Part shown: one piece after another, positions 1 to 64,000 of the stretch
Position numbering within the stretch: the first letter of the stretch is position 1
Layout of the letters: each line of letters begins with the position of its first letter
NCBI GenBank assembly: GCA_965219415.1
Contig: CBDCNP010000002.1
Location: forward strand, 4,192,001 to 4,256,000
Source: Candidatus Marinacidobacterales bacterium
GTDB taxonomy: Bacteria; Acidobacteriota; Vicinamibacteria; Marinacidobacterales; DATDRI01
Direction: 5' to 3'
DNA length: 64,000 nucleotides
Translations under genes and position numbers: made by a program
Notes under the pieces: generated by a model
The model's input: only the letters and a program-made list of their open reading frames with translations
Told to the model about the DNA's origin: nothing
The model's database searches: none

Positions 1-59
1 CGTACCTAATCTCTTGGAAAAAGAATGGCGCTTCTCCGCGTCCACGTGATGGTATCAGA

Positions 60-199
60 TCAAGCGGCGACCTCGCCTCGAGCAAGAACGTCGGCGAGGT
101 GCTGGTAACCATCGATGCGTCGTAGTCTGATCTGACCCGAGGCAACGAGACCAAACAAGAGCACGACCGCCGACGCCTCGGTCGTGAACGACGCCTGGG
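60..199 (-). pseudogene. C-terminal fragment of a transposase, probably IS256 family; related fragment at ~2216-2350
   Basis: ...VLLFGLVASGQIRLRRIDGYQHL...EVAA* occurs twice, each copy cut off upstream by repeat sequence. Confidence 0.5.
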
Positions 200-355
200 T
201 GTCCCTTCCATAAACTTGAGCTGCATGAGATTGGCAAACTGCCTGCAACCAGGACGGCTTTGGTCGTCTTCATGTAGGACGTTTTGAGAGCCGGCGTCGG
301 CTCTACTCAGGGGTAGAGGTGTAAGCTGGTGCAAAGTCCAGCAGCCGTCCCGAGC
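200..355 (-). repeat. Right terminus (type D, TGTCCCTTCCATAAACT) of an rve-transposase element
   Basis: Reverse-complement match to ~32990-33143, where it follows the transposase C-terminus ...VGGLHHHYTRRAA*. Confidence 0.7.
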
Positions 356-1665
<1,310 letters not shown>

Positions 1666-1668
<3 letters not shown>

Positions 1669-1950
1669 GGGCGACCCTGTGCCATTGCCAAGAGGAGGCG
1701 TGGGTAGCATCGCCCAGCTAATGCACCGCTCGGCATCCTCAAGCCAACTTGCCGAATCGGGATCCTTAAGCAGGGGTAGTCCAAGCTTGACCAGACAACA
1801 AGGCAAGTCCAACTCCTCCGATAGCTCCGTCCCCAACCAGCGCACGCCCTTTGCTGCGCCCTCAATCGTCCAGGCTGTCACGCACTGAACCATGACCCGG
1901 TGCTCGGGTCCCTGGATGAGCCACCCCACTGCGCCGACCCAAGTGTTGGA
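1666..1950 (-). pseudogene. Diverged 3' fragment of the hypothetical gene at 8835-9476
   Basis: Near-identical peptide GWLIQGPEHRVMVQCVTAW...MLPTPP. Confidence 0.8.
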
Positions 1951-1984
1951 TCGGTGCGGGTACCACGGCGTACCGGGACCCCGG

Positions 1985-2155
1985 CGTCCTGTGCCAAAAC
2001 TTGATCCACTGGCAACATTACAAGCGAACAGTCGATGCGGGCGTGGACGGTGGGGCCCGCGACAACCATGGAGCAGAGCTAGGCCCTTGGCCCGGTCGCA
2101 AACACAGACACTAAGCTGCTGATTTATGGTCTATTTCAAAAGGGCCGAGTTTTGG
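1985..2155. repeat. Mini-element with two type-B termini, right one truncated
   Basis: Starts CGTCCTGTGCCAAAACT, ends ...AAGGGCCGAGTTTTGG. Confidence 0.7.
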
Positions 2156-2896
2156 GGATGTGTCCCGAGGTCCGTGGAAAAAGAACAGCGCCCTCCACTC
2201 CGTCAGGGTATCAGATTAGGCGGCAACCTCCGCGTGTTCGAGAACCTCGCTCAGACGTTGGTAGCCGTCGATGCGTCGTAGTTGAATCTGGCCAGAGGCG
2301 ATAAGCCCAAACAGCAAAGCAACCGCCTGACGGCGCCTATGACCAGGTGCCGATCGCCCGCTCCACGTCGCGCGAACCAAGCCTAGACACCTCTCATCCG
2401 AAACGTCCCGACGCACCGGTCTTGAGTTCGTTTGTGTTTTTGGACACGACGCGGTAGTAGGCTTATCGATCATGGGTTGAACTTCCTGTTCTGCCAAGCC
2501 GGATGGTGCGTAAGCCTCTCTGTTAAAAGGTCATAACGCTGGTCTCATTATGAGGTAGGCTGTAACTTGAGTGGCACACCTTCGACGGCCTGATCCTACT
2601 GATGTTGCTGGACGAACTCGTTCGGCGTCAACTCCGCCGGAGTGGTCGGCCTTGATACTTGTATTCCAGAACGTGGAATGGTTGATAAATGGGTCTTCCT
2701 CTGCTCCTGATGTGTCACCGTGACCCTGCTCTCCGTCTTCTGCAGCACGCTTCCACTGTGTGTGATTTCTCCGCGGCTGATTCGTGTGCTGGGTTCGGAG
2801 GGCGAGTCAGTGCCCGCACTGTTGAAGTGGGTTCGGTTGTTTCGACGCCGGTTCGTCAGCGTTGGTCGAAAGCAGTTTACGATTCCCAATACCGGG

Positions 2897-2951
2897 TGTG
2901 CTCCGCAAAAAGTCGATCCAGCGGTACGCGATCTCTTTTTTGCGGATCACA
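2897..2951. repeat. 55-bp mini-element, type G
   Basis: TIRs TGTGCTCCGCAAAAAG / TGTGATCCGCAAAAAAG; shortened version of the 94-bp copies. Confidence 0.8.
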
Positions 2952-3209
2952 GGTGGTTTCCGCGCACCGACCGGGTAGCGAGCGTGTCGACCGAATCGAG
3001 CTCAGACCAAGGGCAAGGACGAGCGAATGGTGGGCTACATCAAGCACCACTTTTTCGTTCGCTATCGAGAGTTCGTCAGCTGGCAACATCTGAACCAACT
3101 TGCCGAAAGCTGGCTTCGGGAGGAGGCGGACCGTCGAGTCCATGGGACGGTGAAAGAGGTGGTGGCGGAGCGATTCGCAAAGGAGCAACCTCATCTGAGG
3201 CCGCTTCCC
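2952..3209 (+). pseudogene. IS21 IstA transposase internal fragment
   Basis: RAQTKGKDERMVGYIKHHFF...RRVHGT; bounded by G and C termini. Confidence 0.75.
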
Positions 3210-3338
3210 CGTCGTGTCCAAAAATACAAACGAACTCTAAGACCCACGCGCCGGCCCGTCGCCGAGTTCATCTATCATTATCATGGAGAGCTCAGCCATC
3301 AAAGGCTTGGCAACGCGTTTGTGTTTTTGGACACGACG
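3210..3338. repeat. Mini-element with two type-C termini (CGTCGTGTCCAAAAA)
   Basis: ~22-bp TIR; internal remnant of the rve C-terminus (YHYHGELSHQRLGN). Confidence 0.8.
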
Positions 3339-3393
3339 GGACCGGTCTATTTCAAAAGGGCCGAGTTTTGGCACAGGACGGGGAGCTTAAAAG

Positions 3394-4383
3394 ATGTTCG
3401 GACCCTATGTCCATAATGTCGATCCGATCATTGCCGAAGTGGGCGGCGTCTATCTCTGGTGGTATGGGCTTAGCTATTCGCTGGGATTCCTGCATTTGCA
3501 TCTGTTTCTGCGCCGCCACAGGCTTCGGCTCGGACTCACTTCCAGAGACGTATACACCCTCACTCTTTTCATCGTGGTGGGCGTTTTGGTTGGGGCGCGT
3601 CTCATCGAAGTCGCATTCGACGAGTGGCCCTTCTACAGCGCGCACCCTACCCTCATTCCGGCATACTGGCTTGGGGGCCTGGCGTCTCACGGGGTCCTTC
3701 TCGGAGCGACTGTAGCCGTCACCTCCTTCGCCTTGCTCTATCGAAAGGACCTGCTCGCGCTGTTCGATGCAGTCGTGATCCCCGGTTCGTTTCTGATGGG
3801 AATGGGAAGGATCGGGAACTTCATCGACGGCCAGATCGTGGGTGCTCTCACCGATGTGCCGTGGGGCGTGCGGTTTCCCGACGCAGTTGGAATCCGGCAT
3901 CCGGTGGTTCTCTATGACGGCATCAAGAATCTTCTGCTGGTGCCTTTCCTCCTCCGTGTTCGAAAGATGAACCCAACGCCGGGGGCAACCGCAGCTCGTT
4001 TCGTCTTCTGGTATGCGTTCTTGCGTGTATTCATTGATCTGTTTCGCGACTATCCGACTCACCGTCTGGCTCTCGGGACCGGGCAGACCCTGAACCTCAT
4101 CATGGTGTCGATCGGTGTCGTTTTTTTGATCCGATCGCGCATTCGGCGTCTGGGTCGGCTGCGAAGTGGTGTCAGAGAGGCACTGGAGGTGGAAGCCCCG
4201 CCTGAAAAAGCGCCATTCGTGTTACAGAGAATCGTACTCGTTGTTTTACTGGTGTGCTGTCTGACGTTGCCCAGCAACTGGACACAGAACATACCGGAAC
4301 GATACGGGAAGCGACACGCCGGACTCGAACACTCGTGGCTCTACCCAGACATCAACACGTCGGCGCCGACCGATGAACCCTAG
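3394..4383 (+). CDS. lgt: Prolipoprotein diacylglyceryl transferase
   Basis: WYGLSY, GARL, GGLASHG, GRIGNFIDG and RHPVVLY motifs; multiple TM segments. Confidence 0.9.
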   Translation: MFGPYVHNVDPIIAEVGGVYLWWYGLSYSLGFLHLHLFLRRHRLRLGLTSRDVYTLTLFIVVGVLVGARLIEVAFDEWPFYSAHPTLIPAYWLGGLASHGVLLGATVAVTSFALLYRKDLLALFDAVVIPGSFLMGMGRIGNFIDGQIVGALTDVPWGVRFPDAVGIRHPVVLYDGIKNLLLVPFLLRVRKMNPTPGATAARFVFWYAFLRVFIDLFRDYPTHRLALGTGQTLNLIMVSIGVVFLIRSRIRRLGRLRSGVREALEVEAPPEKAPFVLQRIVLVVLLVCCLTLPSNWTQNIPERYGKRHAGLEHSWLYPDINTSAPTDEP

Positions 4384-4460
4384 AGGGGAGTCGCCGACAA
4401 CGACGACTGGTGGTTTTGAGCGAGGTGTGACAGGTTGACTAAGCCTCGGAGGAAAAGACC

Positions 4461-5051
4461 GTGAGCAATCGAACCGTGACGCAGCTGGGCGCCATCGTGC
4501 TGATGGCGTCGTCGATAGTGCCCCTATCGGCGAAAACCCAGACGGTAAAGGGAAACACATACGCGGACACGGCAGGGGTAGGTGTCCGGACTCTCATGTT
4601 GATCGGTGCCGGACTTCGTGAGCGGTGGTGGCTTGACGTCTACACGATGGGCGCGTATGCCGAGAACCGCACCTGCGATCCGCAGATGCTGATCTCGATG
4701 GATGGGGCAAAATCCCTCCGTATCGATCTGCTCCGCGACGTCGACGCGAAGAATATGGCCGACGCGCTCGAAGACGCTCTCGATAAGAACTTGCCGCCCG
4801 GCGGCTCCCCCGGTATCCGATCTCAGATCGATACCGTCCTAGGCTATTTTGAAAAGGACCTGGAGAAGGGGAACAGCATGGAGTTGACCTACGTTCCCGG
4901 CGTGGGTACGGCGCTAATGCAGAACCGGGAGCAGCAGGGAGCCGCGATGCCGGGCAGGGGGTTTGCCGACGTCCTGTGGGCTTCCTATTTCAGTTCCGAA
5001 ACTTGCTGTTCGGGGCTCAAGAAGCAGATTCTCGACCATTGTTCCCAGTGA
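4461..5051 (+). CDS. Secreted chalcone-isomerase-like fold protein
   Basis: Signal peptide; GAGLRERWWLDVYTMGAY and LTYVPGVGT resemble the Chalcone_3 family; GGA RBS. Confidence 0.7.
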   Translation: MSNRTVTQLGAIVLMASSIVPLSAKTQTVKGNTYADTAGVGVRTLMLIGAGLRERWWLDVYTMGAYAENRTCDPQMLISMDGAKSLRIDLLRDVDAKNMADALEDALDKNLPPGGSPGIRSQIDTVLGYFEKDLEKGNSMELTYVPGVGTALMQNREQQGAAMPGRGFADVLWASYFSSETCCSGLKKQILDHCSQ

Positions 5052-5112
5052 GAGGTTCGCAGGAGGATGGATGTCTTCACGACCAGGCAAGTCGAGGAGC
5101 TTCGCAATGAGC

Positions 5113-5172
5113 TGTTAGCGGCGACTGTAAATTGCACATTTGTGGCGGACGACAATTGCACACTCGGCACCC
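5113..5172. repeat. IS21-like terminus; second copy at 58115-58174
   Basis: TGTTAGCGGCG start with internal repeats AATTGCACA. Confidence 0.6.
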
Positions 5173-5247
5173 CGTCCTGTGCCAAAACTCGGCCCTTTTG
5201 AAATAGTGAAGTGACCCCGCTTTCGTGGACAGGTTAAGAGTTAGGGA

Positions 5248-6099
5248 TCAAGCGTCGCGATAGTACCTCCTTTCGAATTGGATAGGCGAGCAATAGTCGA
5301 TGGCGGAGTGTCGTCGTCGCGGGTTGTACCAGCCTTCGATGAAATCGAAGGTCGCCATGCGCGCCTCAGCGTGGTAGCGAAACGACCGGCGCTCGATCAG
5401 CTCGCACTCGAGCGTCGCGAAGAAGCTCTCGCACATCGCATTGTCGTAACAGTCCCCGACCGAACCCATCGACGGTCGCACCCCGGCCTCCCGGCATCGC
5501 TGGCCGAACGCTAGTGACGTGTACTGCGTGCCCTGGTCCGAGTGATGGATGACGTCGCCGGGCTTGCGTTGGAACAGCGCCATGTCGAGGGCGCTCAAGA
5601 CGAGCGACGTCCGCAGGTGGGTAGCCATTGCCCATCCGACGATGCGTCGGCTGAAGGCGTCCAGCACGACGGCGAGGAACAAGAAGCCCGACCACGTGGG
5701 CACGTAGGTGATATCGGCGACCCACAGGCGGTCGGGCCGGTCCACCTCGAAATTCCTGTCGACGAGATCGGGGGCGGGACGGGCGTCGTCACAGCGAATC
5801 GTAGTGTGCGCCCTCTTGCGCCGGTGAACACCTTGAATGCCAGCCTCGCGCATCAGCCGCGCTACACGCTTGCGTGAGACGTGGAGCTCGTGTGTCTCTC
5901 GTAGCTCGTGGAGGATCCTCGGCGCGCCGTACGTGCTCCGCGACGCGGTGTGAATCGCCCGGATCTTCTCAAGCAACTCCGCATCCGACACCGCGCGGGC
6001 CGACGGGGCACGCTCAAGCCACGCATAGTAGCCGCTGGCGGAGACGTCCAGCAGTCGGCACATCGTGGCAACCGGTAGTGAATCCTGGTTCGCCCTCAC
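5248..6099 (-). CDS. IS3 OrfB transposase
   Basis: WVADITY, HHSDQGTQY and DNAMCESFF DDE motifs. Confidence 0.93.
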   Translation of the reverse strand: MRANQDSLPVATMCRLLDVSASGYYAWLERAPSARAVSDAELLEKIRAIHTASRSTYGAPRILHELRETHELHVSRKRVARLMREAGIQGVHRRKRAHTTIRCDDARPAPDLVDRNFEVDRPDRLWVADITYVPTWSGFLFLAVVLDAFSRRIVGWAMATHLRTSLVLSALDMALFQRKPGDVIHHSDQGTQYTSLAFGQRCREAGVRPSMGSVGDCYDNAMCESFFATLECELIERRSFRYHAEARMATFDFIEGWYNPRRRHSAIDYCSPIQFERRYYRDA

Positions 6100-6410
6100 G
6101 AATCGGAAGGCTTCGGTGGTACCGACTCGGTCTCCCGAGCGAACCAGGCCGCGGCTTTTGAGAGGATCTCCCGCTCCAACCGTAGTTGACGGTTCTCCCG
6201 TCGCAGGCGGCGGAGCTCCGCACGCTCCTCACTCGTCAGACCGTCCTGCCTGCGACCCTCGTCGAGATCCGCCTGGTTCACCCAGTTCCGGATCGTCTGG
6301 CCCGAGGGCTCAAACTCTCGCGCCAGCTCTTCGGAGCCGCGGCCAGCTCGCACCAGCTCTACCATTTGGCGCCGGAACTCGGCCGCGTATCTGTTTCCCT
6401 GCTTTGACAT
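6096..6410 (-). CDS. IS3 OrfA
   Basis: RYAAEFRRQMVEL HTH plus coiled coil; overlaps orfB at GTGA. Confidence 0.9.
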   Translation of the reverse strand: MSKQGNRYAAEFRRQMVELVRAGRGSEELAREFEPSGQTIRNWVNQADLDEGRRQDGLTSEERAELRRLRRENRQLRLEREILSKAAAWFARETESVPPKPSDS

Positions 6411-6662
6411 CGTGGACTCCTGTCTCCCAAAGGATTAGGTGTCCACGAAAGCGGGTCAAGTCCATAGGCCATAAATCAGCAACTTAGTGTCTGTGTTTGC
6501 GACCGGGCCAAGGGCCGTGGGCTTTACAATCGTCTTGGGCGGGCGGGTCGTCACCATGCAGATGACCACCTAGTCGAGAGCGAATATCGAAGCATGTTCC
6601 TGAAGCGGTTTCCACGCTACGCCGGTCGAGCCCGCCGAGGGGCTACCGTCGCCGGCGACCAT

Positions 6663-7733
6663 CTACGCGGCACGGCAGTAGTAGTTGAGAATGCCCCCAA
6701 GTCGCTCTCGCGACACGATGGGGCCAGCGCTATTCGCGCTTGCCGGCAGAGGAGTGAGGAGCTCGTTGCCGAGACCTTGGTGGTTCCGTTCGGTGTGATA
6801 GTGCACGACGTATTCGCTTACCGCTGTGCGCAGGTGTCGCTCACTGAGAGGTACGAAGCGGTCGAGACACTCTCGACGTATGGAGAGAACGAATCTTTCC
6901 GCGTATGCGTTCAGATTCGGACTATTGGCGGGAAGGCGCAGGGGCTTCACGCCTGAATCTCTCAACAGCCCACGTACCGCCTCGGTGAATAGCGGGTCCC
7001 GGTCGTGGATGAGGTATCGCTTGCCAAGGAGGAAACCATCCCACAGGTCAGTGAGGTTTCTTGCCACCTGCTTCATCCACTCCCCGTTGGGGTCCGACGT
7101 TATCCCACCGATGCACACACAGCGAGTGGCGATATCGATGACAAACAGGACATGGTAGCGGACGAGCCCGAACGGGTTCACAACCTCGACGGTGAACAGG
7201 TCTGTCGCAGCGATGGCGCCCCAATGAGCCTTGATGAAGGTGCTCCACGACATGCTCTTGCCCCGCTCCGGGGCAGGTGCGATACCGTGGTCGGCGAGGA
7301 TCCTCTTGATGGTGTTGCGTCCGAGTTCATGTCCTAGGTTCTTGAGTGCGCCTCGCAGGCGCGTATATCCCCACGTCGGGTTCTCCTGCGCCACGCGCAC
7401 AATGAGCTCACGGATGTCCTTCGCCGTCGGAGGTCGGCCTGGGCTCCGGTTCTTGCTGCCATCGTACTTGGCTGCGATGAGGCAGCGGTACCAACGCACA
7501 AGCGTAGCGGGTGTGGCAACGGACGCAATCTGGGCCAGCGCCTCGCGGCCCAAAGCCTGGGCCTTGACCGCGAGCCTGCGCCGCTCGTCGTCCGAGAGAC
7601 TGAGACGCTTGCCCCGAAGCCCGGCTCGGAGCACACGGTTCTCCTCTTGCTGGTAGTCGATCACACCCTGCTGCTGGCGGTTGACCCAGCCAGCTAGAAC
7701 GAGCAGTAGGAATTGCACGTGGTACGTCATCAT
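6663..7733 (-). CDS. Integrase-core (rve) DDE transposase
   Basis: [46 protein letters not shown]. Confidence 0.9.
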
Positions 7734-7873
7734 GGATCTGAAGATAACACCCTCGGGCCAGACGATTGTAAAGCCTACGGCCCTTGGTCCGGTCGCAAAC
7801 ACAGACACTAAGCTGCTGATTTATGGCCTATTTCAAAAGGGCCGAGTTTTAGCACAGGACGGGGTGCTTCCGC

Positions 7874-8039
7874 GGTGCTTGCGCTGTTTACTGTTGGTGA
7901 TTGTGTACGCATCCCTTTGCAAAAGAGGCGCTTACGCTCTATTTAGCGCGCAGCGAAGGTCACGAGCTCTATTTTAGCTGTAATTAATGCACCGTAAAAT
8001 CTTAGCGTCATCTCACCAACACTTAATGGCGGAAGCACC
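7874..8039 (+). repeat. MITE-A, 166 bp, IS1-like ends
   Basis: ~30-bp imperfect TIR GGTGCTTGCGCTGTTTACTGTTGGTGA / GGTGCTTCCGCCATTAAGTGTTGGTGA; 7 full copies in the window. Confidence 0.9.
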
Positions 8040-8285
8040 CCGTTGCTATTACAACTTCGTCCGACCGCACGGAGCTCTGAAGTTCGGACGTGAGATCCGA
8101 ACTCCGGCTATGCAGGCCGGTCTGACCACGCGACGGCTCACCTTTCGAGACATCTTCTTTGCGACGACGATTCCTTTGTGGTTGCGGATCGAGGTTTTCC
8201 TGCTCACTGGGGCGCGCAACCCGGTCTCTTCCACACCTGTACCACTGCCCGCAGCCGCGTAGCAACACTTGATGGCGGAAGCATC
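8040..8285 (+). pseudogene. IS1-like transposase 3' fragment with its terminus
   Basis: YYNFVRPH...RTPAMQAGL followed by CAACACTTGATGGCGGAAGCA; also at 28055-28188 and 48528-49038. Confidence 0.7.
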
Positions 8286-8514
8286 GGGACGGTTTGTGAG
8301 ACCGGGGAACCATACATCGTTTTTCTTTGACAGGAATCTTAGGACATCACCGATTCATGCACCAACACCGTTCTGGCTTGCTAACTTCGTGTAACGCCAC
8401 TAAAATAGTGCCGTTTGAGTTTCGCTCGAAGCTCGAGCACCAACCTCCGGTCGCCCACGCGGTGGGTGCACCGGCTAACGTTGAGTTAGCTTCAAAACGG
8501 AGGAGACTTGAGGA

Positions 8515-8814
8515 ATGGCGAAAAAACCCATGACCAAAACCCAAATCGTGGCCCAGATGTCGGAAGCGATGCAGGTTCCGAAAAAGCAGGCCGCGGCATG
8601 GTTCAAGTCGATTGCCGATCTCGCGGCGAAGGAGACGAAGCGGACGGGCCAGTTCATCATTCCCGGAATTGGAAAACTCGTGAAGGCGCAACGAAAGGCG
8701 CGCAAGGGACACAACCCCCGGACCGGCGAACAGATTCGAATCCCGAAAAAGACGGTAGTCAAGTTTCGAGTAGCGAAAGCTTGCCTGGACGCCGTCGTCT
8801 CACCGAAGAAGTAG
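8515..8814 (+). CDS. HU/IHF-family DNA-binding protein
   Basis: MTKTQIV...IPGIGKL...RKARKGHNPRTGEQIRIP...VKFR. Confidence 0.92.
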   Translation: MAKKPMTKTQIVAQMSEAMQVPKKQAAAWFKSIADLAAKETKRTGQFIIPGIGKLVKAQRKARKGHNPRTGEQIRIPKKTVVKFRVAKACLDAVVSPKK

Positions 8815-8834
8815 CTCACAAGCGACGCCTCGGA

Positions 8835-9476
8835 ATGTCCTACCGAACGACGGATGCACGCTGGCGACGTGCCCGGCGTAAAAAGCGGGCGAAGGCGGAC
8901 ACTGAGAATCCGACGGAAACCAAAGCATTGCAGGTTCCAGAACCCCCACCAATTCGGCCGGAGGAGCCAACGGGCGAGGGAGATGTTGGCGAACGGGTTG
9001 CTACCCTTGGACATTCCTTCGCCAGCGAGTCGATGATGCACCACTACAACCTATCGACGCACCACGTGTTCCAGATGCCACGCTCGGATGTTCGCTCCGA
9101 GACATTGGCTGCGTTGCAGTCCATCATCGAGGTGGCCACCGGCGGGCAAGCGGTGCCGTTACCCGGATTCCCCGAATACTTTCTAAGCATCAGGAACACC
9201 TGGGTCGGCGCAGTGGGGTGGCTCATCCAGGGACCCGAGCACCGGGTCATGGTTCAGTGCGTGACAGCCTGGACGATTGAGGGCGCAGCAAAGGGCGTGC
9301 GCTGGTTGGGGACGGAGCTACCGGAGGAGTTGGACTTGCCTTGTTGTCTGGTCAAGCTTGGACTACCCCTGCTTAAGGATCCCGGTGCGGCAAGTTGGCT
9401 TGATGATGCCGAGCGGTGCATTAGCTGGGCGATGCTACCCACGCCTCCTCCGAGGAATGGCACAAGGTTGCCCTGA
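8835..9476 (+). CDS. Hypothetical protein
   Basis: 213-aa ORF directly after HU; a diverged paralog fragment at 1666-1950 keeps the frame. Confidence 0.6.
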   Translation: MSYRTTDARWRRARRKKRAKADTENPTETKALQVPEPPPIRPEEPTGEGDVGERVATLGHSFASESMMHHYNLSTHHVFQMPRSDVRSETLAALQSIIEVATGGQAVPLPGFPEYFLSIRNTWVGAVGWLIQGPEHRVMVQCVTAWTIEGAAKGVRWLGTELPEELDLPCCLVKLGLPLLKDPGAASWLDDAERCISWAMLPTPPPRNGTRLP

Positions 9477-9721
9477 TGGGTGTATCGCCTGAGCTTGGGA
9501 ATCAGACGCAACTCCGGGCGGGACTTCATCGCACCCTTCTTTAATCAACCCGTCACGTGCTGCTCATCTCAATTCCCTGTTCTTCCCTGTTATTCATGGA
9601 TTCTAAGCCAAGACCGGATAGCTCCAAACTGCACCATCCGCACCTCGTCCTGTGGCAAAACTCGGCCCTTTTGAAATAGACTATAAATCAGTAACTTACT
9701 GTCTGTGTTAGCGACCGGGCC

Positions 9722-9887
9722 GGTGCTTGCGCTGTTTGCTGTTGGTGATGTGTACGTATCCCATTTCAAAAGAAGCGCTTACGCTCCATTTAGCGCGCAG
9801 CGAAGGCCGCAGGCGCTATTTGCGATGTAATTTAATGCACTGTAAAGTTTTAGCGTCATCTCACCAACACTTAATGGCGGAAGCACC
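9722..9887 (+). repeat. MITE-A copy, preceded by a type-B terminus at 9646
   Basis: 166-bp match to 7874-8039. Confidence 0.9.
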
Positions 9888-10064
9888 ACGCACGGATTTC
9901 CTCCGTTTTGCTGGATCCTTGTAAGGGCGCAATAATCTGTGATGCCGAGAGGCGTTAAGCAGATGACGTTCGTCGGCACACGCAATCCAACTGAAACCAG
10001 CATCAAACACCTCTAGCGGCGACCAACACTTAATGGCAGAAGCATCCGTTCCGACCATGGTCCT

Positions 10065-12602
10065 ATGAGGAGCAAGCTACCAAAGCTCGCGGCCCTCGTG
10101 GTGCTGGGCTTGCTTCCCTTCGTTTTCCACTGGAGGCTGTTCACGTTCGACGCCGACGAACGAAAGATTTTCCGCGGCGATTTTCTGAATCAGCACTATG
10201 TCTGGAAGAGTTATGCGCTCACCCGAGTGGCGAGCGGCGAGCTTCCACTCTGGAACCCGCATGTTCTAGGGGGCGTCGCGATTCACGCCAATCCTCAGGT
10301 CGGGATTTTTTACCCTCCTACTTATTTGCTTCTGCCGTTTCAAGTCGACGCTCAGGTGAACTACATCGCCCTGGAGGCTTACCAGCTTCTCCACCAGGTC
10401 TTCGCCGGTCTTGGGATGTGGCTTCTCATGCGCTCGTTCGGTGCTTCGAATCTCGGAGCGCTTTTTGCCGCGCTCGTTTTTATGTTCACGGGATTTTTCA
10501 CCACGCCCGGACACCACGCGATCGTGCTCACGGCAAGCTGGATTCCGTGGACGCTGTACGCGGTAAAACGCGCGATGCTGGGTAAGGGGGCGGCACACCT
10601 CGGCGTTGTCACGCTCGGCCTCGCCGCTATGATCTTGGCTGGACACCCGCAAGTGGCGTACTATGGGATATTGCTGGCGCTGGCGTTCGCGGTGGCGATG
10701 GGAGGATTCAAGAGGACTTGCACACGCGTCGTACCCTCCGTGCTGTTGGCTCTTGGCTTGAGTGCCGTACAGCTTCTCCCGACGTACCAACTCGCCGAGG
10801 ACTCCTCGCGTTCCAAACTCGGCTACGAGTACTCGACATCGTTCGCGTTCTCACCCTACTTGCTCTCATCAGCGTTTGTCCCCCGGGCACAAATCCGGCT
10901 ACCGGGTCAAAACAGCGCCGCTCCTCTTCATCTATACGCCGGTATCGGTACGTTGCTACTCGCCGCTGTTGGTCTCATGCTCGCACCGGAGCGGTGGCGT
11001 TTGTTTTTTGCGGCGTCCGCTCTCGTGGCACTTCTGCTTTCGTTCGGTCGTGACTCGCCGCTATTCGATTTGTTTTACGCCGCAGTGCCTGGTTTCGAAA
11101 AGTTCCGCGTTCCCTATCGTCTTCTTGGCATCTACACGATGGGTGTGGCCGTGCTTGCCGGGCTTGGAGTGAACGTGCTCGAAGATGCTGGTCGCAGGAT
11201 CCGAACTCGCTTGCGAGGAATCGTCAAGGCGGCCTTCGTCGTATTGGCCCTGCTCGCCGCTTGGACTGCATGTCTTCACTCCAACGTCGTTCGTAACGGC
11301 ATGCTCGAGCCAGAGCAAATGGAGCGACTGGTTGGTGGGGGCTACTGGGCAGTGCTTCTGGGCATGCTGAACGTCATTCTGGTGGCTTACGTGGTTTGGC
11401 GACCGAAGGAGCGGTGGGTTGCTCCCGTTGTGCTCGCTATTGCTGTCATCGACTTGGGTGCCTTCGTCAAGGATCGCGGCGAGCGGCCGTTTCAGACCCT
11501 GGCGCGCGCGAACGTGCGACCGGTTCAACTCATAACGCGCGCGCAAGGCTACCGCAGCCGCTACGTTTCTGAATCGAACCTCGCGAACTACGCGACTCTT
11601 CACGGTGTCGACTTCGCCGGCGGCCACGAAGCACTCGTGGACGCCCGCTACTCCGAGCTCCTCGACCTGAGCGATTCGAGCGCGAACGCGTTAGCGCTTC
11701 TAAACGCCAAGTTCATCGCTCGCCGTGGGCCCACCACGAACTACCCTTGGTGCGGATCGCGCTTTGCTTCACCACTTCCGCTGCTCGATATCCCTCCCCA
11801 GATCGCGCCAGTCTCGATTCGGCTGTTACCTCCGGTCACGGCGTCGAGCTTTCGCCTCGATTGGCAGGCGCTCGGCGACCCGACAAGTATCGTGATCGAG
11901 CTGGGCGGAACCACCTACCGCCTCGGACCGGGAACTCCGCTCGACGTCCATTTCGAGAAGCCCGAGCTCATCGAAGAACTCACGGTCCGACTCGTTCGGC
12001 CAAGCCACGGCGTCCGCATCGAATCCATCGAAATCGATCTTAATCCCATAGGGCTTAAAGCCGATTTTCTCGTTCTTGAGAAAATAAAAATCAACTTGCA
12101 TACGTTGCCGCGTGCCTATTTCATGGTGCCGTCACCGGTGCCGAGTGAGCTTCAAACCCTCGAAAATTTGAAGTGTTGGAGCGTACATCAGGGAGTTCAA
12201 ATTCAAGATCCAGAGACGGGCAAAGGGGTATCCGGTTTTTTTCGCAAAAATGCGGTACGGATCAACCGCTATCAGCCGGAATGGATCGAACTCGAGACGA
12301 GCTCACCGCGCGATGGCTTCGTCGTGCTCGCGGACACGTTTCGCCCCGGTTGGATGGCCGAGGTAGACGGGGTGGAAACTCCAATTCTGAGAGCACAGTG
12401 GACGATGCGCGCGGTTTCGGTACCCGCGGGGGAGCACCGCGTGACATTTCGGTACCGACCAAGGTCTTTGCGCACAGGTGCCATCGCGAGTGCGGCCTCC
12501 TCGTTGATGGTGATCGGGTTGCTGGCCGCGGCGTGGCTTCCTGGCCGAAAGGCTAACCTCGACGCCCCTCCCGATGACGATTTCGTCGCTGTGATGCCGT
12601 GA
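10065..12602 (+). CDS. YfhO-family membrane protein (GT-C-like)
   Basis: GELPLWNPHVLGG...NPQVGIFYP, LAGHPQ, PRAYF, PGWMAEVDG, VPAGEHRVTFRYRP. Confidence 0.85.
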   Translation: MRSKLPKLAALVVLGLLPFVFHWRLFTFDADERKIFRGDFLNQHYVWKSYALTRVASGELPLWNPHVLGGVAIHANPQVGIFYPPTYLLLPFQVDAQVNYIALEAYQLLHQVFAGLGMWLLMRSFGASNLGALFAALVFMFTGFFTTPGHHAIVLTASWIPWTLYAVKRAMLGKGAAHLGVVTLGLAAMILAGHPQVAYYGILLALAFAVAMGGFKRTCTRVVPSVLLALGLSAVQLLPTYQLAEDSSRSKLGYEYSTSFAFSPYLLSSAFVPRAQIRLPGQNSAAPLHLYAGIGTLLLAAVGLMLAPERWRLFFAASALVALLLSFGRDSPLFDLFYAAVPGFEKFRVPYRLLGIYTMGVAVLAGLGVNVLEDAGRRIRTRLRGIVKAAFVVLALLAAWTACLHSNVVRNGMLEPEQMERLVGGGYWAVLLGMLNVILVAYVVWRPKERWVAPVVLAIAVIDLGAFVKDRGERPFQTLARANVRPVQLITRAQGYRSRYVSESNLANYATLHGVDFAGGHEALVDARYSELLDLSDSSANALALLNAKFIARRGPTTNYPWCGSRFASPLPLLDIPPQIAPVSIRLLPPVTASSFRLDWQALGDPTSIVIELGGTTYRLGPGTPLDVHFEKPELIEELTVRLVRPSHGVRIESIEIDLNPIGLKADFLVLEKIKINLHTLPRAYFMVPSPVPSELQTLENLKCWSVHQGVQIQDPETGKGVSGFFRKNAVRINRYQPEWIELETSSPRDGFVVLADTFRPGWMAEVDGVETPILRAQWTMRAVSVPAGEHRVTFRYRPRSLRTGAIASAASSLMVIGLLAAAWLPGRKANLDAPPDDDFVAVMP

Positions 12603-12940
12603 GGTCAAAATACTCATGCGGCTTCCCGATGGTTGGAAACGTAGCAGCCCGCCAAGCCGTTCAAGGGAGCGCACCTTGCGCTCGGACTGAGGTAACTGGT
12701 CGCTGGCTAAGAATAGCAGCAGATTCTCCTTGCCTTGATGATTCCTCTTCGTGGTGATGGTAGACGACGTACTTCCTAAGCGCCACGGACCCTCAGATGT
12801 AGCTCAGCATGGTCTTCCAGTCCATCGCGACTCCTTCCGCTGAACTGGAATACGTATCCGACCGCGATGGCGGATTCAAGCGGCCCTTGGAAAGGTGCAA
12901 ACTGCTGACCCGCTGGGCGTTCGAGTATTTTGACCAGACG
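12598..12940 (-). mobile_element. Internally deleted rve element (J/K termini)
   Basis: TIRs CGTGAGGTCAAAATACTC / CGTCTGGTCAAAATACTC; remnants MDWKTMLSY and ERLGGLLRF. Confidence 0.8.
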
Positions 12941-12969
12941 CCCCTGAGCAGGACTTGAGCCGCGATCCG

Positions 12970-14697
12970 CTACGGAGTGAACGCCCGGTAGTAGTCGCCT
13001 CCTCCGAACGTCGCAGATAGTGCCCTGCCGGTGGCGAGGGCGCTGAAGAGGATCCGTTCTGCAGCGTTCTCATCCCCGACGGCGAAAACACCGTCCTCGA
13101 GAGGGAAGAGTTGCCGTGCTCCTCCCCAGGAAGAGACCAGGTAAAGGTGCCCCTTGCGAGCCAGGACGCGGAAGTTGGTCGTCCAAGGATTGTGCGAGCG
13201 GTAGTGGCCCACGTAAGAGTTCCACGACTCGGGAAGCTCGAAGCTCTCGGGCCCTTTGTACCGCTCGTGACGGAACCACTCGTCGCCGTGGAACGCCTCC
13301 ACCACAGTCCCGTCCACACGGTCGAAGACCAGCGGGAACCGCCCGAAATCCGGATGGTCGACGATAAATGCGTCGCTCATCAATGGCAACAGGCGAATCC
13401 GCTCGGCAGAGTGATCGGATCCGGATCCGTCGTTGGGGGCGACCTCGAGGAAAAGCCGGTCCCCATCCGCTAAGACGGCCACCTGCCGGGAGTCGGATCG
13501 GTAGGTACCGGTGTACTCCTCCGGGTTCTCGACGCGCTCGCGATCCTGCGGCTCCGGCAGCGCGGGCAGGTCCTGGCCACGGCGAACCGCAGCGGCGAGG
13601 TCGACCGCGAAGCGCGCCATGCGTCCCGCGGAGCCTCCGGTGTTCGTCATCACGACAGCCCCAACGCCCGCATCCATGTCCGCGAAGATCTGCGAAGTGA
13701 ACGAGAGATGGCCGCCGCCGTGACCCACCAGCGTGCGACCATCCACCTCCTGGATGCGGAGGCCGTAGCCGTAGTGGGCGTTCTCCCCGACCTCGATCGC
13801 CTTGTCGGTGAACAGGTCGAAGCTATCCTCGGATAGGACACGGCCCTCGGGTCCCTCGCCCCGGTTGAGTAACATGCGGACGTAGGCGGCCATGTCGGAG
13901 GGAGTCGACGCGATGCTGCCGTCGCCGGCTCCGTACTCGTGCCAGCCGCTCGGGACAAGGAGACCCCCGGGGAGGGCAGGACGATCATCGTGCAGCGGCC
14001 GATAGGCGACGGCCGAGAGCCGTCGGGTCTCGTGAGTAATCGACCCGTGGGTCGCCGTCATACCCAGCGGCTTCAAGATGCCGGCCTCGAGAATCTCCCC
14101 GAGTGGCTCGCCGCGCACCGCTTCGAGCAGCAGTCCCAGGGTCTTGTACCCGACGTTGGAGTAGTGGTAGCGCTCGCCCGGCCCCGTCACGCGCCGCGAG
14201 TGGCGCAGGGCCCAGGCCTCCCAGTAGCCGTGGGGTGCGAGGTCCGAGCCGTTGATGATGCCCGCCGTGTGAGTGAGCAGATCGTGCACGGTAATCGGTG
14301 GGAAGTCGGACTCGACCTCGAACCAGGGCAGATAGCTCTGCACGGGGGCGTGCAGAGCTATCGTTCCCCGCTCATGCTCCTGCAAGACAGCGACGGCGGT
14401 GAAGGACTTCCCGATCGAGCCCATCAGAAACAGCGTGTCCGGCCCCACCGTGCTGCGGGCATCGAGGTTGGCAAAGCCGTAGGTCCAGACCCCTAGCAGC
14501 CGATCCCCATCGGTTATCGCCATCGCCACGCCCGGCAGAGCCCATTCATCGACCTGCTGTTGGGCGAAGCGGTCCAGCAGGGTGAACGCCTCGTACCACG
14601 ACTCGTCGAGATCCTTCGCGACCTCCTGGTACTGGGGGCCGGTCGATCCGTTCCCGGCGATCAACAGAATCGCAATCGCGATCGTGCCGACATTCAT
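12970..14697 (-). CDS. Serine hydrolase, beta-lactamase/PBP family
   Basis: SIGK (SxxK), LLTHTAG, YSN and GHGG motifs; signal peptide. Confidence 0.9.
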   Translation of the reverse strand: MNVGTIAIAILLIAGNGSTGPQYQEVAKDLDESWYEAFTLLDRFAQQQVDEWALPGVAMAITDGDRLLGVWTYGFANLDARSTVGPDTLFLMGSIGKSFTAVAVLQEHERGTIALHAPVQSYLPWFEVESDFPPITVHDLLTHTAGIINGSDLAPHGYWEAWALRHSRRVTGPGERYHYSNVGYKTLGLLLEAVRGEPLGEILEAGILKPLGMTATHGSITHETRRLSAVAYRPLHDDRPALPGGLLVPSGWHEYGAGDGSIASTPSDMAAYVRMLLNRGEGPEGRVLSEDSFDLFTDKAIEVGENAHYGYGLRIQEVDGRTLVGHGGGHLSFTSQIFADMDAGVGAVVMTNTGGSAGRMARFAVDLAAAVRRGQDLPALPEPQDRERVENPEEYTGTYRSDSRQVAVLADGDRLFLEVAPNDGSGSDHSAERIRLLPLMSDAFIVDHPDFGRFPLVFDRVDGTVVEAFHGDEWFRHERYKGPESFELPESWNSYVGHYRSHNPWTTNFRVLARKGHLYLVSSWGGARQLFPLEDGVFAVGDENAAERILFSALATGRALSATFGGGDYYRAFTP

Positions 14698-14790
14698 TCT
14701 CTTCCTGCACCTCGTTTCGTGAGTCAGCTCAATGGTGGGACCTCATTGCGTGTTGGTGACGGTAGCAGAAGTGCACGTGGCGAGGCAAGA

Positions 14791-14927
14791 AGCGTCTCGA
14801 AGGAGTACAAGGAAGTCCTGGACTCAGGTCGTCGGGTTTCCTGTCCCCAGATAATCGCACCATTCACTTCCACCGACGGCTCTACGAATCCGACATCTGG
14901 ATGCTCACCCTCAACGAGGAGCAGTAA
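14791..14927 (+). pseudogene. Degenerate copy of the kinase 3' end (18718-18859)
   Basis: Shared GACATCTGGATGCTCACCCTCAACGAGGAGCAGTAAC and upstream similarity. Confidence 0.75.
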
Positions 14928-15160
14928 CCCTCTCTTGCCGAGAAAGAAAATTGAATTTTTCTCTTGACAGAATTCCACAACAAAATTTGCAGAGCTTGCT
15001 AACACCTTTGCAGTACTAGCTCTGACGCGCATGTTGACGCTCTAGTCAACGCCTGGAAGTTTCGATACAAAAACTTCGTCGAAGCACGTTCCTCCCGACT
15101 CACGTTGCCTCAAGGCCCAAAAAAATGCGTTGTTATATTGGTCTCGAGGGGGGACGACCT

Positions 15161-16324
15161 ATGTCTAGCAAGTTATTGAAATCGATGTCGGATGATGAGC
15201 TGCTTTGCCGCTTGTCGGGGTTGGTGCAAGAATCGCGACGCGTCGAAGCAGACTTGGTCGCGCACATTGCCGAGGTGGACGCGCGGCGTCTCTACGCACG
15301 TGAAGCTTGCTCGTCGATGTTTACTTATTGCACCGAAGTGTTGCATATGTCCGAGGCGGAGGCCTATCTCCGAATCCGAGTTGCGCGCGCATCGCTAAAA
15401 CACCCGGCGCTCCTCCGGATGCTGGAGGACGGCCGTATCTATCTGACCGGCGCGGCCAAGCTGTCTCCGCACCTCACGGAGGCAAATCGGGAAGCGGTTC
15501 TGCCGCGTGCTGCGCACAAGTCCAAGGCAAAGATCGAAGAGCTGGTGGTGGAGATTGCGCCGAAGCCCGATGTTGCGCCAGCCATACGCAAGCTTCCCGC
15601 GCCCGCCCAACTGCATCCGGACGCAGTAGTGTTACCGAAGGCCACGGCGCCGCGACCCGTTGAGCCCCTGGCACCTGCCCGCTACAAGGTGCAGTTCACG
15701 GCCAGCGCGGAGTTCAAGGACAAGATCGAGCGCCTGCGTGGCCTCATGCCGGAAGGCGACCTGGCCGCCATCATTGAAGAGGCTGTGACCGAGAAGCTCG
15801 AGCGGTTGGAGTCGAGGCGCTACGGTAAGACGCGGGCGCCGAGACGGGATCTCAAAGACACCGACACATCGCCGTCTTCACGCTACATCCCGGCCGCGGT
15901 GAGGCGCGCGGTGAGCGAGCGGGACGGATATCAGTGCACCTTCGTAGTCGCACAAGGTAGACGCTGCAAGGAGCGGCAATCACTTCAGTTCCATCACTGC
16001 GATCCTTACGCACGCGGCGGAGACCACAGCCCAGAAAACATTCAATTGATGTGCCCCACGCACAACCAGTATCTGGCGGATTGCGAGTACGGAACCCAAG
16101 TGATGGAGCGTCATCGCGGTGGAGCGGACCAGGCGCGCGAGCCTGCGCCCGCGTACTCATTGACTTTTCAGCCTGTGGCGGACTATTTTCATATCAACAA
16201 GGGAATCCCTTCATGGTCGGGCGCACACTTTCCCACTACAAGGTTCTCGAAAAGCTCGGCAGCGGCGGTATGGGCGAAGTTTATGTCGCTGAAGATACCA
16301 AGCTCAGCCGCCAGGTCGCGCTGA
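15161..16324 (+). CDS. HNH endonuclease-domain protein (DUF222-like N-terminus); 3' end uncertain because it overlaps the kinase
   Basis: RRAVSERDGYQC...C...FHH...GG...ENIQLMCPTHN. Confidence 0.8.
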   Translation: MSSKLLKSMSDDELLCRLSGLVQESRRVEADLVAHIAEVDARRLYAREACSSMFTYCTEVLHMSEAEAYLRIRVARASLKHPALLRMLEDGRIYLTGAAKLSPHLTEANREAVLPRAAHKSKAKIEELVVEIAPKPDVAPAIRKLPAPAQLHPDAVVLPKATAPRPVEPLAPARYKVQFTASAEFKDKIERLRGLMPEGDLAAIIEEAVTEKLERLESRRYGKTRAPRRDLKDTDTSPSSRYIPAAVRRAVSERDGYQCTFVVAQGRRCKERQSLQFHHCDPYARGGDHSPENIQLMCPTHNQYLADCEYGTQVMERHRGGADQAREPAPAYSLTFQPVADYFHINKGIPSWSGAHFPTTRFSKSSAAAVWAKFMSLKIPSSAARSR

Positions 16325-18858
16325 AACTCCTTCCGCCCGAGATGGCATCCTCTGAGCGTCGGATGCGTTTCGAGCGTGAAGCCAAGGCCGTCGCTGCGCT
16401 CAATCATCCCAATATCGTCACCATTCACTCGGTCGAGGAGGCGGAGAGCATCCACTTCATCACCATGGAGCTGGTGCGTGGTAAGACGCTCAGCGAGCTC
16501 ATCCCCCAAAAGGGTCTGCCGCTCAACAAATTCTTCGAGGTCGCGATACCGCTGGCCGATGCGGTGAGTGCCGCGCACCAGAAGGGAATCACCCACCGTG
16601 ACTTGAAGCCCGAGAACCTCATGGTGAGCGATGAGGGGCGGTTGAAGATCCTCGACTTCGGACTGGCGAAGCTGAAGCAAAAGTTTGCCGAGGCGGGTAT
16701 CAGTGAGCTTCCCACGCAGTCGCCAACTCAGGAAGGTCGGATCTTGGGCACGGTGGCTTACATGTCGCCGGAGCAGGCGGAGGGAAAGTCGGTAAACCAC
16801 CGCTCGGATATCTTCTCCATTGGCATCATTCTTTATCAGATGGCCACGGGTGAGCGTCCATTCAAAGGCGATTCCACGGTTTCGATTCTGTCCTCGATCC
16901 TCAGAGAGGCGCCCGCGTCGGTCACGGAACTGAATCCAGACGTACCCCGAGACCTAAGCAAGATCATCCGGCACTGTCTGGTCAAGGATCCCGAAGATCG
17001 TTACCAGACAGCCAAGGACCTGCGCTATGAATTGAAAGAGCTGAAGCAGGAAGTAGAATCGGGTGAGGTCTTGGGAGGCGTCCCCCCCGCTAAGTCAAAA
17101 AACAGGTGGCCGGTGCTCGCCGCCGTCGCGGCGCTGGCCCTGATAGTGATAGCGAGTGTGGTGGGCTATCTATTGCGTCCGGGTGAAGTCGCTGAGGTAA
17201 CAACCGGGTCGCCTATCGCAGGCACTTTCACTCAACTCACCTCCCGGCCCGGAACGGAGTGGCTGCCAGGGCTTTCGCCAGACGGGGAGTTTTTTGTCTA
17301 CGAGGGTTACGCGTCTGGCAATGCGGACATTTACTTACAGCGGGTGGGCGGAGAAAGGTCCATCAACCTGACGGAGAATTCACTGGCTGAGGACTGGGAA
17401 CCCGCGTTCTCTCCGGACGGAAAGGAAATAGCGTTTTATTCCGACCGTCTTGGTGGAGGAATCTTCATCATGGGAGCGACGGGCGAGAACGTCCGGCGTT
17501 TGACTGATGTTGGTTTCGACCCCGCATGGTCGCCGGACGGGAGTGAGGTTGCCTGCGCTGAAGAAAGGAGCGTTGCTGCACTAAGCAGAAATATCGTCCC
17601 TAGCAAGCTCTGGGCCGTCAACGTCACGAGCGGCGAGAAGCGGCTCATCACCGAGGGGGACGCAGTGGAGCCGATCTGGTCTCCTCACGGTCACCGGATT
17701 GCTTACTGGGGCTTTCTGAAAGGAGGCGCACAGCCAGACATTTGGACGATACCGTCACAAGGGGGAGAAGCGGTTCCCGTCACAGGAGGTGCAGCTCTTG
17801 ATTGGAGTCCCGTCTGGTCACCCGATGGCAAGTTTCTCTACTTCCTCAGCAATCGAGGGGGTGCGGCAGGCTTGTGGCGAGTGGCCATCGACGAGGTATC
17901 GGGAAAGATCCTTGGAGAACCGCAGCCAATGAACCTGCCGTCCACTGATGTGGATAATCTTTCCATCTCTCACGATGGGAAACGCATCGCCTACACCGAC
18001 GGGGACTACAGGGCGAACCTGCATAGAATCGACTTTGATCCCCAGACGGGAAAGACAAGCGGGGAGCCCGTCGCGATCACCCATGGCACCACAACGTCAG
18101 CTTCCCCCGATGTCTCTCCCGATGGCCAGTGGCTAGCCTTTGACTCCCATGCGTCGTTCCAGCCAGTGGATATCTTCCTAATACGAACGGATGGTTCCGA
18201 CCGCATTCAGCTCACCTCCGACATAGTCTGGGACCGTCGGCCCAGATGGTCGCCCGACGGAAGCCGGATTGCTTTTTTTTCCGATCGAGGTGGCAGCACC
18301 GAAATTTGGACTGTCAAACCAGACGGCAGCCAATTTGAGCAGGTCACCGATAAGGGCAACGCGATCGAGCCGGTCTGGTCCCCGGATGAATCGCAGCTAG
18401 CGTACTCTTATAGCGTAGGGGGCTCCACCACACACATTCTTGACGTGGGCAAGCCGTGGAAGGAGCAAACCCCGCGAGTATTGGCCAGGCCCGCGTGGGA
18501 AGGGGACACCTTTGAGGTTAAGTCCTGGTCGCCCGATGGGAAGTTGCTAACTGGTCAAATCCTGACTGCCGCGGGCAGATCCGATGGTGTTGCCACTTAC
18601 TCTATCGATTCTCAACAATACCAGAGGCTGGTAGAGCTCCCAGGTGGGTATTGTCGGTGGCTAAACGACAGCCGCAGACTGCTTTTCGAGTCGGACGGAA
18701 AGCTCTACATACTAGATAGCGTCTCGAAGGAGTACGAGGAAGTCCTGGACCCAGGTGGTTGGTTTTCCCTATCCCGGGATAATCGCACCATTTACTTCGA
18801 CCGCGCAGAACTCTTTGAAGCTGACATCTGGATGCTCACCCTCAACGAGGAGCAGTAA
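16213..18858 (+). CDS. Ser/Thr protein kinase with TM segment and PD40/TolB-like propeller
   Basis: LGSGGMGEVY, HRDLKPEN, DFGLAK, YMSPEQ; many WSPDG repeats. Confidence 0.95.
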   Translation: MVGRTLSHYKVLEKLGSGGMGEVYVAEDTKLSRQVALKLLPPEMASSERRMRFEREAKAVAALNHPNIVTIHSVEEAESIHFITMELVRGKTLSELIPQKGLPLNKFFEVAIPLADAVSAAHQKGITHRDLKPENLMVSDEGRLKILDFGLAKLKQKFAEAGISELPTQSPTQEGRILGTVAYMSPEQAEGKSVNHRSDIFSIGIILYQMATGERPFKGDSTVSILSSILREAPASVTELNPDVPRDLSKIIRHCLVKDPEDRYQTAKDLRYELKELKQEVESGEVLGGVPPAKSKNRWPVLAAVAALALIVIASVVGYLLRPGEVAEVTTGSPIAGTFTQLTSRPGTEWLPGLSPDGEFFVYEGYASGNADIYLQRVGGERSINLTENSLAEDWEPAFSPDGKEIAFYSDRLGGGIFIMGATGENVRRLTDVGFDPAWSPDGSEVACAEERSVAALSRNIVPSKLWAVNVTSGEKRLITEGDAVEPIWSPHGHRIAYWGFLKGGAQPDIWTIPSQGGEAVPVTGGAALDWSPVWSPDGKFLYFLSNRGGAAGLWRVAIDEVSGKILGEPQPMNLPSTDVDNLSISHDGKRIAYTDGDYRANLHRIDFDPQTGKTSGEPVAITHGTTTSASPDVSPDGQWLAFDSHASFQPVDIFLIRTDGSDRIQLTSDIVWDRRPRWSPDGSRIAFFSDRGGSTEIWTVKPDGSQFEQVTDKGNAIEPVWSPDESQLAYSYSVGGSTTHILDVGKPWKEQTPRVLARPAWEGDTFEVKSWSPDGKLLTGQILTAAGRSDGVATYSIDSQQYQRLVELPGGYCRWLNDSRRLLFESDGKLYILDSVSKEYEEVLDPGGWFSLSRDNRTIYFDRAELFEADIWMLTLNEEQ

Positions 18859-18907
18859 CGCCCCACCAATAGGGAAACTCGATCGAACAATAAAAGGCGG
18901 TGTCGAG

Positions 18908-21900
18908 ATGAGGCACTTTTACACCCGCAAACCATATCCATTTTTCATCGCTGCTCTGTGCTGGCTAGGGTCGGGCTGGGTCGAAGCTCAAAGCCGTTCC
19001 GAAGGCATGGCACCCACCTTCGAGCCCTCGCTGTATCAGGCACTCGAATACCGATCGATTGGTCCGCTCCGGGGAGGGCGTGCGCCCACGGTCGCGGGTG
19101 TTCCCGGTGAGCTTTTCACTTTTTACATGGGCACGTCCGGCGGTGGGGTCTGGAAGACCATCGATGCCGGCACGACGTGGGACAACATTTCGGACGGCTA
19201 TTTCGAAGCCGGTTCGATCGGAGCCATTGCCGTTGCCGCTTCGGATCCGAACGTCGTTTATGCAGGCACTGGCGAAGCGTGCCTTCGGGGAAATGTTCAG
19301 ACCGGAGTGGGTGTCTACAAGTCTCGCGATGCGGGCAAGACATGGGAGCACATCGGCCTCGAGAATTCGGGACAGATCGGTCGAATTCGTGTTCATCCCA
19401 AAAACCCCGATCTCGTCTACGTGGCCGTCTTGGGGCACGCTTTCGGTCGCAACGAGGAGCGCGGTGTGTTCCGCTCGAAAGACGGGGGAGCGACCTGGGA
19501 AAAGTCCCTTCACGTAAGCGACGAGGCCGGCGCAGTGGATTTGGCTATGGATGTCAACAAGCCCCTGGTTCTGTACGCTGCAATCTATCGAGTTATCCGC
19601 AAACCCTGGCTATTGGTCAGCGGCGGCAAGGATAGCGGCCTCTACAAGAGCACCGACGGCGGTGACTCCTGGACGGAGCTGACGAATGGCCTTCCTACCG
19701 GCCTCAAGGGCAGGATAGGCGTCAGCGTCTCTCCCGCGAACTCGGAGAAGGTCTACGTGAATGCCGAAGCCGACGACGGTGGAGGCGTTTATCGCTCCGA
19801 CGACGGCGGGGAGAGCTTCATTCGCGTCAGCAAAGATCGCATGCTGGTGGCTCGCCCCTTTTACTTCACGCATATCGTCGCTGACCCGGTCGATGAGAAC
19901 ACGGTCTATGTCATGAGCCTGGACTTTTACAGGTCGGTCGATGGCGGAAAAAGCTACGAGGAGATCACTGGAACCCACGGGGACTTCCACGATCTGTGGA
20001 TCAACCCGGACAACCCCAAAGTCATGATCAGTGGAAACGACGGTGGAGGGGCAGTCACGTTCAACGGCGGAAAGTCATGGTCGACGCAAATGAACCAACC
20101 TACCGCTGAGTTCTACCGGGTCGCCGTTGACAATCAGTTTCCCTACCGTGTCTACGGCCCACAGCAGGACAACTCTTCGATTTCCGTTCCGAGCCGTGTT
20201 GCCCGCCGGCGAGTCGTACCGGACATGTATCCGGTGGGCGGAGGGGAGCAAGGGCACGTTTGGGTGCATCCGACGAACTCGAACATCGTTTACGCCGGCG
20301 AGTACGAGGGGCAGATCACCCGGTACGACCACCAGACGGGTGACCTCAGAGACATCGAAACCTACCCTCAGCTCGCGGAGGGGCTACCCGCCGAGGTTCT
20401 GAAGTACCGGTTTCAGATGAACGCTCCCATCCGGGTCTCTCCCCACGACCCGTACACCCTCTACCACACTTCTCAGTACGTACATCGATCGACCAACGAA
20501 GGCCAGAGCTGGGAGATTATAAGCTCCGATCTAACCACCAACGACAAGAGCAAACAGGGGCCATCCGGCGGGCCGATCACCAGGGATCATACCGGTCCCG
20601 AAACGTACTGCACCATATTCGCTTTCGAGGAATCTCCGCACCAAGCGGGAGTCTTCTGGGTCGGCACCGATGACGGTCTTGTTCATCTTTCCCGAGACGG
20701 GGGCGCCAACTGGACGAACATCACTCCCGAGGGGATGCCGGAATGGGGAACGGTGAACATGATCGAGTTGTCTCCTCACGACCCGGGGCGAGCCCTCCTC
20801 GCCGTGCACAGATACCGACTCGACGATTTCACTCCCTACATCTACCGAACCGATGACTACGGCAAGAGCTGGACGCTGCTAACCAACGGCGACGCGAACG
20901 GCATCCCCGCGAAGCATTTTGTCCGGGTGGTTCGGGAAGACCCGTTTCGCAAGGGACTCTTGTATGCGGGCACCGAGTTCGGCATGTACGTTTCCTTCAA
21001 TGATGGAGAGAGCTGGCAATCGTTGCAGCTGAACCTTCCCATCGTCCAAATTGCCGATATGGTGATCAAAGAACAAGATCTCGTCGTGGCAACCCATGGC
21101 CGGTCCTTTTGGATTCTCGATGACATTACCCCGCTTCATGAGATCAACGAGGAAATGTCCAAGAGGCCCTATCTCTTCGAATCGAAGGATGGCGACCGTC
21201 GGACAGGCTTTACCGCCTACTACAACTTGACGGAAGTACCCGAGGAGGCAATCAAGCTCGAATTCCTCGAGTCGAACGAGGAGGTCATTCAGACGTTCTC
21301 GAGCAGCGACGATGACGGTTTATCGGCAAAGAGAGGCATGAATCGTTTCGTCTGGAATCTGCGCTACCCGGCCGCCGATGTCGTGGACGGCGCGTTTTGG
21401 TTCGGTGGCCGAAATGCCGGCCCCCTGGCGGTCCCTGGCAGCTACCGGGTAAGGCTCAGCGTTGGCGAATCGACAGAGACGCGTTCCTTTGAAGTGAAGA
21501 GGGACCCTCGACTCGAGACGAGTCCAGCTGATTTCCAGGAGCAATTCGATCTAGCGGTCGAGATTCGTGACGCGATCACCCGCATGACGGATGCGATCAA
21601 GCGGATCAGGAACATACGCGATCAGGTCGAGAGACTTTCGGCTCTATTGAACGAAGCCGGCTATGAAGATGATTTCGTTCCTGTAGCTACGAATCTCAAC
21701 GGCAAGCTCACATCTATCGAAGAAAAACTGATGCAGACGAAGAATGAGAGGGGTCCGGACACCAGCAACTTTCCGACGCAACTGGATAGCCAGCTCATCC
21801 GGGTCTTGAGTCTCGTCATCGGCTCCGGGCACAAGCCCACCGACGGCGATCACACGCGCTTCGATGACCTGAAGGTCGAGCTGGACTCTTACCTTGAGGA

Positions 21901-21994
21901 GCTCCAGGGTGTGCTGGAAGAAGACCTCGTTGCCTTCAATGATTTGCTGGTGACGAAAAACGTCACCCCGGTAATTTCGCCGGCAACGCGTTAG
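18908..21994 (+). CDS. Secreted BNR/Asp-box (VPS10/sortilin-like) glycosyl-hydrolase-family protein
   Basis: Repeated SxDGGxTW; RSIGPLRGGR; VVATHGRSFWILDD. Confidence 0.88.
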   Translation: MRHFYTRKPYPFFIAALCWLGSGWVEAQSRSEGMAPTFEPSLYQALEYRSIGPLRGGRAPTVAGVPGELFTFYMGTSGGGVWKTIDAGTTWDNISDGYFEAGSIGAIAVAASDPNVVYAGTGEACLRGNVQTGVGVYKSRDAGKTWEHIGLENSGQIGRIRVHPKNPDLVYVAVLGHAFGRNEERGVFRSKDGGATWEKSLHVSDEAGAVDLAMDVNKPLVLYAAIYRVIRKPWLLVSGGKDSGLYKSTDGGDSWTELTNGLPTGLKGRIGVSVSPANSEKVYVNAEADDGGGVYRSDDGGESFIRVSKDRMLVARPFYFTHIVADPVDENTVYVMSLDFYRSVDGGKSYEEITGTHGDFHDLWINPDNPKVMISGNDGGGAVTFNGGKSWSTQMNQPTAEFYRVAVDNQFPYRVYGPQQDNSSISVPSRVARRRVVPDMYPVGGGEQGHVWVHPTNSNIVYAGEYEGQITRYDHQTGDLRDIETYPQLAEGLPAEVLKYRFQMNAPIRVSPHDPYTLYHTSQYVHRSTNEGQSWEIISSDLTTNDKSKQGPSGGPITRDHTGPETYCTIFAFEESPHQAGVFWVGTDDGLVHLSRDGGANWTNITPEGMPEWGTVNMIELSPHDPGRALLAVHRYRLDDFTPYIYRTDDYGKSWTLLTNGDANGIPAKHFVRVVREDPFRKGLLYAGTEFGMYVSFNDGESWQSLQLNLPIVQIADMVIKEQDLVVATHGRSFWILDDITPLHEINEEMSKRPYLFESKDGDRRTGFTAYYNLTEVPEEAIKLEFLESNEEVIQTFSSSDDDGLSAKRGMNRFVWNLRYPAADVVDGAFWFGGRNAGPLAVPGSYRVRLSVGESTETRSFEVKRDPRLETSPADFQEQFDLAVEIRDAITRMTDAIKRIRNIRDQVERLSALLNEAGYEDDFVPVATNLNGKLTSIEEKLMQTKNERGPDTSNFPTQLDSQLIRVLSLVIGSGHKPTDGDHTRFDDLKVELDSYLEELQGVLEEDLVAFNDLLVTKNVTPVISPATR

Positions 21995-23703
21995 GGGCTC
22001 TCCCCTTCGTATCCGGGGCCGCGAACCACCATGCCGGGACGGGCATCCGTGATACGACCCTGATCGACGACCACCTCGCCGTTGACGAGGACGTAGTCGA
22101 TCCCCTCCGAATATTGGTGAGGGTCCTCGTAGGTGGCCTTGTCGATGACCGTCTCGGGGTCGAAGATCACGATGTCGGCATAGAAACCCTCTCTCAAGAG
22201 GCCCCGGTCGCGGATTCCCAGCCTCTGAGCCGGTAAAGAGGTTGCCTTTCGGATGGCTTGTTCGAGGCTGAAGAGATTCAGTTCACGAACATAACGGCCC
22301 AAGATCTTCGGATAGGTGCCGTAGCCGCGAGGATGCACCAACCCCTCCGATAGAGGTCCGTCGGGAGCCACCGTCGCGCCGTCGGTGCCGAAGGCCGCCC
22401 ACTCCTGCCGGAGACCCAGCCGAAGGTCGTCCTCGTCGGTGAGATGAGAGACGAAGCCGGCGCCGCCGCCCTGGATGATATCCATGATGACATCTCTTGG
22501 ATCCTTGCCCTCCTCGGAGGCGATATCCGAAAGAATCCGCCCCTCCATGTGCTTGAGGTCCTCGTTCCCCCTGACGTCGACGATCCGGAAGCCCTTGGCT
22601 CCCCCCACTCCCAGGTACTCGTTCTCCCACTCGGAGGTAGGCGTCTCGAGCTCCCTTTTGATCCGGTCACGGACCGAGGGATCCGCAAGCCGCTCTTTGA
22701 TTTCCTCGCCGGTTCCCGTGCGGGCCCAGGGCGGCAAAAGGGCTCGAAGACCTGCCGAGCCCCAAACATAGGGATAGAGGTCGGCCGCGATATCCAGGCC
22801 CTCCCGACGGGCGGCGGAGATGCGCTCGACCACCTCCGCCATCTTGCCCCAGTTCGCCAGATAGGCAGCCTTCAGGTGGGTGACGTTAACTCGAATGTCG
22901 GCTTCGCGAGCGATGCGAAAGACTTCGTCGAGCGATTCGAAGATGGCGTCACCCTCACTGCGCTGGTGGGTCTGGTACGCCCCACCCGATGGGGCGGCGA
23001 CGCGTGCCAGGGCGATCAACTCGTCGGTACGGTTGAAGCGACCCGGCACGTACATCAACGCCGAGTACACCCCGAAGGCACCGTCTTCCATCGCCTCGGC
23101 TGCTAGCCGTTCCATCTCGGCGAGCTCTTCCTCGGTGGCAGGCCGGTCCTCCGTGCCGACGACGATTTCACGAAGGGTGGCGGTGCCGACAAAAGTTCCG
23201 AAGTTGATAGTCGGGGGATGCGCCTCTAGGCGATCGAAAAACTGCCCAAGCGTTTGCCAGTCCGGCGTGATGCCGCGACGCTCGAAGGAGCTCATTCTTT
23301 CGGCAAGGTAGCTTTCACTGGTCGGGGCGACGGAATCACCCTCTCCCTCCACGACGAGGGTAATCCCTTGCGTTACGGCACTGGCGGCACGCGAATCCAC
23401 AAGAAAGGACCAGGAAGCATGACTGTGTAGGTCGATGAAGCCAGGAGTAACTGGTTTCCCCGTGGCGTCGATGGTGCGGTTGGCGTCGTCTCCACTCAGA
23501 TCTCCAATGGCAGCAATCCTCTTTCCGCGAACGCCCACGTCCCCTCGGTACCAGGGATTCCCGGTTCCGTCTATGATCCGGGCATTGGTAATGATCACAT
23601 CGTACGGGCCTGAGGATGTTACATCCGCCGAGGGTGTACAGCCTTCGGTGGGAAAGGTTGTCGCGAGGAATATGAGGATGGCTCCGTACCTCTTCTTGCT
23701 CGT
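21991..23703 (-). CDS. N-acyl-D-amino-acid deacylase (amidohydrolase); apparent ACG start
   Basis: PGFIDLHSH, HPRGYGTYP, ADIVIFDP; AGGAGG 6 nt before ACG at 23703. Confidence 0.85.
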   Translation of the reverse strand, partial: TSKKRYGAILIFLATTFPTEGCTPSADVTSSGPYDVIITNARIIDGTGNPWYRGDVGVRGKRIAAIGDLSGDDANRTIDATGKPVTPGFIDLHSHASWSFLVDSRAASAVTQGITLVVEGEGDSVAPTSESYLAERMSSFERRGITPDWQTLGQFFDRLEAHPPTINFGTFVGTATLREIVVGTEDRPATEEELAEMERLAAEAMEDGAFGVYSALMYVPGRFNRTDELIALARVAAPSGGAYQTHQRSEGDAIFESLDEVFRIAREADIRVNVTHLKAAYLANWGKMAEVVERISAARREGLDIAADLYPYVWGSAGLRALLPPWARTGTGEEIKERLADPSVRDRIKRELETPTSEWENEYLGVGGAKGFRIVDVRGNEDLKHMEGRILSDIASEEGKDPRDVIMDIIQGGGAGFVSHLTDEDDLRLGLRQEWAAFGTDGATVAPDGPLSEGLVHPRGYGTYPKILGRYVRELNLFSLEQAIRKATSLPAQRLGIRDRGLLREGFYADIVIFDPETVIDKATYEDPHQYSEGIDYVLVNGEVVVDQGRITDARPGMVVRGPGYEGESP

Positions 23704-23738
23704 TTTCTTCCTCCTTTGCTGGACCGAGGAGCGTCGGC

Positions 23739-24215
23739 CTACCGGCGGCTCGATGTGTGCGAATGGCGGATTTTCCATCGGCCCTCCTTTTTGACGAGGA
23801 CAAGTGTTGCCAGTCCGGTCGCGTCGATGTCACGTTCTTTGTAGCGTGCCTTGATATAGTATTCGGCCGTCACGTACGCGGATTCTGTACTCAGCGGAGT
23901 CGCTCGAATGTCGGTGTGTCCCCATTTCAGGCCTTCGAAACCCTCGAGCTCAGGCCCCAAATGATGATCCCGATAATCGGCCCATCCGCGGTTGATGCCA
24001 CCACCTTCGAAAATGGTGACCTCCGGATCGTAGAACGTGGCGAGCTTGTCGAGGTCCTTCGCGTTGAAGGCCTCGTCGTACGATGCCAAGAAGTCCACGA
24101 ATATCGTGTCGTCAGACCTACCCTGACCAGCGGCACCGAGCGTGAGGCCGACGCAAAAGAGCGCCGCGGCCAGCCACAGAACTGAGATTCTGCTCGTTTT
24201 TATCATCTTCATCAT
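23739..24215 (-). CDS. Secreted NTF2/SnoaL-like (DUF4440) protein
   Basis: YDEAFNAKDLDKLATFY...WKIRHSHTS. Confidence 0.8.
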   Translation of the reverse strand: MMKMIKTSRISVLWLAAALFCVGLTLGAAGQGRSDDTIFVDFLASYDEAFNAKDLDKLATFYDPEVTIFEGGGINRGWADYRDHHLGPELEGFEGLKWGHTDIRATPLSTESAYVTAEYYIKARYKERDIDATGLATLVLVKKEGRWKIRHSHTSSRR

Positions 24216-24470
24216 CCTTTTGCTTCAAAACACCGGGACTCACGACCTCGGGCGCCGTGCGTACGTCAAGTGAACGAGTACCTTGACCTGGCGCCCGTCG
24301 TCAAGCGGCACGACGGGTTCGCAGGAAGCGTCCCAACATAATGCCACGAGAGAATTTGACTTCTCTGGCAAGGCGCGTAGTATGGGCGCGTCTAATATAG
24401 ATGGAGGGTTTATGGGCCAGCTTGCCTCTATCCTGCTGATCCCTTTTGCCATCTCAGTCATCGCGGTGCC

Positions 24471-26405
24471 TGTCCATCATCATTATTAATCCGGGACTGG
24501 ACTCTAGGGCCCGGACCGCCCTCGAGCACATGCTGGAGAGCGTGGTCAGCGCGCGAGGGAAGGTGCTGAGGACGAACTTCTCGGCGACCAGCCGAGTAAT
24601 AACGCGAGCGACCAAGCTGACTCAGGCTGCCTCTCGCCACTCGTATCGATGGTGCAGTCCACCGACTCGCGGCAGTGCGACTACGTTCGCCGTAGGAGAC
24701 GGTCGGTGCGTGACCGCTCTCAAGCTCGGTGTATCCTTGTGCAGCCCCAAGTGGCAACGGTCCTCATGATAGTAGCTGATGTAAGCTCGCACGAGCCGGA
24801 TGAGATGACATGCGCCGAGAACCACGACGTGCTCAAGGAGCTCGCGACGGCAGCTGCCGACCCCGTCCTGTGCCAAAACTCGGCCCTCTTGAAATAGCCG
24901 ATAAATCAGCAGCTTAGCGTCTGTGTTTTGCGACGGTGCCAAGGGCTGTGGGCTTTACAATCGTCTGGCCCGAGGGCGTCCTGTGCCAAAACTCAGCCCT
25001 TTTGAAATAGGCCATAAATCAGCAGCTTAGTGTCTGTGTTTGCGACCGGGCCGTGGGCCGTGGGCTTTACAATCGTCTGGTCCGAGGGTGTTATCTTCAG
25101 CTCGTCTGGTCAAAATACTCGAACGCCCAGCGGGTCAGCAGTTTGCACCTTTCCGAGGGCTGCTTGAATCTGGCATCGCGGTCGGATACGTATTTCTTCC
25201 GGGTGCGCAGTTCGTTACCTGCAGCTCGCCCCGGCAGCCGATTTGAGCCAGCCGTGCGCACCCCCGGTGGGCCTGTCGCCCGCTACCCGCAGCCCAGGGG
25301 TCGGAAGCCAGTCCTGCGGCGCGAAATACCCTGGATTCTGCGCGGATTCCAAGGGCGTCTAAGCTGCTGATTTGCGGTCTATTTCAAAAGGGCCGAGTTT
25401 TGGCACAGGAGGTGCTTCCGTCATTAAGTGTTGGTGAGATGACGCTAAGACCCTACGGTGCATTAAATTACAGCCAAATTAGCGTTCGTGACCTTCGCTG
25501 CGAGCTAAATGGAGCGTAAGCGCCTCTTTTGCAAAGGGATGCGTACACATCACCAACAGTAAACGGCGCAAGCACCCCCGCTGCGCCAGACGGTTCCCCC
25601 GCTGATGCTCAGGGTGCCGACTATAGTTAATGATGAAGGACACGCAACCGATCCACCGATGGGTGCTTCCGCAGTCAAGTGTTGGCGGCCGCTGCGTAAC
25701 CTGTTCGCGTGCTAGAGTTTTGCCTGATTTCGATAGACGCAGTTCTTTCGTCGATGCCGGCTGGGCCGAGTTTTGGCACAGGACGGGAAGACCATGCTGA
25801 ACTACATCTCAGGGTCCGTGGATGAGGAGTCGCTCCTGCGCAACGGGTATCTTGTGGCCGAGAATCGGGTTCTTCGAAATCAGAACCAGGTCGTCCTCCA
25901 ACTGCCGGATCCGTTCCCGCAACAGTTCATTGTCCATCACCAGGCCGGTTACGGCCGATTGCAGTCTCTTCTGCTCTTCGTCGACGACATCGACCGTACG
26001 GCTCTTCAACCCGTTCTCGCCTCCCACGAGAAACGCCTCGCGCCAATGCGTCAACGTCGCGCCCGTGACACCGTACTTCCGGCTCGTCGTCTCCAGTTCA
26101 GCTCCACGCAACAGCTCCAATACCAAGCTCACCTTGCGCCGCGCCGACCACCGGCCCTTGACGCCGCGCAGTGAATCTGAGATCACTTCGGTCACCCTGC
26201 GCAACCACAGATTTCCCCTTCATTCCTCTGGACATATCGTCATCCTCCTCTGATGTAGTTTCTCAAATCACTGTCCAAAGAAATCGTGGGGCGGGGGAGG
26301 AACTTCGCAATGAGCTTCTTCCACAACTCACGTCGGAGGAATCAGCTGCTTAACCGAGCTCGGGGAACCATGCAGAGATTTGACAGGAAAATTAGGACTT
26401 GACCG
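24471..26405. mobile_element. ~1.9-kb stack of termini and IS fragments
   Basis: In order: E right end plus transposase 3' part (24471-24863), tandem B TIRs (24864, 24977), J end (25103), B end, MITE-A (25411-25576), A-B hybrid (25662-25785), rve N-terminal piece, IS3-like orfA piece, IS256 end. Confidence 0.85.
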
Positions 26406-26659
26406 TCTGAAACCCCCCTCTTGAACTTCCACTCTCGATTCTGCTACATTCCGTAGCGCTAGACAAACGCTGATCCGACGTCGGGTCACCTGTTGAATAA
26501 AACACCCCCTTTCCCGGGGGGAATAGGCAGGGAACCCTGCAAATGCAGCGTTTGTCTAGCAACTGGCCCGGCACCCAATTCCGGGGGCCGGCGAGCCTTA
26601 CAAGGAGCCCACTCACGCTACGAGTAATCGGCTCCCTTGCTGGAAAAAGGAGCATTCAT

Positions 26660-27121
26660 ATGAAGACTTCCAATCGTCACGATGCGTTCACTATCGCAGT
26701 GGTCTTCAGCGTTGGTTTGGTGGCAGTATTCGGAGCACATCTTTATGATCGTTCAGCCAAGGGGCAACAGAAGCTTCAGCAGTTACGCGTTTACGAACAA
26801 TCGAAACAAGCACGTCAGCAGTTAGAAGGAGAGATACGCTCCAAAGTTAAAGCAGAAACAGGTGCCAGAGAGAAGACAAGACTTTTGTGTGAAGGCAGAA
26901 TTCGATCTCAAATGGCGGTTCCAGTCACGGCTTCATGGTTGGCAAGGTTAGACGACAGAGTTGTGTCATTGAGTTCCACAAGGCATCGAATGGTGTCGTC
27001 TGTTGATTATGATTCATCCGGCGTTGAACTTCGACAGTACTTCGAATGTGAGGTTGAAGGTTCCGGTGAGGACCTTTCTGCTTACAAGATCGTGGACTTT
27101 ACGATTTTTGGATCCGATTAG
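26660..27121 (+). CDS. Hypothetical membrane-anchored protein (lower GC)
   Basis: AAGGAG RBS, N-terminal TM, coiled coil. Confidence 0.65.
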   Translation: MKTSNRHDAFTIAVVFSVGLVAVFGAHLYDRSAKGQQKLQQLRVYEQSKQARQQLEGEIRSKVKAETGAREKTRLLCEGRIRSQMAVPVTASWLARLDDRVVSLSSTRHRMVSSVDYDSSGVELRQYFECEVEGSGEDLSAYKIVDFTIFGSD

Positions 27122-27421
27122 AAGAAGTCTATGAAGCCACACTGAGGAATAGGCAGGACCAATCCCTTCAACAGGACTGATGTTTGGCGACCGGCCCGGT
27201 GACCATCTCCGGTTGCCGACAAACAGGAGTGAGACAATGTTAGAAACCGTAATCTACCAACAGGATCTGACCGGTGCACAAAGATGACTATCTGCCTAAA
27301 AACAGAATTATAATGTTATTAGAGTTGCGAACCTGCAAAGCAATCGTAGGTTGTTCTAGCCGACTGGCCCGATGACCACATACGGTCACCGGGGGAGCGA
27401 ACCCAAAAAAGGAACAGACCC

Positions 27422-27769
27422 ATGCGCCCATTACTGTCTGTGATTCTCGCCTTGATGCTTCTCGCTGCCACATATGTTGGCACCACACTGATGGCCGATG
27501 CAGCAAAAAACTACCGAAAAAGAGCGCAGGAACGAACAGATGCCGATACAACACTGCAGGACATCATCCGCCGCGTCCAAGGTGAGACGGCCTTCATCCC
27601 GGCACGAGCGGATGACCTAGCGCGGGAGATCGGTGTCTACACCGAACGCGGTGAACTCGCGGTCGATGCAGACGAAAAGCTTGAAGCGTACCTAAGGTCT
27701 ACAGGCAAAAGCCAGACGAGCAGTCCCCAGATCCAAGTACCAGAGGAACAAGGGGAAAAAGCTCATTGA
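27422..27769 (+). CDS. Hypothetical protein with N-terminal TM/signal
   Basis: AAGGA RBS; 115 aa. Confidence 0.6.
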   Translation: MRPLLSVILALMLLAATYVGTTLMADAAKNYRKRAQERTDADTTLQDIIRRVQGETAFIPARADDLAREIGVYTERGELAVDADEKLEAYLRSTGKSQTSSPQIQVPEEQGEKAH

Positions 27770-27778
27770 CGGTTTACC

Positions 27779-27869
27779 CGTCGTGTCCAAAAACACAAAC
27801 GAACTCAAGACCTGTGTCGCAAGCTAGACGGAACGGATGCTCTGGAGGGCCGAGTTTTGGCAAAGGATG
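27779..27869. repeat. 91-bp C-B hybrid mini-element, duplicated with its flanks at 48122-48361
   Basis: CGTCGTGTCCAAAAAC...GGCCGAGTTTTGGCAAAGGATG. Confidence 0.8.
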
Positions 27870-28208
27870 CCGTCAAGCGTACTCGCTAATCAGATCAAAA
27901 ATATCCGGAAGAAACGTAATCTGACGACGGTCGAGCTTTTCACGCTGGGCGAGCGGGACGGCCCTGAACCATTCGTCTTTGGTCTGGGGAAGGCGGCGCG
28001 AAAGGGATTCGACCATTTCTTCGCTCAGGATTCCGTTCTGTCTTTCGGGAAACTGGTGCTTCCGCCATCAAGTGTTGCTACGCGGCTGCGGGCAGTGGTT
28101 CAGGTGCGGAAGAGACCGGGTTGCGCGCCCCAGTGAGCAGGAAAACCTCGATCCGCAACCACAAAGGAATCGTCGTCGCCAAGAAGATGGGTGCTTCCGC
28201 CATTAAGT

Positions 28209-28454
28209 ACGGGGGCGCTGAGAGCGTGGGCCGATTCATTGAAAGCCGCCCCGCGCGGTGGTGCGCAACCGACGAGCATCGCGATGATCTACTGTCGCCT
28301 GGGAGATAAAGAACGGGCGTTCGAGTTCCTAGAACAAGGCTACCAAGAACGAATGCGAGGCCTGGTGTACCTTCAGGTAGAACCGCAGTACGATCCGATC
28401 CGCAGCGATCCGAGATTCCAGGACATGCTAGCTCGAATGAATTTCCCGAAGTGA
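28209..28454 (+). pseudogene. C-terminal TPR fragment of a TolB/TPR-type kinase or cyclase
   Basis: LGDKERAFEFLEQ...EPQYDPIRSDPRFQDMLARM. Confidence 0.7.
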
Positions 28455-28476
28455 TACCAAGAAAGGAGCAGGGCCA

Positions 28477-28893
28477 GTGATGAAGACATTCCATGTGTTG
28501 GGGGCAATTGCCCTTCTGTTCGGACTCGTTTCGTGCCAACCCGCGCAGCAGGCGCAGCAAGCTGAGCCGGCGGAGCCTCCCATGAAAGAGGAACCCGTCA
28601 AGCTATCACCTGCTGAGCAAATGGAGAAAATCAATGCGGCGCTCGACGACACCAAGTCCGAGCTGGCCAACGCCGGCAAATACAGCTGTTGCACCTTTCC
28701 GAGCTGCAATTGGTGCGCTCTCCACGAAGGACAATGTGCCTGCTACCCGAACGTCGAGGCCAAGAAAGAGGTCTGCCCCGGATGCGGTCTCGGTTGGCAC
28801 AATGGCAACGGAATGGTGGATGGCTTTACGGCCAAGGATGTGAAATGGAACATCACGCATGAGCATCCCGCTGAGGGAGGTCACGCCCACTGA
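28477..28893 (+). CDS. Cys-rich lipoprotein, putative metal-binding
   Basis: Lipobox LVSC; CCxxxxCxxC-CxC-CxxC; His-rich tail. Confidence 0.75.
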   Translation: MMKTFHVLGAIALLFGLVSCQPAQQAQQAEPAEPPMKEEPVKLSPAEQMEKINAALDDTKSELANAGKYSCCTFPSCNWCALHEGQCACYPNVEAKKEVCPGCGLGWHNGNGMVDGFTAKDVKWNITHEHPAEGGHAH

Positions 28894-28904
28894 GGAGGTT
28901 AACG

Positions 28905-29540
28905 ATGAAAACCAAAGTGGCAAGTGTATTCGTGGGACTATTGGTCGTGATGGCGACCCACCTGGGCGCACGCGCGGAAACGCAGCAGCCACGAGCCAAA
29001 TCGGTCAAGAAAGATCTTACCGCGGTGGAGCCCGATCCGAACGACACCAAGGTCTTCCCTCTCTACTCGTGGAATCAACGGCTCCCCGGGACCAAGCGTT
29101 TCGAACTGGTCTTCAACGGTAGTGGAGTACTCGACCGAGAGACCGGGTTGGTATGGCAGCGCTACATCGGTGGGAGTCACGATGGTCTTAATTGGCAGGG
29201 TGCGCTGCAGTATTGCTGGCAAGCCCAATCTGGAAAGCGTATGGGATGGCGTCTTCCTACCGCGGAGGAGTTCACCAGCCTTTTGGAGGTTGGTGGGCGG
29301 ACCGGTCGAGAACCTCGGCTACCAGCCGGCCACCCGTTCAAGTCCGACAAGGGACAAAACTTTCGGGGTGGCGGTGTTTTTTGGTCGAGCAGCCGATTCC
29401 TGCCCCCCCACGAATCGAGCGTCAGGGAGATCGTGATGCAGTGCGGTACATATGACGGTTACAACGGCTTTCCGTTCTCCACCGTCAGCACCATGAAGGG
29501 CTCGGTGTGGTGCGTACGCGGAAACAACAACTCCAACTAA
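28905..29540 (+). CDS. DUF1566 (Lcl C-terminal) domain protein
   Basis: VLDRETGLVWQR, WRLPTAEE, FWSSS, VWCVR. Confidence 0.85.
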   Translation: MKTKVASVFVGLLVVMATHLGARAETQQPRAKSVKKDLTAVEPDPNDTKVFPLYSWNQRLPGTKRFELVFNGSGVLDRETGLVWQRYIGGSHDGLNWQGALQYCWQAQSGKRMGWRLPTAEEFTSLLEVGGRTGREPRLPAGHPFKSDKGQNFRGGGVFWSSSRFLPPHESSVREIVMQCGTYDGYNGFPFSTVSTMKGSVWCVRGNNNSN

Positions 29541-29549
29541 GTGATCGCC

Positions 29550-30392
29550 ATGGCAAAGAACAGAGTAGAAAACAAGGTAAGTCTCGACAACCCGGACATC
29601 AGCCAACCGAATCGCAAGAAGATCAAGAACAAAATCTATGAGAAGGTCCTCGCCGGTTTCCAAGTAGAGCTGGTCAAGCTTCAGAAGTGGATCAAGGACA
29701 AGGGCCTCAAGGTCGTCGTGATCTTCGAGGGCCGAGATGCGGCGGGCAAGGGTGGCTCCATCCGACGCATTACGCAAAGTCTCAATCCGCGCATCTGCCG
29801 GGTGGTGGCGCTCGGGACGCCCACCGAGCGAGAGAAAACGCAATGGTACTTCCAACGCTACGTCGCTCACCTCCCGACCGCGGGAGAGATGGTTCTCTTC
29901 GATCGAAGCTGGTACAACCGGGCGGGCGTCGAGCGGGTGATGGGGTTCTGTACCGAGGAGGAGTATCAAGAGTTCCTCCGTTCCGCACCGGAGTTCGAGC
30001 GCATGCTGGTTCGCTCCGGCGTTCAGGTCATCAAGTACTGGTTCTCGGTGAGCGATGAAGAACAGGAGCGTCGGTTCAAACAGCGCATCAAGGACCCCAT
30101 TCGCCGCTGGAAGATCAGCGAGATGGACTTGAAATCGCGCGGGAAATGGGTCGAGTACTCGATGGCCAAGGACGAGATGTTCAAATACACCGACATCAAG
30201 CAAGCGCCCTGGTTCGTCGTGCTTGCGGACGACAAGAAGCGGGCCCGACTCAATGTAATCGCTCACTTGCTAGATCAGATTCCCTACAATGAGCTCAAGG
30301 ACCCCAAGATCAAATTGCCGGATCGCCAGGAGAACGTCGGTTACGTTCGGCCGCCGATCACCGAACAGACTTTTGTTCCCGAAGTGTACTAG
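29550..30392 (+). CDS. ppk2: Polyphosphate kinase 2
   Basis: FEGRDAAGKGG, WYFQRY, FDRSWYNRAGVE. Confidence 0.95.
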   Translation: MAKNRVENKVSLDNPDISQPNRKKIKNKIYEKVLAGFQVELVKLQKWIKDKGLKVVVIFEGRDAAGKGGSIRRITQSLNPRICRVVALGTPTEREKTQWYFQRYVAHLPTAGEMVLFDRSWYNRAGVERVMGFCTEEEYQEFLRSAPEFERMLVRSGVQVIKYWFSVSDEEQERRFKQRIKDPIRRWKISEMDLKSRGKWVEYSMAKDEMFKYTDIKQAPWFVVLADDKKRARLNVIAHLLDQIPYNELKDPKIKLPDRQENVGYVRPPITEQTFVPEVY

Positions 30393-30514
30393 GAAGAAGA
30401 GACCATCTTAGAGGAGACCGGATGTCCCAATTGAAAAACTTGCGCACTTCCCTTGTTCTCGTAGCCCTGCTTGCCGCCACGCCTTCCTTCGCCGGCGACG
30501 GCGAAATCACCGGC

Positions 30515-30680
30515 GGTGCTTGCGCCATTTACTGTTGGTGATGTGTGCGCATCCCTTTGCAAAAGAGGCGCTTACGCTCCATTTAGCGCGCAGCGAAGGT
30601 CACGAGCGCTATTTGGGCTGTAATTTAATGCACCATATAGTCTTAGCGTCATCTCACCAACACTTGATGGCGGAAGCACC
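30515..30680 (+). repeat. MITE-A copy; truncates a secreted-protein gene starting at 30422
   Basis: 166-bp match. Confidence 0.9.
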
Positions 30681-30840
30681 ATTCTTATTTCCACGGGAAG
30701 CGGGACGGATCCGCACAGGACGGGGTCATCGACTCTCCACGGGCCGACGTCGAGCTCGACGTACTATTTGCACCATACGGGGTGATGTGATTGACATCAT
30801 CGTCCAGCTGCCATTGGAGTCTTCACTCTCATGTCCTCGG

Positions 30841-31338
30841 TCAGCGTGGATCATTTGGCGCAACATTCAGTCGCGTGTGAAACAGTCTGGCGAAATCAAC
30901 GTTCCTCCGATCTCTATCGTTCAAGCTGCCAAGCCGCTCGGCCAGTTCAAGTGCCGCGCCGCCCGCCGCCGGGACAGCGATCGTAGTACCGTCCGGATGG
31001 AACTCTGTAAACAGCTCGTATTCAGCGAGCACGCCTTCCATGCCTCCAATGAACACGGCCGCGACAAGGTCGTCCCGTGAAAGCATTGCCTTTCTCATCC
31101 TAAGAAGACTGGCTTCCCGATCGCCCGGTACTGCTTCAACATATTCCACGTTACCAAACCGGAGGTTTTCCTCTGGAAACATGTCGGCAAAAAACCTGCT
31201 CTGATACAGGACAACGGCTTCAGAATAGGCTACTCTGAGGCTCTCACACACTGCCCACACCATTGGCGTGATCGCCGGATGCCCACCCCAGACGATCCGG
31301 AGACGGCCGAGTGTGACGGCGACGAACTCCCGTACTGC
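30841..31338 (-). pseudogene. SLOG-family protein, 5' truncated
   Basis: WGGHPAITPM, AAVFIGGMEGV, GGAA. Confidence 0.7.
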
Positions 31339-31485
31339 TGTGCCTTCTATTTATTCATCCGCCAGCCCATGGGTCGGAAGTCAGCCCTGCGGCGCGAAAT
31401 ACCATGGATTCTGCGCGGATTCCAAGGGCGTCTAAGCTGCTGATTTGTGGTCTATTTCTAAAGGGCCGAGTTTTGGCACAGGACG
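31339..31485 (+). repeat. MITE-B, 147 bp, F-B hybrid
   Basis: TGTGCCTTCTATTTATTCATCCG...GAGTTTTGGCACAGGACG; 7 copies in the window. Confidence 0.9.
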
Positions 31486-31652
31486 GGATCACAGCTGTTC
31501 CCAGCCAGCGACCAGTTGCATCAGTCCGAGCGCAAAGGTGCGCTCCCGTGAACGGCTTGGCGGGTTGCTCCGTTTCTACCATCGGGAAGCCGCATGAGTA
31601 TTTTGACCTCACGAGGAAATTTTCAGTGAGCAAACGCCTGCCGGGAGCGGGC

Positions 31653-32546
31653 TCAGCCCTCGGCGGGCAGACGAAGACTGAACTCGACCGCGATCTCTCG
31701 TAGCTTCGCCTGGATCCGCTGGACGTTGTCCGGTCCCATGCGAAGAAGCTGTCTCTGAACGGGCGGGAGGTCTTCGATCCACTGCTCGGAGTAAGTGTAG
31801 TTGACGCTTACTGTCTCGACAGCCATATCACCCCGAACAATGGGTGTTTTCAGCACGACCGCGAAGGCTATGGTCAGAACGTCCTCGAATGACTGCTCGC
31901 CGTAGCCGAGTTCCTGATACGCCTCGTCGACTAGGGGTCTCACAGTGCGGTACGTTTCGACGAGGCCAGCGGAATCGAGGGAAACGAAGAGGTCGACGTA
32001 CGTGTTATATCGACGGTAGCTTTCTGAGTTGATGACGAGTCGGCCCGAGTGGGAGGCGACCTCGAACCGCTCCTCCGGTCGTAGATGCGGGAACAGACGA
32101 GCCGGGCTGAGCCCTTCCGCAACGTTGGCCACGACGACCACCGCTTTGCGAACGAGCTGCTCGGTCACCACAAACGACGCCAGCACGGGATGTGCGGAGA
32201 GCTTCTCGACTATCGCGCGGACGAAGTCATCGCTGGTGGACAGCGGTGGCAGAACGATCGGCGCCGCCTCGGGTAGAGCTTCCGTCTCGCCGGACGGTGG
32301 CGCAGCCGACTCTGCCACGGTGCTTGTCGGCGCCTCAAGTGCGTCGGGAGCCTCCCCGGTCTCGTCGATACCTCCGCCAGTAAGGAGAAAGTACAGGACG
32401 ATCCCCACGACAAAAGGAATCCCGACGACTCCGGCGGAGACGAGGAGCCAATGCCGGAGGGGCTTGCCATCGTCCGTCAGGACGGGTTCGGAAACCGCAC
32501 TTTCTTCCGGCTGGTCGATGTTCCGGTCTTCCCAATCGGACGGCAT
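31653..32546 (-). CDS. DUF3014-family membrane-anchored protein
   Basis: LPPLSTSDDFVR, SYRRY, EAYQELGY, QRQLLRMGPDN. Confidence 0.85.
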   Translation of the reverse strand: MPSDWEDRNIDQPEESAVSEPVLTDDGKPLRHWLLVSAGVVGIPFVVGIVLYFLLTGGGIDETGEAPDALEAPTSTVAESAAPPSGETEALPEAAPIVLPPLSTSDDFVRAIVEKLSAHPVLASFVVTEQLVRKAVVVVANVAEGLSPARLFPHLRPEERFEVASHSGRLVINSESYRRYNTYVDLFVSLDSAGLVETYRTVRPLVDEAYQELGYGEQSFEDVLTIAFAVVLKTPIVRGDMAVETVSVNYTYSEQWIEDLPPVQRQLLRMGPDNVQRIQAKLREIAVEFSLRLPAEG

Positions 32547-32646
32547 TTATTAGTTCCTCGCGCGCTCGGCTCGGCCGGGCTCTTCGCCCGGCCTTCGCCC
32601 TCCGGCGACAAGCGCCTGCGGGCGGGCTAGAGATCTTGCCTCTTTA

Positions 32647-32812
32647 GGTGCTTTCGCCATTAAGTGTTGGTGAGATGACGCTAAGACTTTACGGTGCATT
32701 AAATTACAGCCAAAATAGCGCTCACGACCTTCGCTGCGCGCTAAATGGAGCGTAAGCGCCTCTCTTGCAAAGGGATGCGTACACATCACCAACAGCAAAC
32801 AGCGCAAGCACC
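32647..32812 (-). repeat. MITE-A copy
   Basis: 166-bp inverted match. Confidence 0.9.
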
Positions 32813-33300
32813 AATCCTACGCAAATACGTCGACTACTATCATTCGTGCCGGACTCATTTGTCGCTTGAGAAGGGACGCGCCCCGAGCCTCGCCGGGTAG
32901 AGTCACCGGCGATGGGCAAAGTGAGAGCCATTCCAAAGGTCGGTGGTCTCCATCATCATTACACTCGACGCGCTGCTTGAGCCGACCCGCTCGGAACGGC
33001 TGCCGGACTTCGCACCAGCTTACACCTCTACCCCTGAGTAGAGCCGACGCCGGCTCTTAAAACGTCCTACATGAAGACGACCAAAGCATTCCGGTTGCAG
33101 GAAGTTCGCCAATCTCATACAGCTCGAGTTTATGGAAGGGACACCCCATCCATCATTATCATGGAGAGCGCAACCATCAAGGGCTCGGGAACGTGTTGCT
33201 CGAAGTGGAAGAATGCGTCGCAGTTCCCACGGAAACGTGCGATGTCGTAAGCGACTAGGCAGCTTGCTCAGTCATTACCACCGCGACGCGGCATAGGGAC
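32813..33300 (+). mobile_element. Two rve transposase 3' remnants separated by a D terminus (ends 33143)
   Basis: YYHSCRTHLSL...VGGLHHHYTRRAA*; [11 protein letters not shown]...HYHRDAA*. Confidence 0.75.
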
Positions 33301-33320
33301 CACCCGCGTGCCCCGTCCGG

Positions 33321-33848
33321 CTATTGGCCGACAGGGCTCATGAAGCCGCCGCTCACGGCGATCAGCACGAGCATAACACCCCACCCGGCCACGCACACCA
33401 CCACCGCACGCCATGTCGTCGTGAAATCAAGCGCCTGCCGCACCGCCAGCACCATCGCGACGAGCATCCAGATCGGCACCGCCAGCAGAAACAGGTCGCC
33501 GAGCAGCCCTGGCAAGATGCCAAGCACGCGCAGCACGCCTGGGGCCGCCGCGAACCCGGTGGTCCGGAGCAACTCCCCCACATCGGCGCGCGTCTGGGGC
33601 TGCGCGAAGACCTTGGTGCCGAGGACGTAGATCAGGACGGCCCAGATGAGCCAGCCGACCAGCGCCACCAGGGTGCCGACGATGAGGTGCGCACCCTGGC
33701 CCCCCGCCAGGCCGATACCGCCGGCCACGCTCGAGAGGACAACCACACCCATCGCCTGCGCGGTGGCTCTCGGATCCGCCTCGACCTCCTCGTAGATGTC
33801 TGGTTTCAGACGGGCAGCGCCAACGACGCGTTCAGCGAAGGTATGCAT
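33321..33848 (-). CDS. Yip1-family membrane protein
   Basis: YEEVEADPRAT, ELLRTTGFAAAPG, AVRQALD; GGAG RBS. Confidence 0.8.
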   Translation of the reverse strand: MHTFAERVVGAARLKPDIYEEVEADPRATAQAMGVVVLSSVAGGIGLAGGQGAHLIVGTLVALVGWLIWAVLIYVLGTKVFAQPQTRADVGELLRTTGFAAAPGVLRVLGILPGLLGDLFLLAVPIWMLVAMVLAVRQALDFTTTWRAVVVCVAGWGVMLVLIAVSGGFMSPVGQ

Positions 33849-33876
33849 ACTCCTGCAAGAGTATGCCATGCCTCGT

Positions 33877-33970
33877 TGTGATCCGCAAAAAAGAAGATCG
33901 GCCAGAAGCAGCCGACCGTAGCAAGTCTAAAGCGCGCAATCAACGCTGGATGGACTTTTTGCGGAGCACA
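33877..33970. repeat. MITE-G, 94 bp; also 46152-46245 and 62223-62316
   Basis: TIRs TGTGATCCGCAAAAA / TGTGCTCCGCA(A/G)AAA. Confidence 0.85.
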
Positions 33971-34142
33971 ACCGGCACTGGTGACCTGACTCCCATTGCC
34001 GAAGTGAAGCAAGGTCAATCCAGAGTGGAGGGAAGCCGTGAACTCCAGGACTAGCTATGATTCCGAAACGCACTGGCGCGTGGGTCTTGAGTGCGTTTGT
34101 ATTTTTGGACACGACGCCAACGAAGATCGTCCGGTTATTTCC

Positions 34143-34566
34143 TCATGGGAGCTGCGACTTCAGATAGTTTGCGAACGATGAGCAAGATACAAGGAAGTAC
34201 CTGGCATCTGCAGCGGTGATATTCGGTTCGTCAAGCATGGCATGTCTAATGCCTTGTTTGTCGCTCGTATAGCCGTACAACTTTAGAAAGCCCTCCTTGA
34301 GAGCCCTATGCAGTTGGCCCTTCTTCTCGATGGTCCTTAGTGCGTTGCCGAGTGTTGCCTTGTCGCTCCCTGAGATCGCGCGAGCGATGCTCTCGACGGC
34401 GGAGATTGACTCCTTGATGGAATTTCGATAGTCCGGGTTCTCGCGATCCGAATAGAGCTTCAGTGCACGGTCAATGTGAGTCGAGACCCCAACAAATCTA
34501 GTGTCTTTTGCTGCCTCTTCGACCGTATTGATTTCTTCTTGGCTCAACGACATCGGTGACATACCC
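34143..34566 (-). pseudogene. C-terminal fragment of an AbiJ-related protein
   Basis: DYRNSIKESISAVES...LYGYTSD..GIRHA. Confidence 0.65.
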
Positions 34567-34668
34567 CGTCCTGTGCCAAAACTCGGCCCTTTTGAAAGAC
34601 CATGGCTGTAATTTAATGCGCCGTAAAGTCTTAGCGTCATTTTACCAACACTTAATGGCGGAAGCACC
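34567..34668. repeat. 102-bp B-A hybrid mini-element; second copy 58175-58276
   Basis: CGTCCTGTGCC...AATGGCGGAAGCACC. Confidence 0.85.
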
Positions 34669-35515
34669 CCTTGATGAGTAACAACCCAGGGCGGATCGGC
34701 TTCTGTCCCGCAGTGAAGCCGACGAGACAGATCCGTCCGAGCGGTTGGATCACCGACATGAGCGCCGCCTCGAAGAGCTCTCCCTGCACCATGTCGATCA
34801 CGACGTCGACGCCCTCCGAGTGGCCGAGTTCGGTGGCCGCTTGCTTCACCTCCGTCTTGAACGTGCGGTAACTGTCGCCGTCTCGACCGTAGCAGAGCAC
34901 TCGGTCGGCGCCAGCGGCGGTCGCAAACTCTTTCTTGTCCGGGACGCTGACGCCAGCGATCACTGATGCACCCATCGCCTTCGCCAGCTCCACCGCCGCC
35001 ATCCCCACCCCCCCGGACGCTCCATCGACCAACACCAGATCTCCTGCCGTGACCTCACCGAGAATCTTCAAGGAGTAGTAGGCTGGAAAGAAGTTTCGCC
35101 CCAGATTCGCACACGCAGACAGGGGGACCCCGGTCGGCGCCGGCCAGACCGACGACGCCGGCGCAGCGGCGACCTCGGCCAGACCGCCCACGCTCATTTG
35201 CGCGAAGACCTCGTCGCCCACCGCCAACCCGTCGACACCATCGCCTAGCTCCAGGACCATGCCCGACACGTCCATCCCTGGCACATACGGAAGCCGTGGC
35301 CGCTGCTGGTAAAGGCCCTGCGCCTGCAGGGCATCCGGATACTGCACACCGGCATACCGAGTTTGAACCAACACCTGCCCCGGTTCGCAGGCCGGTGGCG
35401 GAATCTCGTCCAACGAGAGGGCCTCTCGGAGCGAAGCCGGAGTCGCCAGGGGTCGCCCCTGGTCGTCGAGACCGACGTAGCGGTGACAGCGGACGGCTTT
35501 CATCAAGCTACTCAT
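34669..35515 (-). pseudogene. NADPH:quinone oxidoreductase (MDR family), 3' truncated
   Basis: [29 protein letters not shown]; cut at LLLIK by an A terminus. Confidence 0.85.
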
Positions 35516-35566
35516 GGCTCAAAGACGAACAGCTTTCCTCGGCTTTGGGTCATTGCCCCCTAGCGC

Positions 35567-35608
35567 TGTCTGCCCGTCAATACACGATCTTCTTTTTTGC
35601 GAATCACA
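35567..35608. repeat. 42-bp mini-element; second copy 43311-43352
   Basis: TGTCTGCCCGTCAATA...TTTTTTGCG(G/A)ATCACA. Confidence 0.75.
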
Positions 35609-35667
35609 CCCGGCAGACCGGAGACTAATCAAGTTCGGTGCGCGCGGATGAATAAATAGAAGGCACA

Positions 35668-36683
<1,016 letters not shown>

Positions 36684-36918
36684 GTGCTGGATGAGGGCCA
36701 GAGCGTGGGTCGGGTGGCCCGCGAGCTTGACCTCAAGGAAACTTCCTTCAGGAACTGGAAGTTCCGGAACTGGAAGTTCCGGTAGCACCTTTCTCTTTTA
36801 CAAAGGGCAATGGCTACCACCGCCGGGGGACCACCTGTGATACGCTTCGGCTCTGCACTGGCTCTGTTGTTTCCAGGAAGGCTGGCGCTCGTTGCGGCCT
36901 TGGCCGCGATTTCACGTC

Positions 36919-37150
36919 ATGGCGGACATCGTGGACAGTGAACGGCAAAGCGAGATCATGTCGAGGACTCGGAGACTAGACACCGCGCCTGGACTCGTCG
37001 TTCGTCGTATTGCGCACAGGCTGGGCCTCCGTTTCCGTCTGCACCGGAAAGACTCCTCGGGCCGACCTGACTTGGTCTTCCCGCGACACCGGTTGGTGGT
37101 ATTCGTGCACGGGTGTTTCTGGCATCGACACAGTGGATGCCGGTATGCGT
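36919..37150 (+). pseudogene. vsr: Vsr endonuclease 5' fragment
   Basis: MADIV...IMS...GRPDLVF...FVHGCFWHRH. Confidence 0.8.
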
Positions 37151-37168
37151 ATCGTACGGAGGTGCGTC

Positions 37169-38872
37169 ATGAGGCATTTCTTGGTTTCCCTCGGTATCGC
37201 CCTGCCGGTCGCCATTCTTTCCGCTTGCTCCCCCGAGTCGGCAACGGAACCCTTCGATCTCATTCTGGCTGGCGGTGAGGTTGTAGACGGGACCGGCAGC
37301 TCTGCTCGTCGGGCAGATGTGGGTATCCGCAGCGATGCGATAGCCGCTGTAGGCGACCTGTCGGCGGCGAGTGCGGCGAGAAGGGTCGATGTCAGTGGTC
37401 TCGTCGTCTCTCCCGGCTTCATCGACATGCACAGCCACTCGGACTTCACCCTCCTAGTCGACGGGCGAGGACTCTCCAAGATCACGCAAGGAGTGACGAC
37501 CGAGCTTCTGGGCGAGTCCGGCTCCGCAGCGCCCGTCGAGGGAGAAGCGGTCCCTGAGATGGAGCGCCGCCTTGCGAACATAGACCTCGAGCTCGGATGG
37601 AGAAGCCTCAGCGAGTACTTCGATGTCGTGGAACAATCGGGAACCAGCGTCAATATCATCACCACGGTGGGAAGCGGCCAGCTTCGCGCCTCGGTAGTGG
37701 GATACGACAACCGACCCGCGACCGAAGGGGAAATGGCGCGGATGGAAGAGCTCGTCGACGAGGCGATGCGCGACGGTGCTATCGGCGTTTCGAGCGGACT
37801 CATCTATCCACCTAACGCCTATGCCTCGACGGAAGAGCTGATCGCTCTGGCCAGGGTTGCGGCCAAGTACGACGGCATCTATTTGACGCACATGCGGGGA
37901 GAGAGCGACAACCTGCTCAGGTCTCTGGAAGAAGCTATTCGCATCGGAAAGGAATCGGGTGCCGCCGTAGAAGTGCTTCATTTCAAGCGTTCCGGAATCC
38001 TCATCGACGATGAAACGGAGTCGCCGACTATTCAGGACGCGGTGGCTCTCATCGAGAAGGCGCGCTCCGAAGGCGTTACCATCTTCGCCAATCTCTATCC
38101 CTACGCTGCCTCGCAGACCACGCTCGGAATTCGCCTTCCCGACTGGGTGTACGACGGAGGTCGCGAGGAAATGCTGGCTCGACTGCGCGATCCCGAAACG
38201 CGCGAGCGTATCCGAAGCGAGATAGCGCAAAGCTTGTCCGAGGGCATCGCCGGGAGCACCGCCGATACGATCCTCTTTGGTTCCACGACGTACGGCAGCC
38301 ACCGCGTGTATCAAGGCAAACGGATCCGCGAGATCGCCGAAGACATGGGAGTCGAGCCCGCGGAGGCTATCATCGAGCTCATCGACAAGGCAGACGGAAG
38401 CACGCGGGCCATCTACTTCGCCATGCGCGACGAGGACGTTCGTTACCTTCTCGGGCTCGACTGGACGACGATTGGGAGCGACGGCACCGCGGTGGCGCCG
38501 GAGGGAATCCTGGCGCGCTCGCACCCTCATCCCCGCTGGTACGGAAGCTTTCCGCGGGTTCTTGGTCACTACGTCCGCGAGGAGAACGTCATTTCGCTCG
38601 CCGAAGCCGTTCGCAAAATGACGAGCCTAGCGGCGGAACGCATCGGTGTAACCGACCGGGGGGTCATCCAGGAGGGAATGAAGGCTGATGTCGTGGCGTT
38701 CGATCCCGGAACGATCATCGATCGGTCGACCTTCACGGATCCGCATCAGCTGTCGGAGGGTGTCGAATGGGTCGTCGTCAACGGAGAGGTCGTTCTGGCG
38801 GAGGGTGAGCACACCGGAGCCATGCCGGGACGGGTGCTTCGGGGCTCCGGCTTCCTCAAACCTGTGTCCTGA
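37169..38872 (+). CDS. N-acyl-D-amino-acid deacylase, lipoprotein
   Basis: LSAC lipobox; PGFIDMHSHSD, HPRWYGSFPR; GGAGG RBS. Confidence 0.88.
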   Translation: MRHFLVSLGIALPVAILSACSPESATEPFDLILAGGEVVDGTGSSARRADVGIRSDAIAAVGDLSAASAARRVDVSGLVVSPGFIDMHSHSDFTLLVDGRGLSKITQGVTTELLGESGSAAPVEGEAVPEMERRLANIDLELGWRSLSEYFDVVEQSGTSVNIITTVGSGQLRASVVGYDNRPATEGEMARMEELVDEAMRDGAIGVSSGLIYPPNAYASTEELIALARVAAKYDGIYLTHMRGESDNLLRSLEEAIRIGKESGAAVEVLHFKRSGILIDDETESPTIQDAVALIEKARSEGVTIFANLYPYAASQTTLGIRLPDWVYDGGREEMLARLRDPETRERIRSEIAQSLSEGIAGSTADTILFGSTTYGSHRVYQGKRIREIAEDMGVEPAEAIIELIDKADGSTRAIYFAMRDEDVRYLLGLDWTTIGSDGTAVAPEGILARSHPHPRWYGSFPRVLGHYVREENVISLAEAVRKMTSLAAERIGVTDRGVIQEGMKADVVAFDPGTIIDRSTFTDPHQLSEGVEWVVVNGEVVLAEGEHTGAMPGRVLRGSGFLKPVS

Positions 38873-38919
38873 CTACAACCGGTCGGTACACAATCTGGCC
38901 TCAAGCCCATCGAGAACCC

Positions 38920-39096
38920 CGTCCTGTGCCAAAACTCAGCCCTTTTGAAATAGCCCATAAATCAGCAACTTAGAGTCTGGTTTGCGGTCGTGCCCAGGGC
39001 CGAGCACGAACAAACGACGAAATCATGCAGGCATAGTCCCGGCAGATCGGAGACCGATCAGGTTCGGGGCGCGCGGATGAATAAATAGAAGGCACA
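38920..39096. repeat. ~177-bp B-F hybrid mini-element; second copy 47466-47643
   Basis: B terminus fused to the F left end including the first transposase codons (MISSFVR). Confidence 0.8.
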
Positions 39097-39517
39097 GCCG
39101 AGTTTTGGCACAGGACGGGGTAACGGAGTCGTCGAAGGTTGCTGCTGCCTGAACTTTTCTACACACCTATTGACAAGAGCTCGGCCAAGTCTACTTACCT
39201 ACTTGTATGTAGTATGTTTCGGACCACAAGTACCATCCGTCATTTGCCATTGCGTGAAGAATAATTTTGCATTGGCCTTGCCTTGTGGCAATGAATCGGT
39301 ATGTGTAGCTTGTCTCGTTTCCAATTTGTCGCAGTTTCCCGCTAGGACACCAACCCTCCCATCGTGGCGTGCCTTTTGACGACCAAGGCTCTTCATTTGC
39401 CGTAACGATTTGGAGCTGGATTTCTTGGCCTGTACTTTCCTGTCCTGGCATTGGTGTCTGCACTACGGGCTCGCCGCTCCGAGTTACCCCTATCTCGTGG
39501 TATTTCCATCGCGGTGC

Positions 39518-39874
39518 CTAGGTGTTGTTTGCTGGTGCTCTGCGTGCTTCTCTTTCTGTGCTGATGCATCTGACGTACGCATTGTACATCTCTACCGCAA
39601 CTTGCCCCCGCTTTTCCCCGAACGCAAACGTGTCAACGCCTTTCTCTTCTGTTTCTGCTTCTGTGATGATTTTACCCTTTCTTCGGCTGAGTTCCGCGGC
39701 CATCTCTCGAGTAGCACTTGTGCTGTATCCACCCGTACACAACGCAATTCTGTTTTGCGTTTCACTTGCCAGTCTGGGTAGTTGAAGGTGTACTCCGCAG
39801 CCTATTCCGAGCAATGCCGTTCCTGCTAGCAATCTAATTGTCTGCACCTTGTCTATTTTCTGGGTCCACCTCAA
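39518..39874 (-). CDS. Hypothetical lipoprotein (lower GC)
   Basis: Hydrophobic stretch ending GIGC; no family recognised. Confidence 0.4.
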   Translation of the reverse strand: MRWTQKIDKVQTIRLLAGTALLGIGCGVHLQLPRLASETQNRIALCTGGYSTSATREMAAELSRRKGKIITEAETEEKGVDTFAFGEKRGQVAVEMYNAYVRCISTEREARRAPANNT

Positions 39875-40024
39875 TCTTACGTGCTAGAGTCGCCGCTTTC
39901 TATGTTCGACTGCTTGTTCGTTTCGGCGTTCTGTGAATAACCTACTAAACCGGACTACTGATCCGCCCCGGGTTTTCCGGAGACTGTTTTAGTTGAGTCT
40001 CGCCATCTCTAGCGAGCCTTCCTG

Positions 40025-41424
40025 GGTGATGTCTTAAGATTCCTGTCAAAGAAAAACGATGTATGGTTCCCCAAGCTCAAACCCGTCCCCGTCATGGGGA
40101 CAGAAAAGGAGAACCATACATCATGGGAAAGGTACTACCGAGTCAGCGATTGCTCAAGCAGTTCGAGGAACAACTGGTATTTGGGGAGATGAATCTCTCG
40201 GAGATCGTCCGGTCGGGAGCTCAGATGATGCTTCAATATGCGTTGGAGCGCGAGGTGACGGAGGCGTTGGGTCGAAACTACTATGAGAACGCTCCGGCAA
40301 CGACGAAGGAGAAGGGACGACGCAACGGGTATGAGTCGCATCGGGTCCTCACGGGCGAGGGAGCGGTGACGGTGCAAGTGCCGCGGGTACGAGAAACAGA
40401 GAAGGTGTTTCAGTCAAAGATTCTCGACGCCTACGTGAGCCGGACCGAGAAACTCGATGAACTGATCGCGCGGATGTACGTCCACGGGATGTCGACGCGT
40501 GACATTGAGGCGACGTTCGCGGACGTGCTGAGCGGCACGGGTGTCTCGAAGTCGGTGGTGAGCCGGGTCACACGGTGTCTGTCGGAGGATTTCGAGGCGT
40601 TTCGAAAACGGGATCTCTCGAACGAGAAGCTGTTGTATCTCGAGCTCGACGGCACGTACCTGCGCTACCACCAAGGAGCGGAGAGGAAAGAGCCCATCCT
40701 CGTTGCGACCGGCTATCGCGCTGATGGGACGCGAGTTCTTCTTCATATCGGTGTCGGCAACCGAGAATCCTACGAGAACTGGAAGGGGTTCTTGCAGGAG
40801 ATAGTGGCCCGAGGAATGAGGGAGCCGTTGCTCATCGTGACGGACGGGAATCCTGGAGTGCTCAAAGCGATCGCAGAGGTCTTCCCTCGAAGCCTCAAGC
40901 AACGTTGCCAGAAGCACCGCCTCGAGAACATCCTGGGCAAGGCTCCGAAGGAAGTGCGCGACGAACTCAAGGCGGCCATCCTTGAGTCGTTCCATGCGAA
41001 CAGCTACGAGCAAGGGCTGAAGAAGGGTCGGGAGGTGATCGCTCGGTACCGTCAACGATTCCCGAGCGCGATGAAGTGCATGGAAGAGACCCTCGAAGCA
41101 TGTCTTCAGGCGCTACGCCTTCCTGCGGCGCATCACAAAAGGCTTCGCACGTCGAATCTACTTGAGCGCACGTTCGGAGAGCACAAACGTCGCACAAAGG
41201 TCATTCCTCACTTCTTCACCGAGGAGGCCGCGATGAAACTCTCGTTCGCTGTGCTCTTGGCCGCCGCAAACAAATGGCGCGGCGTGAGGATGGATGTCTT
41301 CGCCGCTAGGAAAGTCGAGGAGCTTCGCAACGAGCTTCTCCCGCAAGGCACGTCGGAGGAATCAGCAGCTTAACCGAGCGCGGGGAACCGTACGGAGATT
41401 TGACAGGAAAATTAAGACTTGACC
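40025..41424 (+). mobile_element. IS256-family element inserted in an IS3 end fragment (39959-41518)
   Basis: IRs GGTGATGTCTTAAGATTCCTGTCAAA / GGTCAAGTCTTAATTTTCCTGTCAAA; 8-bp TSD CCTTCCTG. Confidence 0.95.
40123..41373 (+). CDS. IS256 (Mutator) transposase
   Basis: RRNGY, GMSTRDI, LDGTY, VTDG, QRCQKH, TSNLLER. Confidence 0.93.
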   Translation: MGKVLPSQRLLKQFEEQLVFGEMNLSEIVRSGAQMMLQYALEREVTEALGRNYYENAPATTKEKGRRNGYESHRVLTGEGAVTVQVPRVRETEKVFQSKILDAYVSRTEKLDELIARMYVHGMSTRDIEATFADVLSGTGVSKSVVSRVTRCLSEDFEAFRKRDLSNEKLLYLELDGTYLRYHQGAERKEPILVATGYRADGTRVLLHIGVGNRESYENWKGFLQEIVARGMREPLLIVTDGNPGVLKAIAEVFPRSLKQRCQKHRLENILGKAPKEVRDELKAAILESFHANSYEQGLKKGREVIARYRQRFPSAMKCMEETLEACLQALRLPAAHHKRLRTSNLLERTFGEHKRRTKVIPHFFTEEAAMKLSFAVLLAAANKWRGVRMDVFAARKVEELRNELLPQGTSEESAA

Positions 41425-41518
41425 CCTTCCTGCGACCGATAGTAGTTCATCTCGTACTCGACGGGGGAGACATTTCCGATCGGCTCCAAGAGTCGTTGCG
41501 TGTTGTACCAATGCACCC

Positions 41519-41642
41519 CGTCCTGTGCCAAAACTCGGCCCAGCCGGCATCGACGAAAGAACTGCGCCTCTCGAAATCAGGTAAAATTCTAGCACGCAAA
41601 CAGGTTACGCGGCGGCCACCAACACTTGACTGCGGAAGCACA
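41519..41642. repeat. 124-bp B-A hybrid; inverted copy at 25662-25785
   Basis: CGTCCTGTGCC...CAACACTTGACTGCGGAAGCAC. Confidence 0.8.
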
Positions 41643-41696
41643 CATCGATGGAGCGGTTGCGTGTCCTTCATCATTATTGTAGTCATTATAGTCGGC

Positions 41697-42981
41697 TGTG
41701 CATCGTCAAAACTGCTCCGCCCACGAAATCAAGACTTACGCTCCGCTTGAATTCCGGGCCGAAGACGGCGAAACTCCGCCGCTATGCTCAACGTTGTTGT
41801 CTTCCTCGTCTCACTTGGCGTCCGTGCCATTCGGGCGATGTGTCGGCGCCGCGCCGACCTGGTGTTGGAGAACGTCGCTTTGCGGCAGCAAGTGACGGCG
41901 CTGAAGAAAGAGCGCCCACGCCCACCGCTCGACGACACGGAACGGGCTTTCTGGGTTGCTCTTCGAGGTTCGTGGCCCGTGTGGGCGAGCCGCCTGCTCA
42001 TCGTCCACGCGGACACCGTGGCCCGTTGGCATCGCGACCGATTCCGACGGTACTGGGCAAATATCTCGCAGCGCCGCCATCCCGGTCGGCCTCGGATTGA
42101 TGCCGAGATTCGTCGCCTCGTCCGCACGATGGCGCAAGACGGCTGGGGGGCGCCACGCATCCATGCTGAGCTCACCAAGCTCGGTTTCATCATCTCCGAG
42201 ATCACGGTGTCGCGATACCTGCCGCGGCGTCCCGCGGAGCCCGACCAGCTGAAACGATGGATGGCTTTCTTGCGCAACCATAAAGACGATATCGCCGCCA
42301 TGGATCTGTTCACCGTGCCCACCGCGTCGCTCCGGCTGCTGTACGGCTTCTTCGTCATCGAGCACGGTCGCCGGCACATCGTTCACTTCAACGCCACGTT
42401 CCACCCGACGTCTGCTTGGGTTATTCAGCAACTACGCGAGGCGTTTCCCTACGACACCGCTCCGAGATATCTCATCTTCGATCGCGACTTCATCTTTAGC
42501 GCTGCGGTCATCGAGTTCATCAAGGCAACGGGCACAAAACCCGTTCGCACTTCGTTTCGCAGCCCATGGCAAAACGGAACCGCGGAGCGGTGGGTCGGCA
42601 GCTGCCGTCGCGAGCTCCTTGAGCACGTCGTGGTTCTCGGTGCATGTCATCTCATCCGGCTCGTGCGAGCTTACATCAGCTACTATCATGAGGACCGTTG
42701 CCACTTGGGGCTGAACAAGGACACACCGAGCTTGAGAACGGTCACGCACCGACCGTCTCCTACGGCGAAAGTAGTCGCACTGCCGCGAGTCGGTGGACTG
42801 CACCATCGATACGAGTGGCGAGAGGCAGCCTGAGTCAGCTTGGTCGCTCGCGTTACTCGGCTGGTCGCCGAGAAGTTCGTTCTCAGCACCTTCCCTCGCG
42901 CGCTGACCACGCTCTCCAGCATGTGCTCGAGGGCGGTCCGGGCCCTAGAGTCCAGTCCCGGATTAATAATGATGATGGACA
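41697..42981 (+). mobile_element. rve/DDE element, type E, full length
   Basis: Ends TGTGCATCGTCAAAACT / TGTCCATCATCATTATT; second full copy 51926-53211; flanks unrelated. Confidence 0.9.
41784..42833 (+). CDS. Integrase-core (rve) DDE transposase
   Basis: [36 protein letters not shown]. Confidence 0.9.
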   Translation: MLNVVVFLVSLGVRAIRAMCRRRADLVLENVALRQQVTALKKERPRPPLDDTERAFWVALRGSWPVWASRLLIVHADTVARWHRDRFRRYWANISQRRHPGRPRIDAEIRRLVRTMAQDGWGAPRIHAELTKLGFIISEITVSRYLPRRPAEPDQLKRWMAFLRNHKDDIAAMDLFTVPTASLRLLYGFFVIEHGRRHIVHFNATFHPTSAWVIQQLREAFPYDTAPRYLIFDRDFIFSAAVIEFIKATGTKPVRTSFRSPWQNGTAERWVGSCRRELLEHVVVLGACHLIRLVRAYISYYHEDRCHLGLNKDTPSLRTVTHRPSPTAKVVALPRVGGLHHRYEWREAA

Positions 42982-43462
42982 GGCCAAATGTTTATCAATT
43001 ATGGTCAGTTCGCCGCAGATCTTTGAAGCTGAATGCCGGACGCCAAGGCAAATTCAGCTGGCAAATGCTTTCTGCCGCTATCTCGAAATGGCAGATCGAT
43101 TGGCCGATTAGATGACATCCCGTCCTGTGCGGTGCTTGGTGGGCTCCATCACGATTACCGGTTGTCACGCGTCGCCTGACGGACCTAGCTTCTCGCGGGG
43201 AACAACGCGTTCTTTCTCAAGCACGTTATTGCGTCGGTGGCCCGGCAGCGACAGAGTGCAGAACCTCCACCGAGGCGAACACGAGTTCGCAGGACCTCAA
43301 CTCCCATGGCTGTCTGCCCGTCAATACGCGATCTTCTTTTTTGCGGATCACAGCTCACGGCGTGCGTGCGCCGGGCAATGTTAGAGCAAGTTGGCGCGCT
43401 TGTGCTCGGTACATCGCTGCAACCGGCAACCCGGCCACTTCTCCAGCGCTTTCGTCAGCCCG

Positions 43463-44360
43463 GTAGGGTCGAGGGCTGGCGCGGTGCTCCGTAGGCGCGG
43501 CCTATCTGTTTCTCCCCGTTTCCTGTGGGAGTGCCTCACTAGCCGCACCGTAAGTCCGTTTCCAGCCCCCGCCACATCGCACGCAGCGTACGGCTTTCCC
43601 GCACTACGCGCTCCTGCACACTTCCCGCGAAGGGTTATGTGACCTATCGAGCCGGGGTGTCTTTCGGCGAATCTACGAGATATCGAACTCGGTAATCGAA
43701 CAGTCCGACAGTCGCGTACATCCATCGCCTACTCCATCGCTTCCAGCCGAAACCTTGGCGCAAGAAGCGCCAAGACTTCTCGGCCTTCGCCTTGACGTAT
43801 ATCCTTCGTCTCAGCTCCTGCAGAGTGATGGGTGATTTTGTCATCTCACCCCTGCCTCGCTTGTTGACGAAGGAGTTGTGTGCAGCAGGGCCCCTTTGCT
43901 CCACGGGCGTTGCCCCGTTTCAACGCTACTACGGACCCAGCCGCCACCGTCTCGTCTTCGACCGTTTTCCCGGGGCCTCCGGTTATGCGGTCTACCTTGC
44001 TCCGTCGATTTCTCGACGGGACGAGGACGGCTTCTCCAGTTGCTTGGCATGTCCTTGTCACCGTGCTGTCCCTACCACCCCGCCACAGGGATGTGCCTCA
44101 TCAGATAGTCTGACAACACATCCTGTTGCCTTCGTCCGACACGAGAAAACTCGGCCTCTGGGGTCTATTTTTTTGTCGGGGCCACCTATGGGTTCACTTG
44201 TGTTACGGCCCGGTGACTCGCTCACCATCCTCAAGATGGCTTTGTCAGTCAGCTTCATCCGTCTCGTTTCCTCCACGAACGTGACTCAAGCTACGGGGCG
44301 CTAACTTTTTCCCCGGTGGGACTCTCTCCCACTGAACATGCCAGCCTTCGCTGGACGCAC
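43463..44360 (-). ncRNA. Group II intron with internally deleted RT ORF
   Basis: 5' GTGCG, 3' ...CGACCCTAC; domain V/VI-like GAGCGCGTAGTGCGGGAAA...; RT remnant MTKSPITLQELRRRIYVKAK fused to GFGWKRW. Confidence 0.88.
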
Positions 44361-44439
44361 TCGTGTCCAAAAATACAAACGAACCCTCGAAGACTCTATC
44401 CACCAAGGGCACAGTTTTGGCACAGGACGCGTGGCAGGG

Positions 44440-45999
44440 TTAACTGGCCCTGCCCACTGTGCTTGCGCGCAGCCCCTTCCAGGTGCTGTAGCACATGGCG
44501 ACCAGCACCAGCGCGAAGGGGAGGCCGGTGGCGAGGGTGGCTGCCTGTGCAGCCACGAGGCCGCCGCCGAGCAGCAGCGCGATGGCGATGATCCCCTCGA
44601 GAACGCACCAGAACACTCGCTGGGCGACTGGCGCATCCAGCTTGCCGCCGGCGGTGATGGTGTCGATGACCAGCGATCCAGAGTCGGAGGATGTGACGAA
44701 GAACACCACAATCAGCACGATGCCGAGGAACGACGTGATGTTCGCAAGCGGCAGCGTCTCCAGCATCGTAAACAGGGCTATCTCCGGCTGCTGCGCCTGC
44801 ACCGCCGCGATCACCTCGGGATGACCGTGGTCAACGTACTGCGATACCGCAGTCCCGCCGAAGGCGTTCATCCAGATCGCGGCAACCAGCGTCGGGATGA
44901 TCAGCATGCAGGCAGTCAGCTCGCGCACCGTCCGGCCGCGCGAGACCCGCGCGATAAACAAACCGACGAACGGGGACCATGAGATCCACCAGGCCCAGAA
45001 AAAGACAGTCCAGCCGTGCATGAAGTCGAGATCCTCTCGGCCCACCCAGTTGCTGAGGGGGCCGATCGCCGCGAGATACTGGCCGAGGCTGGTCACGGTG
45101 CCGGTGACAATGTCGAGCGTCGGTCCGACCGTCAGCATGAACGCCAGCAGTAGCAGGGCGAGCAGCAGGTTGGCCTCGCTCAGCCGCTTGACCCCCTTCT
45201 CCATCCCGCTGACAACCGACGCCAGCGCCATGCTGGTAATGCCGACGATCAGCAGCACCTGGGTGGTGGTGGTGTTGGTCGCCGGCGCGCCAAACAGGTG
45301 GGCCAGCCCCGCCGCCGCCTGTTGGGCACCCAGGCCGAGCGACGTGGCCAGCCCAAAGAGCGTGGCGAAGACGGCGAGGGTGTCGATGCCGTGGCCGAAC
45401 CGGCCCCACACCGCATCCCCCATGAGCGGATAGAACGCCGACCGTAGTGTCATCGGCAGGCCGAGGTTGTACGATGCGAAGGCAATCCCCAGCGCCACCA
45501 CTGCGTACATGGCCCACCCATGGATTCCCCAGTGGTAGATGGCGCTGGCCAAGCCGAGGTGGGCTGCCGCCGTGTCGGTCGCCTTGAGACCGAGCGGCGG
45601 TTGCAGGAAGTGCTCCACCGGCTCCGACACCCCGAAGAACATCAGGCCGATGCCTATCCCGGCAGCGAACAGCATGGCGAACCAAGCAGAGCGGGAGTAG
45701 TCCGGCCGGGCATCCGCGCCGCCCAGGCGCACGCGGCCGAGCGGCGTTACCACCAACATCAGGCAGAAGAGCACGAAGAGGTTGCCCGCGCTCATGAACA
45801 CCCAGTCGAAGGTCGACATGAGCCATGCGCGCAGCGCCCCGAAGGCGGCCGCCGCACCGGCCTGGAACACTAGCACGCCTGAAACGAACGCGATGATGGT
45901 CAGACTGGAGACGACGAAGACCGGATTGTGGATGTCGAGGCCGAGGAGTTGGACGTTGTCCTGACCCAGCTTGTAGTCGATCTTCGAGACCTCAGCCAT
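44440..45999 (-). CDS. BCCT-family transporter
   Basis: WFAMLFAAGIGIGLMF, HWGIHGW, WAWWISWSPFVG, TSSDS. Confidence 0.93.
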   Translation of the reverse strand: MAEVSKIDYKLGQDNVQLLGLDIHNPVFVVSSLTIIAFVSGVLVFQAGAAAAFGALRAWLMSTFDWVFMSAGNLFVLFCLMLVVTPLGRVRLGGADARPDYSRSAWFAMLFAAGIGIGLMFFGVSEPVEHFLQPPLGLKATDTAAAHLGLASAIYHWGIHGWAMYAVVALGIAFASYNLGLPMTLRSAFYPLMGDAVWGRFGHGIDTLAVFATLFGLATSLGLGAQQAAAGLAHLFGAPATNTTTTQVLLIVGITSMALASVVSGMEKGVKRLSEANLLLALLLLAFMLTVGPTLDIVTGTVTSLGQYLAAIGPLSNWVGREDLDFMHGWTVFFWAWWISWSPFVGLFIARVSRGRTVRELTACMLIIPTLVAAIWMNAFGGTAVSQYVDHGHPEVIAAVQAQQPEIALFTMLETLPLANITSFLGIVLIVVFFVTSSDSGSLVIDTITAGGKLDAPVAQRVFWCVLEGIIAIALLLGGGLVAAQAATLATGLPFALVLVAMCYSTWKGLRASTVGRAS

Positions 46000-46759
46000 A
46001 TGGTGTTGCAATAGCGTTTTACCATGCGGAGGCTTTTGTTTCTACCCTCGACCGGGCCCTTCGTGAATAGTCCGGGCTAGCCGGCGCGGAACCGCAGGTG
46101 CTTGCTCCGTTTACTGTTGCCGGCTCGTCCACGTCGTCGTGCGAGGACAGCTGTGCTCCGCAATAAGTCTATCCAGTGTCGATTGCTCGGTTTAGACCTG
46201 CCAAGTTCGGACGCTTCTGGCCGGTTTTATTTTTTGCGGATCACAACCCCGGTGGTGCGGACATCGAGCCACATTTCCGCAGTCGGATGAGAGCGCGAAC
46301 AAATGACGAAATCATGCGGGCATGGTGCCGGCAGACCGGAGACTAATCAAGTTCGCGCGCGCGGATGAATAAATAGAAGGCACAACTCGCTCTTGCTCGA
46401 CAAAACAAACCTTTCGACGTAAGCGTTCAGATTCGGCGAACGGTACGAGCTTCTGGGCGATCTTATTTATTGCAGATCACACCCATTAGACTGCACTTTA
46501 CCGGGCAAAAGAGCGAATGTTCGGTGATGCCGAAGGATACAGGTCTCCCTCCGGAGCGATGAATGTGGTCTCGCCCGATTGTAGTCGTCACGCCATTCAG
46601 TCAAGAGTCGGCGAGATGTTCCTCGTGGGAGACGGCTGTCAGGCCGTGCGCCTTGACGAACCGGCACAGCACCGCGTCGACTCGGAAAGACCAAGTTGCC
46701 CGTGGCCGAGGTCAGGGCTCCGCCGATGGCCAAGATTGACCGGATGCGAGATCGGGGTG

Positions 46760-47465
46760 ACCAGCCGTCCGGTGGACGATGATGCGGATGTCTGCGCTTA
46801 CCCTTACCGACCAGAAATTTTTGTCCTTGGACTTATCCAGCTTGTGGAAGCTCAGTCCAGGATTGGCGGAATTCAATTGGAGGTCAAACGCTGTGGTTTT
46901 GACCGCCTTCTGCTCGTCCCCGTTGAGTCGCACGAGGCTGTCAGTGAAGGTATCGGGAGATGAGAAAATCCATCCAATTCTTGCTCTCAGGTCGAAGGCA
47001 GGCGCTCTGGCCAGTAGTAGTGAACGGGCGCCAGCCACCTCGACGACGGGTTCTGTTCACTGGTCGGGAGCTTGGCGAACAGGTCCTCCGGCCAAACCCG
47101 ACGGAATCCTTCACGTGCCGCAACAGCCGCGATCAGCGCATCCCTTCGGTTGTCCTTAGGATCGTCAAGTGTCACATCTGACTGAATCGCACTGAACTTC
47201 TGCTTCCAGAAACCACGACCCAACGCCAGCAAAACGGCCTTTGGATGGGCCTCGGTTAATCCCATAGAAGGGAATCGGTCACGTAACAAGTGAGCGACGA
47301 GGACACCCTGGACAAGAACGCTTCCCCAAAGACTGTTCACCGCTAGGATGCTCCGACGCGCCGCGGGATACCGGGCAAGAAGCCGGCGGTCTGCGTCACG
47401 GAGGCCAGACGAACCCGACGACCACCAAAGCGGAGCATCGATTCCCGCAGCCTGAGGGACCTCCC
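46760..47465 (-). pseudogene. Fragment carrying the 3' part of a DUF429-like nuclease and the 5' part of a UvrD-type helicase
   Basis: AGIDAPL...TEAHPK...RDALIAA; DTFTDSLVRL...KTTAFDLQ...FWSVRV. Confidence 0.55.
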
Positions 47466-47644
47466 CGTCCTGTGCCAAAACTCAGCCCTTTTGAAATAGA
47501 CCATAAATCAGCAACTTAGAGTCTGTGTTTGCGGCCGTGCCCAGGACCGAGCGCGAACAAACGACGAAATCATGCAGGCATAGTCCCGACAGATCGGAGA
47601 CCGATCAGGTTCGGGGCGCGCGGATGAATAAATAGAAAGCACAG

Positions 47645-47735
47645 GGTACGACACTCCGTCCTGGCGCGCAACGGCAGCCGTGGATCATCGGACAACAGCC
47701 AGAGAAACGTGCAGGTGTCGAGCAGGAGCGTCACG
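47645..47735 (-). pseudogene. PIN/VapC 5' fragment
   Basis: LLLDTCTFLWLLSDDPRL; cut by an F terminus. Confidence 0.6.
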
Positions 47736-47974
47736 GCGACACCCCTGACCATCGCTCCGGGATGGGCCACGGGGCTCCGACCCGCTGTTCGATTGCCTGC
47801 TGGCAGCGGGTGCCGTGGCCGCCGAGCCACCGTGTGACCCGCGACGCTTTCTTATCAGTCCGCTGGTACTTTGCGCCGACCATCAATGAGCCGTCCAGCG
47901 GATAGACATCACCCGTGTGTTGCACCAACACACCGGTATCGCACAACCGCTCAACGACGCCCGAAAGGATCTCC

Positions 47975-48121
47975 CGTCCTGTGCCAAAACTCGGCCCTTT
48001 AGAAATAGACCACAAATCAGCAGCTTAGACGCCCTTGGAATCCGCGCAGAATCCAGGGTATTTCGCGCCGCAGGGCTGACTTCCGACCCATGGGCTGGCG
48101 GATGAATAAATAGAAGGCACA
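47975..48121 (-). repeat. MITE-B copy
   Basis: 147-bp inverted match. Confidence 0.9.
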
Positions 48122-48361
48122 ACCAGAGGAACAAGGGGAAAAAGCTCATTGACGGTTTACCCGTCGTGTCCAAAAACACAAACGAACTCAAGATCTGTGT
48201 CGCAAGCTAGACGGAACGGATGCTCTGGACGGCCGAGTTTTGGCAAAGGATGCCGTCAAGCGTACTCGCTAATCAGATCAAAAATATCCAGAAGAAACGT
48301 AATCTGACGACGGTCGAGCTTTTCACGCTGGGCGAGCGGGACGGCCCTGAACCATTCGTCT

Positions 48362-48527
48362 GGTGCTTCCGCCATTAAGTGTTGGTGAGATGACGCTAAG
48401 ACTTTACGGTGCATTAAGTTACAGCCAAAATAGCGCTCGTGACCTTCGCTGCGCGCTAAATAGAGCGTAAGCGACTCTTTTGCAACGGGATACGTCCACA
48501 TCATCAACAGTAAACAGCGCAAGCACC
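48362..48527 (-). repeat. MITE-A copy
   Basis: 166-bp inverted match. Confidence 0.9.
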
Positions 48528-49038
48528 CCAGAAGGTCATCCGTCGCTTCTTTGGGCCAGCGTGCCTCTACGGCCAGGTCCTCAAAACGCGCAGGAACGAT
48601 CGCATCATCAAGGTCGAACGGAGAGCGCTGCACGGAGCCGCGTGGCGATTTGATGACGCGCTCAATAACTCCGAGGACTCCTCGACATTGAACACGTCGT
48701 TCATCGAGCGGTTGAATCTGACCATCCGGCAAAGCTCGGCATACCTTTCGAGACGAACGCTTTCCCACGCTCGCTCGACGGAGAAGCTCGATGAGCACAT
48801 GGAATTGCTCCGTTGCTATTACAACTTCGTCCGACCGCACGGAGCTCTGAAGTTCGGACGTGAGATCCGAACTCCGGCTATGCAAGCCGGTCTCACCACG
48901 CGACGGCTCACCTTTCGAGACATCTTCTTGGCGACGACGATTCCTTTGTGGTCGCGGATCGAGGTTTTCCTGCTCACTGGGGTGCGCAACCCGGTCTCTT
49001 CCGCACCTGTACCACTGCCCCGCAGCCGCGTAGCAACA
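48528..49038 (+). pseudogene. IS1-like transposase 3' half
   Basis: NTSFIERLNLTIRQ...RRTLSHAR...YYNFVRPH. Confidence 0.75.
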
Positions 49039-49139
49039 TATCTGGACTCCTCTAGTCAAGCCCCTTTCTTTCTAGTCACGCCCCTTTCTTAATAAATCTT
49101 CCATCGAAGCTGCGCATCCATCGCGTCGTGACGAGTGGG

Positions 49140-49310
49140 TCAGACTGCAAACGTATCTTCGGCCTCAGTGAGGAGCGTCTTGGGTGCTCCGGGCCATGAT
49201 GGAAAATCCGCGCGCGAGGAGCCAATCACTTTGAACGACCTCTTAGGGCCAGTGTTGCTATTGGCTTGACCCCGCGCCGGTCCGACCGGTACGCCATCAG
49301 TTGGATGGGT
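49140..49310 (-). ncRNA. Putative seek/bridge RNA of the IS1111 element (boundaries approximate)
   Basis: Segments matching the target (49251-49260, 49227-49231) and the donor junction (49196-49204, 49152-49158). Confidence 0.65.
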
Positions 49311-49368
49311 ATCGTCGCAGCCTCTTTTGGAAGGGAAAAAGGAAAACACGAAAGTGGAGCCTCTAAAT

Positions 49369-50400
49369 CTAAGCGGCCACCGGCGACTGGAATTCACTCT
49401 CGCGGGTGGAGACGGCCCAGACGATCCGGGCGAGTTTGTTGGCGACAGCAATCACGGCCTTGTTGTGTCCCCGCGAGCGGTGGACCTTCCGAGCCCAGGC
49501 GCGGAGCTTGTCGGGCGGGCTCTTGCTGACGTTCGCCGCGCGGAGCACGGCGCGCCCGCCCTGGGTGAGGAGCATACGGAGGTAGGAGTCGCCACGCTTG
49601 GTGATGCGTCCGAGGCGGCGAATGTCGCCACTGGAGTTTTCCTTGGGAACTAGGCCGAGGTAGCTCGAGAAGCGGCGCCCCGATGGGAAGCGGCGAAGAT
49701 CGCCGACGAAGCCCACGATGGCGGTCGCGGCCAGAAGTCCGATGCCGGGAATGGCGAGAAGTCGTTGGACTTCAGGAAGCTGCTTGGTGAGCGCCTTGAG
49801 CTCGTGCTCGATGCTAGCGCACTTGTCCTTGAGTTCTCGAATCTCGGAGCAGGCATCACGGAGATGCGAACGGAGCACGTCGGGCAAATCAGAATCAGCG
49901 TCTTCGACGAGTTCGAAGAGGGCGGGCACGACGAAGTGAGCGCCCTTTGGGATGATGAATCCGAGTTCGCGCAGGAGCCCGCGTACGGCATTGATGCGTG
50001 CGGTCCGTGTGGAGAGCCATCCTGAGCGCAGGCGATGGAGCGCAGCGAGGGTGTGCTGGTGCACGGACTTGATGGGTACGGGAAGAAGCTCCTCGTTCCT
50101 GTAGGCCTCGAGCAACGCCTTCGTGTCGGCGCGGTCGTTCTTGCTCCCGCGTCGATACGGCCTCACGAGGTGAGGTGGGAGCAGGACGACGTCGTGTCCC
50201 AACCTTCGGAACGTCCTTGCCCAGAAGTGAGCCGAGCCGCAGGCTTCGAGAAGCACGGTGGCAGCGCTCTGTTTGGCAAAGAACGACACCAATTTGGGTC
50301 GACTCACACGGAGTTGCTTGGACACCTTCCCCGCTTCTCCCGAGATGGCAATCTCGAAGACGTTCTTTGCAAGATCCACAGCGATTGTCGTATCTTTCAT
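49369..50400 (-). CDS. IS110-family DEDD transposase
   Basis: AVDLAKNVF, LEAC, KNDRAD, IPGIG, YLGLVP..SSG, AVANKLARI. Confidence 0.95.
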   Translation of the reverse strand: MKDTTIAVDLAKNVFEIAISGEAGKVSKQLRVSRPKLVSFFAKQSAATVLLEACGSAHFWARTFRRLGHDVVLLPPHLVRPYRRGSKNDRADTKALLEAYRNEELLPVPIKSVHQHTLAALHRLRSGWLSTRTARINAVRGLLRELGFIIPKGAHFVVPALFELVEDADSDLPDVLRSHLRDACSEIRELKDKCASIEHELKALTKQLPEVQRLLAIPGIGLLAATAIVGFVGDLRRFPSGRRFSSYLGLVPKENSSGDIRRLGRITKRGDSYLRMLLTQGGRAVLRAANVSKSPPDKLRAWARKVHRSRGHNKAVIAVANKLARIVWAVSTRESEFQSPVAA

Positions 50401-50536
50401 TTGGACTCCTCCTTTTCGATGCGTATTCGACTGACTTTGGCACATCGATGCCGTCTATGTCAGTGGAGGAGTCCATTCCATCACTTGATGGCGGAAGCAC
50501 CGCCTCGCGTCCGCGCGGCAGATGCCGGGACCGCAC

Positions 50537-51853
50537 CTAGTAGTGGGAGTCCGCCGTGAGAATCGCCTCAAGCAACACAGCCGTACCGTTCGCCACGTCT
50601 TTCGGCTCAGTGAACTCCTCGGGAGAATGACTGATGCCGTTTACGCTGGGTACGAAGATCATCCCAACCGGAGCAAGAAGAGCGATACTCTGGGCATCGT
50701 GTCCTGCCCCGCTCGACATCGAGAGCGTTGATAGTTCGAGCCTTGCCGCAGCCTCTTGGACGATCTCTTGGAGCGTTTGATCAGTCGGCGTAGCGCGGCT
50801 CACGTAGTACCGGTCGAATGAGATCGTAGTGGCGTTGCGCGCTGCGACGGTTCGACTCTCCCGTTCGATCTCACCAAAGACGCTCTCGATCTTGGCCATC
50901 TCGAGGTCGCGTATCTCGAGGCTGAGCTCGACTCGACCGGACACGACGTTCGGGGCTCCGGGATGAACCTCGAGTTTCCCCACCGTGCCTACCTGACGAC
51001 CGGGCGTCTCGGTAACGACAGCGTTGACGAGCTCGATGAAGCGCCCCGCAGTCAACATTGCGTCTCGTCGTTGATTCATCGGAGTCGTTCCTGCGTGGTT
51101 GGCTAAGCCTTCGACAGTGACGTTCCAGCGGATAATCCCCACGATTCCTTCGACAACGCCGATGTCGATCCCCCGCTGATGGAGGGTCGCACCTTGCTCG
51201 ATGTGGAGTTCCAGGTAGCAGGCGATCGATCCTGGCTTCCGCTGTGCCTCGACGATCCGAGTGGGATCCCCGCCGATATAGGCGATGCCCTCCCCGATCG
51301 TCTTCTCGGTATGCGTAGGAAGCGCTAGCTCTCTGTCTTCGACTTCGCCCGAGAGAGCACGGCTTCCAGTCTTGCCGTTCTCTTCGTTCTGAAACAGGAT
51401 CACCTCAAGGGGATGCCGCGTAAGCCAACCAGCGTCGGACATCGTGTGAACGACCTCGACCGCGGCCATCGACCCGACCTGACCATCGTAGTTTCCACCG
51501 TGAGGTACCGAGTCAATGTGCGAGCCGAAGAGGATTGGGGGCAGGCTCGGCTCCTGCCCGTCACGACGACCGACCACGTTTCCAGCGACGTCGATGCTGA
51601 CGTCGAGCCCAGCCTCCTCCATGGCCGAGATGGCATAGGCTCGTCCCTCACAATCGGCTTCGCTGTAGGCGACTCGGCTGATACCGTCCTCGGCGGTCCG
51701 GCCGAAGCGTGACAGCTCGCTGAGCCGGCGGTTCACGCGATCGCCGTTGATGTTGAGGCGAAGGCGTTCTCTGGGATGTTGGACCGGACGCGGAGAGACG
51801 GGAAGCGAAAGCGCGCAAGCTCCGAGACTCAGTAAGAACTCCCGACGCTCCAT
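50537..51853 (-). CDS. M20 Zn-dependent hydrolase (allantoate amidohydrolase/carbamoylase family), Tat-like leader
   Basis: GSHIDSV..GGNYDG, ELHIEQG, NHAGTTPM, SGAGHDAQ, GISHSPEE. Confidence 0.92.
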   Translation of the reverse strand: MERREFLLSLGACALSLPVSPRPVQHPRERLRLNINGDRVNRRLSELSRFGRTAEDGISRVAYSEADCEGRAYAISAMEEAGLDVSIDVAGNVVGRRDGQEPSLPPILFGSHIDSVPHGGNYDGQVGSMAAVEVVHTMSDAGWLTRHPLEVILFQNEENGKTGSRALSGEVEDRELALPTHTEKTIGEGIAYIGGDPTRIVEAQRKPGSIACYLELHIEQGATLHQRGIDIGVVEGIVGIIRWNVTVEGLANHAGTTPMNQRRDAMLTAGRFIELVNAVVTETPGRQVGTVGKLEVHPGAPNVVSGRVELSLEIRDLEMAKIESVFGEIERESRTVAARNATTISFDRYYVSRATPTDQTLQEIVQEAAARLELSTLSMSSGAGHDAQSIALLAPVGMIFVPSVNGISHSPEEFTEPKDVANGTAVLLEAILTADSHY

Positions 51854-51925
51854 AGGCGGGAGTGTAGCCGAAACTTGCGCGCTGTGGTCGCTGCGAGCTG
51901 TCCCCGTCCTGTGCCAAAACTCGGC

Positions 51926-53211
51926 TGTCCATCATCATTATTAATCCGGGACCGGACTCTAGGGCCCGGGCCGCCCTCGAGCACATGCTGGAGAGCGTGG
52001 TCAGCGCGCGAGGGAAGGTGCTGAGGACGAACTTCTCGGCGACCAGCCGAGTAACGCGAGCGACCAAGCTGACTCAGGCTGCCTCTCGCCACTCGTATCG
52101 ATGGTGCAGTCCACCGACTCGCGGCAGTGCGACGACTTTCGCCGTAGGAGACGGTCGGTGCGTGACCGTTCTCAAGCTCGGTGTGTCCTTGTTCAGTCCC
52201 AAGTGGCAACGGTCCTCATGATAGTAGCTGATGTAAGCTCGCACGAGCCGGATGAGATGACATGCACCGAGAACCACGACGTGCTCAAGGAGCTCGCGAC
52301 GGCAGCTGCCGATCCACCGCTCCGCGGTTCCGTTTTGCCATGGGCTGCGAAACGAAGTGCAAACGGGTTTTGTGCCCGTTGCCTTGATGAACTCGATGAC
52401 CGCAGCGTTAAAGATGAAGTCGCGATCGAAGATGAGATATCTCGGAGCGGTGTCGTAGGGAAACGCCTCGCGTAGTTGCTGAATAACCCAAGCAGACGTC
52501 GGGTGGAACGTGGCGTTGAAGTGAACGATGTGCCGACGACCGTGCTCGATGACGAAGAAACCGTACAGCAGCCGGAGCGACGCGGTGGGCACAGTGAACA
52601 GATCCATGGCGGCGATATCGTCTTTATGGTTGCGCAAGAAAGCCATCCATCGTTTCAGCTGGTCGGGCCCCGCGGGACGCCGCGGCAGGTATCGCGACAC
52701 CGTGCTCTCGGAGATGATGAAACCGAGCTTGGTGAGCTCAGCATGGATGCGTGGCGCCCCCCAGCCGTCTTGCGCCATCGTGCGGACGAGGCGACGAATC
52801 TCGGCATCAATCCGAGGCCGACCGGGATGGCAGCGCTGCGAGATCTTTGCCCAGTACCGTCGGAATCGGTCGCGATGCCAACGGGCTACGGTGTCCGCGT
52901 GGACGATGAGCAGGCGGCTCGCCCACACGGGCCACGAACCTCGAAGGGCAACCCAGAAAGCCCGTTCCGTGTCGTCGAGCGGTGGGCGTGGGCGCTCTTT
53001 CTTCAGCGCCGTCACTTGCTGCCGCAAAGCGACGTTCTCCAACACCAGGTCGGCGCGGCGCCGACACATCGCCCGAATGGCACGGACGCCAAGTGAGACG
53101 AGGAAGACAACAACGTTGAGCATAGCGGCGGAGTTTCGCCGTCTTCGGCCCGGAATTCAAGCGGAGCGTAAGTCCTTGATTTCGTGGGCGGAGCAGTTTT
53201 GACGATGCACA
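51926..53211 (-). mobile_element. rve element type E, second copy
   Basis: Near-identical to 41697-42981; right end joined inside a B terminus. Confidence 0.9.
52074..53123 (-). CDS. Integrase-core (rve) DDE transposase
   Basis: 349 aa, near-identical to 41784-42833. Confidence 0.9.
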
Positions 53212-53852
53212 AGCCAGCCTTTCTCTTGTCCGCGCCCGTGAAGGCACCTCTCTCGTGGCCAAAGAGTTCGGATTCCACGAGTTCAGCTGGTATAGCGCCG
53301 CAGTTGACCGCTTTGAAGGGTTGATCCCGCCGTGGACTGGCTCTGTAGATCGACCGGGCAAGCAACTCTTTCCCTGTGCCAGACTCGCCCTCTAAAAGGA
53401 TCGGCACTGATCGCGGAGCAACACGCCGCGCCTTGGCGATCACGCGAGCCATGGCTCGACTGCGGTGAATGATGTCAGCGAATTCGGGAGCCTCGGGAGG
53501 AAGCCCGGCGGCCAACTTCTCGAGGCGTTCGTCCGAACCTCGGAGGAGATCCGGTATGAACTCGGCCGACATGTCGAAGGGCACGGATGCCGTCCGTACG
53601 CCATGCTTAAGCGAGGACTCGATCAACTCACCTGGGAAGCGCGTCTTGGCCAGGATAATCCAGACCGCCGTCATGGCGGGAGTCCCTGGGCTCAGATGAA
53701 AGGTCAGCTCGGAATCCTTGCCGTAACGCACGAGTGACTCGGTCACGACCCGAACCGCTACTTCGTATATCTCGCCGAATTGCGTGGGACCAGACAACGA
53801 CTTGTGGCATACGGCCACTTGTGCCTTGGTCTGAGGCCGGAGCCATTCTAGG

Positions 53853-55252
53853 GGTCAAGTCTTAATTTTCCTGTCAAATCTCCGTACGGTTCCCCGCGCT
53901 CGGTTAAGCTGCTGATTCCTCCGACGTGCCTTGCGGGAGAAGCTCGTTGCGAAGCTCCTCGACTTTCCTAGCGGCGAAGACATCCATCCTCACGCCGCGC
54001 CATTTGTTTGCGGCGGCCAAGAGCACAGCGAACGAGAGTTTCATCGCGGCCTCCTCGGTGAAGAAGTGAGGAATGACCTTTGTGCGACGTTTGTGCTCTC
54101 CGAACGTGCGCTCAAGTAGATTCGACGTGCGAAGCCTTTTGTGATGCGCCGCAGGAAGGCGTAGCGCCTGAAGACATGCTTCGAGGGTCTCTTCCATGCA
54201 CTTCATCGCGCTCGGGAATCGTTGACGGTACCGAGCGATCACCTCCCGACCCTTCTTCAGCCCTTGCTCGTAGCTGTTCGCATGGAACGACTCAAGGATG
54301 GCCGCCTTGAGTTCGTCGCGCACTTCCTTCGGAGCCTTGCCCAGGATGTTCTCGAGGCGGTGCTTCTGGCAACGTTGCTTGAGGCTTCGAGGGAAGACCT
54401 CTGCGATCGCTTTGAGCACTCCAGGATTCCCGTCCGTCACGATGAGCAACGGCTCCCTCATTCCTCGGGCCACTATCTCCTGCAAGAACCCCTTCCAGTT
54501 CTCGTAGGATTCTCGGTTGCCGACACCGATATGAAGAAGAACTCGCGTCCCATCAGCGCGATAGCCGGTCGCAACGAGGATGGGCTCTTTCCTCTCCGCT
54601 CCTTGGTGGTAGCGCAGGTACGTGCCGTCGAGCTCGAGATACAACAGCTTCTCGTTCGAGAGATCCCGTTTTCGAAACGCCTCGAAATCCTCCGACAGAC
54701 ACCGTGTGACCCGGCTCACCACCGACTTCGAGACACCCGTGCCGCTCAGCACGTCCGCGAACGTCGCCTCAATGTCACGCGTCGACATCCCGTGGACGTA
54801 CATCCGCGCGATCAGTTCATCGAGTTTCTCGGTCCGGCTCACGTAGGCGTCGAGAATCTTTGACTGAAACACCTTCTCTGTTTCTCGTACCCGCGGCACT
54901 TGCACCGTCACCGCTCCCTCGCCCGTGAGGACCCGATGCGACTCATACCCGTTGCGTCGTCCCTTCTCCTTCGTCGTTGCCGGAGCGTTCTCATAGTAGT
55001 TTCGACCCAACGCCTCCGTCACCTCGCGCTCCAACGCATATTGAAGCATCATCTGAGCTCCCGACCGGACGATCTCCGAGAGATTCATCTCCCCAAATAC
55101 CAGTTGTTCCTCGAACTGCTTGAGCAATCGCTGACTCGGTAGTACCTTTCCCATGATGTATGGTTCTCCTTTTCTGTCCCCATGACGGGGACGGGTTTGA
55201 GCTTGGGGAACCATACATCGTTTTTCTTTGACAGGAATCTTAAGACATCACC
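53853..55252 (-). mobile_element. IS256-family element, second copy
   Basis: Same IRs and identical protein; 9-bp TSD CATTCTAGG. Confidence 0.95.
53904..55154 (-). CDS. IS256 transposase
   Basis: Identical translation to 40123-41373. Confidence 0.93.
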   Translation of the reverse strand: MGKVLPSQRLLKQFEEQLVFGEMNLSEIVRSGAQMMLQYALEREVTEALGRNYYENAPATTKEKGRRNGYESHRVLTGEGAVTVQVPRVRETEKVFQSKILDAYVSRTEKLDELIARMYVHGMSTRDIEATFADVLSGTGVSKSVVSRVTRCLSEDFEAFRKRDLSNEKLLYLELDGTYLRYHQGAERKEPILVATGYRADGTRVLLHIGVGNRESYENWKGFLQEIVARGMREPLLIVTDGNPGVLKAIAEVFPRSLKQRCQKHRLENILGKAPKEVRDELKAAILESFHANSYEQGLKKGREVIARYRQRFPSAMKCMEETLEACLQALRLPAAHHKRLRTSNLLERTFGEHKRRTKVIPHFFTEEAAMKLSFAVLLAAANKWRGVRMDVFAARKVEELRNELLPQGTSEESAA

Positions 55253-55400
55253 CATTCTAGGAACGGCATCACCTCTTTTTCGGGATAATCGCTTATCAGC
55301 ACGGCAGCGTCGTAGGAGCGCGTGCTGAGCGCTTGGGCGATCGGCCCTTTACCGACAAGCGGCTCTTCCTGGGGCGCTCGAAGATCAGTTTGGCCGACCC

Positions 55401-55547
55401 CGTCCTGTGCCAAAACTCGGCCCTCTTGAAATAGACCACAAATCAGCAGCTTAGACGCCCTTGGAATCCGCGCAGAATCCAGGGTATTTCGCGCCGCAGG
55501 GCTGACTTCCGACCCATGGGCTGGCGGATGAATAAATAGAAGGCACA
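55401..55547 (-). repeat. MITE-B copy
   Basis: 147-bp match. Confidence 0.9.
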
Positions 55548-55608
55548 GTTGACTGGTTGTACGCCTGGGGGTAATCTCAGTTCATAAGAGAGACAGGGTG
55601 ACCGGAAG

Positions 55609-56385
55609 GTGACTGGAGATGACGCCCCCACCAATAACGCCCCCACCAATACTGCCCTACGACTTGAACTAGACGGGCAAGTCACACTACAGCGTCTCGT
55701 TGACGCGGCCAAAGCGTGGACAGGCTTCCTGCGCGAGGTCGGGCGTGATGTTGTCGGTGCTACCGCGCGAGATGCTGTGCGCTACGTGGTTACTGAAGCG
55801 AAAGGCGGCAGTTTAACGCTTGGTGTTCGTCCACAACCTTGCAATGAGAACGTGTCAGCGGAAGCAATGCTACGCATTGCCACTGTGGTAACGTCTGGGA
55901 TTAGATTGCTAGAGCAGTCGGCGGAGCGTCCCGAAAACTTTACCGAGTCCGCCTTGCAAAGGCTACGCGAGCTCGCACTGCTCGCCGATCCTGAAACTCC
56001 TGAGGTCAGAGTCGGCAACAGCGCAGGGAACAGCGTTCCTCTTTCCAGGCGGCTTGTTCAACACGTCGAGAAAGTGTTAGCTCCGGAATTTACGAGCATC
56101 GGAACGGTTGAAGGTAGACTTAAAGGGCTCATTATTCACGGCAAGTCTCGATTCATAATAGTTGATCCTCTGACTGAGAGACAGATTAGTTGCTACTTCA
56201 CCAAACGTGTTGAATGGAAACTTGCGTTGAAACTTTTCGGAACACGTGTTGCTGCTACTGGACACATACGATCGCGCGTATCTGGAGAGAAGATGAGTAT
56301 CCAAGTGACCCATCTCCAGCCGCTATTACAGCCAGAAGAAAAATTGCCTAGCGCCAACGATGTGCTTGGGATTCTCGGAACCTAA
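55609..56385 (+). CDS. Hypothetical protein, partner of the PIN gene
   Basis: 258-aa lower-GC ORF ending 6 bp before the PIN gene; SIGTVEGRL C-terminal region. Confidence 0.7.
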   Translation: MTGDDAPTNNAPTNTALRLELDGQVTLQRLVDAAKAWTGFLREVGRDVVGATARDAVRYVVTEAKGGSLTLGVRPQPCNENVSAEAMLRIATVVTSGIRLLEQSAERPENFTESALQRLRELALLADPETPEVRVGNSAGNSVPLSRRLVQHVEKVLAPEFTSIGTVEGRLKGLIIHGKSRFIIVDPLTERQISCYFTKRVEWKLALKLFGTRVAATGHIRSRVSGEKMSIQVTHLQPLLQPEEKLPSANDVLGILGT

Positions 56386-56391
56386 GCCTAG

Positions 56392-56880
56392 ATGGACTAC
56401 CGGTATTGGGATTCGGTTGTGTTTCTCGGATGGCTGAAAAAAGAACCGGATAAGGTTCCCTATTGTAAGCCAGTGCTTGACGCTGCTGAGCGCGGCGATG
56501 TCACAGTGATCACATCAGCACTCACAATCGCAGAGGTTTTATGGTTGAAGGGAAATCCCAAGATTGATGTGCAGGCACGTCAGATTGAGACATTCTTTCG
56601 TAATGACTGGATCGTAATCCGAGAGGTGGACCGCTTCCTTGCGGAGAGAGCGAGGGACTTGGTGTGGTCGATGGATGTGAAACCGAAAGATGCGATCCAC
56701 GTGGCCACAGCGGTGAACCAAGACGTCCGAATTGATCAACTTGACACGTTTGATGAGGGAATGATTAAACTCTCTGGATCGGTTGGGAACCCTCCTCTGG
56801 CCATCGGTTGGCCAAACTTACCTCAAAGGCTCCCATTTGAGGCAAAAGATGAAGACCCGTCAGACACAAGTGGAAATTGA
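56392..56880 (+). CDS. PIN-domain (VapC-like) protein
   Basis: WDSVVF, TSALTIAEV, KDAIHVATA, TFD. Confidence 0.85.
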   Translation: MDYRYWDSVVFLGWLKKEPDKVPYCKPVLDAAERGDVTVITSALTIAEVLWLKGNPKIDVQARQIETFFRNDWIVIREVDRFLAERARDLVWSMDVKPKDAIHVATAVNQDVRIDQLDTFDEGMIKLSGSVGNPPLAIGWPNLPQRLPFEAKDEDPSDTSGN

Positions 56881-56889
56881 AGCTGACGA

Positions 56890-57285
56890 GCAAAAGAGCC
56901 CGCGATTCATCGCGGGTTGCATCGCTTGTCGGACAGATCGACAGTCCCATCTCATCGGCCAGAGCTGACACCGCATACGACGCCGGCGGCGTCTATGAGG
57001 CAATCGAGAATCACAGCGCTCATCGCTCGCCGAGGGTGCTGATACCGCCGCGCAAGGGCGCCCTGCTCGCATCGGGGCCGGCGAGCAGCCGACAGCGCAA
57101 TCGCAACATTGCAGCACAAGCTCGGCTCGGCAAACGAAAGTGGCACACAGAATCGGGCTACAGCAAACGGAGCAAAGTCGAGACAACGTTCCATCGCTAC
57201 AAGGCTATCGTGGGCTCAGCGATGCGAGCGAGAGGGTTGGCGGCACAGAGAGGTGAGGCAAGGATCGGGTGCAAGATTCTCAACA
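56890..57285 (+). pseudogene. IS5-family (IS903-like) transposase fragment
   Basis: ADTAYD, LIPPRKGA, GYSKRSKVETTFHRYK. Confidence 0.8.
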
Positions 57286-58448
57286 CGTCTGGTCAAAATA
57301 CTCGAACGCCCAGCGGGTCAGCAGTTTGTACCTTTCCAAAGGCTGCTTGAATCCCGTCCTGTGCCAAAACTCGGCCCTTTAGAAATGGACCACAAATCAG
57401 CAGCTTAGACGCCCTTGGAATCCGCGCAGAATCCAGGGTATTTCGCGCCGCAGGGCTGACTTCCGACCCATGGGCTGGCGGATGAATAAATAGAAGGCAC
57501 AACCGAGTCCGCCGTGGCCGTTTCACCGAACGGTGGAGGACGGCGAGCTGCTGCCGAAGAGCGACATTCTCAAGAGCCAGCTCGCGACGAGCCTTGAAGG
57601 CAGAGATGAGAGCGCGAACAAACGACAAAATCACGCAAGCATGTTGCCGGCAGACCGGAGACTAATCAAGTTCAGTGCCCGCGCATGAATAAATAGAAGG
57701 CACAGGTGGCTGAGAACGGCGAGCCGTCGTGCCAACGTACCGGCGGCCACGGGCTCGGAACTGCCAGTGATGCGCGAAGCGAACAAACTCCGGATTCTCG
57801 ACTAACGGGCCGCCCTCCCACCGCCGGTCCTCGACGATGACCGAACGCATCCTGGTCAAACAGAATCTCCTTGGGTACTCCGTCGAGAAAACGGAACGCC
57901 TCTTCGAGTCCCTTCGAACAGCGTCCGCATGTCAACGTACTGGACCGGATTCCGAAAAGGGACTAGGCGCAGGCCAAGCCGCTGTTGACGGCGATCCCTT
58001 ACGCCACCAGCCTGCAGGAGTGCGAGACGAAGAAGGCCAAGTTCCAGGATTGGTGCTTGCGCAAGGGTCTTCCGGGGGCCGCGCACGTGCTCGACGAGAA
58101 CTGGGAGCGGATGGTGTTAGCGGCGGCTGTAAATTGCACATTTGTGGCGGACGAAAATTGCACACTCGGCACCCCGTCCTGTGCCAAAACTCGGCCCTTT
58201 TGAAAGACCATGGCTGTAATTTAATGCACCGTAAAGTCTTAGTGTCATTTTGCCAACACTTAATGGCGGAAGCACCCATGAGGTCTGTGTGAGCGGCAGG
58301 TGTGCCTTCTATTTATTCATCCGCCAGCCCCATGGGTCGGAAGTCAGCCCTGCGGCGCGAAATACCCTGGATTCTGCGCGGATTCCAAGGGCGTCTAAGC
58401 TGCTGATTTGTGGTCTATTTCTAAAGGGCCGAGTTTTGGCACAGGACG
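57286..58448. mobile_element. Stack of termini and IS fragments
   Basis: In order: J end, MITE-B (57355-57501), F left end with transposase N-terminus, IS21 and IS256 pieces, IS21 end, B-A hybrid, MITE-B (58301-58448). Confidence 0.85.
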
Positions 58449-58567
58449 GGATCGTGAAGGATCTTTTCGGGCACACCTGGTCCATTGCGACGCTCGTCGA
58501 AGACGTACCGCTGGAGGAAATGGACAAGAGGGCCTCCGAATCCGCAAAAAAGCAGGGTAAAGGGTAG
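58449..58567 (+). pseudogene. VOC/glyoxalase (PhnB-like) C-terminal fragment
   Basis: GIVKDLFGHTWSIATLVEDV. Confidence 0.65.
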
Positions 58568-58597
58568 TGTGGGTCGGTCTCTTTGAAGCCGTTCAGT

Positions 58598-60367
58598 CTA
58601 AAGACCGTGGCAGTTGCCGCAAACCGCGACTTTCCGAATCGGTGAGGTGCGATGCCGGTCTTCCCGGTAGGGAAAGAGCTCCCCGTGGCATTGGACGCAC
58701 TCGGCCTTCTGTTCCAAGACCACACCGTGGACCAGCTCGAAGTGGAGATAGCCGGGCCGCTCCGCGGGGACGAGTGCTTCGAGATCATGACACTTAGTGC
58801 ATTGGGCGCTATCCGCGGAGGTGAATTCCATTTCCCGGGGTGTCTCTTGAGGCGGCGCGCTCGGCGCAGCGCGGTGCGACGCTCCAAGCTCGGCCGCCGC
58901 GGTGCGGCCCGCCATCTGACCGATCACAATCGAGGGCCCGAGAAACGTCCCTTCGAGGCCGGCCTTTCCGTTGATGCCGGCGAGCCCCGATGCTTCTCCC
59001 GCGGCGTAGAGGCTGGGTATCACGTGCCCCTCTGTATCTAAAACGCGAGCCGCGGTGTCGACCGCGATACCCCCCATGCTCTTGCGAGCCAGCGGATACA
59101 AATGGATGGCGTAGAACGGCGGCACCTCGAGCGCCTTTAGGTCACGGCATCGCGGATCGTTATCCGGCGCGAGCCGATCGAAATCCTTGTCCTTCTGCTG
59201 CTTCACCATTTGGTTGAAACGGGTTACCGTTCGCCCGAGCGCGTCCTCCGGTAGACCGGTGGCTTTCGCCAACCCTTCGATCGTATCCGCGATCTTGGTG
59301 ATCGCTTCGTCGCGGAAAACCAGTTGGTCGATTCTCTCGCGACTCCAACCCGAGCCGGTGATCATGAAATCCTTCTTGCCCTCTTCGTCGAATACGGCCC
59401 AGTAACTCCCGGTCGGTTGCTCCAGGAGCGCCGGCAGGGTGTACTTGGCAGAAAGGCATTCGTTGACGAAGCGCTCCCCGCTCATATTGACGTAAATTGC
59501 GTCGTAGGCGAGCGCGTTCACACCCCGGATTCCCTCCTCGTAGCGAGGATCAGGGAGCCCCGTCACGTAGTTCCATTGATGATCGAGTCGATGGAACTCG
59601 GCACCGGCTTTTTCGGCCAGCTCCAAACCGTATCCTTGAGAGTTCCATCCTGAACCGGCGAGTATGCGCTCCGGGAAGGGCATGTCCTTGTTCCAAAGCT
59701 CCCTCACTTTCTCCAAATTGCTCTGAAACCCTCCGGTGGCGATGACGACCCCGTTGGCGCGGAGCTCGATGCTTTCACCGCTTCGAGCGTTCGTGCCCCG
59801 GACGCCCACCACGTTTCCCCCTTCGATGATGAGATCATCGACGCGCGTGTTCCATCGGAAGCCCACGTCCCCCGATTTCAAGGTGGCGAGATAGATTGGC
59901 TTGACCAGTCCCAGTCCGCGGCCCTCGATATTGTGAAACCGCATGACGCTGTTGCCCGGATGGAACATCAGATCTTCGAACCGGACTCCCAACTCTTGAA
60001 GCCAGTCGTAGATTTCTTCCCGCGAGTGCTCGACGTAGTAGCGGACCCAATCCGGGTCGGGATCCTCTCCCCAATTCAAGAAATCGGAGTAGGCGAGCTC
60101 GACGCTGTCTTCGATCCCGGCGGCCTCTTGAATGGGCGTCCCCACGATCGCGAGTCCCCCGTGCGCCATAACCGCATGTCCCCCGAAAACGGAGCCCATG
60201 TCGATCACTTCGACCCGGGCGCCACCGCGCTCGGCCTCTAGAGCGGCCGAGAGCCCCGAGATTCCAGCCCCCACCACGATGACGTCCGGCTGGGTCTCAG
60301 GTTGACAGGCCGACGAGGTGGTGAGAGCCAAGACAACGGCGAGTACGGACTTCCTAGGCGAGCTCAT
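58598..60367 (-). CDS. FAD-dependent oxidoreductase (flavocytochrome c/fumarate-reductase family) with C-terminal triheme cytochrome c
   Basis: VVGAGISG, IATGGF, MGGI, LYAAGE; CTKCH, CVQCH, CGNCH. Confidence 0.85.
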   Translation of the reverse strand: MSSPRKSVLAVVLALTTSSACQPETQPDVIVVGAGISGLSAALEAERGGARVEVIDMGSVFGGHAVMAHGGLAIVGTPIQEAAGIEDSVELAYSDFLNWGEDPDPDWVRYYVEHSREEIYDWLQELGVRFEDLMFHPGNSVMRFHNIEGRGLGLVKPIYLATLKSGDVGFRWNTRVDDLIIEGGNVVGVRGTNARSGESIELRANGVVIATGGFQSNLEKVRELWNKDMPFPERILAGSGWNSQGYGLELAEKAGAEFHRLDHQWNYVTGLPDPRYEEGIRGVNALAYDAIYVNMSGERFVNECLSAKYTLPALLEQPTGSYWAVFDEEGKKDFMITGSGWSRERIDQLVFRDEAITKIADTIEGLAKATGLPEDALGRTVTRFNQMVKQQKDKDFDRLAPDNDPRCRDLKALEVPPFYAIHLYPLARKSMGGIAVDTAARVLDTEGHVIPSLYAAGEASGLAGINGKAGLEGTFLGPSIVIGQMAGRTAAAELGASHRAAPSAPPQETPREMEFTSADSAQCTKCHDLEALVPAERPGYLHFELVHGVVLEQKAECVQCHGELFPYREDRHRTSPIRKVAVCGNCHGL

Positions 60368-60440
60368 ATTCGACTTTCCCCGGAATCAGGCGGTTTGCGC
60401 GGCCTAATCTTATCCTGTGCCTTCTATTTATTCATCCGCG

Positions 60441-60606
60441 GGTGCTTGCGCTGTTTGCTGTTGGTGATGTGTACGCATCCCTTTGCAAAAAAGGCGCTTA
60501 CGCTCCATTTAGCGCGCAGCGAAGGTCACGAGCGCTATTTTGGCTGTAATTTAATGCAGCGTAAAGTCTTAGCGTCATCTCACCAACACTTAATAGCGGA
60601 AGCACC
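60441..60606 (+). repeat. MITE-A copy between an F-end fragment and an E-end fragment
   Basis: 166-bp match. Confidence 0.9.
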
Positions 60607-60703
60607 CCGTCTTCGGCCCGGAATTCAAGCGGAGCGTAAGTCCTTGATTTCGTGGGCGGAGCAGTTTTGACGATGCACAGGCGAGGCGTTTCGGGCACGC
60701 ATC

Positions 60704-61023
60704 ATGAAAATCACGCCGACATCGCTGACTATCTCCCAACTCCTGGGATCCGATAACGAGCAGTACGTGATTCCGGCTTACCAGCGACGGTATTCGTGGA
60801 AGCAGCATCAGGTCCAGGACGTGTGGGACGACTTGACGATCCTCGAAGCCGCAGACTCGCATCTGTTAGGCACGATCGTCTGCCTCGCCGGGCACCACAC
60901 CGCCGGGGTCAACCAACTGGAGTTGGTAGACGGTCAGCAGCGGCTCACGACGATCAGCATCCTGCTGCACTGCCTCCTCGATCGCCTGAAGTCAGAGACC
61001 CAGGTCGACGACGCGCGAGACCT
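60704..61023 (+). pseudogene. DUF262 (GmrSD-like) 5' fragment
   Basis: IPAYQRRYSW, VDGQQRLTT. Confidence 0.85.
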
Positions 61024-61171
61024 CGTCCTGTGCCAAAACTCGGCCCTTTAGAAATAGACCACAAATCAGCAGCTTAGACGCCCTTGGAATCCGCGCAGAA
61101 TCCAGGGTATTTCGCGCCGCAGGGCTGACTTCCGACCCATGGGGCTGGCGGATGAATAAATAGAAGGCACA
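61024..61171 (-). repeat. MITE-B copy, followed by a C terminus ending 61247
   Basis: 148-bp match. Confidence 0.9.
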
Positions 61172-61399
61172 ACCAAGCCTAGACACCTCTAATCCGAAAC
61201 GTCCCGGCGCGTGGGTCTTGAGTTCGTTTGTGTTTTTGGACACGACGGGCATGGACTCTGCTGCGTTGCTGGAGACGACATCGATCGAACGGTGGAGGAG
61301 TTGCGCCGTCGGTATGAGCAAAACCACGACGATTGCAGCGTTATTGTCGTCCGATGAAACCGGTCCCTGCCGACTGGCCCGCTCGCACCAAGCGTGAGC

Positions 61400-62119
61400 C
61401 TAGCGCCTAGTAAAGGTGAAGGTCCCCACCAGAGCGACTTGGCCGCCAACCGCAAGCGGACGTCCGTCGATTCGCTGGATCGACTCGCGAGGTGAGGTGG
61501 GATCGTCGGCGGAGTTGTAAGTCGTTCCGCTGTCCGTGCCTGCGTCGTAAGCAAAGAGCTCCACTGTTAGTTCCTCGACCCATTGGCCTCCTTCGAGAAG
61601 GCTCAAGGCCGAAACCCCGGTGAACCAATCGGGGCTCGGTGCCACCATCGAGACCAACGTCACCAGAGGGTAATCGCGCCGGATCGCGAAATCGAGAGAC
61701 ACGCTTGAAGGCGATCGAGGAATGCCATCACCTGAAAGAAGCCTGTCCGCCGTTCCCTCGTCGCGAGCCGCTCGAATCTCTTCGTTGAGAGGGGTTTTAA
61801 GACCCCTTTCGGCCATGGTTTTGATCCCATCCGAAGCCTTCCTTCCGGGCATCCAGAAGCGAATGTCGTCGTTGTGCGTGCCACCGATCAATCCGGAGAA
61901 GTGTGGGTTGGGAGGAAAGTCTTCGGGATGGGTCGATTTACTCCAGGAAGCATCGAAAGTGACGGTGTACTCGGCTCTCGCCTCGGGTTCGGCAGTCTCG
62001 GCCGGTGGAGATGACTCGGGTTCCGTGGTCGAGGATGGGGACATGGAGGAACTGCAACCCACGACCCCGACCGCGGTGATAGCAAGCGTCAACCATTGAA
62101 AAGACTGCAGCATACTCAT
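61400..62119 (-). CDS. Spondin_N-domain lipoprotein
   Basis: VVGC lipobox; PHFSGLIGGTH, SMVAPSPDWF, YDAGTDSG. Confidence 0.88.
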   Translation of the reverse strand: MSMLQSFQWLTLAITAVGVVGCSSSMSPSSTTEPESSPPAETAEPEARAEYTVTFDASWSKSTHPEDFPPNPHFSGLIGGTHNDDIRFWMPGRKASDGIKTMAERGLKTPLNEEIRAARDEGTADRLLSGDGIPRSPSSVSLDFAIRRDYPLVTLVSMVAPSPDWFTGVSALSLLEGGQWVEELTVELFAYDAGTDSGTTYNSADDPTSPRESIQRIDGRPLAVGGQVALVGTFTFTRR

Positions 62120-62369
62120 GAGGAAATTGTGTCGGGTCGATGGCCTTGGGTTGATTCATGATAGCGCAAACCGGCCTCCTTGCGGAGCTGGTAGCTGCGG
62201 AGGCGCTGCGCCACCTACCGGCTGTGATCCGCAAAAAAGAAGATCGACAAGAAGCAGCCGATCATAGCAGGTCTAAGACGCGCAATCAACGCTGGATAGA
62301 CTTTCTGCGGAGCACAAGGGTCGAGTTTTGGCACAGGACGCGGTCTACCGTTCCGCCGCGGGCACCTCC

Positions 62370-62516
62370 CGTCCTGTGCCAAAACTCGGCCCTTTAGAAA
62401 TAGACCACAAATCAGCAGCTTAGACGCCCTTGGAATCCGCGCAGAATCCAGGGTATTTCGCGCCGCAGGGCTGACTTCCGACCCATGGGCTGGCGAATGA
62501 ATAAATAGAAGGCACA
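62370..62516 (-). repeat. MITE-B copy
   Basis: 147-bp match. Confidence 0.9.
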
Positions 62517-62579
62517 CCTCTACACCCACATCGAGCCGCTTTTGGCCGGTGATGTTCCATTCTTGTGAATAGCCACGAA

Positions 62580-63014
62580 CTAGGTCAGCATCTCCTCGTC
62601 GCTGTAATCCCAGGTGCGAAGTGTTCCCGGCTCGAGACGGATCATCGCAAAGTCGATTTCCTTCATACCATCGGCATAATCGTTTCCTCGAGCCTCACCG
62701 AGATAGCGGATGGCAAGGCGTCGTAGGATGTCGAGGTCGTCAGTCGGGTGCGAAACCTTAGCCTCTCCTCGTATTTCAATGCCCCGATACGGCGGCTGGC
62801 TGTCGGCTACTACGACGGATGCCATGGGGTTATGGTCGAGGTGCCTGGTCTTCACATCCTTTGCGAAGGTCATCACCGTGAACCCGCCGTCCCTGAACTC
62901 GTGCCAGACCGGCGACAACAACGAGTGGCCGTTTTGCATGTGGGTCGCGAGAATCGCCACGGTCGAGCCGGTAAGCAGGTCGCCTAGCTCTTCGGGTTTG
63001 AGGTTCTTGCGCAT
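62580..63014 (-). CDS. Pyridoxamine 5'-phosphate oxidase-like (PPOX class) protein
   Basis: AILAT...SPVW...KTRHL..NP..SVVV...IEIRG; AGGAGG RBS. Confidence 0.8.
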   Translation of the reverse strand: MRKNLKPEELGDLLTGSTVAILATHMQNGHSLLSPVWHEFRDGGFTVMTFAKDVKTRHLDHNPMASVVVADSQPPYRGIEIRGEAKVSHPTDDLDILRRLAIRYLGEARGNDYADGMKEIDFAMIRLEPGTLRTWDYSDEEMLT

Positions 63015-63547
63015 GTCGCACCTCCTGGAAAAAGATAATCTACTCTGTCCTGTGCCAAAACTCGGCTCTTTTGAAATAGACCATAAATCAGCAGCTTAGT
63101 GTTTGTGTTTGCGACCGGGCCAAGGCGGCCCAAGGGTCTTGAGTTCGTTTGTATTCTTGGACACGACGGCCACGTCAGGAACAATTCGGGCTTCATCCGA
63201 GAGCCGTGGCCGTTTCACGGAACGGCGGAGGACGACGAGCTGCTGCCGAAGAGCGACATTCTCAGGAGCCAGCTCGCGACGAGCCTTGAAGCCGGAGATG
63301 AGAGCGGGAACCAACGACGAAATCATGCCGGCATGGTGCTGGCAGACCGGAGATTATTCAAGTTTGGTGCGTGCGGATAAATAAATAGAAGGCACAGGCG
63401 CTTACGCTCCATTTAGCGCGCAGCGAAAGTCGTGAGCGCTATTTGGGCTGTAATTTAATGCACCGTAAAGTCTAGCGTCATCTCACCAACACTTAATGGC
63501 GAAAGCACCGTTCGACGAGTTTCGTCCGTTCTTCGAGAACTATCGGG

Positions 63548-63801
63548 CTATTTCTTGCTCGTCACGCTCGTGATCTTATTCTTCATCGTCTGGCTTCGGT
63601 CGGCACGCGTTCCAAGCTTGATATTCGTATGGATGCGCGGTGCGCCCATTTCGTGGACGACTTCGTGACATCGCTTCACCACGCAAAATACTTCGTCCCA
63701 ATCCCCTTCGATGTTGGTGCCGTTTGCGTGCAGCTCGGGCGATAGCCCCGCGGCTTCTATGACGCGCTCGCAAGCGGCAACGTACTTCGACAGGGAGACC
63801 C
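63548..63801 (-). pseudogene. MTH1187/YkoF thiamine-binding protein, 5' end replaced by a B terminus
   Basis: SLSKYVA...LHANGTNIEG...GAPRIHTNIKLGTR. Confidence 0.8.
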
Positions 63802-64000
63802 CGTCCTGTGCCAAAACTCGGCCCTTTTGAAATAGCCGATAAATCAACAGCTTAGCGTCTGTGTTTGCGACTGGGCCAAGGGCTGTAGGCTCTACAATCG
63901 TCTTGGGCGGACGGGTCGTCACCATGCAGACGACCACCGAGTCGAGAGCGAATATCGAAGCATGTTCCTGAAGCTGTTTCCACGCTACGCCGACCGAGCC
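63802..64000 (-). mobile_element. Right end of another type-B rve element, continuing past the window
   Basis: Matches 5173-5206 plus 6468-6632 without the IS3 insertion. Confidence 0.85.

Follow-up and report, generated by a model that had tools for sequence, protein, structure and literature searches.

A 1.43-kb insertion sequence with CGT tips, probably of an uncurated IS3/IS481 branch and lacking a conventional target-site duplication, in a Marinacidobacterales genome

The segment at 5173-7861 of the window (the whole 64,000-nucleotide stretch of DNA analysed here) is a real insertion sequence (IS) with an intact gene. The evidence as a whole makes it probable that this is a ∼1.43-kb IS of an uncurated IS3/IS481 branch, with CGT tips and no conventional target-site duplication (TSD).

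The element is split by a second one, which provides an internal control. This nested element (5207..6464, minus strand, 1258 bp) has TG...CA ends, orfA (6096-6410, minus strand), orfB (5248-6099, minus strand) and a TAG target duplication (5204-5206 and 6465-6467); orfB scores 340.1 bits on the IS3 model NF033516, against a cut-off of 160, which makes it a member of the IS3 family. It has 36 full copies genome-wide, 28 of which keep a 3-4-bp TSD. The IS3 entered at base 34 of the outer element, inside the left inverted repeat, and subtracting it together with one TAG copy leaves 1428 bp. Both inverted-repeat arms of the outer element start with CGTCCTGTGCC. The left arm consists of the outer 34 bp (5173..5206, tip CGTCCTGTGCCAAAAC...), separated by the IS3 from an inner part at 6468..6535 (element bases 35-102; 1327-1398 versus 6535-6464), and the right arm spans 102 bp (7760..7861) and terminates in ...GGCACAGGACG; none of these three features carries a strand. 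Element bases 1-102 and 7861-7760 are 96.1% identical. A promoter and terminator scan gave no match.

A first-pass annotation of this DNA had described a ∼1.43-kb element remaining once the nested IS3 is removed, with one intact DDE frame and near-perfect inverted repeats of ∼100 bp. All of this held up, the frame being an open rve/DDE frame of 356 aa, and the data support an element that looks autonomous, with a single rve/DDE gene and inverted repeats of unusual length. The designation as a candidate master element did not survive: the genome has 12 full-length copies including this one, 6 of the other 11 also retain an ORF of 350 aa or more, and the left repeat of this copy is broken by the IS3. 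The start of a second full-length copy lies in the window at 63802..64000 on the plus strand (4255802-4257230 of contig C3 in the source genome, G000:C3:4255802-4257230) and is 93.8% identical. Full copies differ from one another by 2-6% and are thus older than the IS3 control.

The transposase gene (6663..7733, minus strand) encodes 356 aa from its ATG, or 381 aa if the open frame is extended to an upstream GTG at 7808, with N-terminal helix-turn-helix domains and an rve-type DD(35)E core. Residues D178, D244/D246 and E279 are invariant in all 12 aligned homologues, and Pfam matches are rve_3, HTH_32 and HTH_21. Presumably, the transposase of this copy is active. The best NCBIfam model is IS481 (NF033577; 97.6 bits, E = 9e-28, residues 79-353), below its cut-off of 224, followed by IS3 at 79.2 bits versus a cut-off of 160; the IS630 model reaches 49.4 bits over N-terminal residues 80-184 only, and IS30 is absent among the listed NCBIfam matches. 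The family search suggested by the first-pass annotation therefore yields kinship with IS481 and IS3, both sub-threshold, but not formal membership in either, and it returned no TnsB. At least 7998 homologues were found among 8000 scored candidates; their names are limited to 'transposase InsO family' and 'putative transposase', and none of them carries an IS-family name. The closest plasmid relatives fall below 60% identity and are annotated 'integrase core domain-containing protein'. By sequence similarity, then, the protein is placed in a large, uncurated IS3/IS481 (rve, DDE) branch, for which a curated ISfinder entry may exist. An AlphaFold model (mean pLDDT 51.9) was too poor for a structure search.

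Members of the IS481 family typically end in TGT...ACA or TG...CA. The element resembles them in having a single, unframeshifted rve DD(35)E ORF of ∼350 aa with an N-terminal helix-turn-helix, and in overall size; it differs in its score (97.6 versus 224 bits), its CGT rather than TGT start, and its ∼102-bp repeats. In IS3 elements, a –1 frameshift links two overlapping ORFs, and the TSD is 3-5 bp long. The element shares their rve core, with IS3 as the second-best model at 79.2 bits, but has a single ORF with no orfA/orfB frameshift, scores under 160 bits, and lacks both outer TG...CA ends and a 3-5-bp TSD, two features that the nested IS3 displays.

The first-pass annotation had also seen in the ends a loose resemblance to Tn7/TnsB-type transposons. 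Those systems combine a TnsB-like transposase with partner genes, carry several binding repeats per end and generate a 5-bp TSD. Apart from this loose likeness (TGTG...CAAAA in the tip), nothing speaks for a Tn7/TnsB- or Mu-type end system, which we regard as extremely improbable: the element has a single gene, its inverted repeats contain no internal repeat family, no TnsB, Mu or Tn7 family appears among the Pfam and NCBIfam matches, the sole match in a profile search of solved structures was Sleeping Beauty (E = 0.0028), and no 5-bp TSD was found in complete copies.

A further IS in the window, of 1285 bp (41697-42981 and 51925-53211), encodes a transposase that is 32% identical and likewise scores under the cut-offs for IS3 and IS481. 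This IS is present in 48 full copies, with a TSD frequency not above chance and an inverted flank preference, GGC|...|GCC. Unlike the CGT element, it has canonical TGT...ACA ends and short, unequal repeats, with no CGT prefix. All rve-type ends of the window had been aligned as one set, and this is only partly right, as the TGT-starting ends belong to this different IS.

When the 20-nt core of the tip was sought with up to three mismatches, the window yielded 29 occurrences, the element's own two ends included (∼28 had been noted), and the 8-Mb genome yielded 530, far above chance. Over these 530 ends, the first three positions read C in 514, G in 511 and T in 517, a conservation equal to that of the repeat interior. 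The sequence TGTG sits at element bases 6-9, inside the CGT...ACG outer ends. A copy starting TGTCC had been reported at 63046; such a truncated end is indeed present (63046..63125, plus strand). The same flank followed by TGTCC occurs at two other places in the genome, which makes this a single inherited change, not an independent variant.

Only 82 of the 530 ends match the IS end over at least 91 bp. Most ends sit instead on short, MITE-like families that share with the element only the first 21-84 bp. Examples from the window are a ∼152-bp hybrid MITE (55401..55547, plus strand), whose first 54 bp are the element tip and whose other end is ...AGAAGGCACA, and a ∼105-bp hybrid (34567..34669, plus strand) with 31 bp of tip and the other end ...GGCGGAAGCACC. 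Copies with distinct flanks number 20 for the 105-bp family, 69 for the 152-bp family and 36 for a 183-bp family. For a symmetric MITE of 317 bp, 16 paired copies (300-345 bp) were found. Identity between copies reaches 99-100%, for example in those at G000:C3:2523362, 3796816 and 3457689, and their flanks are unique within the genome. An Rfam search with the 152-bp MITE gave no match. That the tip is common to several high-copy MITE-like families is thus supported, and these short non-coding families coexist in one genome with a coding element of the same terminal sequence, as expected of derived MITEs. They are putative derivatives of the autonomous IS, which its transposase could mobilise in trans. 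Because non-autonomous families sharing only that much of the tip reached tens to more than 100 copies, the transposase would recognise roughly its first 20-30 bp.

Ends of homologues were also defined across genomes. Among homologue loci from other phyla, 22 of 38 have an inverted-repeat pair starting (C)CGT; one metagenome-assembled genome holds three copies, 98-99% identical, that start CGTTGTGTCC, and the arms of a Streptomyces relative read CCTGTAGTAC and CCCGTACTAC. The CG start is therefore no local oddity, recurring in divergent loci, in one further element and in Streptomyces. Since the CGT tip is kept in relatives from several phyla, comparison of these ends indicates that 5'-CGT...ACG-3' is family-wide and encoded by the element, the alternative being that CG is a 2-bp TSD. 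Clade members come from Acidobacteriota, Myxococcota, Gammaproteobacteria, Planctomycetota, Verrucomicrobiota and Streptomyces, and an ORF of 350 aa or longer survives in 20 of 24 element copies from relatives. Copies in other genera, and in another family of the same order, are 96-98% identical to the element, which suggests recent horizontal spread.

No copy shows a conventional TSD. Among 27 complete copies of the IS and the 317-bp MITE in the source genome, none has a direct repeat of at least 2 bp apart from CG; inspection by eye of 24 copies from relatives showed none either. A scan of the copies for a TSD at any offset found no enrichment, and the same scan recovers the IS3 control. TSDs of ∼15 or 25 bp were not found either; a recurring 27-bp overlap, considered as a long TSD, was rejected as two separate consensus-like sites within the IS. 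What the ends do share is an outward flank consensus, (g)AYCC. With this consensus outside both ends, a copy has flanks in inverted orientation (CC|...|GG), the overall pattern being AYCC|CG...CG|GGRT.

One could suppose that the element does generate a normal TSD, a few bp long, which this repeat-saturated genome has since lost through recombination among copies and deletions next to them. Repeats make up 64.7% of the window, flank fragments shared with paralogues are short (median ∼0.35 kb) and bounded by other IS ends, the two flanks of one copy (c4) lead to different loci, and one 317-bp MITE lies at a synteny break relative to a same-genus genome; such routes to TSD loss are listed in PMC11708052. 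Yet we judge erasure unlikely. The loss would have to be complete in the 27 copies here and in the 24 from other genomes, IS3 in the same genome retains its TSD in 28 of 36 copies, the 99-100% identical 317-bp MITEs in unique flanks also lack one, and a consistent inverted flank consensus is not expected from erosion.

The sole direct repeat at copy boundaries is CG...CG itself. It may be a 2-bp target duplication centred in a palindromic target, AYCC-CG-GGRT, with the real ends being 5'-TCCTGTG...CACAGGA-3'. Under such a reading, IS630/Tc1-mariner and IS30 would be working analogues, although their transposase families are unlike that of the element; IS30 makes 2-3-bp TSDs at palindromic hot spots. 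The flanks are inverted around CG, with CC and GG in 17 of 27 complete copies; two variant ends, AGTCC and CCTCC (cases 402 and 240), match the base of the element-free paralogue at that position; and one composite fuses ...GGAAGCACC straight to TCCTGTGCC, without CG. One source gives a 2-bp TA duplication for IS630/Tc1 and TSDs of 2-15 bp, mostly 6, for IS481 (PMC10045372), a range from which the element departs if CG is set aside. Against a duplication, CG is found at only about a third of element-free paralogous sites, where the next base is T, not G; one copy combines a left CC tip with CG on the right; two divergent relatives (L086 and L105) differ between their ends at this position rather than showing a direct repeat; and CGT is conserved as strongly as the repeat interior. 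We therefore consider a CG duplication possible but doubtful.

A different proposal puts the active end 5 nt inward, at a canonical TG...CA (TGTGCC...GGCACA), the outer CGTCC being a conserved extension. Relatives align as CGTNN-TGTSCC, the repeats of one (L089) begin directly with TGTCTC and have unrelated bases outside, the hybrid MITEs terminate exactly in ...GGCACA, and the 32%-identical IS in the window ends TGTG...GACA. However, the ...GGCACA termini belong to another element family, and the five outer bases are present at all ∼500 places and hence move with the element. An inner active end seems quite improbable to us.

Empty sites were sought widely, and no clean filled-versus-empty pair turned up in any search of the genome, its relatives or public runs. 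Genome searches with the joined flanks of the 12 full copies found none; among flank paralogues, scanning turned up nothing but tandem or nested arrangements and a single ambiguous composite (end83); and a search for interrupted repeats gave two uninformative cases out of 289. Comparing 391 kb of a same-genus genome with the source genome gave 18 one-sided junctions and no indel that carried this end; the Streptomyces relative was likewise one-sided and gave no clean empty site. Flanks of four copies searched in relatives gave no clean empty site, nor did the 317-bp MITE at the synteny break, whose left flank is 91% orthologous. Contigs of four public runs, compared with window positions 44001-64000, contained repeat-to-repeat joints only and bridged no empty site. 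Excision footprints were not enriched, either as palindromes at element-free sites (4/82 versus 3.3 expected) or as a tip prefix followed by GGAC/GACG (2/35 versus 2.6 expected), and no abutted ends or circle-junction relics were found.

For 82 flanks, an element-free paralogue exists, and the sequence past the junction is AYCC|NGT(C), not the GGRT of a palindromic target. Reciprocal junctions are absent from these flanks (0 of 584 opposite-facing pairs at offsets –3 to +11). In light of both observations, many junctions may be rearrangements or one-ended events and not simple insertions.

The usual stagger of IS3 and IS481 is 3-6 bp. Integration of the CGT element would instead involve a short palindromic target that is cut bluntly or with a stagger of 2 bp. 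Our own proposal, held tentatively and with less than even confidence, is that the CGT clade integrates without a conventional TSD, either by cutting a short palindrome, bluntly or with a 2-bp cut centred on CpG, or by one-ended exchange where a site resembles flank plus tip (AYCC|CGTC). If true, TSD-less integration would account for both the missing TSDs and the ends at synteny breaks.

Thousands of such genes are left by annotation pipelines as 'integrase core domain' proteins, and the tip motif offers a direct marker of these elements and their MITEs for genome annotation. If confirmed, the element would define a distinct group of the IS3/IS481 superfamily, set apart by a CGT end signature and by the atypical geometry of its integration. 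One transposase lineage would then have seeded an 8-Mb genome with over 500 ends and several families of hybrid MITEs, and would have spread between genera nearly unchanged.

Window positions 5173–7861 hold two elements, one nested in the other. The nested one (5207–6464, 1258 bp) belongs to the IS3 family: it has TG...CA ends, is bracketed by a duplicated TAG (5204–5206 and 6465–6467), and carries orfA (6096–6410) and orfB (5248–6099) on the minus strand, the latter scoring 340.1 bits against the NCBIfam IS3 model (cut-off 160). Once this element and one TAG are taken out, an outer element of 1428 bp is left, here termed the CGT-element. Its inverted repeats (bases 1–102 versus window 7861–7760) are 96.1% alike, and both arms start with CGTCCTGTGCCAAAAC. 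The sole open frame (6663–7733, minus) encodes a transposase of 356 aa from ATG, or 381 aa from an upstream GTG, in agreement with the first-pass annotation, which had described one intact DDE ORF and ∼100-bp repeats. Neither a sigma-70-like promoter nor a terminator was detected by a scan of the CGT-element. The transposase contains the Pfam domains rve_3, HTH_32 and HTH_21. Across 12 aligned homologues (64–87% identity), D178, D244/D246 and E279 do not vary, and they are spaced as in the DD(35)E triad of rve enzymes.

Among curated models, the transposase scores best against IS481 (97.6 bits; cut-off 224), followed by IS3 (79.2 bits; cut-off 160), and the IS630 model matches N-terminal residues 80–184 only. 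Models of TnsB, Mu and IS30 were not among the matches listed, and the Tn7 likeness earlier proposed for the ends is not borne out. Against solved structures, the sole match to the family profile was Sleeping Beauty (E = 0.0028). Homologues number at least 7998 (7998 of 8000 scored candidates); where they are named, the names are 'hypothetical protein', 'transposase', 'putative transposase' or 'transposase InsO family protein'. In a plasmid collection, 98 records matched, all 98 below 60% identity, with listed features called 'integrase core domain-containing protein'. Relatives at 81–97% identity in species-representative genomes are Candidatus Marinacidobacterales MAGs, while those at 54–66% come from Myxococcota, Gammaproteobacteria, Bryobacterales, Vicinamibacterales, Planctomycetota, Verrucomicrobiota and others. 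The CGT-element is a genuine IS. It belongs to a known superfamily, on a branch without a curated name among the databases used here (ISfinder not among them).

The source genome (three contigs, C1–C3; 8.05 Mb) has 11 further full-length copies at 93.8–97.6% identity, six of which retain an ORF ≥350 aa long. Reading the window copy as a 'master element', as had been suggested, is reasonable, though the role need not be this copy's alone. The 20-nt core of the tip, the outer end of the inverted repeat, occurs 530 times in the genome with up to three mismatches, preceded by C (514/530), G (511/530) and T (517/530). The window's share is 29, including the element's own two, against the ∼28 counted at first pass. 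The match to the IS end extends for at least 91 bp in 82 of the 530 ends, 61–90 bp in 105, 50–60 bp in 141, 27–36 bp in 66 and 20–26 bp in 33; the shorter matches come from separate short families. One is a symmetric MITE of ∼317 bp with a CGT-type tip at both ends (16 paired copies of 300–345 bp, 94–100% identical); both copies tested, L135 and L137, have flanks unique within the genome. In hybrid MITEs, a CGT tip is joined to another element's end: ...AGAAGGCACA in families of ∼152 bp (69 distinct-flank copies) and ∼183 bp (36 distinct-flank copies), and ...GGCGGAAGCACC in one of ∼105 bp (20 copies). The copy at 63046 begins TGTCC, as had been noted; since the same flank plus TGTCC recurs at two further places, this start is a single inherited change.

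By BLAST, contigs C3, C2 and C1 carry 411, 31 and 1 ends, respectively, and 64.7% of the window recurs elsewhere in the genome. The spread is very uneven: C1, at 2.07 Mb, has its single end, the opening 0.6 Mb of C3 is free of them, and beyond 4.1 Mb most C3 bins contain 7–27 per 100 kb. Where repeats are dense, short fragments match intact stretches found elsewhere in this assembly at 98–100% identity. Because the assembly is rated 8.45% contaminated, it may be a mixture of two strains or replicons.

Direct repeats of ≥2 bp are absent from the boundaries of all 27 complete copies in this genome (11 IS and 16 of the 317-bp MITE). Of the 27, 17 have inverted CC...GG flanks, and inspection by eye of 24 different full-length copies in eight other genomes revealed the same pattern. 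When boundary offsets were scanned for repeats of 2–8 bp, direct repeats were not enriched for the CGT-element, three hybrid MITE families or a 1285-bp IS of the window, whereas the IS3 control was recovered (k = 4 in 17/34 copies versus 0.7 expected). A plain count likewise gave 3-bp target-site duplications (TSDs) in 10/36 IS3 copies and 4-bp TSDs in 18/36. TSDs thus survive in this genome, and their absence is a property of the CGT-element or of the origin of its junctions. The consensus of the outward flank over the 530 ends is C at –1 (79%), C at –2 (89%), C/T at –3 (87%), A at –4 (67%) and G at –5 (45%); conservation is lower than inside the repeat, so the flank derives from the target, with a preference. 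One source (PMC10045372) gives IS481 members TG..CA termini and TSDs of 2–15 bp, mostly 6, and IS630/Tc1 a 2-bp TA duplication. The CGT-element, by contrast with those IS481 members, has CGT tips and no detectable TSD. Recombination and adjacent deletions are listed as causes of absent TSDs in PMC11708052, which also describes a case of IS481 moving without TSD formation, at a duplication junction.

No clean pair of filled and empty sites was found among own-genome flanks, same-genus genomes, other relatives, Streptomyces or public-run contigs. Element-free copies exist elsewhere for 85 distinct flanks (82 after removal of three self-hits), and at a few of the 82 another transposon end sits at exactly the same junction. 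The first base past the junction in the 85 sites is C in 39, A in 21, T in 17 and G in 8, followed by G (49), T (50) and C (33). These sites, AYCC|NGT(C), resemble flank plus tip and not the GGRT of a palindromic target. They were also considered as excision footprints, a reading rejected on failing both of two tests. Of 584 opposite-facing flank pairs mapping within 40 bp of each other, none had an offset of –3 to +11, so the reciprocal junction was never seen. Shared flank fragments are short (median ∼0.35 kb, range 56–2273 bp, n = 82) and often bounded by other IS ends. For one 317-bp MITE copy of the 99% class, the left flank is 91% identical to a same-genus genome until homology ends 9 nt short of the tip; on the right, the flanks are unrelated. 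Together, these data argue that many junctions are breakpoints rather than simple insertions. Ends with a variant first or second base, AGTCC and CCTCC, match the base at that position in the element-free copy, which favours a target origin for the first two tip bases (CG); the CCTCC copy, however, has CG at its opposite end. Blunt, 2-bp (CG) and one-ended insertion are testable candidates for the chemistry of the CGT-element.

Full copies of the nested IS3 number 36 in the genome (97.6–100% identity); because six lie within the first ∼40 bp of the CGT-element repeat, three at an identical TAG site, that repeat seems to act as a hot spot for insertion of this IS3. At 39097–39117 and 51905–51925, two different elements, with ends TGTGCCTTCTATTTATTC and TGTCCATCATCATTATTAATCC, share an insertion point after base 21 of a CGT tip. 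The 1285-bp IS (41697–42981 and 51925–53211; 48 full copies, 97.4–100% identity) has unequal TGT ends (TGTGCATCGTCAAAAC / TGTCCATCATCATTAT), flanks GGC|...|GCC, TSDs not above chance, and a 349-aa transposase 32% identical to that of the CGT-element and under both the IS3 and IS481 cut-offs. A MITE-like family of ∼170 bp, with ends GGTGCTTSCGC...GGCGGAAGCACC (7872–8046, 9722–9887 and 34598–34669; ∼180 copies by coverage), often adjoins a CGT tip with one base between. At 24864–25103, the first ∼112 bp of the CGT-element end occur twice in direct tandem, as they do near 5092629 of C3. A 99-aa ORF (8515–8814, plus) is part of a stretch with ∼9 copies in the genome; by its sequence it is a possible HU/IHF-type DNA-binding protein.

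The CGT-element is 96–98% identical in two genomes of the same genus (G001, G002), one of another genus (G003) and six of another family (G014, G016, G018, G022, G026, G034), with matches in 24 of 41 genomes (a tally that includes the unpublished G007, which supports no other statement here) and in only 1 of 16 from a third family. Unique flanks in same-genus genomes are just 66–91% identical to those of the source genome, a contrast that points to recent horizontal spread. Parts of the window occur in public runs, including small shares in runs labelled sponge metagenome, with no habitat implied.

Examining the ends of homologues across genomes, a check proposed in the first-pass annotation, bore out its non-canonical CG termini. 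A quick method, in which the gene's surroundings were searched for the best-matching inverted repeats, was applied to 38 divergent loci; at 22 of them the pair begins (C)CGT and follows the pattern CGT-NN-TGTSCC-AAAAC. At one locus (L089) the pair starts TGTCTC, preceded by unrelated bases; this method found no credible pair at 14 loci, and one further locus had flanks too short. Comparison of three copies (98–99% identical) in a Bryobacteraceae MAG gave ends CGTTGTGTCC... and ...GGACGGTACG, and a Streptomyces plasmid relative (∼40% identity) has arms CCTGTAGTACTCCCGAAACTCGG / CCCGTACTACTTCCGAAACTCAG. Tip bases 4–5 are mostly the same in both arms of one element, consistent with the element carrying its own inverted repeat. 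Repeats span 17–30 bp in most relatives versus 102 bp here. The 102-bp length is peculiar to this subclade, and the CGT tips are a family-wide trait.

What the first reader, a model, noticed from the sequence alone, without database searches (positions are those of the whole stretch)
43461..44429. Group II intron programmed against the type-C transposon terminus
Seen: removing the intron (43463-44360) restores TATTTTTGGACACGA^CG, so it sits 2 nt from the tip of a C end. The intron carries a stem-looped segment at 44138-44144 complementary to the last 7 exon nt (GACACGA; EBS1-like). A second segment at 44166-44175 is complementary to the upstream T-tract (EBS2-like), in canonical order. The RT is deleted in-frame to ~66 aa, so it is non-autonomous. 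Known parallel: IIC-attC introns target integron attC sites. Inference: these termini are abundant, long-lived targets.
Basis: partly seen in the sequence, partly recalled or inferred. Interest (0 to 1): 0.8.

Follow-up and report, generated by a model that had tools for sequence, protein, structure and literature searches.

The report
Intron that homes into transposon tips
A small self-splicing intron that has lost its own enzyme gene sits two bases inside the tip of a jumping-gene end, and its relatives use the same trick on other jumping genes, a behaviour with one published precedent.

Summary
An 898-nt group II intron lies on the minus strand (44360..43463). It has a 5' GUGCG and a strong Rfam domain-I match, and its reading frame is a 66-codon in-frame remnant of a reverse transcriptase. 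It splits a repeated terminus, ...TTTTTGGACACGA^CG, two bases from the tip.

That terminus is the inverted repeat of an rve-type (IS481-like) insertion sequence and its miniature derivatives. About 254 copies in this genome end in CG followed by unrelated DNA.

EBS1 (44144..44138) lies in a 9-nt hairpin loop. EBS2 (44175..44166) lies in an internal loop 5' of it.

- In related genomes, 28 of 37 5' junctions are this terminus.
- A sister lineage sits two bases inside a different terminus, with matching EBS1 and EBS2 changes.
- Over 68 homologues, all 7 IBS1-EBS1 pairs covary: 89.9% of cells are paired. The whole tested structure gave 93% against 39-50% in slid controls.

No group II reverse transcriptase is found in this genome, so this copy is probably stranded. 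Splicing was not shown.

The closest precedent is RmInt2 in the ISRm17 inverted repeats, not the IIC-attC introns. I rate it a new member of a known kind, of moderate interest.

The parts
43463..44360 (-). ORF-less group II intron, 898 nt (5' GUGCG ... CCCUAC 3')
   Evidence: Sequence. Rfam RF02003 at 120 bits. The same 898-900-nt form is 98-99% identical in four other genomes. Only 4 private substitutions among 9 full copies.
44198..44334 (-). Domain I core matched by Rfam group-II-D1D4-4
   Evidence: full-length model match 1-138, E 2.6e-26.
44166..44175 (-). EBS2 (ACAAAAAAAU) in an internal loop of the domain I stem
   Evidence: Consensus fold. Pairs with the exon T-tract. The loop changes to AAUUUAAAG in the lineage whose exon reads AAUAAAUG, and to AGAAGUCA where the exon reads GACUUC.
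44138..44144 (-). EBS1 (UCGUGUC) in a 9-nt hairpin loop
   Evidence: Consensus fold; the closing stem covaries (U-A to C-G). 7 of 7 pairs with IBS1. All 7 pairs covary across 68 homologues.
44361..44367 (-). IBS1 (GACACGA), the last 7 bases of the 5' exon
44368..44375 (-). IBS2 (UAUUUUUG), the T-tract of the terminus
   Evidence: The register is ambiguous because the pairing is A/U-rich.
44361..44430 (-). Body of a 72-nt miniature element: left end CGTCCTGTGCCAAAAC (type B), right end ...GTATTTTTGGACACGA (type C). It forms the 5' exon.
   Evidence: Repeat families D3, D12 and D19; alignment of C ends.
43461..43462 (-). CG, the last two bases of the type-C terminus, cut off by the intron and now the first two bases of the 3' exon
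   Evidence: 254 of 316 genome-wide motif hits are followed by CG and then unrelated DNA. Type-C ends inserted into intron fragments keep CG although the target lacks it there.
43644..43844 (-). Remnant ORF, 66 codons plus stop: reverse transcriptase residues 1-27 joined in frame to the last 39
   Evidence: No Pfam match.
43754..43774 (-). Deletion junction, a perfect hairpin CUUGGCGC-UUCUU-GCGCCAAG. The two arms flank the reverse transcriptase coding body in full-length relatives.
   Evidence: Alignment with L038 and L048. A stem is also seen in the weak FsrA-model match.
43579..43611 (-). Domain V (GCGCGUAGUGCGG GAAA GCCGUACGCUGCGUGC)
   Evidence: RF00029 alignment. Conserved with G-U/G-C variation among relatives.
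44440..46011 (-). Context: BCCT transporter gene, co-oriented, with its stop codon 9 nt before the miniature element
   Evidence: Pfam PF02028, E 3.6e-170. No terminator-like site on the minus strand between it and the intron.

Best explanation
This is a non-autonomous (ORF-less) IIB-like group II intron whose homing site is the outer end of the terminal inverted repeat of an IS481-like insertion sequence and its miniature derivatives.

How it works. The intron RNA, held by a reverse transcriptase/maturase supplied in trans, finds the DNA by base pairing. EBS1 UCGUGUC pairs with GACACGA. EBS2 (A-run) pairs with the T-tract just upstream. The RNA reverse-splices between A(-1) and C(+1), two bases short of the transposon tip. 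The whole recognised target therefore lies inside the transposon, and every copy at either end is a target whatever its flank. The relatives' enzyme has no endonuclease domain, so priming is inferred to come from replication-fork DNA, as described for RmInt1-type introns.

The intron points outward from the element. At the left repeat it is antisense to the transposase.

The reverse transcriptase body was lost by a deletion across the base of a domain IV stem. The first 27 codons were kept; this is where intron-encoded proteins usually bind (inferred).

In this genome no group II reverse transcriptase remains, so this copy is most likely a stranded, sequence-intact relic. It may still be transcribed by read-through from the BCCT gene.

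Shown: anatomy, target identity, EBS/IBS pairing and covariation, multiple insertion sites. Inferred: retrohoming in trans, priming mode, present immobility. Not shown: splicing.
For: Anatomy.

The target is a transposon end.
- The motif forms inverted repeats around a 371-aa HTH_32/HTH_21/rve_3 transposase in a 1348-bp element, L070.
- 254 of 316 motif hits in the genome end in CG followed by unrelated DNA.

Homing in this genome.
- 4 of 5 intron 5' ends follow this terminus.
- 21 of 24 intron 3' ends are followed by CG plus differing flanks.

Homing in 8 related genomes.
- 28 of 37 5' junctions are this terminus. By my own reading, they sit in at least 12 different upstream contexts.
- The 10 full ORF-less copies (one carrying a MITE insertion) have 7 different 3' flanks.

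Compensation.
- L052 has exon GACAGGA with loop UCCUGUC.
- L037 has GACAGUA with UGCUGUC.
- The sister lineage (L038, L048, L055) sits in ...AAUAAAUGGAAGGGA^CA with EBS1 UCCUUUC and EBS2 AAUUUA.
- L061 pairs GACUUC with GAAGUC.
- 15 of 19 sequences show 7 of 7 contiguous IBS1-EBS1 pairs.

Wider set (genome contigs).
- 39 of 60 junctions show 7 of 7 pairs.
- On 68 distinct sequences, all 7 IBS1-EBS1 pairs change on both sides, with 89.9% of cells paired. For the whole tested structure, 93.2% of cells pair against 38.9-49.9% when slid, and 0 of 500 shuffles reach the observed value.

Enzyme.
- Relatives encode a 456-aa RVT_1+GIIM protein with no room for an endonuclease domain.
- No GIIM match in the own genome.
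- No full-length homologue of that enzyme in the own genome.
Against: - No splicing evidence. No contig in 3 RNA-library runs and 1 other run joins 44361 to 43462 (contigs only, so uninformative).
- No cognate reverse transcriptase was found in any of the 5 genomes that hold the 898-nt form. The best full-length hits are 31-40% identical. Mobilisation in trans is therefore unproven, and its source is unknown.
- Junctions are not all independent. Three own-genome 5' junctions share 90 nt of context. L032, L044 and L050 share both flanks. The window's locus is shared at 98-99% with two other genomes.
- The EBS2 pairing is A/U only and has two possible registers.
- L053 carries a C-C mismatch in IBS1-EBS1, and L035 sits at an unrelated site.
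- I could not see a target-site duplication for the transposon, so the tip is defined by where conservation ends.
- Domain V scores below Rfam's threshold.
- The genome is 96% complete with 8% contamination, so an RT-bearing replicon could be missing.
Confidence: 0.85

Rival explanations
1. Hitch-hiker only. One ancient insertion into one miniature element was multiplied by transposition, segmental duplication and horizontal transfer of its carrier. On this reading the association with the terminus is historical, not programmed.
For: Some junctions are clearly copies. L002, L022 and L030 share 90 nt upstream. L032, L044 and L050 share both flanks. The BCCT-MITE-intron locus is 98-99% identical in three genomes. 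No cognate reverse transcriptase is present.
Against: The intron separates the repeat from its last two bases, so a transposase acting on the repeat would not carry CG plus a new flank along. Even so, 21 of 24 own-genome 3' ends read CG followed by differing DNA. At least 12 different upstream contexts are occupied, including both the left and the right repeats of full elements (my reading). Compensatory EBS1 and EBS2 changes track different termini.
Confidence: 0.05
2. Still active. The ORF-less intron is being mobilised today, in this genome or its relatives, by an enzyme not recognised here. The source could be a distantly related group II RT, another bacterial RT, or one on an unassembled replicon.
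For: The copy has only 4 private substitutions in 898 nt, with domain V pairing kept. About 10 copies of the same form occur in G018, which has several other group II RTs at 31-36% identity. The first 27 codons, the usual protein-binding region, are retained. The genome is 96% complete.
Against: No GIIM domain at all in the own genome. Only 1 full copy here, against 33 other blastn matches that are all fragments. Heterologous enzymes mostly failed to mobilise even closely related introns in the RmInt1 family (PMC4615759, discussion passage).
Confidence: 0.2
3. Reverse causality. The transposons insert next to the intron, so the intron is their target rather than the other way round.
For: Miniature elements do insert into these introns. 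L059 and L065 are truncated at a type-C and a type-A tip. Many own-genome fragments begin exactly at another element's tip.
Against: An inserting element arrives with its complete tip. Here the tip's last two bases lie on the far side of the intron, and the intron carries complements of the repeat in its two exon-binding loops. About 250 termini have no intron.
Confidence: 0.02

Closest known systems
RmInt2 of Sinorhizobium meliloti GR4 in the inverted repeats of ISRm17 (Martinez-Rodriguez et al. 2014, PMC4615759; I read section 6 and passages)
   Same: A group II intron with an endonuclease-less enzyme. [quoted passage not shown] IBS1, IBS2 and IBS3 lie within the repeat. Head-to-tail copies are noted there, and I saw them here too (L134, L162).
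   Different: RmInt2 is ORF class D. The class D C-terminal motif quoted in that paper is absent from the sister enzyme here. The host phylum and the IS family differ. The copy here is ORF-less. The position of RmInt2 within the repeat is in their Fig. S1, which I could not open, so I cannot say whether it also sits 2 nt from the tip.
IIC-attC and terminator-homing class C introns (as summarised in PMC4424553, passages)
   Same: Endonuclease-less introns that exploit a repeated motif belonging to another mobile system.
   Different: Class C introns are described as inserting at stem-loop DNA motifs. That they have a short IBS1 and no EBS2 is from my own recall. The intron here has a full EBS1 and an EBS2 and reads the sequence of the repeat.
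RmInt1 in ISRm2011-2 and E.c.I4 in IS3-like transposase genes (PMC5894124 and PMC3522654, passages)
   Same: Homing sites inside multi-copy insertion sequences. Copies are often fragmented.
   Different: Those sites lie inside the elements or their transposase genes, not at the tip of the terminal repeat.
ORF-less bacterial group II introns (PMC4424553, passages: rare, nearly always with a related intron-encoded protein in the same genome; C.te.I1 is the exception)
   Same: Loss of the enzyme gene while the ribozyme and a remnant of the ORF are kept.
   Different: Here the same ORF-less form occurs in 5 genomes, none of which has a closely related enzyme gene.

Membership tests
Group II intron ribozyme | 5' GUGYG and 3' AY boundaries | tested here: met
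   GUGCG at 44360 and ...CCCUAC at 43463. The boundaries are shared by 37 homologous junctions.
Group II intron ribozyme | Domain I architecture | tested here: met
   RF02003 at 120 bits against a gathering score of 49. Consensus fold with 13 covarying pairs.
Group II intron ribozyme | Domain V hairpin with GNRA loop | tested here: inconclusive
   RF00029 at 24.1 bits, below its gathering score of 40. The hairpin is present by eye and conserved among relatives.
Group II intron ribozyme | Splicing | not testable with these tools
   No exon-exon joint in the contigs of 4 runs. Contigs cannot show absence.
IIB-like homing intron (EBS1 + EBS2) | EBS1 in a domain I hairpin loop, paired with the last bases of the 5' exon | tested here: met
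   7 of 7 pairs here. All 7 pairs covary over 68 sequences, with 89.9% of cells paired.
IIB-like homing intron (EBS1 + EBS2) | EBS2 5' of EBS1, paired with the exon bases upstream of IBS1 | tested here: met
   Internal loop. Runs of 5-8 pairs in 18 of 19 sequences, with the loop changing in step with three different exon types. The register here is ambiguous.
Class C (IIC) / IIC-attC introns | No EBS2; target is a DNA stem-loop (terminator or attC) | tested here: not met
   EBS2 is present and covaries. The target is a linear repeat sequence. The definition of the class is partly recalled.
ORF class D (RmInt1/RmInt2) | C-terminal motif LX3AX3PXLF[V/A]HW in the intron-encoded protein (as quoted in PMC4615759) | tested here: not met
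   The motif is absent from the 456-aa sister enzyme and from the 66-aa remnant (read by eye).
Non-autonomous (ORF-less) intron | No reverse transcriptase or maturase domains in the intron | tested here: met
   66-aa remnant with no Pfam match, against RVT_1+GIIM in L038.
IS481-like insertion sequence (the target) | Single rve-type transposase with an N-terminal HTH, between terminal inverted repeats, in many copies | tested here: met
   L070: 1348 bp, a 371-aa HTH_32/HTH_21/rve_3 protein, inverted repeats of about 24 bp. About 254 ends. The family name is inferred from the Pfam architecture, not from ISfinder.
IS481-like insertion sequence (the target) | Target-site duplication | tested here: inconclusive
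   No direct repeat is visible at 34 paired ends. The flanks are G/C-rich and look symmetric.

The most novel reading that the evidence does not exclude
The whole clade, seen here mainly in records titled as Acidobacteriota MAGs, is specialised on the last-but-two position of rve-type transposon termini. The intron always cuts off the terminal CA or CG dinucleotide that the transposase processes.

This constant position would not be a mere convenience. It would reflect coupling to transposition itself. The endonuclease-less enzyme might exploit the nicked or single-stranded tip, or its free 3' OH, in a transposition intermediate for access or priming. At the same time the intron disarms that end, which would make these introns obligate hyperparasites that co-diversify with insertion sequences.
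Probability: 0.12. Interest if true: 0.8.

Novelty: new member of a known kind. Interest (0 to 1): 0.55.

Why it matters
It gives a second, independent and much larger natural example of a retroelement that lives on the terminal repeats of DNA transposons.

The covariation record is unusually clean. Seven exon-binding pairs are re-written again and again as the target repeat changes. That is a natural retargeting series, of use to people who engineer targetrons.

It also documents an ORF-less intron that has spread to several genomes without a recognisable partner enzyme. A 2015 review (PMC4424553, passages) describes that situation as almost unknown in bacteria.

If insertion two bases from the tip disables the transposon end, these introns would act as brakes on insertion-sequence expansion in genomes that are otherwise overrun by miniature elements.

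Tried and rejected

Splicing. I laid the contigs of three RNA-library runs and one other run on 43200-44700.
- No contig joins 44361 to 43462.
- One RNA contig joins 43352 to 44361 with 6 other letters between. I read it as another locus where an intact type-C end abuts a type-E end, not as a spliced product.
- Contigs from the RNA libraries cover parts of the intron, but DNA carry-over cannot be excluded.
- None of this counts for or against splicing.

Intron class. Pfam gives only RVT_1+GIIM. The nearest plasmid-borne enzymes are about 70% identical (Cupriavidus, Bradyrhizobium) and are annotated generically. I could exclude class D by the motif quoted in the paper, and class C by the presence of EBS2. 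I could not name the class.

Autonomous parent. No parent of the 898-nt form turned up among 61 genomes searched with DNA or 5 genomes searched with protein. The extra 220 nt in L032 is a miniature-element insertion, not an enzyme remnant.

Target-site duplication. I looked at the flanks of 34 paired type-C ends and found none.

Truncated copies as aborted reverse transcription. In the seven 788-795 cases I looked at, six 5' breakpoints coincide with the exact tip of another element and one with an end I could not classify. The DNA beyond that element is not intron. Neither simple insertion nor simple 5' truncation explains them, and I leave the matter open.

Promoters and terminators. No sigma-70-like promoter in the stretch scanned (43250-44600), and no minus-strand terminator between the BCCT gene and the intron. 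This is a consensus scan only.

Literature. I ran five searches. Apart from the RmInt2/ISRm17 work, I found no paper describing group II introns at IS termini, and none for Acidobacteria. Supplementary Fig. S1 of PMC4615759 shows where RmInt2 sits in the repeat, but it could not be opened.

Full report
WHAT IS THERE

The feature lies on the minus strand. Read that way, the sequence runs ...GTTTGTATTTTTGGACACGA | GTGCGTCCAGCG ... GCCCTCGACCCTAC | CGGGCTGACG. The intron is therefore 44360..43463, 898 nt.

Rfam's group-II-D1D4-4 model matches 44334..44198 over its full length at 120 bits, against a gathering score of 49. With looser thresholds, the general group II model (domain V to the 3' end) matches 43613..43463 at only 24.1 bits, below its cut-off of 40. 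The cause is a long insertion in domain VI.

The domain V hairpin is plain by eye and conserved in relatives. One private change in the window copy turns a G-C pair into G-U.

The only reading frame is 66 codons (43844..43644): MTKSPITLQELRRRIYVKAKAEKSWRF joined to LRQGFGWKRWSRRW.... Full-length relatives encode a 456-aa RVT_1+GIIM protein that begins and ends the same way.

The junction is a perfect hairpin, CUUGGCGC-UUCUU-GCGCCAAG (43774..43754). Its two arms flank the coding body in the full-length introns. The deletion therefore runs across the base of a stem. The same junction, give or take a base, is seen in L055, an ORF-less member of the sister lineage. That means either a shared ancestor or a recurrent jump across the same stem.

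THE TARGET

The 17-mer restored by removing the intron occurs 9 times in the window with up to 3 mismatches. Shuffles gave 0.10 expected. Aligned, the copies share about 35 nt ending in GGACACGACG and then diverge.

Genome-wide, a 14-base core with up to 2 mismatches has 316 hits. Of these, 254 are followed by CG and then by unrelated sequence, and 4 are followed by the intron.

The CG belongs to the element and is not a duplicated target. Type-C ends that have landed inside intron fragments keep CG, although the intact intron has other bases at those points.

Pairs of these ends in inverted orientation delimit elements of 119-129 nt (about a third of the 34 pairs), a range of lengths in between, and about 1350-1430 nt. 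One 1348-bp element, L070, encodes a 371-aa protein with HTH_32, HTH_21 and rve_3 domains. I call this IS481-like from that architecture alone. I saw no target-site duplication.

In the window, the carrier is a 72-nt miniature element with a type-B left end and a type-C right end. It sits 9 nt after the stop codon of a co-oriented BCCT transporter gene.

EXON-BINDING SITES

A consensus fold of nine diverse homologues gives the following:
- TCGTGTC (44144..44138) sits in a 9-nt terminal loop whose closing stem covaries.
- The A-run (44175..44166) sits on the 5' side of an internal loop lower in the same arm.

This is the expected order.

EBS1 is the exact complement of the last seven exon bases. 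EBS2 can pair with the T-tract for seven A-U pairs in one register, or six pairs in another.

DO HOMOLOGUES AGREE?

In the window's own genome there are 34 blastn matches to the intron:
- Only the window copy is complete.
- Five matches include the 5' end. Four of these follow the type-C terminus, and three of the four share 90 nt of context.
- Twenty-four include the 3' end. Twenty-one of these are followed by CG and then by differing DNA, and three by CA.

A DNA search of 61 genomes, counting the window's own, found matches in 13. I fetched the 5' junctions that the search listed.

Of 37 junctions in all, 28 are the type-C terminus. By my own reading they sit in at least 12 different upstream contexts. 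These include the left repeat of full elements (the commonest), the right repeat, and the right repeat of a second element whose transposase frame runs to the tip.

The same 898-900-nt ORF-less form, 98-99% identical, is present in four other genomes. Ten full copies, one carrying a MITE insertion, have seven different 3' flanks.

The nine junctions that are not type C are as follows:
- Four lie in a second terminus, ...GGATGAATAAATGGAAGGGA^CA, again two bases from the tip.
- Two have the same last eight bases without that repeat.
- One is an unrelated site (L035).
- Two lie antisense in what looks like a protein-kinase glycine-loop coding motif. The support is weak: Pkinase E 0.004, below the cut-off.

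COVARIATION

- L052 has GACAGGA paired with UCCUGUC.
- L037 has GACAGUA paired with UGCUGUC.
- The second-terminus lineage has GAAGGGA paired with UCCUUUC, and its EBS2 loop reads AAUUUAAAG opposite AAUAAAUG.
- L061 pairs GACUUC with GAAGUC.
- Fifteen of 19 sequences have seven contiguous IBS1-EBS1 pairs. The exceptions are L035 (ectopic), L053 (one C-C mismatch), L055 (six pairs) and L061 (one mismatch).

The record titles mostly name Acidobacteriota MAGs, with some from other phyla.

A domain I profile placed the 5' end in 60 junctions from 58 loci. I dropped matches that did not start at profile position 1 or were shorter than 280 positions, and those with fewer than 40 nt of upstream sequence. 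Thirty-nine of the 60 have seven contiguous pairs.

I then aligned 68 distinct sequences. Identical rows were dropped, as were rows lacking 12 nt of exon. I counted the named pairs, with these results:
- All seven IBS1-EBS1 pairs change on both sides, and 89.9% of cells are paired.
- For the whole tested structure, 93.2% of cells pair, against 38.9-49.9% when the partner is slid by 1-3 columns.
- None of 500 shuffles reaches the observed pairing or covariation score.
- Related sequences inflate the shuffle test, but the slid control is not affected by that.

ARE THE OTHER 5' EXONS ALSO TRANSPOSON TIPS?

- Thirty-five of the 60 end in a T-run, one to three G, and 5-7 further bases, like the type-B and type-C ends here.
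- Sixteen of 61 oriented loci have a homologue of the window genome's rve transposases within 2.5 kb upstream. In ten of them it lies within 200 nt, either reading away from the intron (left repeat) or ending just before it (right repeat).
- Where the 3' end could be placed, 27 of 33 3' exons begin CG or CA. Four of these required shifting the profile end by one base.

The pattern holds for a majority of the clade, but not for all of it.

THE ENZYME

The own genome has no GIIM match. With the sister enzyme as query, it gives only the remnants and one weak 137-aa fragment.

The four other genomes that hold the 898-nt form have group II enzymes at only 31-40% identity, plus a truncated 65%-identical one in G016.

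The window copy differs from the majority of nine copies at four positions. It is therefore intact in sequence but has no visible partner.

A 2015 review states that ORF-less bacterial introns are rare and nearly always share a genome with a related enzyme (PMC4424553, passages).

COMPARISON WITH WHAT IS KNOWN

The closest case is RmInt2. All of its copies lie in the inverted repeats of ISRm17, and it was shown experimentally to home there (PMC4615759, section 6 and passages; also PMC5894124, passages). The authors make the same argument that two repeats double the targets and guarantee one in the lagging-strand orientation.

The intron here is not of their class D. It is ORF-less, it belongs to a different host phylum and a different IS family, and it is one of a large re-targeted series.

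VERDICT

It is a new member of a known kind. Two further points deserve follow-up: the constant position two bases from the transposon tip across a diversified clade, and the spread of an ORF-less form without a cognate enzyme.

Noticed in passing
whole window; genome-wide: The window is saturated with ends of small elements of at least five types. My labels: A ...GGCGGAAGCAC, B ...TTTTGGCACAGGACG, C ...TTTTTGGACACGACG, D ...AATAAATAGAAGGCACA, E ...TTTTGCGGAGCACA. With up to 3 mismatches the genome holds about 852 C, 570 B (B and C cross-match), 501 A, 261 D and 210 E hits. Many are miniature elements of 46-180 nt.
   Followed up: partly
own genome, e.g. G000:C3:4841893, 4695048, 5138556, 4162621, 4155422, 4639699, 4916019: Most intron 3' fragments begin exactly at the tip of another element. 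The breakpoints cluster at intron positions 788-795 (seven cases, at least four different end types), just 3' of domain V. Smaller clusters lie at 826-829, 840 and 854. The DNA beyond the abutting element is not intron, so neither simple insertion nor simple 5' truncation explains them. 3' fragments outnumber 5' fragments 23 to 4 here, although 5' fragments are common in relatives.
   Followed up: partly
window 44361-44660 versus L059 and L065: The BCCT 3' end plus the miniature element plus the intron start is 98-99% identical in genomes labelled as different genera and families. In those two genomes the intron is cut short at position 171 by a type-C element and at position 67 by a type-A element. 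This suggests a recently shared mobile region.
   Followed up: partly
L061:211-300 and L064 (upstream of the intron): A 73-77% identical lineage sits antisense in a coding motif that reads MGEVYRARDIKLGRDVAIKVL. The Pkinase match is weak (E 0.004, below the cut-off). This could be another multi-copy target.
   Followed up: partly
L134 and L162: Head-to-tail intron pairs: the 5' exon of one intron is the 3' end of another.
   Followed up: no
window 43330-43352 and 41519-43352: A type-E end has its tip at 43352, 108 nt from the split CG. It appears to close an element that starts with a type-B end near 41519 and encodes a 349-aa rve_3 protein (41784-42833). A 99% inverted copy lies at 51925-53174.
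   Followed up: no
window 40023-41427 and 53850-55254: A 1405-nt, 100% identical inverted repeat that encodes a Mutator-family (IS256-like) transposase.
   Followed up: no
window 682-798 and 35696-35812: Two ALIL pseudoknot matches (82 and 85 bits), the frameshift signal of IS3-type elements, inside a 300-nt repeat that is 99% identical.
   Followed up: no
G000:C3:3297943, 4166193, 4523670, 4938938: A 94-115-nt internal intron piece (positions 229-343) is embedded in an AT-rich repeated element present in four copies.
   Followed up: no
L032 and L060: A roughly 220-nt element (TGTTGTTTATCAC...AAAAAACAACA) is inserted into two intron copies, with 5-6 bp duplications.
   Followed up: no
window 44085-44175 (read laying): Contigs from RNA libraries match on both sides of the EBS2-EBS1 stretch but carry other letters between them. 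This is what one would expect if several re-targeted relatives coexist in those communities.
   Followed up: no

Follow-up and report, generated by a model that had tools for sequence, protein, structure and literature searches.

An IS1111-group insertion sequence with a predicted guide RNA that matches the IS1-like terminal repeat it occupies

The window, that is, the whole 64,000-nucleotide stretch of DNA analysed here, comes from an uncultured Candidatus Marinacidobacterales bacterium and holds an insertion sequence lying within the end of another mobile element. The features of the locus, together with two uninterrupted copies of its target, are the following.

49039-50483, minus strand: IS1111-group element, 1445 bp with one copy of the core, junctions placed against the empty site
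49369-50400, minus strand: transposase gene, 343 aa, its ATG preceded by GGAGGAG
49043-49052: sub-terminal inverted repeat of the right end, 4 nt from the terminus; TGGACTCCTC on the plus strand, the reverse complement of 50466-50475
50466-50475: sub-terminal inverted repeat of the left end, 6 nt from the terminus; GAGGAGTCCA on the plus strand
48362-49038, plus strand: occupied host, body of a truncated, hybrid IS1-like element
50484-50501, plus strand: outer 18 bp of the host terminal inverted repeat (IR), severed by the insertion, with unique DNA beyond
8260-8288, plus strand: empty target site, uninterrupted, with a single CA
28055-28083, minus strand: second empty target site, a perfect copy

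The IS1111 element interrupts TAGCAA-CA-CTTGATGG, and both junctions carry CA: the left one reads TAGCAACA/TATCTGG (49031-49038/49039) and the right one ...TTCCATCA/CTTGATGGCGGAAGCACC (50483/50484-50501). This core dinucleotide, CA on the plus strand and TG in element orientation, lies outside the right end (49037-49038) and again at the left end (50482-50483). The empty site at 8260-8288 differs from the right flank in one base near its end (GCATC versus GCACC). The original prediction had the element splitting a TAGCAA-CA site that is intact at 8260-8285, with CA doubled, and all of its coordinates proved exact. The sub-terminal repeats are 10 bp long (7-17 bp in the IS1111 group) and leave terminal extensions of 4 and 6 nt. 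As in that group, the larger of the two non-coding stretches follows the transposase gene (330 nt at 49039-49368, versus 81 nt upstream of the start codon at 50401-50481). Insertion is at one site and in one orientation, nothing but the shared core is duplicated, and the empty site has a single CA. On these sequence-level characters we place 49039-50483 in the IS1111 group of the IS110 family.

The encoded protein, queried as 49369-50403 (one codon longer than the gene), matched the Pfam families DEDD_Tnp_IS110 (7.8e-12) and Transposase_20 (3.4e-24), with an N-terminal DEDD (RuvC-like) domain (PF01548, 45.7 bits) and a C-terminal PF02371 domain (85.5 bits). Against the NCBIfam model NF033542, 'IS110 family RNA-guided transposase', it scored 302.9 bits (cut-off 140), and its nearest named relative is an ISPa25-family transposase at 45.9% identity. 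The GL-P----S(T)G motif defined for the IS1111 group in Siddiquee 2024 (PMC11187229) is present in the C-terminal domain as YLGLVPKENSSGD; read in translation, YLGLVPKENSSG conforms to GL-P----SG. Pfam, NF033542, the sub-terminal repeats and the downstream non-coding region thus agree with the IS1111 assignment proposed earlier.

In the occupied host, a TTAAG-type left IR stands at 48362, and the 3' part of an IS1-like transposase gene follows from 48688. The IS1-like transposase, a single 392-aa ORF, scores 84.5 bits against NF033558, the NCBIfam IS1 model (cut-off 100), and 21.6 bits against Pfam DDE_Tnp_IS1, below 24.1; because the IS1 models score under their cut-offs, 'IS1-like' is the safe wording for it.

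Thirty full-length copies of the element, at least 99.3% identical, are present in the genome; of the 27 in which both end anchors are exact, 25 measure 1445 bp. Nearly all (28/30) sit directly in TAGCAACA/CTTGATGG in identical orientation. Of the other two, one comes after a tandem partial copy within the cognate site, and one occupies a near-cognate site, CGCCAACA/CTTGATGG, oriented as in the other 29; other copies had been named as a check on the prediction, and none was found at an unrelated sequence. To the right of all 30 copies come the outer 18 bp seen at 50484-50501, or a one-base variant of them, after which the sequences diverge. A 1.2-kb IS1-like IS and its ~244-bp MITE provide the target, in the inner portion of one of their terminal inverted repeats. 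The proposed natural guide-target pair stands, but its target is this specific end rather than, as had been thought, a joint peculiar to the local mosaic.

A census of 481 IR-like termini in the genome allowed filled and empty sites to be compared. TCAAG-TG-TTGCTA sites were filled in 29 cases and empty in 79, while TCAAG-TG-TTGGnn sites, in which three right-flank bases (positions 4-6) differ from the cognate, were filled once and empty 99 times; TTAAG-type termini, whose left flank also differs, were filled in none and empty in ~194. Fisher tests of these occupancy contrasts gave p = 1.3e-8 and 7e-15, values that overstate the case because members of a repeat family do not count as independent sites. 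Every exact 12-mer site in the genome (83/83) lies in an IR context.

Downstream of the transposase gene, we predict a guide RNA of the bridge/seekRNA type, consistent with Durrant 2024 (PMC11208160), where 93% of IS1111 elements have a bridge RNA predicted in their right end. Its parts are these.

49137-49297, minus strand: predicted bridge/seekRNA core, 161 nt, with an outer stem, a target-binding stem-loop and a donor-binding stem-loop
49251-49260, minus strand: T guide, 5' side of the target loop, UAGCAACACU as RNA, reads TAGCAACACT
49227-49234, minus strand: B guide, 3' side of the target loop, with AAGTG at 49231-49227
49196-49204, minus strand: D1, 5' side of the donor loop, UUCCAUCAU as RNA, reads TTCCATCAT
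49152-49158, minus strand: D2, 3' side of the donor loop, AGAUACG

The four RNA segments had been placed at 49260-49251, 49231-49227, 49204-49196 and 49158-49152, and both positions and letters were confirmed. The structure is an RNAalifold consensus of six lineages, in which the core has 33 pairs (91.9% paired), with 8 changed on both sides; none of 500 shuffles scored as high, and slid controls were 34-45% paired. Helix 2 has both sides changed in 6 of its 8 pairs. Pairs were counted on the same six-sequence alignment that yielded the structure, after removal of three RNAalifold D1-D2 pairs (columns 98-100 with 157-159). The guide segments form the two sides of two internal loops within the 161-nt RNA, whose stems are conserved and covary; the question of whether the matches fall in stems or in loops is thus answered in favour of internal loops, by consensus and pair counts alike. 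Model R1 scores 166.7 bits at 49137-49297 and finds the equivalent region 3' of the transposase gene in IS5708, IS4321, IS5075 and a Klebsiella IS110-family element, so that the suggested alignment to known guide RNAs succeeds; it gave no match in ISShdy1 or two distant Bacillota loci, and its E-values are rough because the calibration was short. An Rfam search of 48800-50700 at a permissive E-value returned no bridge/seekRNA family, only chance matches (mir-1910 and others).

Folding of the single sequence fails to single out the guide RNA: the minimum free energy z-score is -2.78 for the whole non-coding region and -0.76 for the 161-nt core. A minimum free energy pairing of D2 with an upstream stretch was not adopted, as the alignment does not need it. 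Likewise, the guide matches in a single sequence are only moderately unlikely by chance, since mononucleotide shuffles of 300 nt of non-coding sequence gave a run of at least 10 to the 34-nt site, on either strand, in 24/2000 cases, and a run of at least 9 to the 32-nt circle junction in 77/2000; the 5-nt and 7-nt guide segments alone are not above chance. The weight of the case lies with the conserved loop position, the covariation with flanks and the insertion-site census, and these three support the earlier claim that the guide RNA matches the IS1-like terminus that the element occupies.

The T guide is complementary at 10/10 positions to AG-TG-TTGCTA, the top strand of the target in element orientation. 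The AAGUG of the B guide repeats the left flank and core (AAG-TG) in sense orientation, and UCAA-A-GUG fits TCAAGTG given one bulged A; by itself this guide is weak, with an exact run of 5, and of only 3 in L050, while L069 has a 9-nt run, GUCUUUGAU, at the same position. Because T (49260-49251) pairs with AGTGTTGCTA and B (49231-49227) equals AAGTG, the two overlap in the target AGTG, with T before B. This is the arrangement given for IS1111 seekRNAs in Siddiquee 2024 (PMC11187229), where the bottom-strand match lies 3' of the top-strand match and overlaps it in the target.

In L050, the G041 element, L069 and ISPa25, relatives that insert at other sites, the loops vary with the flanks and with the element ends. 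The loop is UAACAAUCGU for a flank TG-ATTGTTA in L050, CAACUGCG for CG-CAGTTG at two different sites in the G041 element, and AAGGAUCG for CG-ATCCTT in L069; their T loops match their own flanks over runs of 10, 9 and 9, against 3-6 with most others' flanks. L050-type copies number one in their own genome, and retargeting of L050 therefore rests on one site. Run lengths on the diagonal of the guide-target matrix are 10, 9, 10, 9, 9 and 6, and the T loop is best with its own target in 5/6 rows, the B loop being weaker. The exception is ISPa25, whose T loop forms 6 nt with its own flank (one plasmid copy) and 9 with the L050 target.

The donor loop behaves similarly. D1 is complementary at 9/9 positions to A-TG-ATGGAA, the right-end/core/left-end junction of the inferred circular form, and covaries with the left end (ATGGAA/UUCCAU in this element, ATGGGA/UCCCAU in the G041 element, TG-AGA/UCUCA in L069). 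D2 reads in the sense of the right end AGATA and the core, except for a C at the position of the core T in this element, and it covaries with the right end: AUAUACG with CCATATA-CG in ISPa25, AUACACG with CCATACA-CG in L069, AUAGAU with CCATAGAT in IS4321/IS5075, and AGAUAUG with AGATA-TG in the 92% class. The original prediction compared AGAUACG with a donor AGATATG, and its right-end match stands; the odd C is ancestral rather than a random mismatch, and relatives with the right junction CG match it perfectly.

We regard as established the anatomy of the element, its copy number, its site and orientation specificity, the discrimination against near-cognate sites, the conserved RNA structure and the covariation of four segments with flanks and ends. 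Expression of the RNA, its binding by the protein, a circular intermediate and a junction promoter are what we infer by homology. The ends joined in silico give TTGACT, an 18-nt spacer and TGGAAT, a predicted promoter with 9/12 matches; the right-end-to-left-end joint was not found in four runs, an absence without weight as these comprised assembled contigs only, and the contigs likewise revealed no transcript ends. RNA-library contigs overlap both the transposase gene and some of the non-coding region, with DNA carry-over possible; one has 99 other letters in place of 49167-49269 and probably derives from a relative with a different guide region.

Taken together, we assign a probability of about 0.88 to the reading that this is an active IS1111-group IS, RNA-guided into the terminal repeat of an IS1-like IS/MITE. 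The DEDD/serine recombinase would be loaded with a bridge/seekRNA from the 330-nt region downstream of its gene. The 5' side of the target loop would pair with the top strand over core and right flank (TG-TTGCTA), and the 3' side with the bottom strand over left flank and core (TCAAG-TG), while the second internal loop would read CCAGATA-TG-ATGGAA, the junction formed by the element's own ends once it is excised as a circle. By recombining at the TG core, the enzyme would then insert the element in one orientation, 18 bp inside the IR of the 1.2-kb IS1-like IS/MITE.

The copy number could also have come from the IS1-like transposase spreading composites of host plus passenger, rather than from ~30 separate RNA-guided insertions. 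The IR keeps its outer 18 bp at the terminus, near-identical MITE-plus-element units of 1689-1692 bp account for ten copies and ~2645-bp units for three, and another occupied host supplies the nearest flank for 5/27 occupied hosts, with ties for 7/27. Yet no two occupied host flanks are identical (maximum 0.989, over 92 nt) even though the element copies are 99.93-100% identical, and 15/27 occupied hosts are nearest to an empty one; only maxima and nearest-neighbour counts were used from this ungapped comparison, mean flank identities being set aside because indels depress them. Moreover, at least four distinct host contexts are occupied, and relatives in other genomes are found in the same site and in non-IR sites with only 12 bp in common, TCAAG-TG-TTGCT, thus retaining TCAAG left of the core. 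We therefore consider composite spread improbable.

Two further explanations concern what the RNA does. It seems unlikely that only the target loop works, as a short seekRNA, with the protein reading the ends via the sub-terminal repeats and D1 and D2 as by-products: although an 82-nt short seekRNA was enough for ISEc11 movement as described in Siddiquee 2024 (PMC11187229), the element's own core is mismatched by D2 (C against A), and, taken alone, the matches of D1 and D2 are near chance level, D1 tracks the left end (ATGGAA/UUCCAU, ATGGGA/UCCCAU, TGAGA/UCUCA) and D2 the right end (AGATA, ATATA, ATACA, ATAGAT). These changes span five lineages, D1 and D2 flank one internal loop closed by conserved stems, and Durrant 2024 (PMC11208160) gives IS1111 examples with donor-complementary loops. 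A site preference set by a protein that reads the IR, the RNA complementarity being coincidental, would suit the modest single-sequence statistics and a guide RNA known from sequence alone, but loop and flank change together in four more lineages, whose targets are unrelated and whose transposases are 46-98% identical, and loop-flank dependence has been shown experimentally in family members (Siddiquee 2024, PMC11187229), making this explanation very improbable indeed.

RNA guidance into the IS1-like repeat has several parallels. As in IS621 (PMC11208158, as there described), two internal loops read both strands around the core, and a DEDD domain is joined to a serine recombinase; in IS621, however, the RNA lies upstream of the gene rather than downstream, the bottom-strand guide comes first rather than the top-strand guide, and the core is CT rather than TG; the present element also differs in its long sub-terminal repeats. 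In sequence, its transposase resembles the solved IS621 and ISCro4 proteins only over the C-terminal half. The attC-targeting IS1111 elements ISPa25/ISKpn4/ISPst6 are closer: ISPa25 has the same left end, TGATGGAATGGACTCCTCC, and an alignable RNA with the two loops in common, but the group differs in its integron attC targets, right end CCATATA, D2 AUAUACG and right junction CG. In the natural reprogramming of ISEc11/ISXne4 reported in Siddiquee 2024 (PMC11187229), close relatives retain the stems while loop and target differ together; this element, L050 (~91% nucleotide identity) and the G041 element suggest a parallel reprogramming, shown experimentally in that case and read from sequence in ours. 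Like the ssr9 module of ISPpu9 (PMC12288879), transposase-less module copies occur beside or apart from full copies; the ISPpu9 sRNA is described there as unnecessary for transposition, whereas the module here is the predicted guide RNA itself.

The element also resembles IS4321/IS5075, with a fixed position and orientation inside another mobile element's terminal inverted repeat, sub-terminal repeats and a guide RNA (here predicted) downstream of the gene, and the IS4321 segments matching the Tn21 repeat fall at the same model R1 positions, even though the transposases are only 33-34% identical to this one. Partridge and Hall are said to have described, in 2003, the 38-bp IR of Tn21-family transposons as the IS4321/IS5075 target; the target here is instead one end of an IS1-like IS and MITE in an uncultured Candidatus Marinacidobacterales bacterium.

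A bolder and rather improbable reading is that the element is a hyperparasite of an expanding IS1-like family, splitting ~1/4 of the cognate IRs 18 bp from the tip; its guide-RNA-plus-right-end module might also spread without a transposase to right-end junctions that keep the stronger target half, and tandem partial modules from internal TG/CG might be footprints of guide-only circles or self-targeted insertions. The case is a clean natural example of a known mechanism and leaves the mechanism itself unchanged. Since RNA-guided IS110/IS1111 recombinases are under development for genome writing, natural specificity data are useful, and this genome is a natural specificity experiment, with one guide facing 481 related sites (~108 cognate, ~100 near-cognate, ~194 with a different left flank), while close relatives represent naturally retargeted guides on a nearly unchanged scaffold and protein. 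The finding extends end-of-mobile-element targeting beyond plasmid Tn21-type transposons, to the IS1-like elements and MITEs of an IS-rich bacterium that is uncultured.

The junctions of the element were compared with uninterrupted copies of its site in the window.

49031-49052, plus strand: left junction, TAGCAACA joined to TATCTGGACTCCTC
50466-50501, plus strand: right junction, GAGGAGTCCATTCCATCA joined to CTTGATGGCGGAAGCACC
8260 (plus strand) and 28065-28080 (minus strand): uninterrupted site, TAGCAACACTTGATGG

A 1445-bp insert (one CA counted) therefore splits the site, with CA at both junctions, in agreement with the original prediction of an insertion, with CA duplicated, into a site intact at 8260. 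The single long ORF in the insert, on the minus strand, encodes a transposase of 343 aa if it starts, as is likely, at the ATG at 50400, which follows GGAGGAG (our queries started one codon before this ATG). Pfam identifies DEDD_Tnp_IS110 and Transposase_20 domains, and the protein scores 302.9 bits (cut-off 140) against NCBIfam NF033542, 'IS110 family RNA-guided transposase'. The closest named transposase among plasmid records is of the ISPa25 family (45.9% identity), while those of IS4321 and IS5075 are 33-34% identical. The ends carry a 10-bp inverted repeat set 4 nt and 6 nt inward, the long non-coding region (330 nt) lies downstream of the transposase gene, and the transposase carries GLVPKENSSG; these repeats, non-coding region, domains and motif are marks of the IS1111 group, as set out in section 6 of Siddiquee 2024 (PMC11187229) and also given in Durrant 2024 (PMC11208160). 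About 22 bp at the right end (window about 49053-49096) is tandemly duplicated, TAGTCA-A/C-GCCCCTTTCTT occurring twice; this is common to near-identical copies in the same genome and absent from 98% relatives, which for that reason measure 1421-1425 bp rather than 1445 bp.

Across the three contigs (8.05 Mb) of the window's genome there are 30 full-length copies, with identities of at least 99.3%, plus four fragments. The right end directly abuts TAGCAACA in 28 of the 30; another copy sits behind a 285-bp tandem partial copy outside the window (G000:C3:3315127-3315411), which itself abuts TAGCAACA, and one shows CGCCAACA instead. At the opposite end all 30 have CTTGAT(G/A)GC(G/A)GAAGCACC with divergent sequence beyond, so these 18 bp are the tip of a repeated element, relative to which the insert has the same orientation in every copy. 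Rather than lying at unrelated sequences, the other copies thus fall where the original prediction would place them. Several genomes with records titled Candidatus Marinacidobacterales also carry relatives, some near-identical and others at 92-98%, mostly in the same inverted-repeat (IR) site: among 42 distinct left flanks, 30 show CCATCAAG-TG.

Both a 1200-bp IS and a ~244-bp MITE carry the cognate terminus at one end; their other end, ...AAGTGTTGG..., is unused by the element. Against the NCBIfam IS1 model, the 392-aa ORF of this IS reaches 84.5 bits where the cut-off is 100, making 'IS1-like' the fitting term. The occupied host in the window (48362-50501) is a truncated hybrid. A census allowing up to 3 mismatches counted 481 GGTGCTTCCGCCATCAAGTG-like termini in the genome, 17 of them in the window. 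These IS1-like termini are hugely expanded, with 451 of the 481 on contig C3 and several sub-families having a common outer 20 bp. Further mobile-element ORFs, which by eye look like IS3-type and integrase-type transposases, occupy window 5248-7808.

5248-6099, minus strand: 283-aa ORF, with a 104-aa ORF directly upstream
6663-7808, minus strand: 381-aa ORF

Sites were classed by left flank, core and right flank, with occupied counts taken from the flanks of the 30 full-length copies.

Empty and occupied sites by class
TCAAG-TG-TTGCTA: 79 empty, 29 occupied
TCAAG-TG-TTGG(TG, CG, TA, CA, TT): 99 empty, 1 occupied
TTAAG-type: about 194 empty, 0 occupied

Fisher tests of the occupancy differences gave 1.3e-8 and 7e-15, values overstated because related sites are not independent. 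All 83 genome occurrences of the exact 12-mer AGCAACACTTGA are in IR context; where the 92% class has inserted outside an IR, only TCAAG-TG-TTGCT is shared, which bounds the recognised bases. Some of the spread may have occurred as composite units, the host carrying the element as passenger: judged by their flanks, 5 of 27 occupied hosts are nearest to another occupied host and 7 are tied. The remaining 15, however, are nearest to an empty host, and although the elements are 99.93-100% identical, any two occupied host flanks differ somewhere within the 92 nt compared. The insertions look independent.

Read in the orientation of the element, the target runs CCATCAAG-TG-TTGCTA, and a putative circle, predicted from the ends, would join them as CCAGATA-TG-ATGGAATGG. 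All four proposed RNA segments were found where predicted. The first, UAGCAACACU, is complementary to AG-TG-TTGCTA (10/10) and the third, UUCCAUCAU, to A-TG-ATGGAA (9/9); the second, AAGUG, has the same sense as AAG-TG, and the fourth, AGAUACG, the same sense as AGATA-TG, but with C for T. Shuffles of this one sequence yield comparable runs in 24/2000 and 77/2000 trials, so the case is not built on single-sequence matches. The 161-nt candidate guide RNA region was aligned across six lineages: the element, its 92% class (L052), L050, L127 of genome G041, L069 (record titled Steroidobacteraceae, 46% protein identity) and ISPa25. The RNAalifold consensus has an outer stem, a stem leading to a target internal loop that is capped by a small hairpin and has the first segment 5' and the second 3', and a donor internal loop, closed by UGGCC/GGCCG, with the third and fourth on opposite sides; the segments thus lie in two internal loops and not in stems. 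With three predicted pairs joining the third and fourth segments dropped before counting, the structure has 33 pairs, 91.9% paired and with both sides changed in eight, while none of its measures is equalled in 500 shuffles and pairing in slid controls is 34-45%, support that is flattered by deriving the structure from the same small alignment used for counting.

Flanks from the six loci were each compared with all loops. Against its own target, the 5' side of the target loop is exactly complementary over runs of 10, 9, 10, 9, 9 and 6, vs 3-6 against those of other elements, except for ISPa25 (one plasmid copy examined), whose loop gives 9 with L050's target and 6 with its own flank. The match to the own target is weaker on the 3' side (runs of 5, 5, 3, 5, 9 and 5). 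Three relatives illustrate retargeting.

L050: loop UAACAAU-CG, flank TG-ATTGTTA
G041: loop CAACUG-CG, flank CG-CAGTTG, at two different sites
L069: loop AAGGAU-CG, flank CG-ATCCTT

The donor loop likewise follows the left ends (ATGGAA/UUCCAU, ATGGGA/UCCCAU, TG-AGA/UCUCA) and the right ends (CCAGATA/AGAUA, CCATATA/AUAUA, CCATACA/AUACA, CCATAGAT/AUAGAU). The C of AGAUACG agrees with relatives having a CG right junction (G041, L069, ISPa25), and the 92% class pairs AGAUAUG with a TG junction; in the element and its 98% relatives the first core position is mismatched, C opposite A, evidently no bar to the element's recent burst. Three lineages (L120, L127, L069, L136) have a TG left and a CG right junction. 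Junction dinucleotides in the IS1111 group need not be identical at the two ends, which bears on the location of strand exchange.

R1, a covariance model of the RNA core (short calibration, E-values rough), matches a Klebsiella IS110-family element (E 4e-10), IS5708 (1.2e-6), IS4321 (2e-4) and IS5075 (7e-4); it found no match in ISShdy1 and two distant Bacillota loci. In IS4321/IS5075, AAAACGGAAA and UAUUUU match the flanking Tn21-type repeat and fall on R1's two target-loop positions. A 37.1-bit match at L113 (G041:C2:3641309-3641501) conserves the donor loop and has 89 nt where R1 has a 53-nt target-loop region. An RNA-library contig joins 49166 to 49270 through 99 other letters, and probably represents a relative whose guide region differs.

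Partial copies that lack the transposase gene and consist of the guide RNA region and the right end stand head-to-tail directly behind full copies at the 285-bp locus and at L031, L032, L040, L041, L045, L047 and L048. They begin at an internal TG or CG (TG-ATTGCTG, TG-AATTCC, CG-TGTTTTCC, TG-ATGCG, TG-GTGAC), the one in the window's genome at GG-CTGCGAC. They may have arisen by self-targeted insertion and subsequent homologous deletion, or from circles with a pseudo-left end, such as are reported for ISPpu9 (PMC12288879). Solo RNA-plus-right-end modules (L112 in G007, L126 and L133 in G040, L132 in G055), ~90% identical and without a transposase gene, are located at TG-TTGCTACGCGG and preceded by another repeat, GGGCCGAGTTTTGGCACAGGACGG.

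In the element the top-strand guide lies 5' of the bottom-strand guide and their matches overlap, as section 9 of Siddiquee 2024 (PMC11187229) describes for IS1111-type seekRNAs, whereas IS621 has the reverse order (PMC11208158). According to Durrant 2024 (PMC11208160), the right end of 93% of IS1111 elements is predicted to contain a bridge RNA that has both a target and a donor loop. On this basis we interpret the element as an RNA-guided IS of standard IS1111 type. The guide RNA would be transcribed and bound by the transposase, and the element would pass through a circle of joined ends, giving a predicted junction promoter (TTGACT, 18-nt spacer, TGGAAT). On the minus strand at 50403-50475, the left-end sub-terminal repeat and the Shine-Dalgarno region GGAGGAGUCC, the latter 3 nt before the transposase start codon, pair over 11 bp (-32.9 kcal/mol, z = -4.67, 0/200 shuffles as low). 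This hairpin would hide the ribosome site in read-through transcripts; those from the predicted junction promoter probably start within the 5' arm, leaving it free.

Loop positions, flank covariation and the site census together uphold the reading of a natural guide-target pair. That IS4321 and IS5075 target Tn21 repeats is already known, and RNA guidance was shown in 2024; the element is a further example of this known kind, valuable chiefly for the large body of natural specificity data that it offers together with its retargeted relatives.
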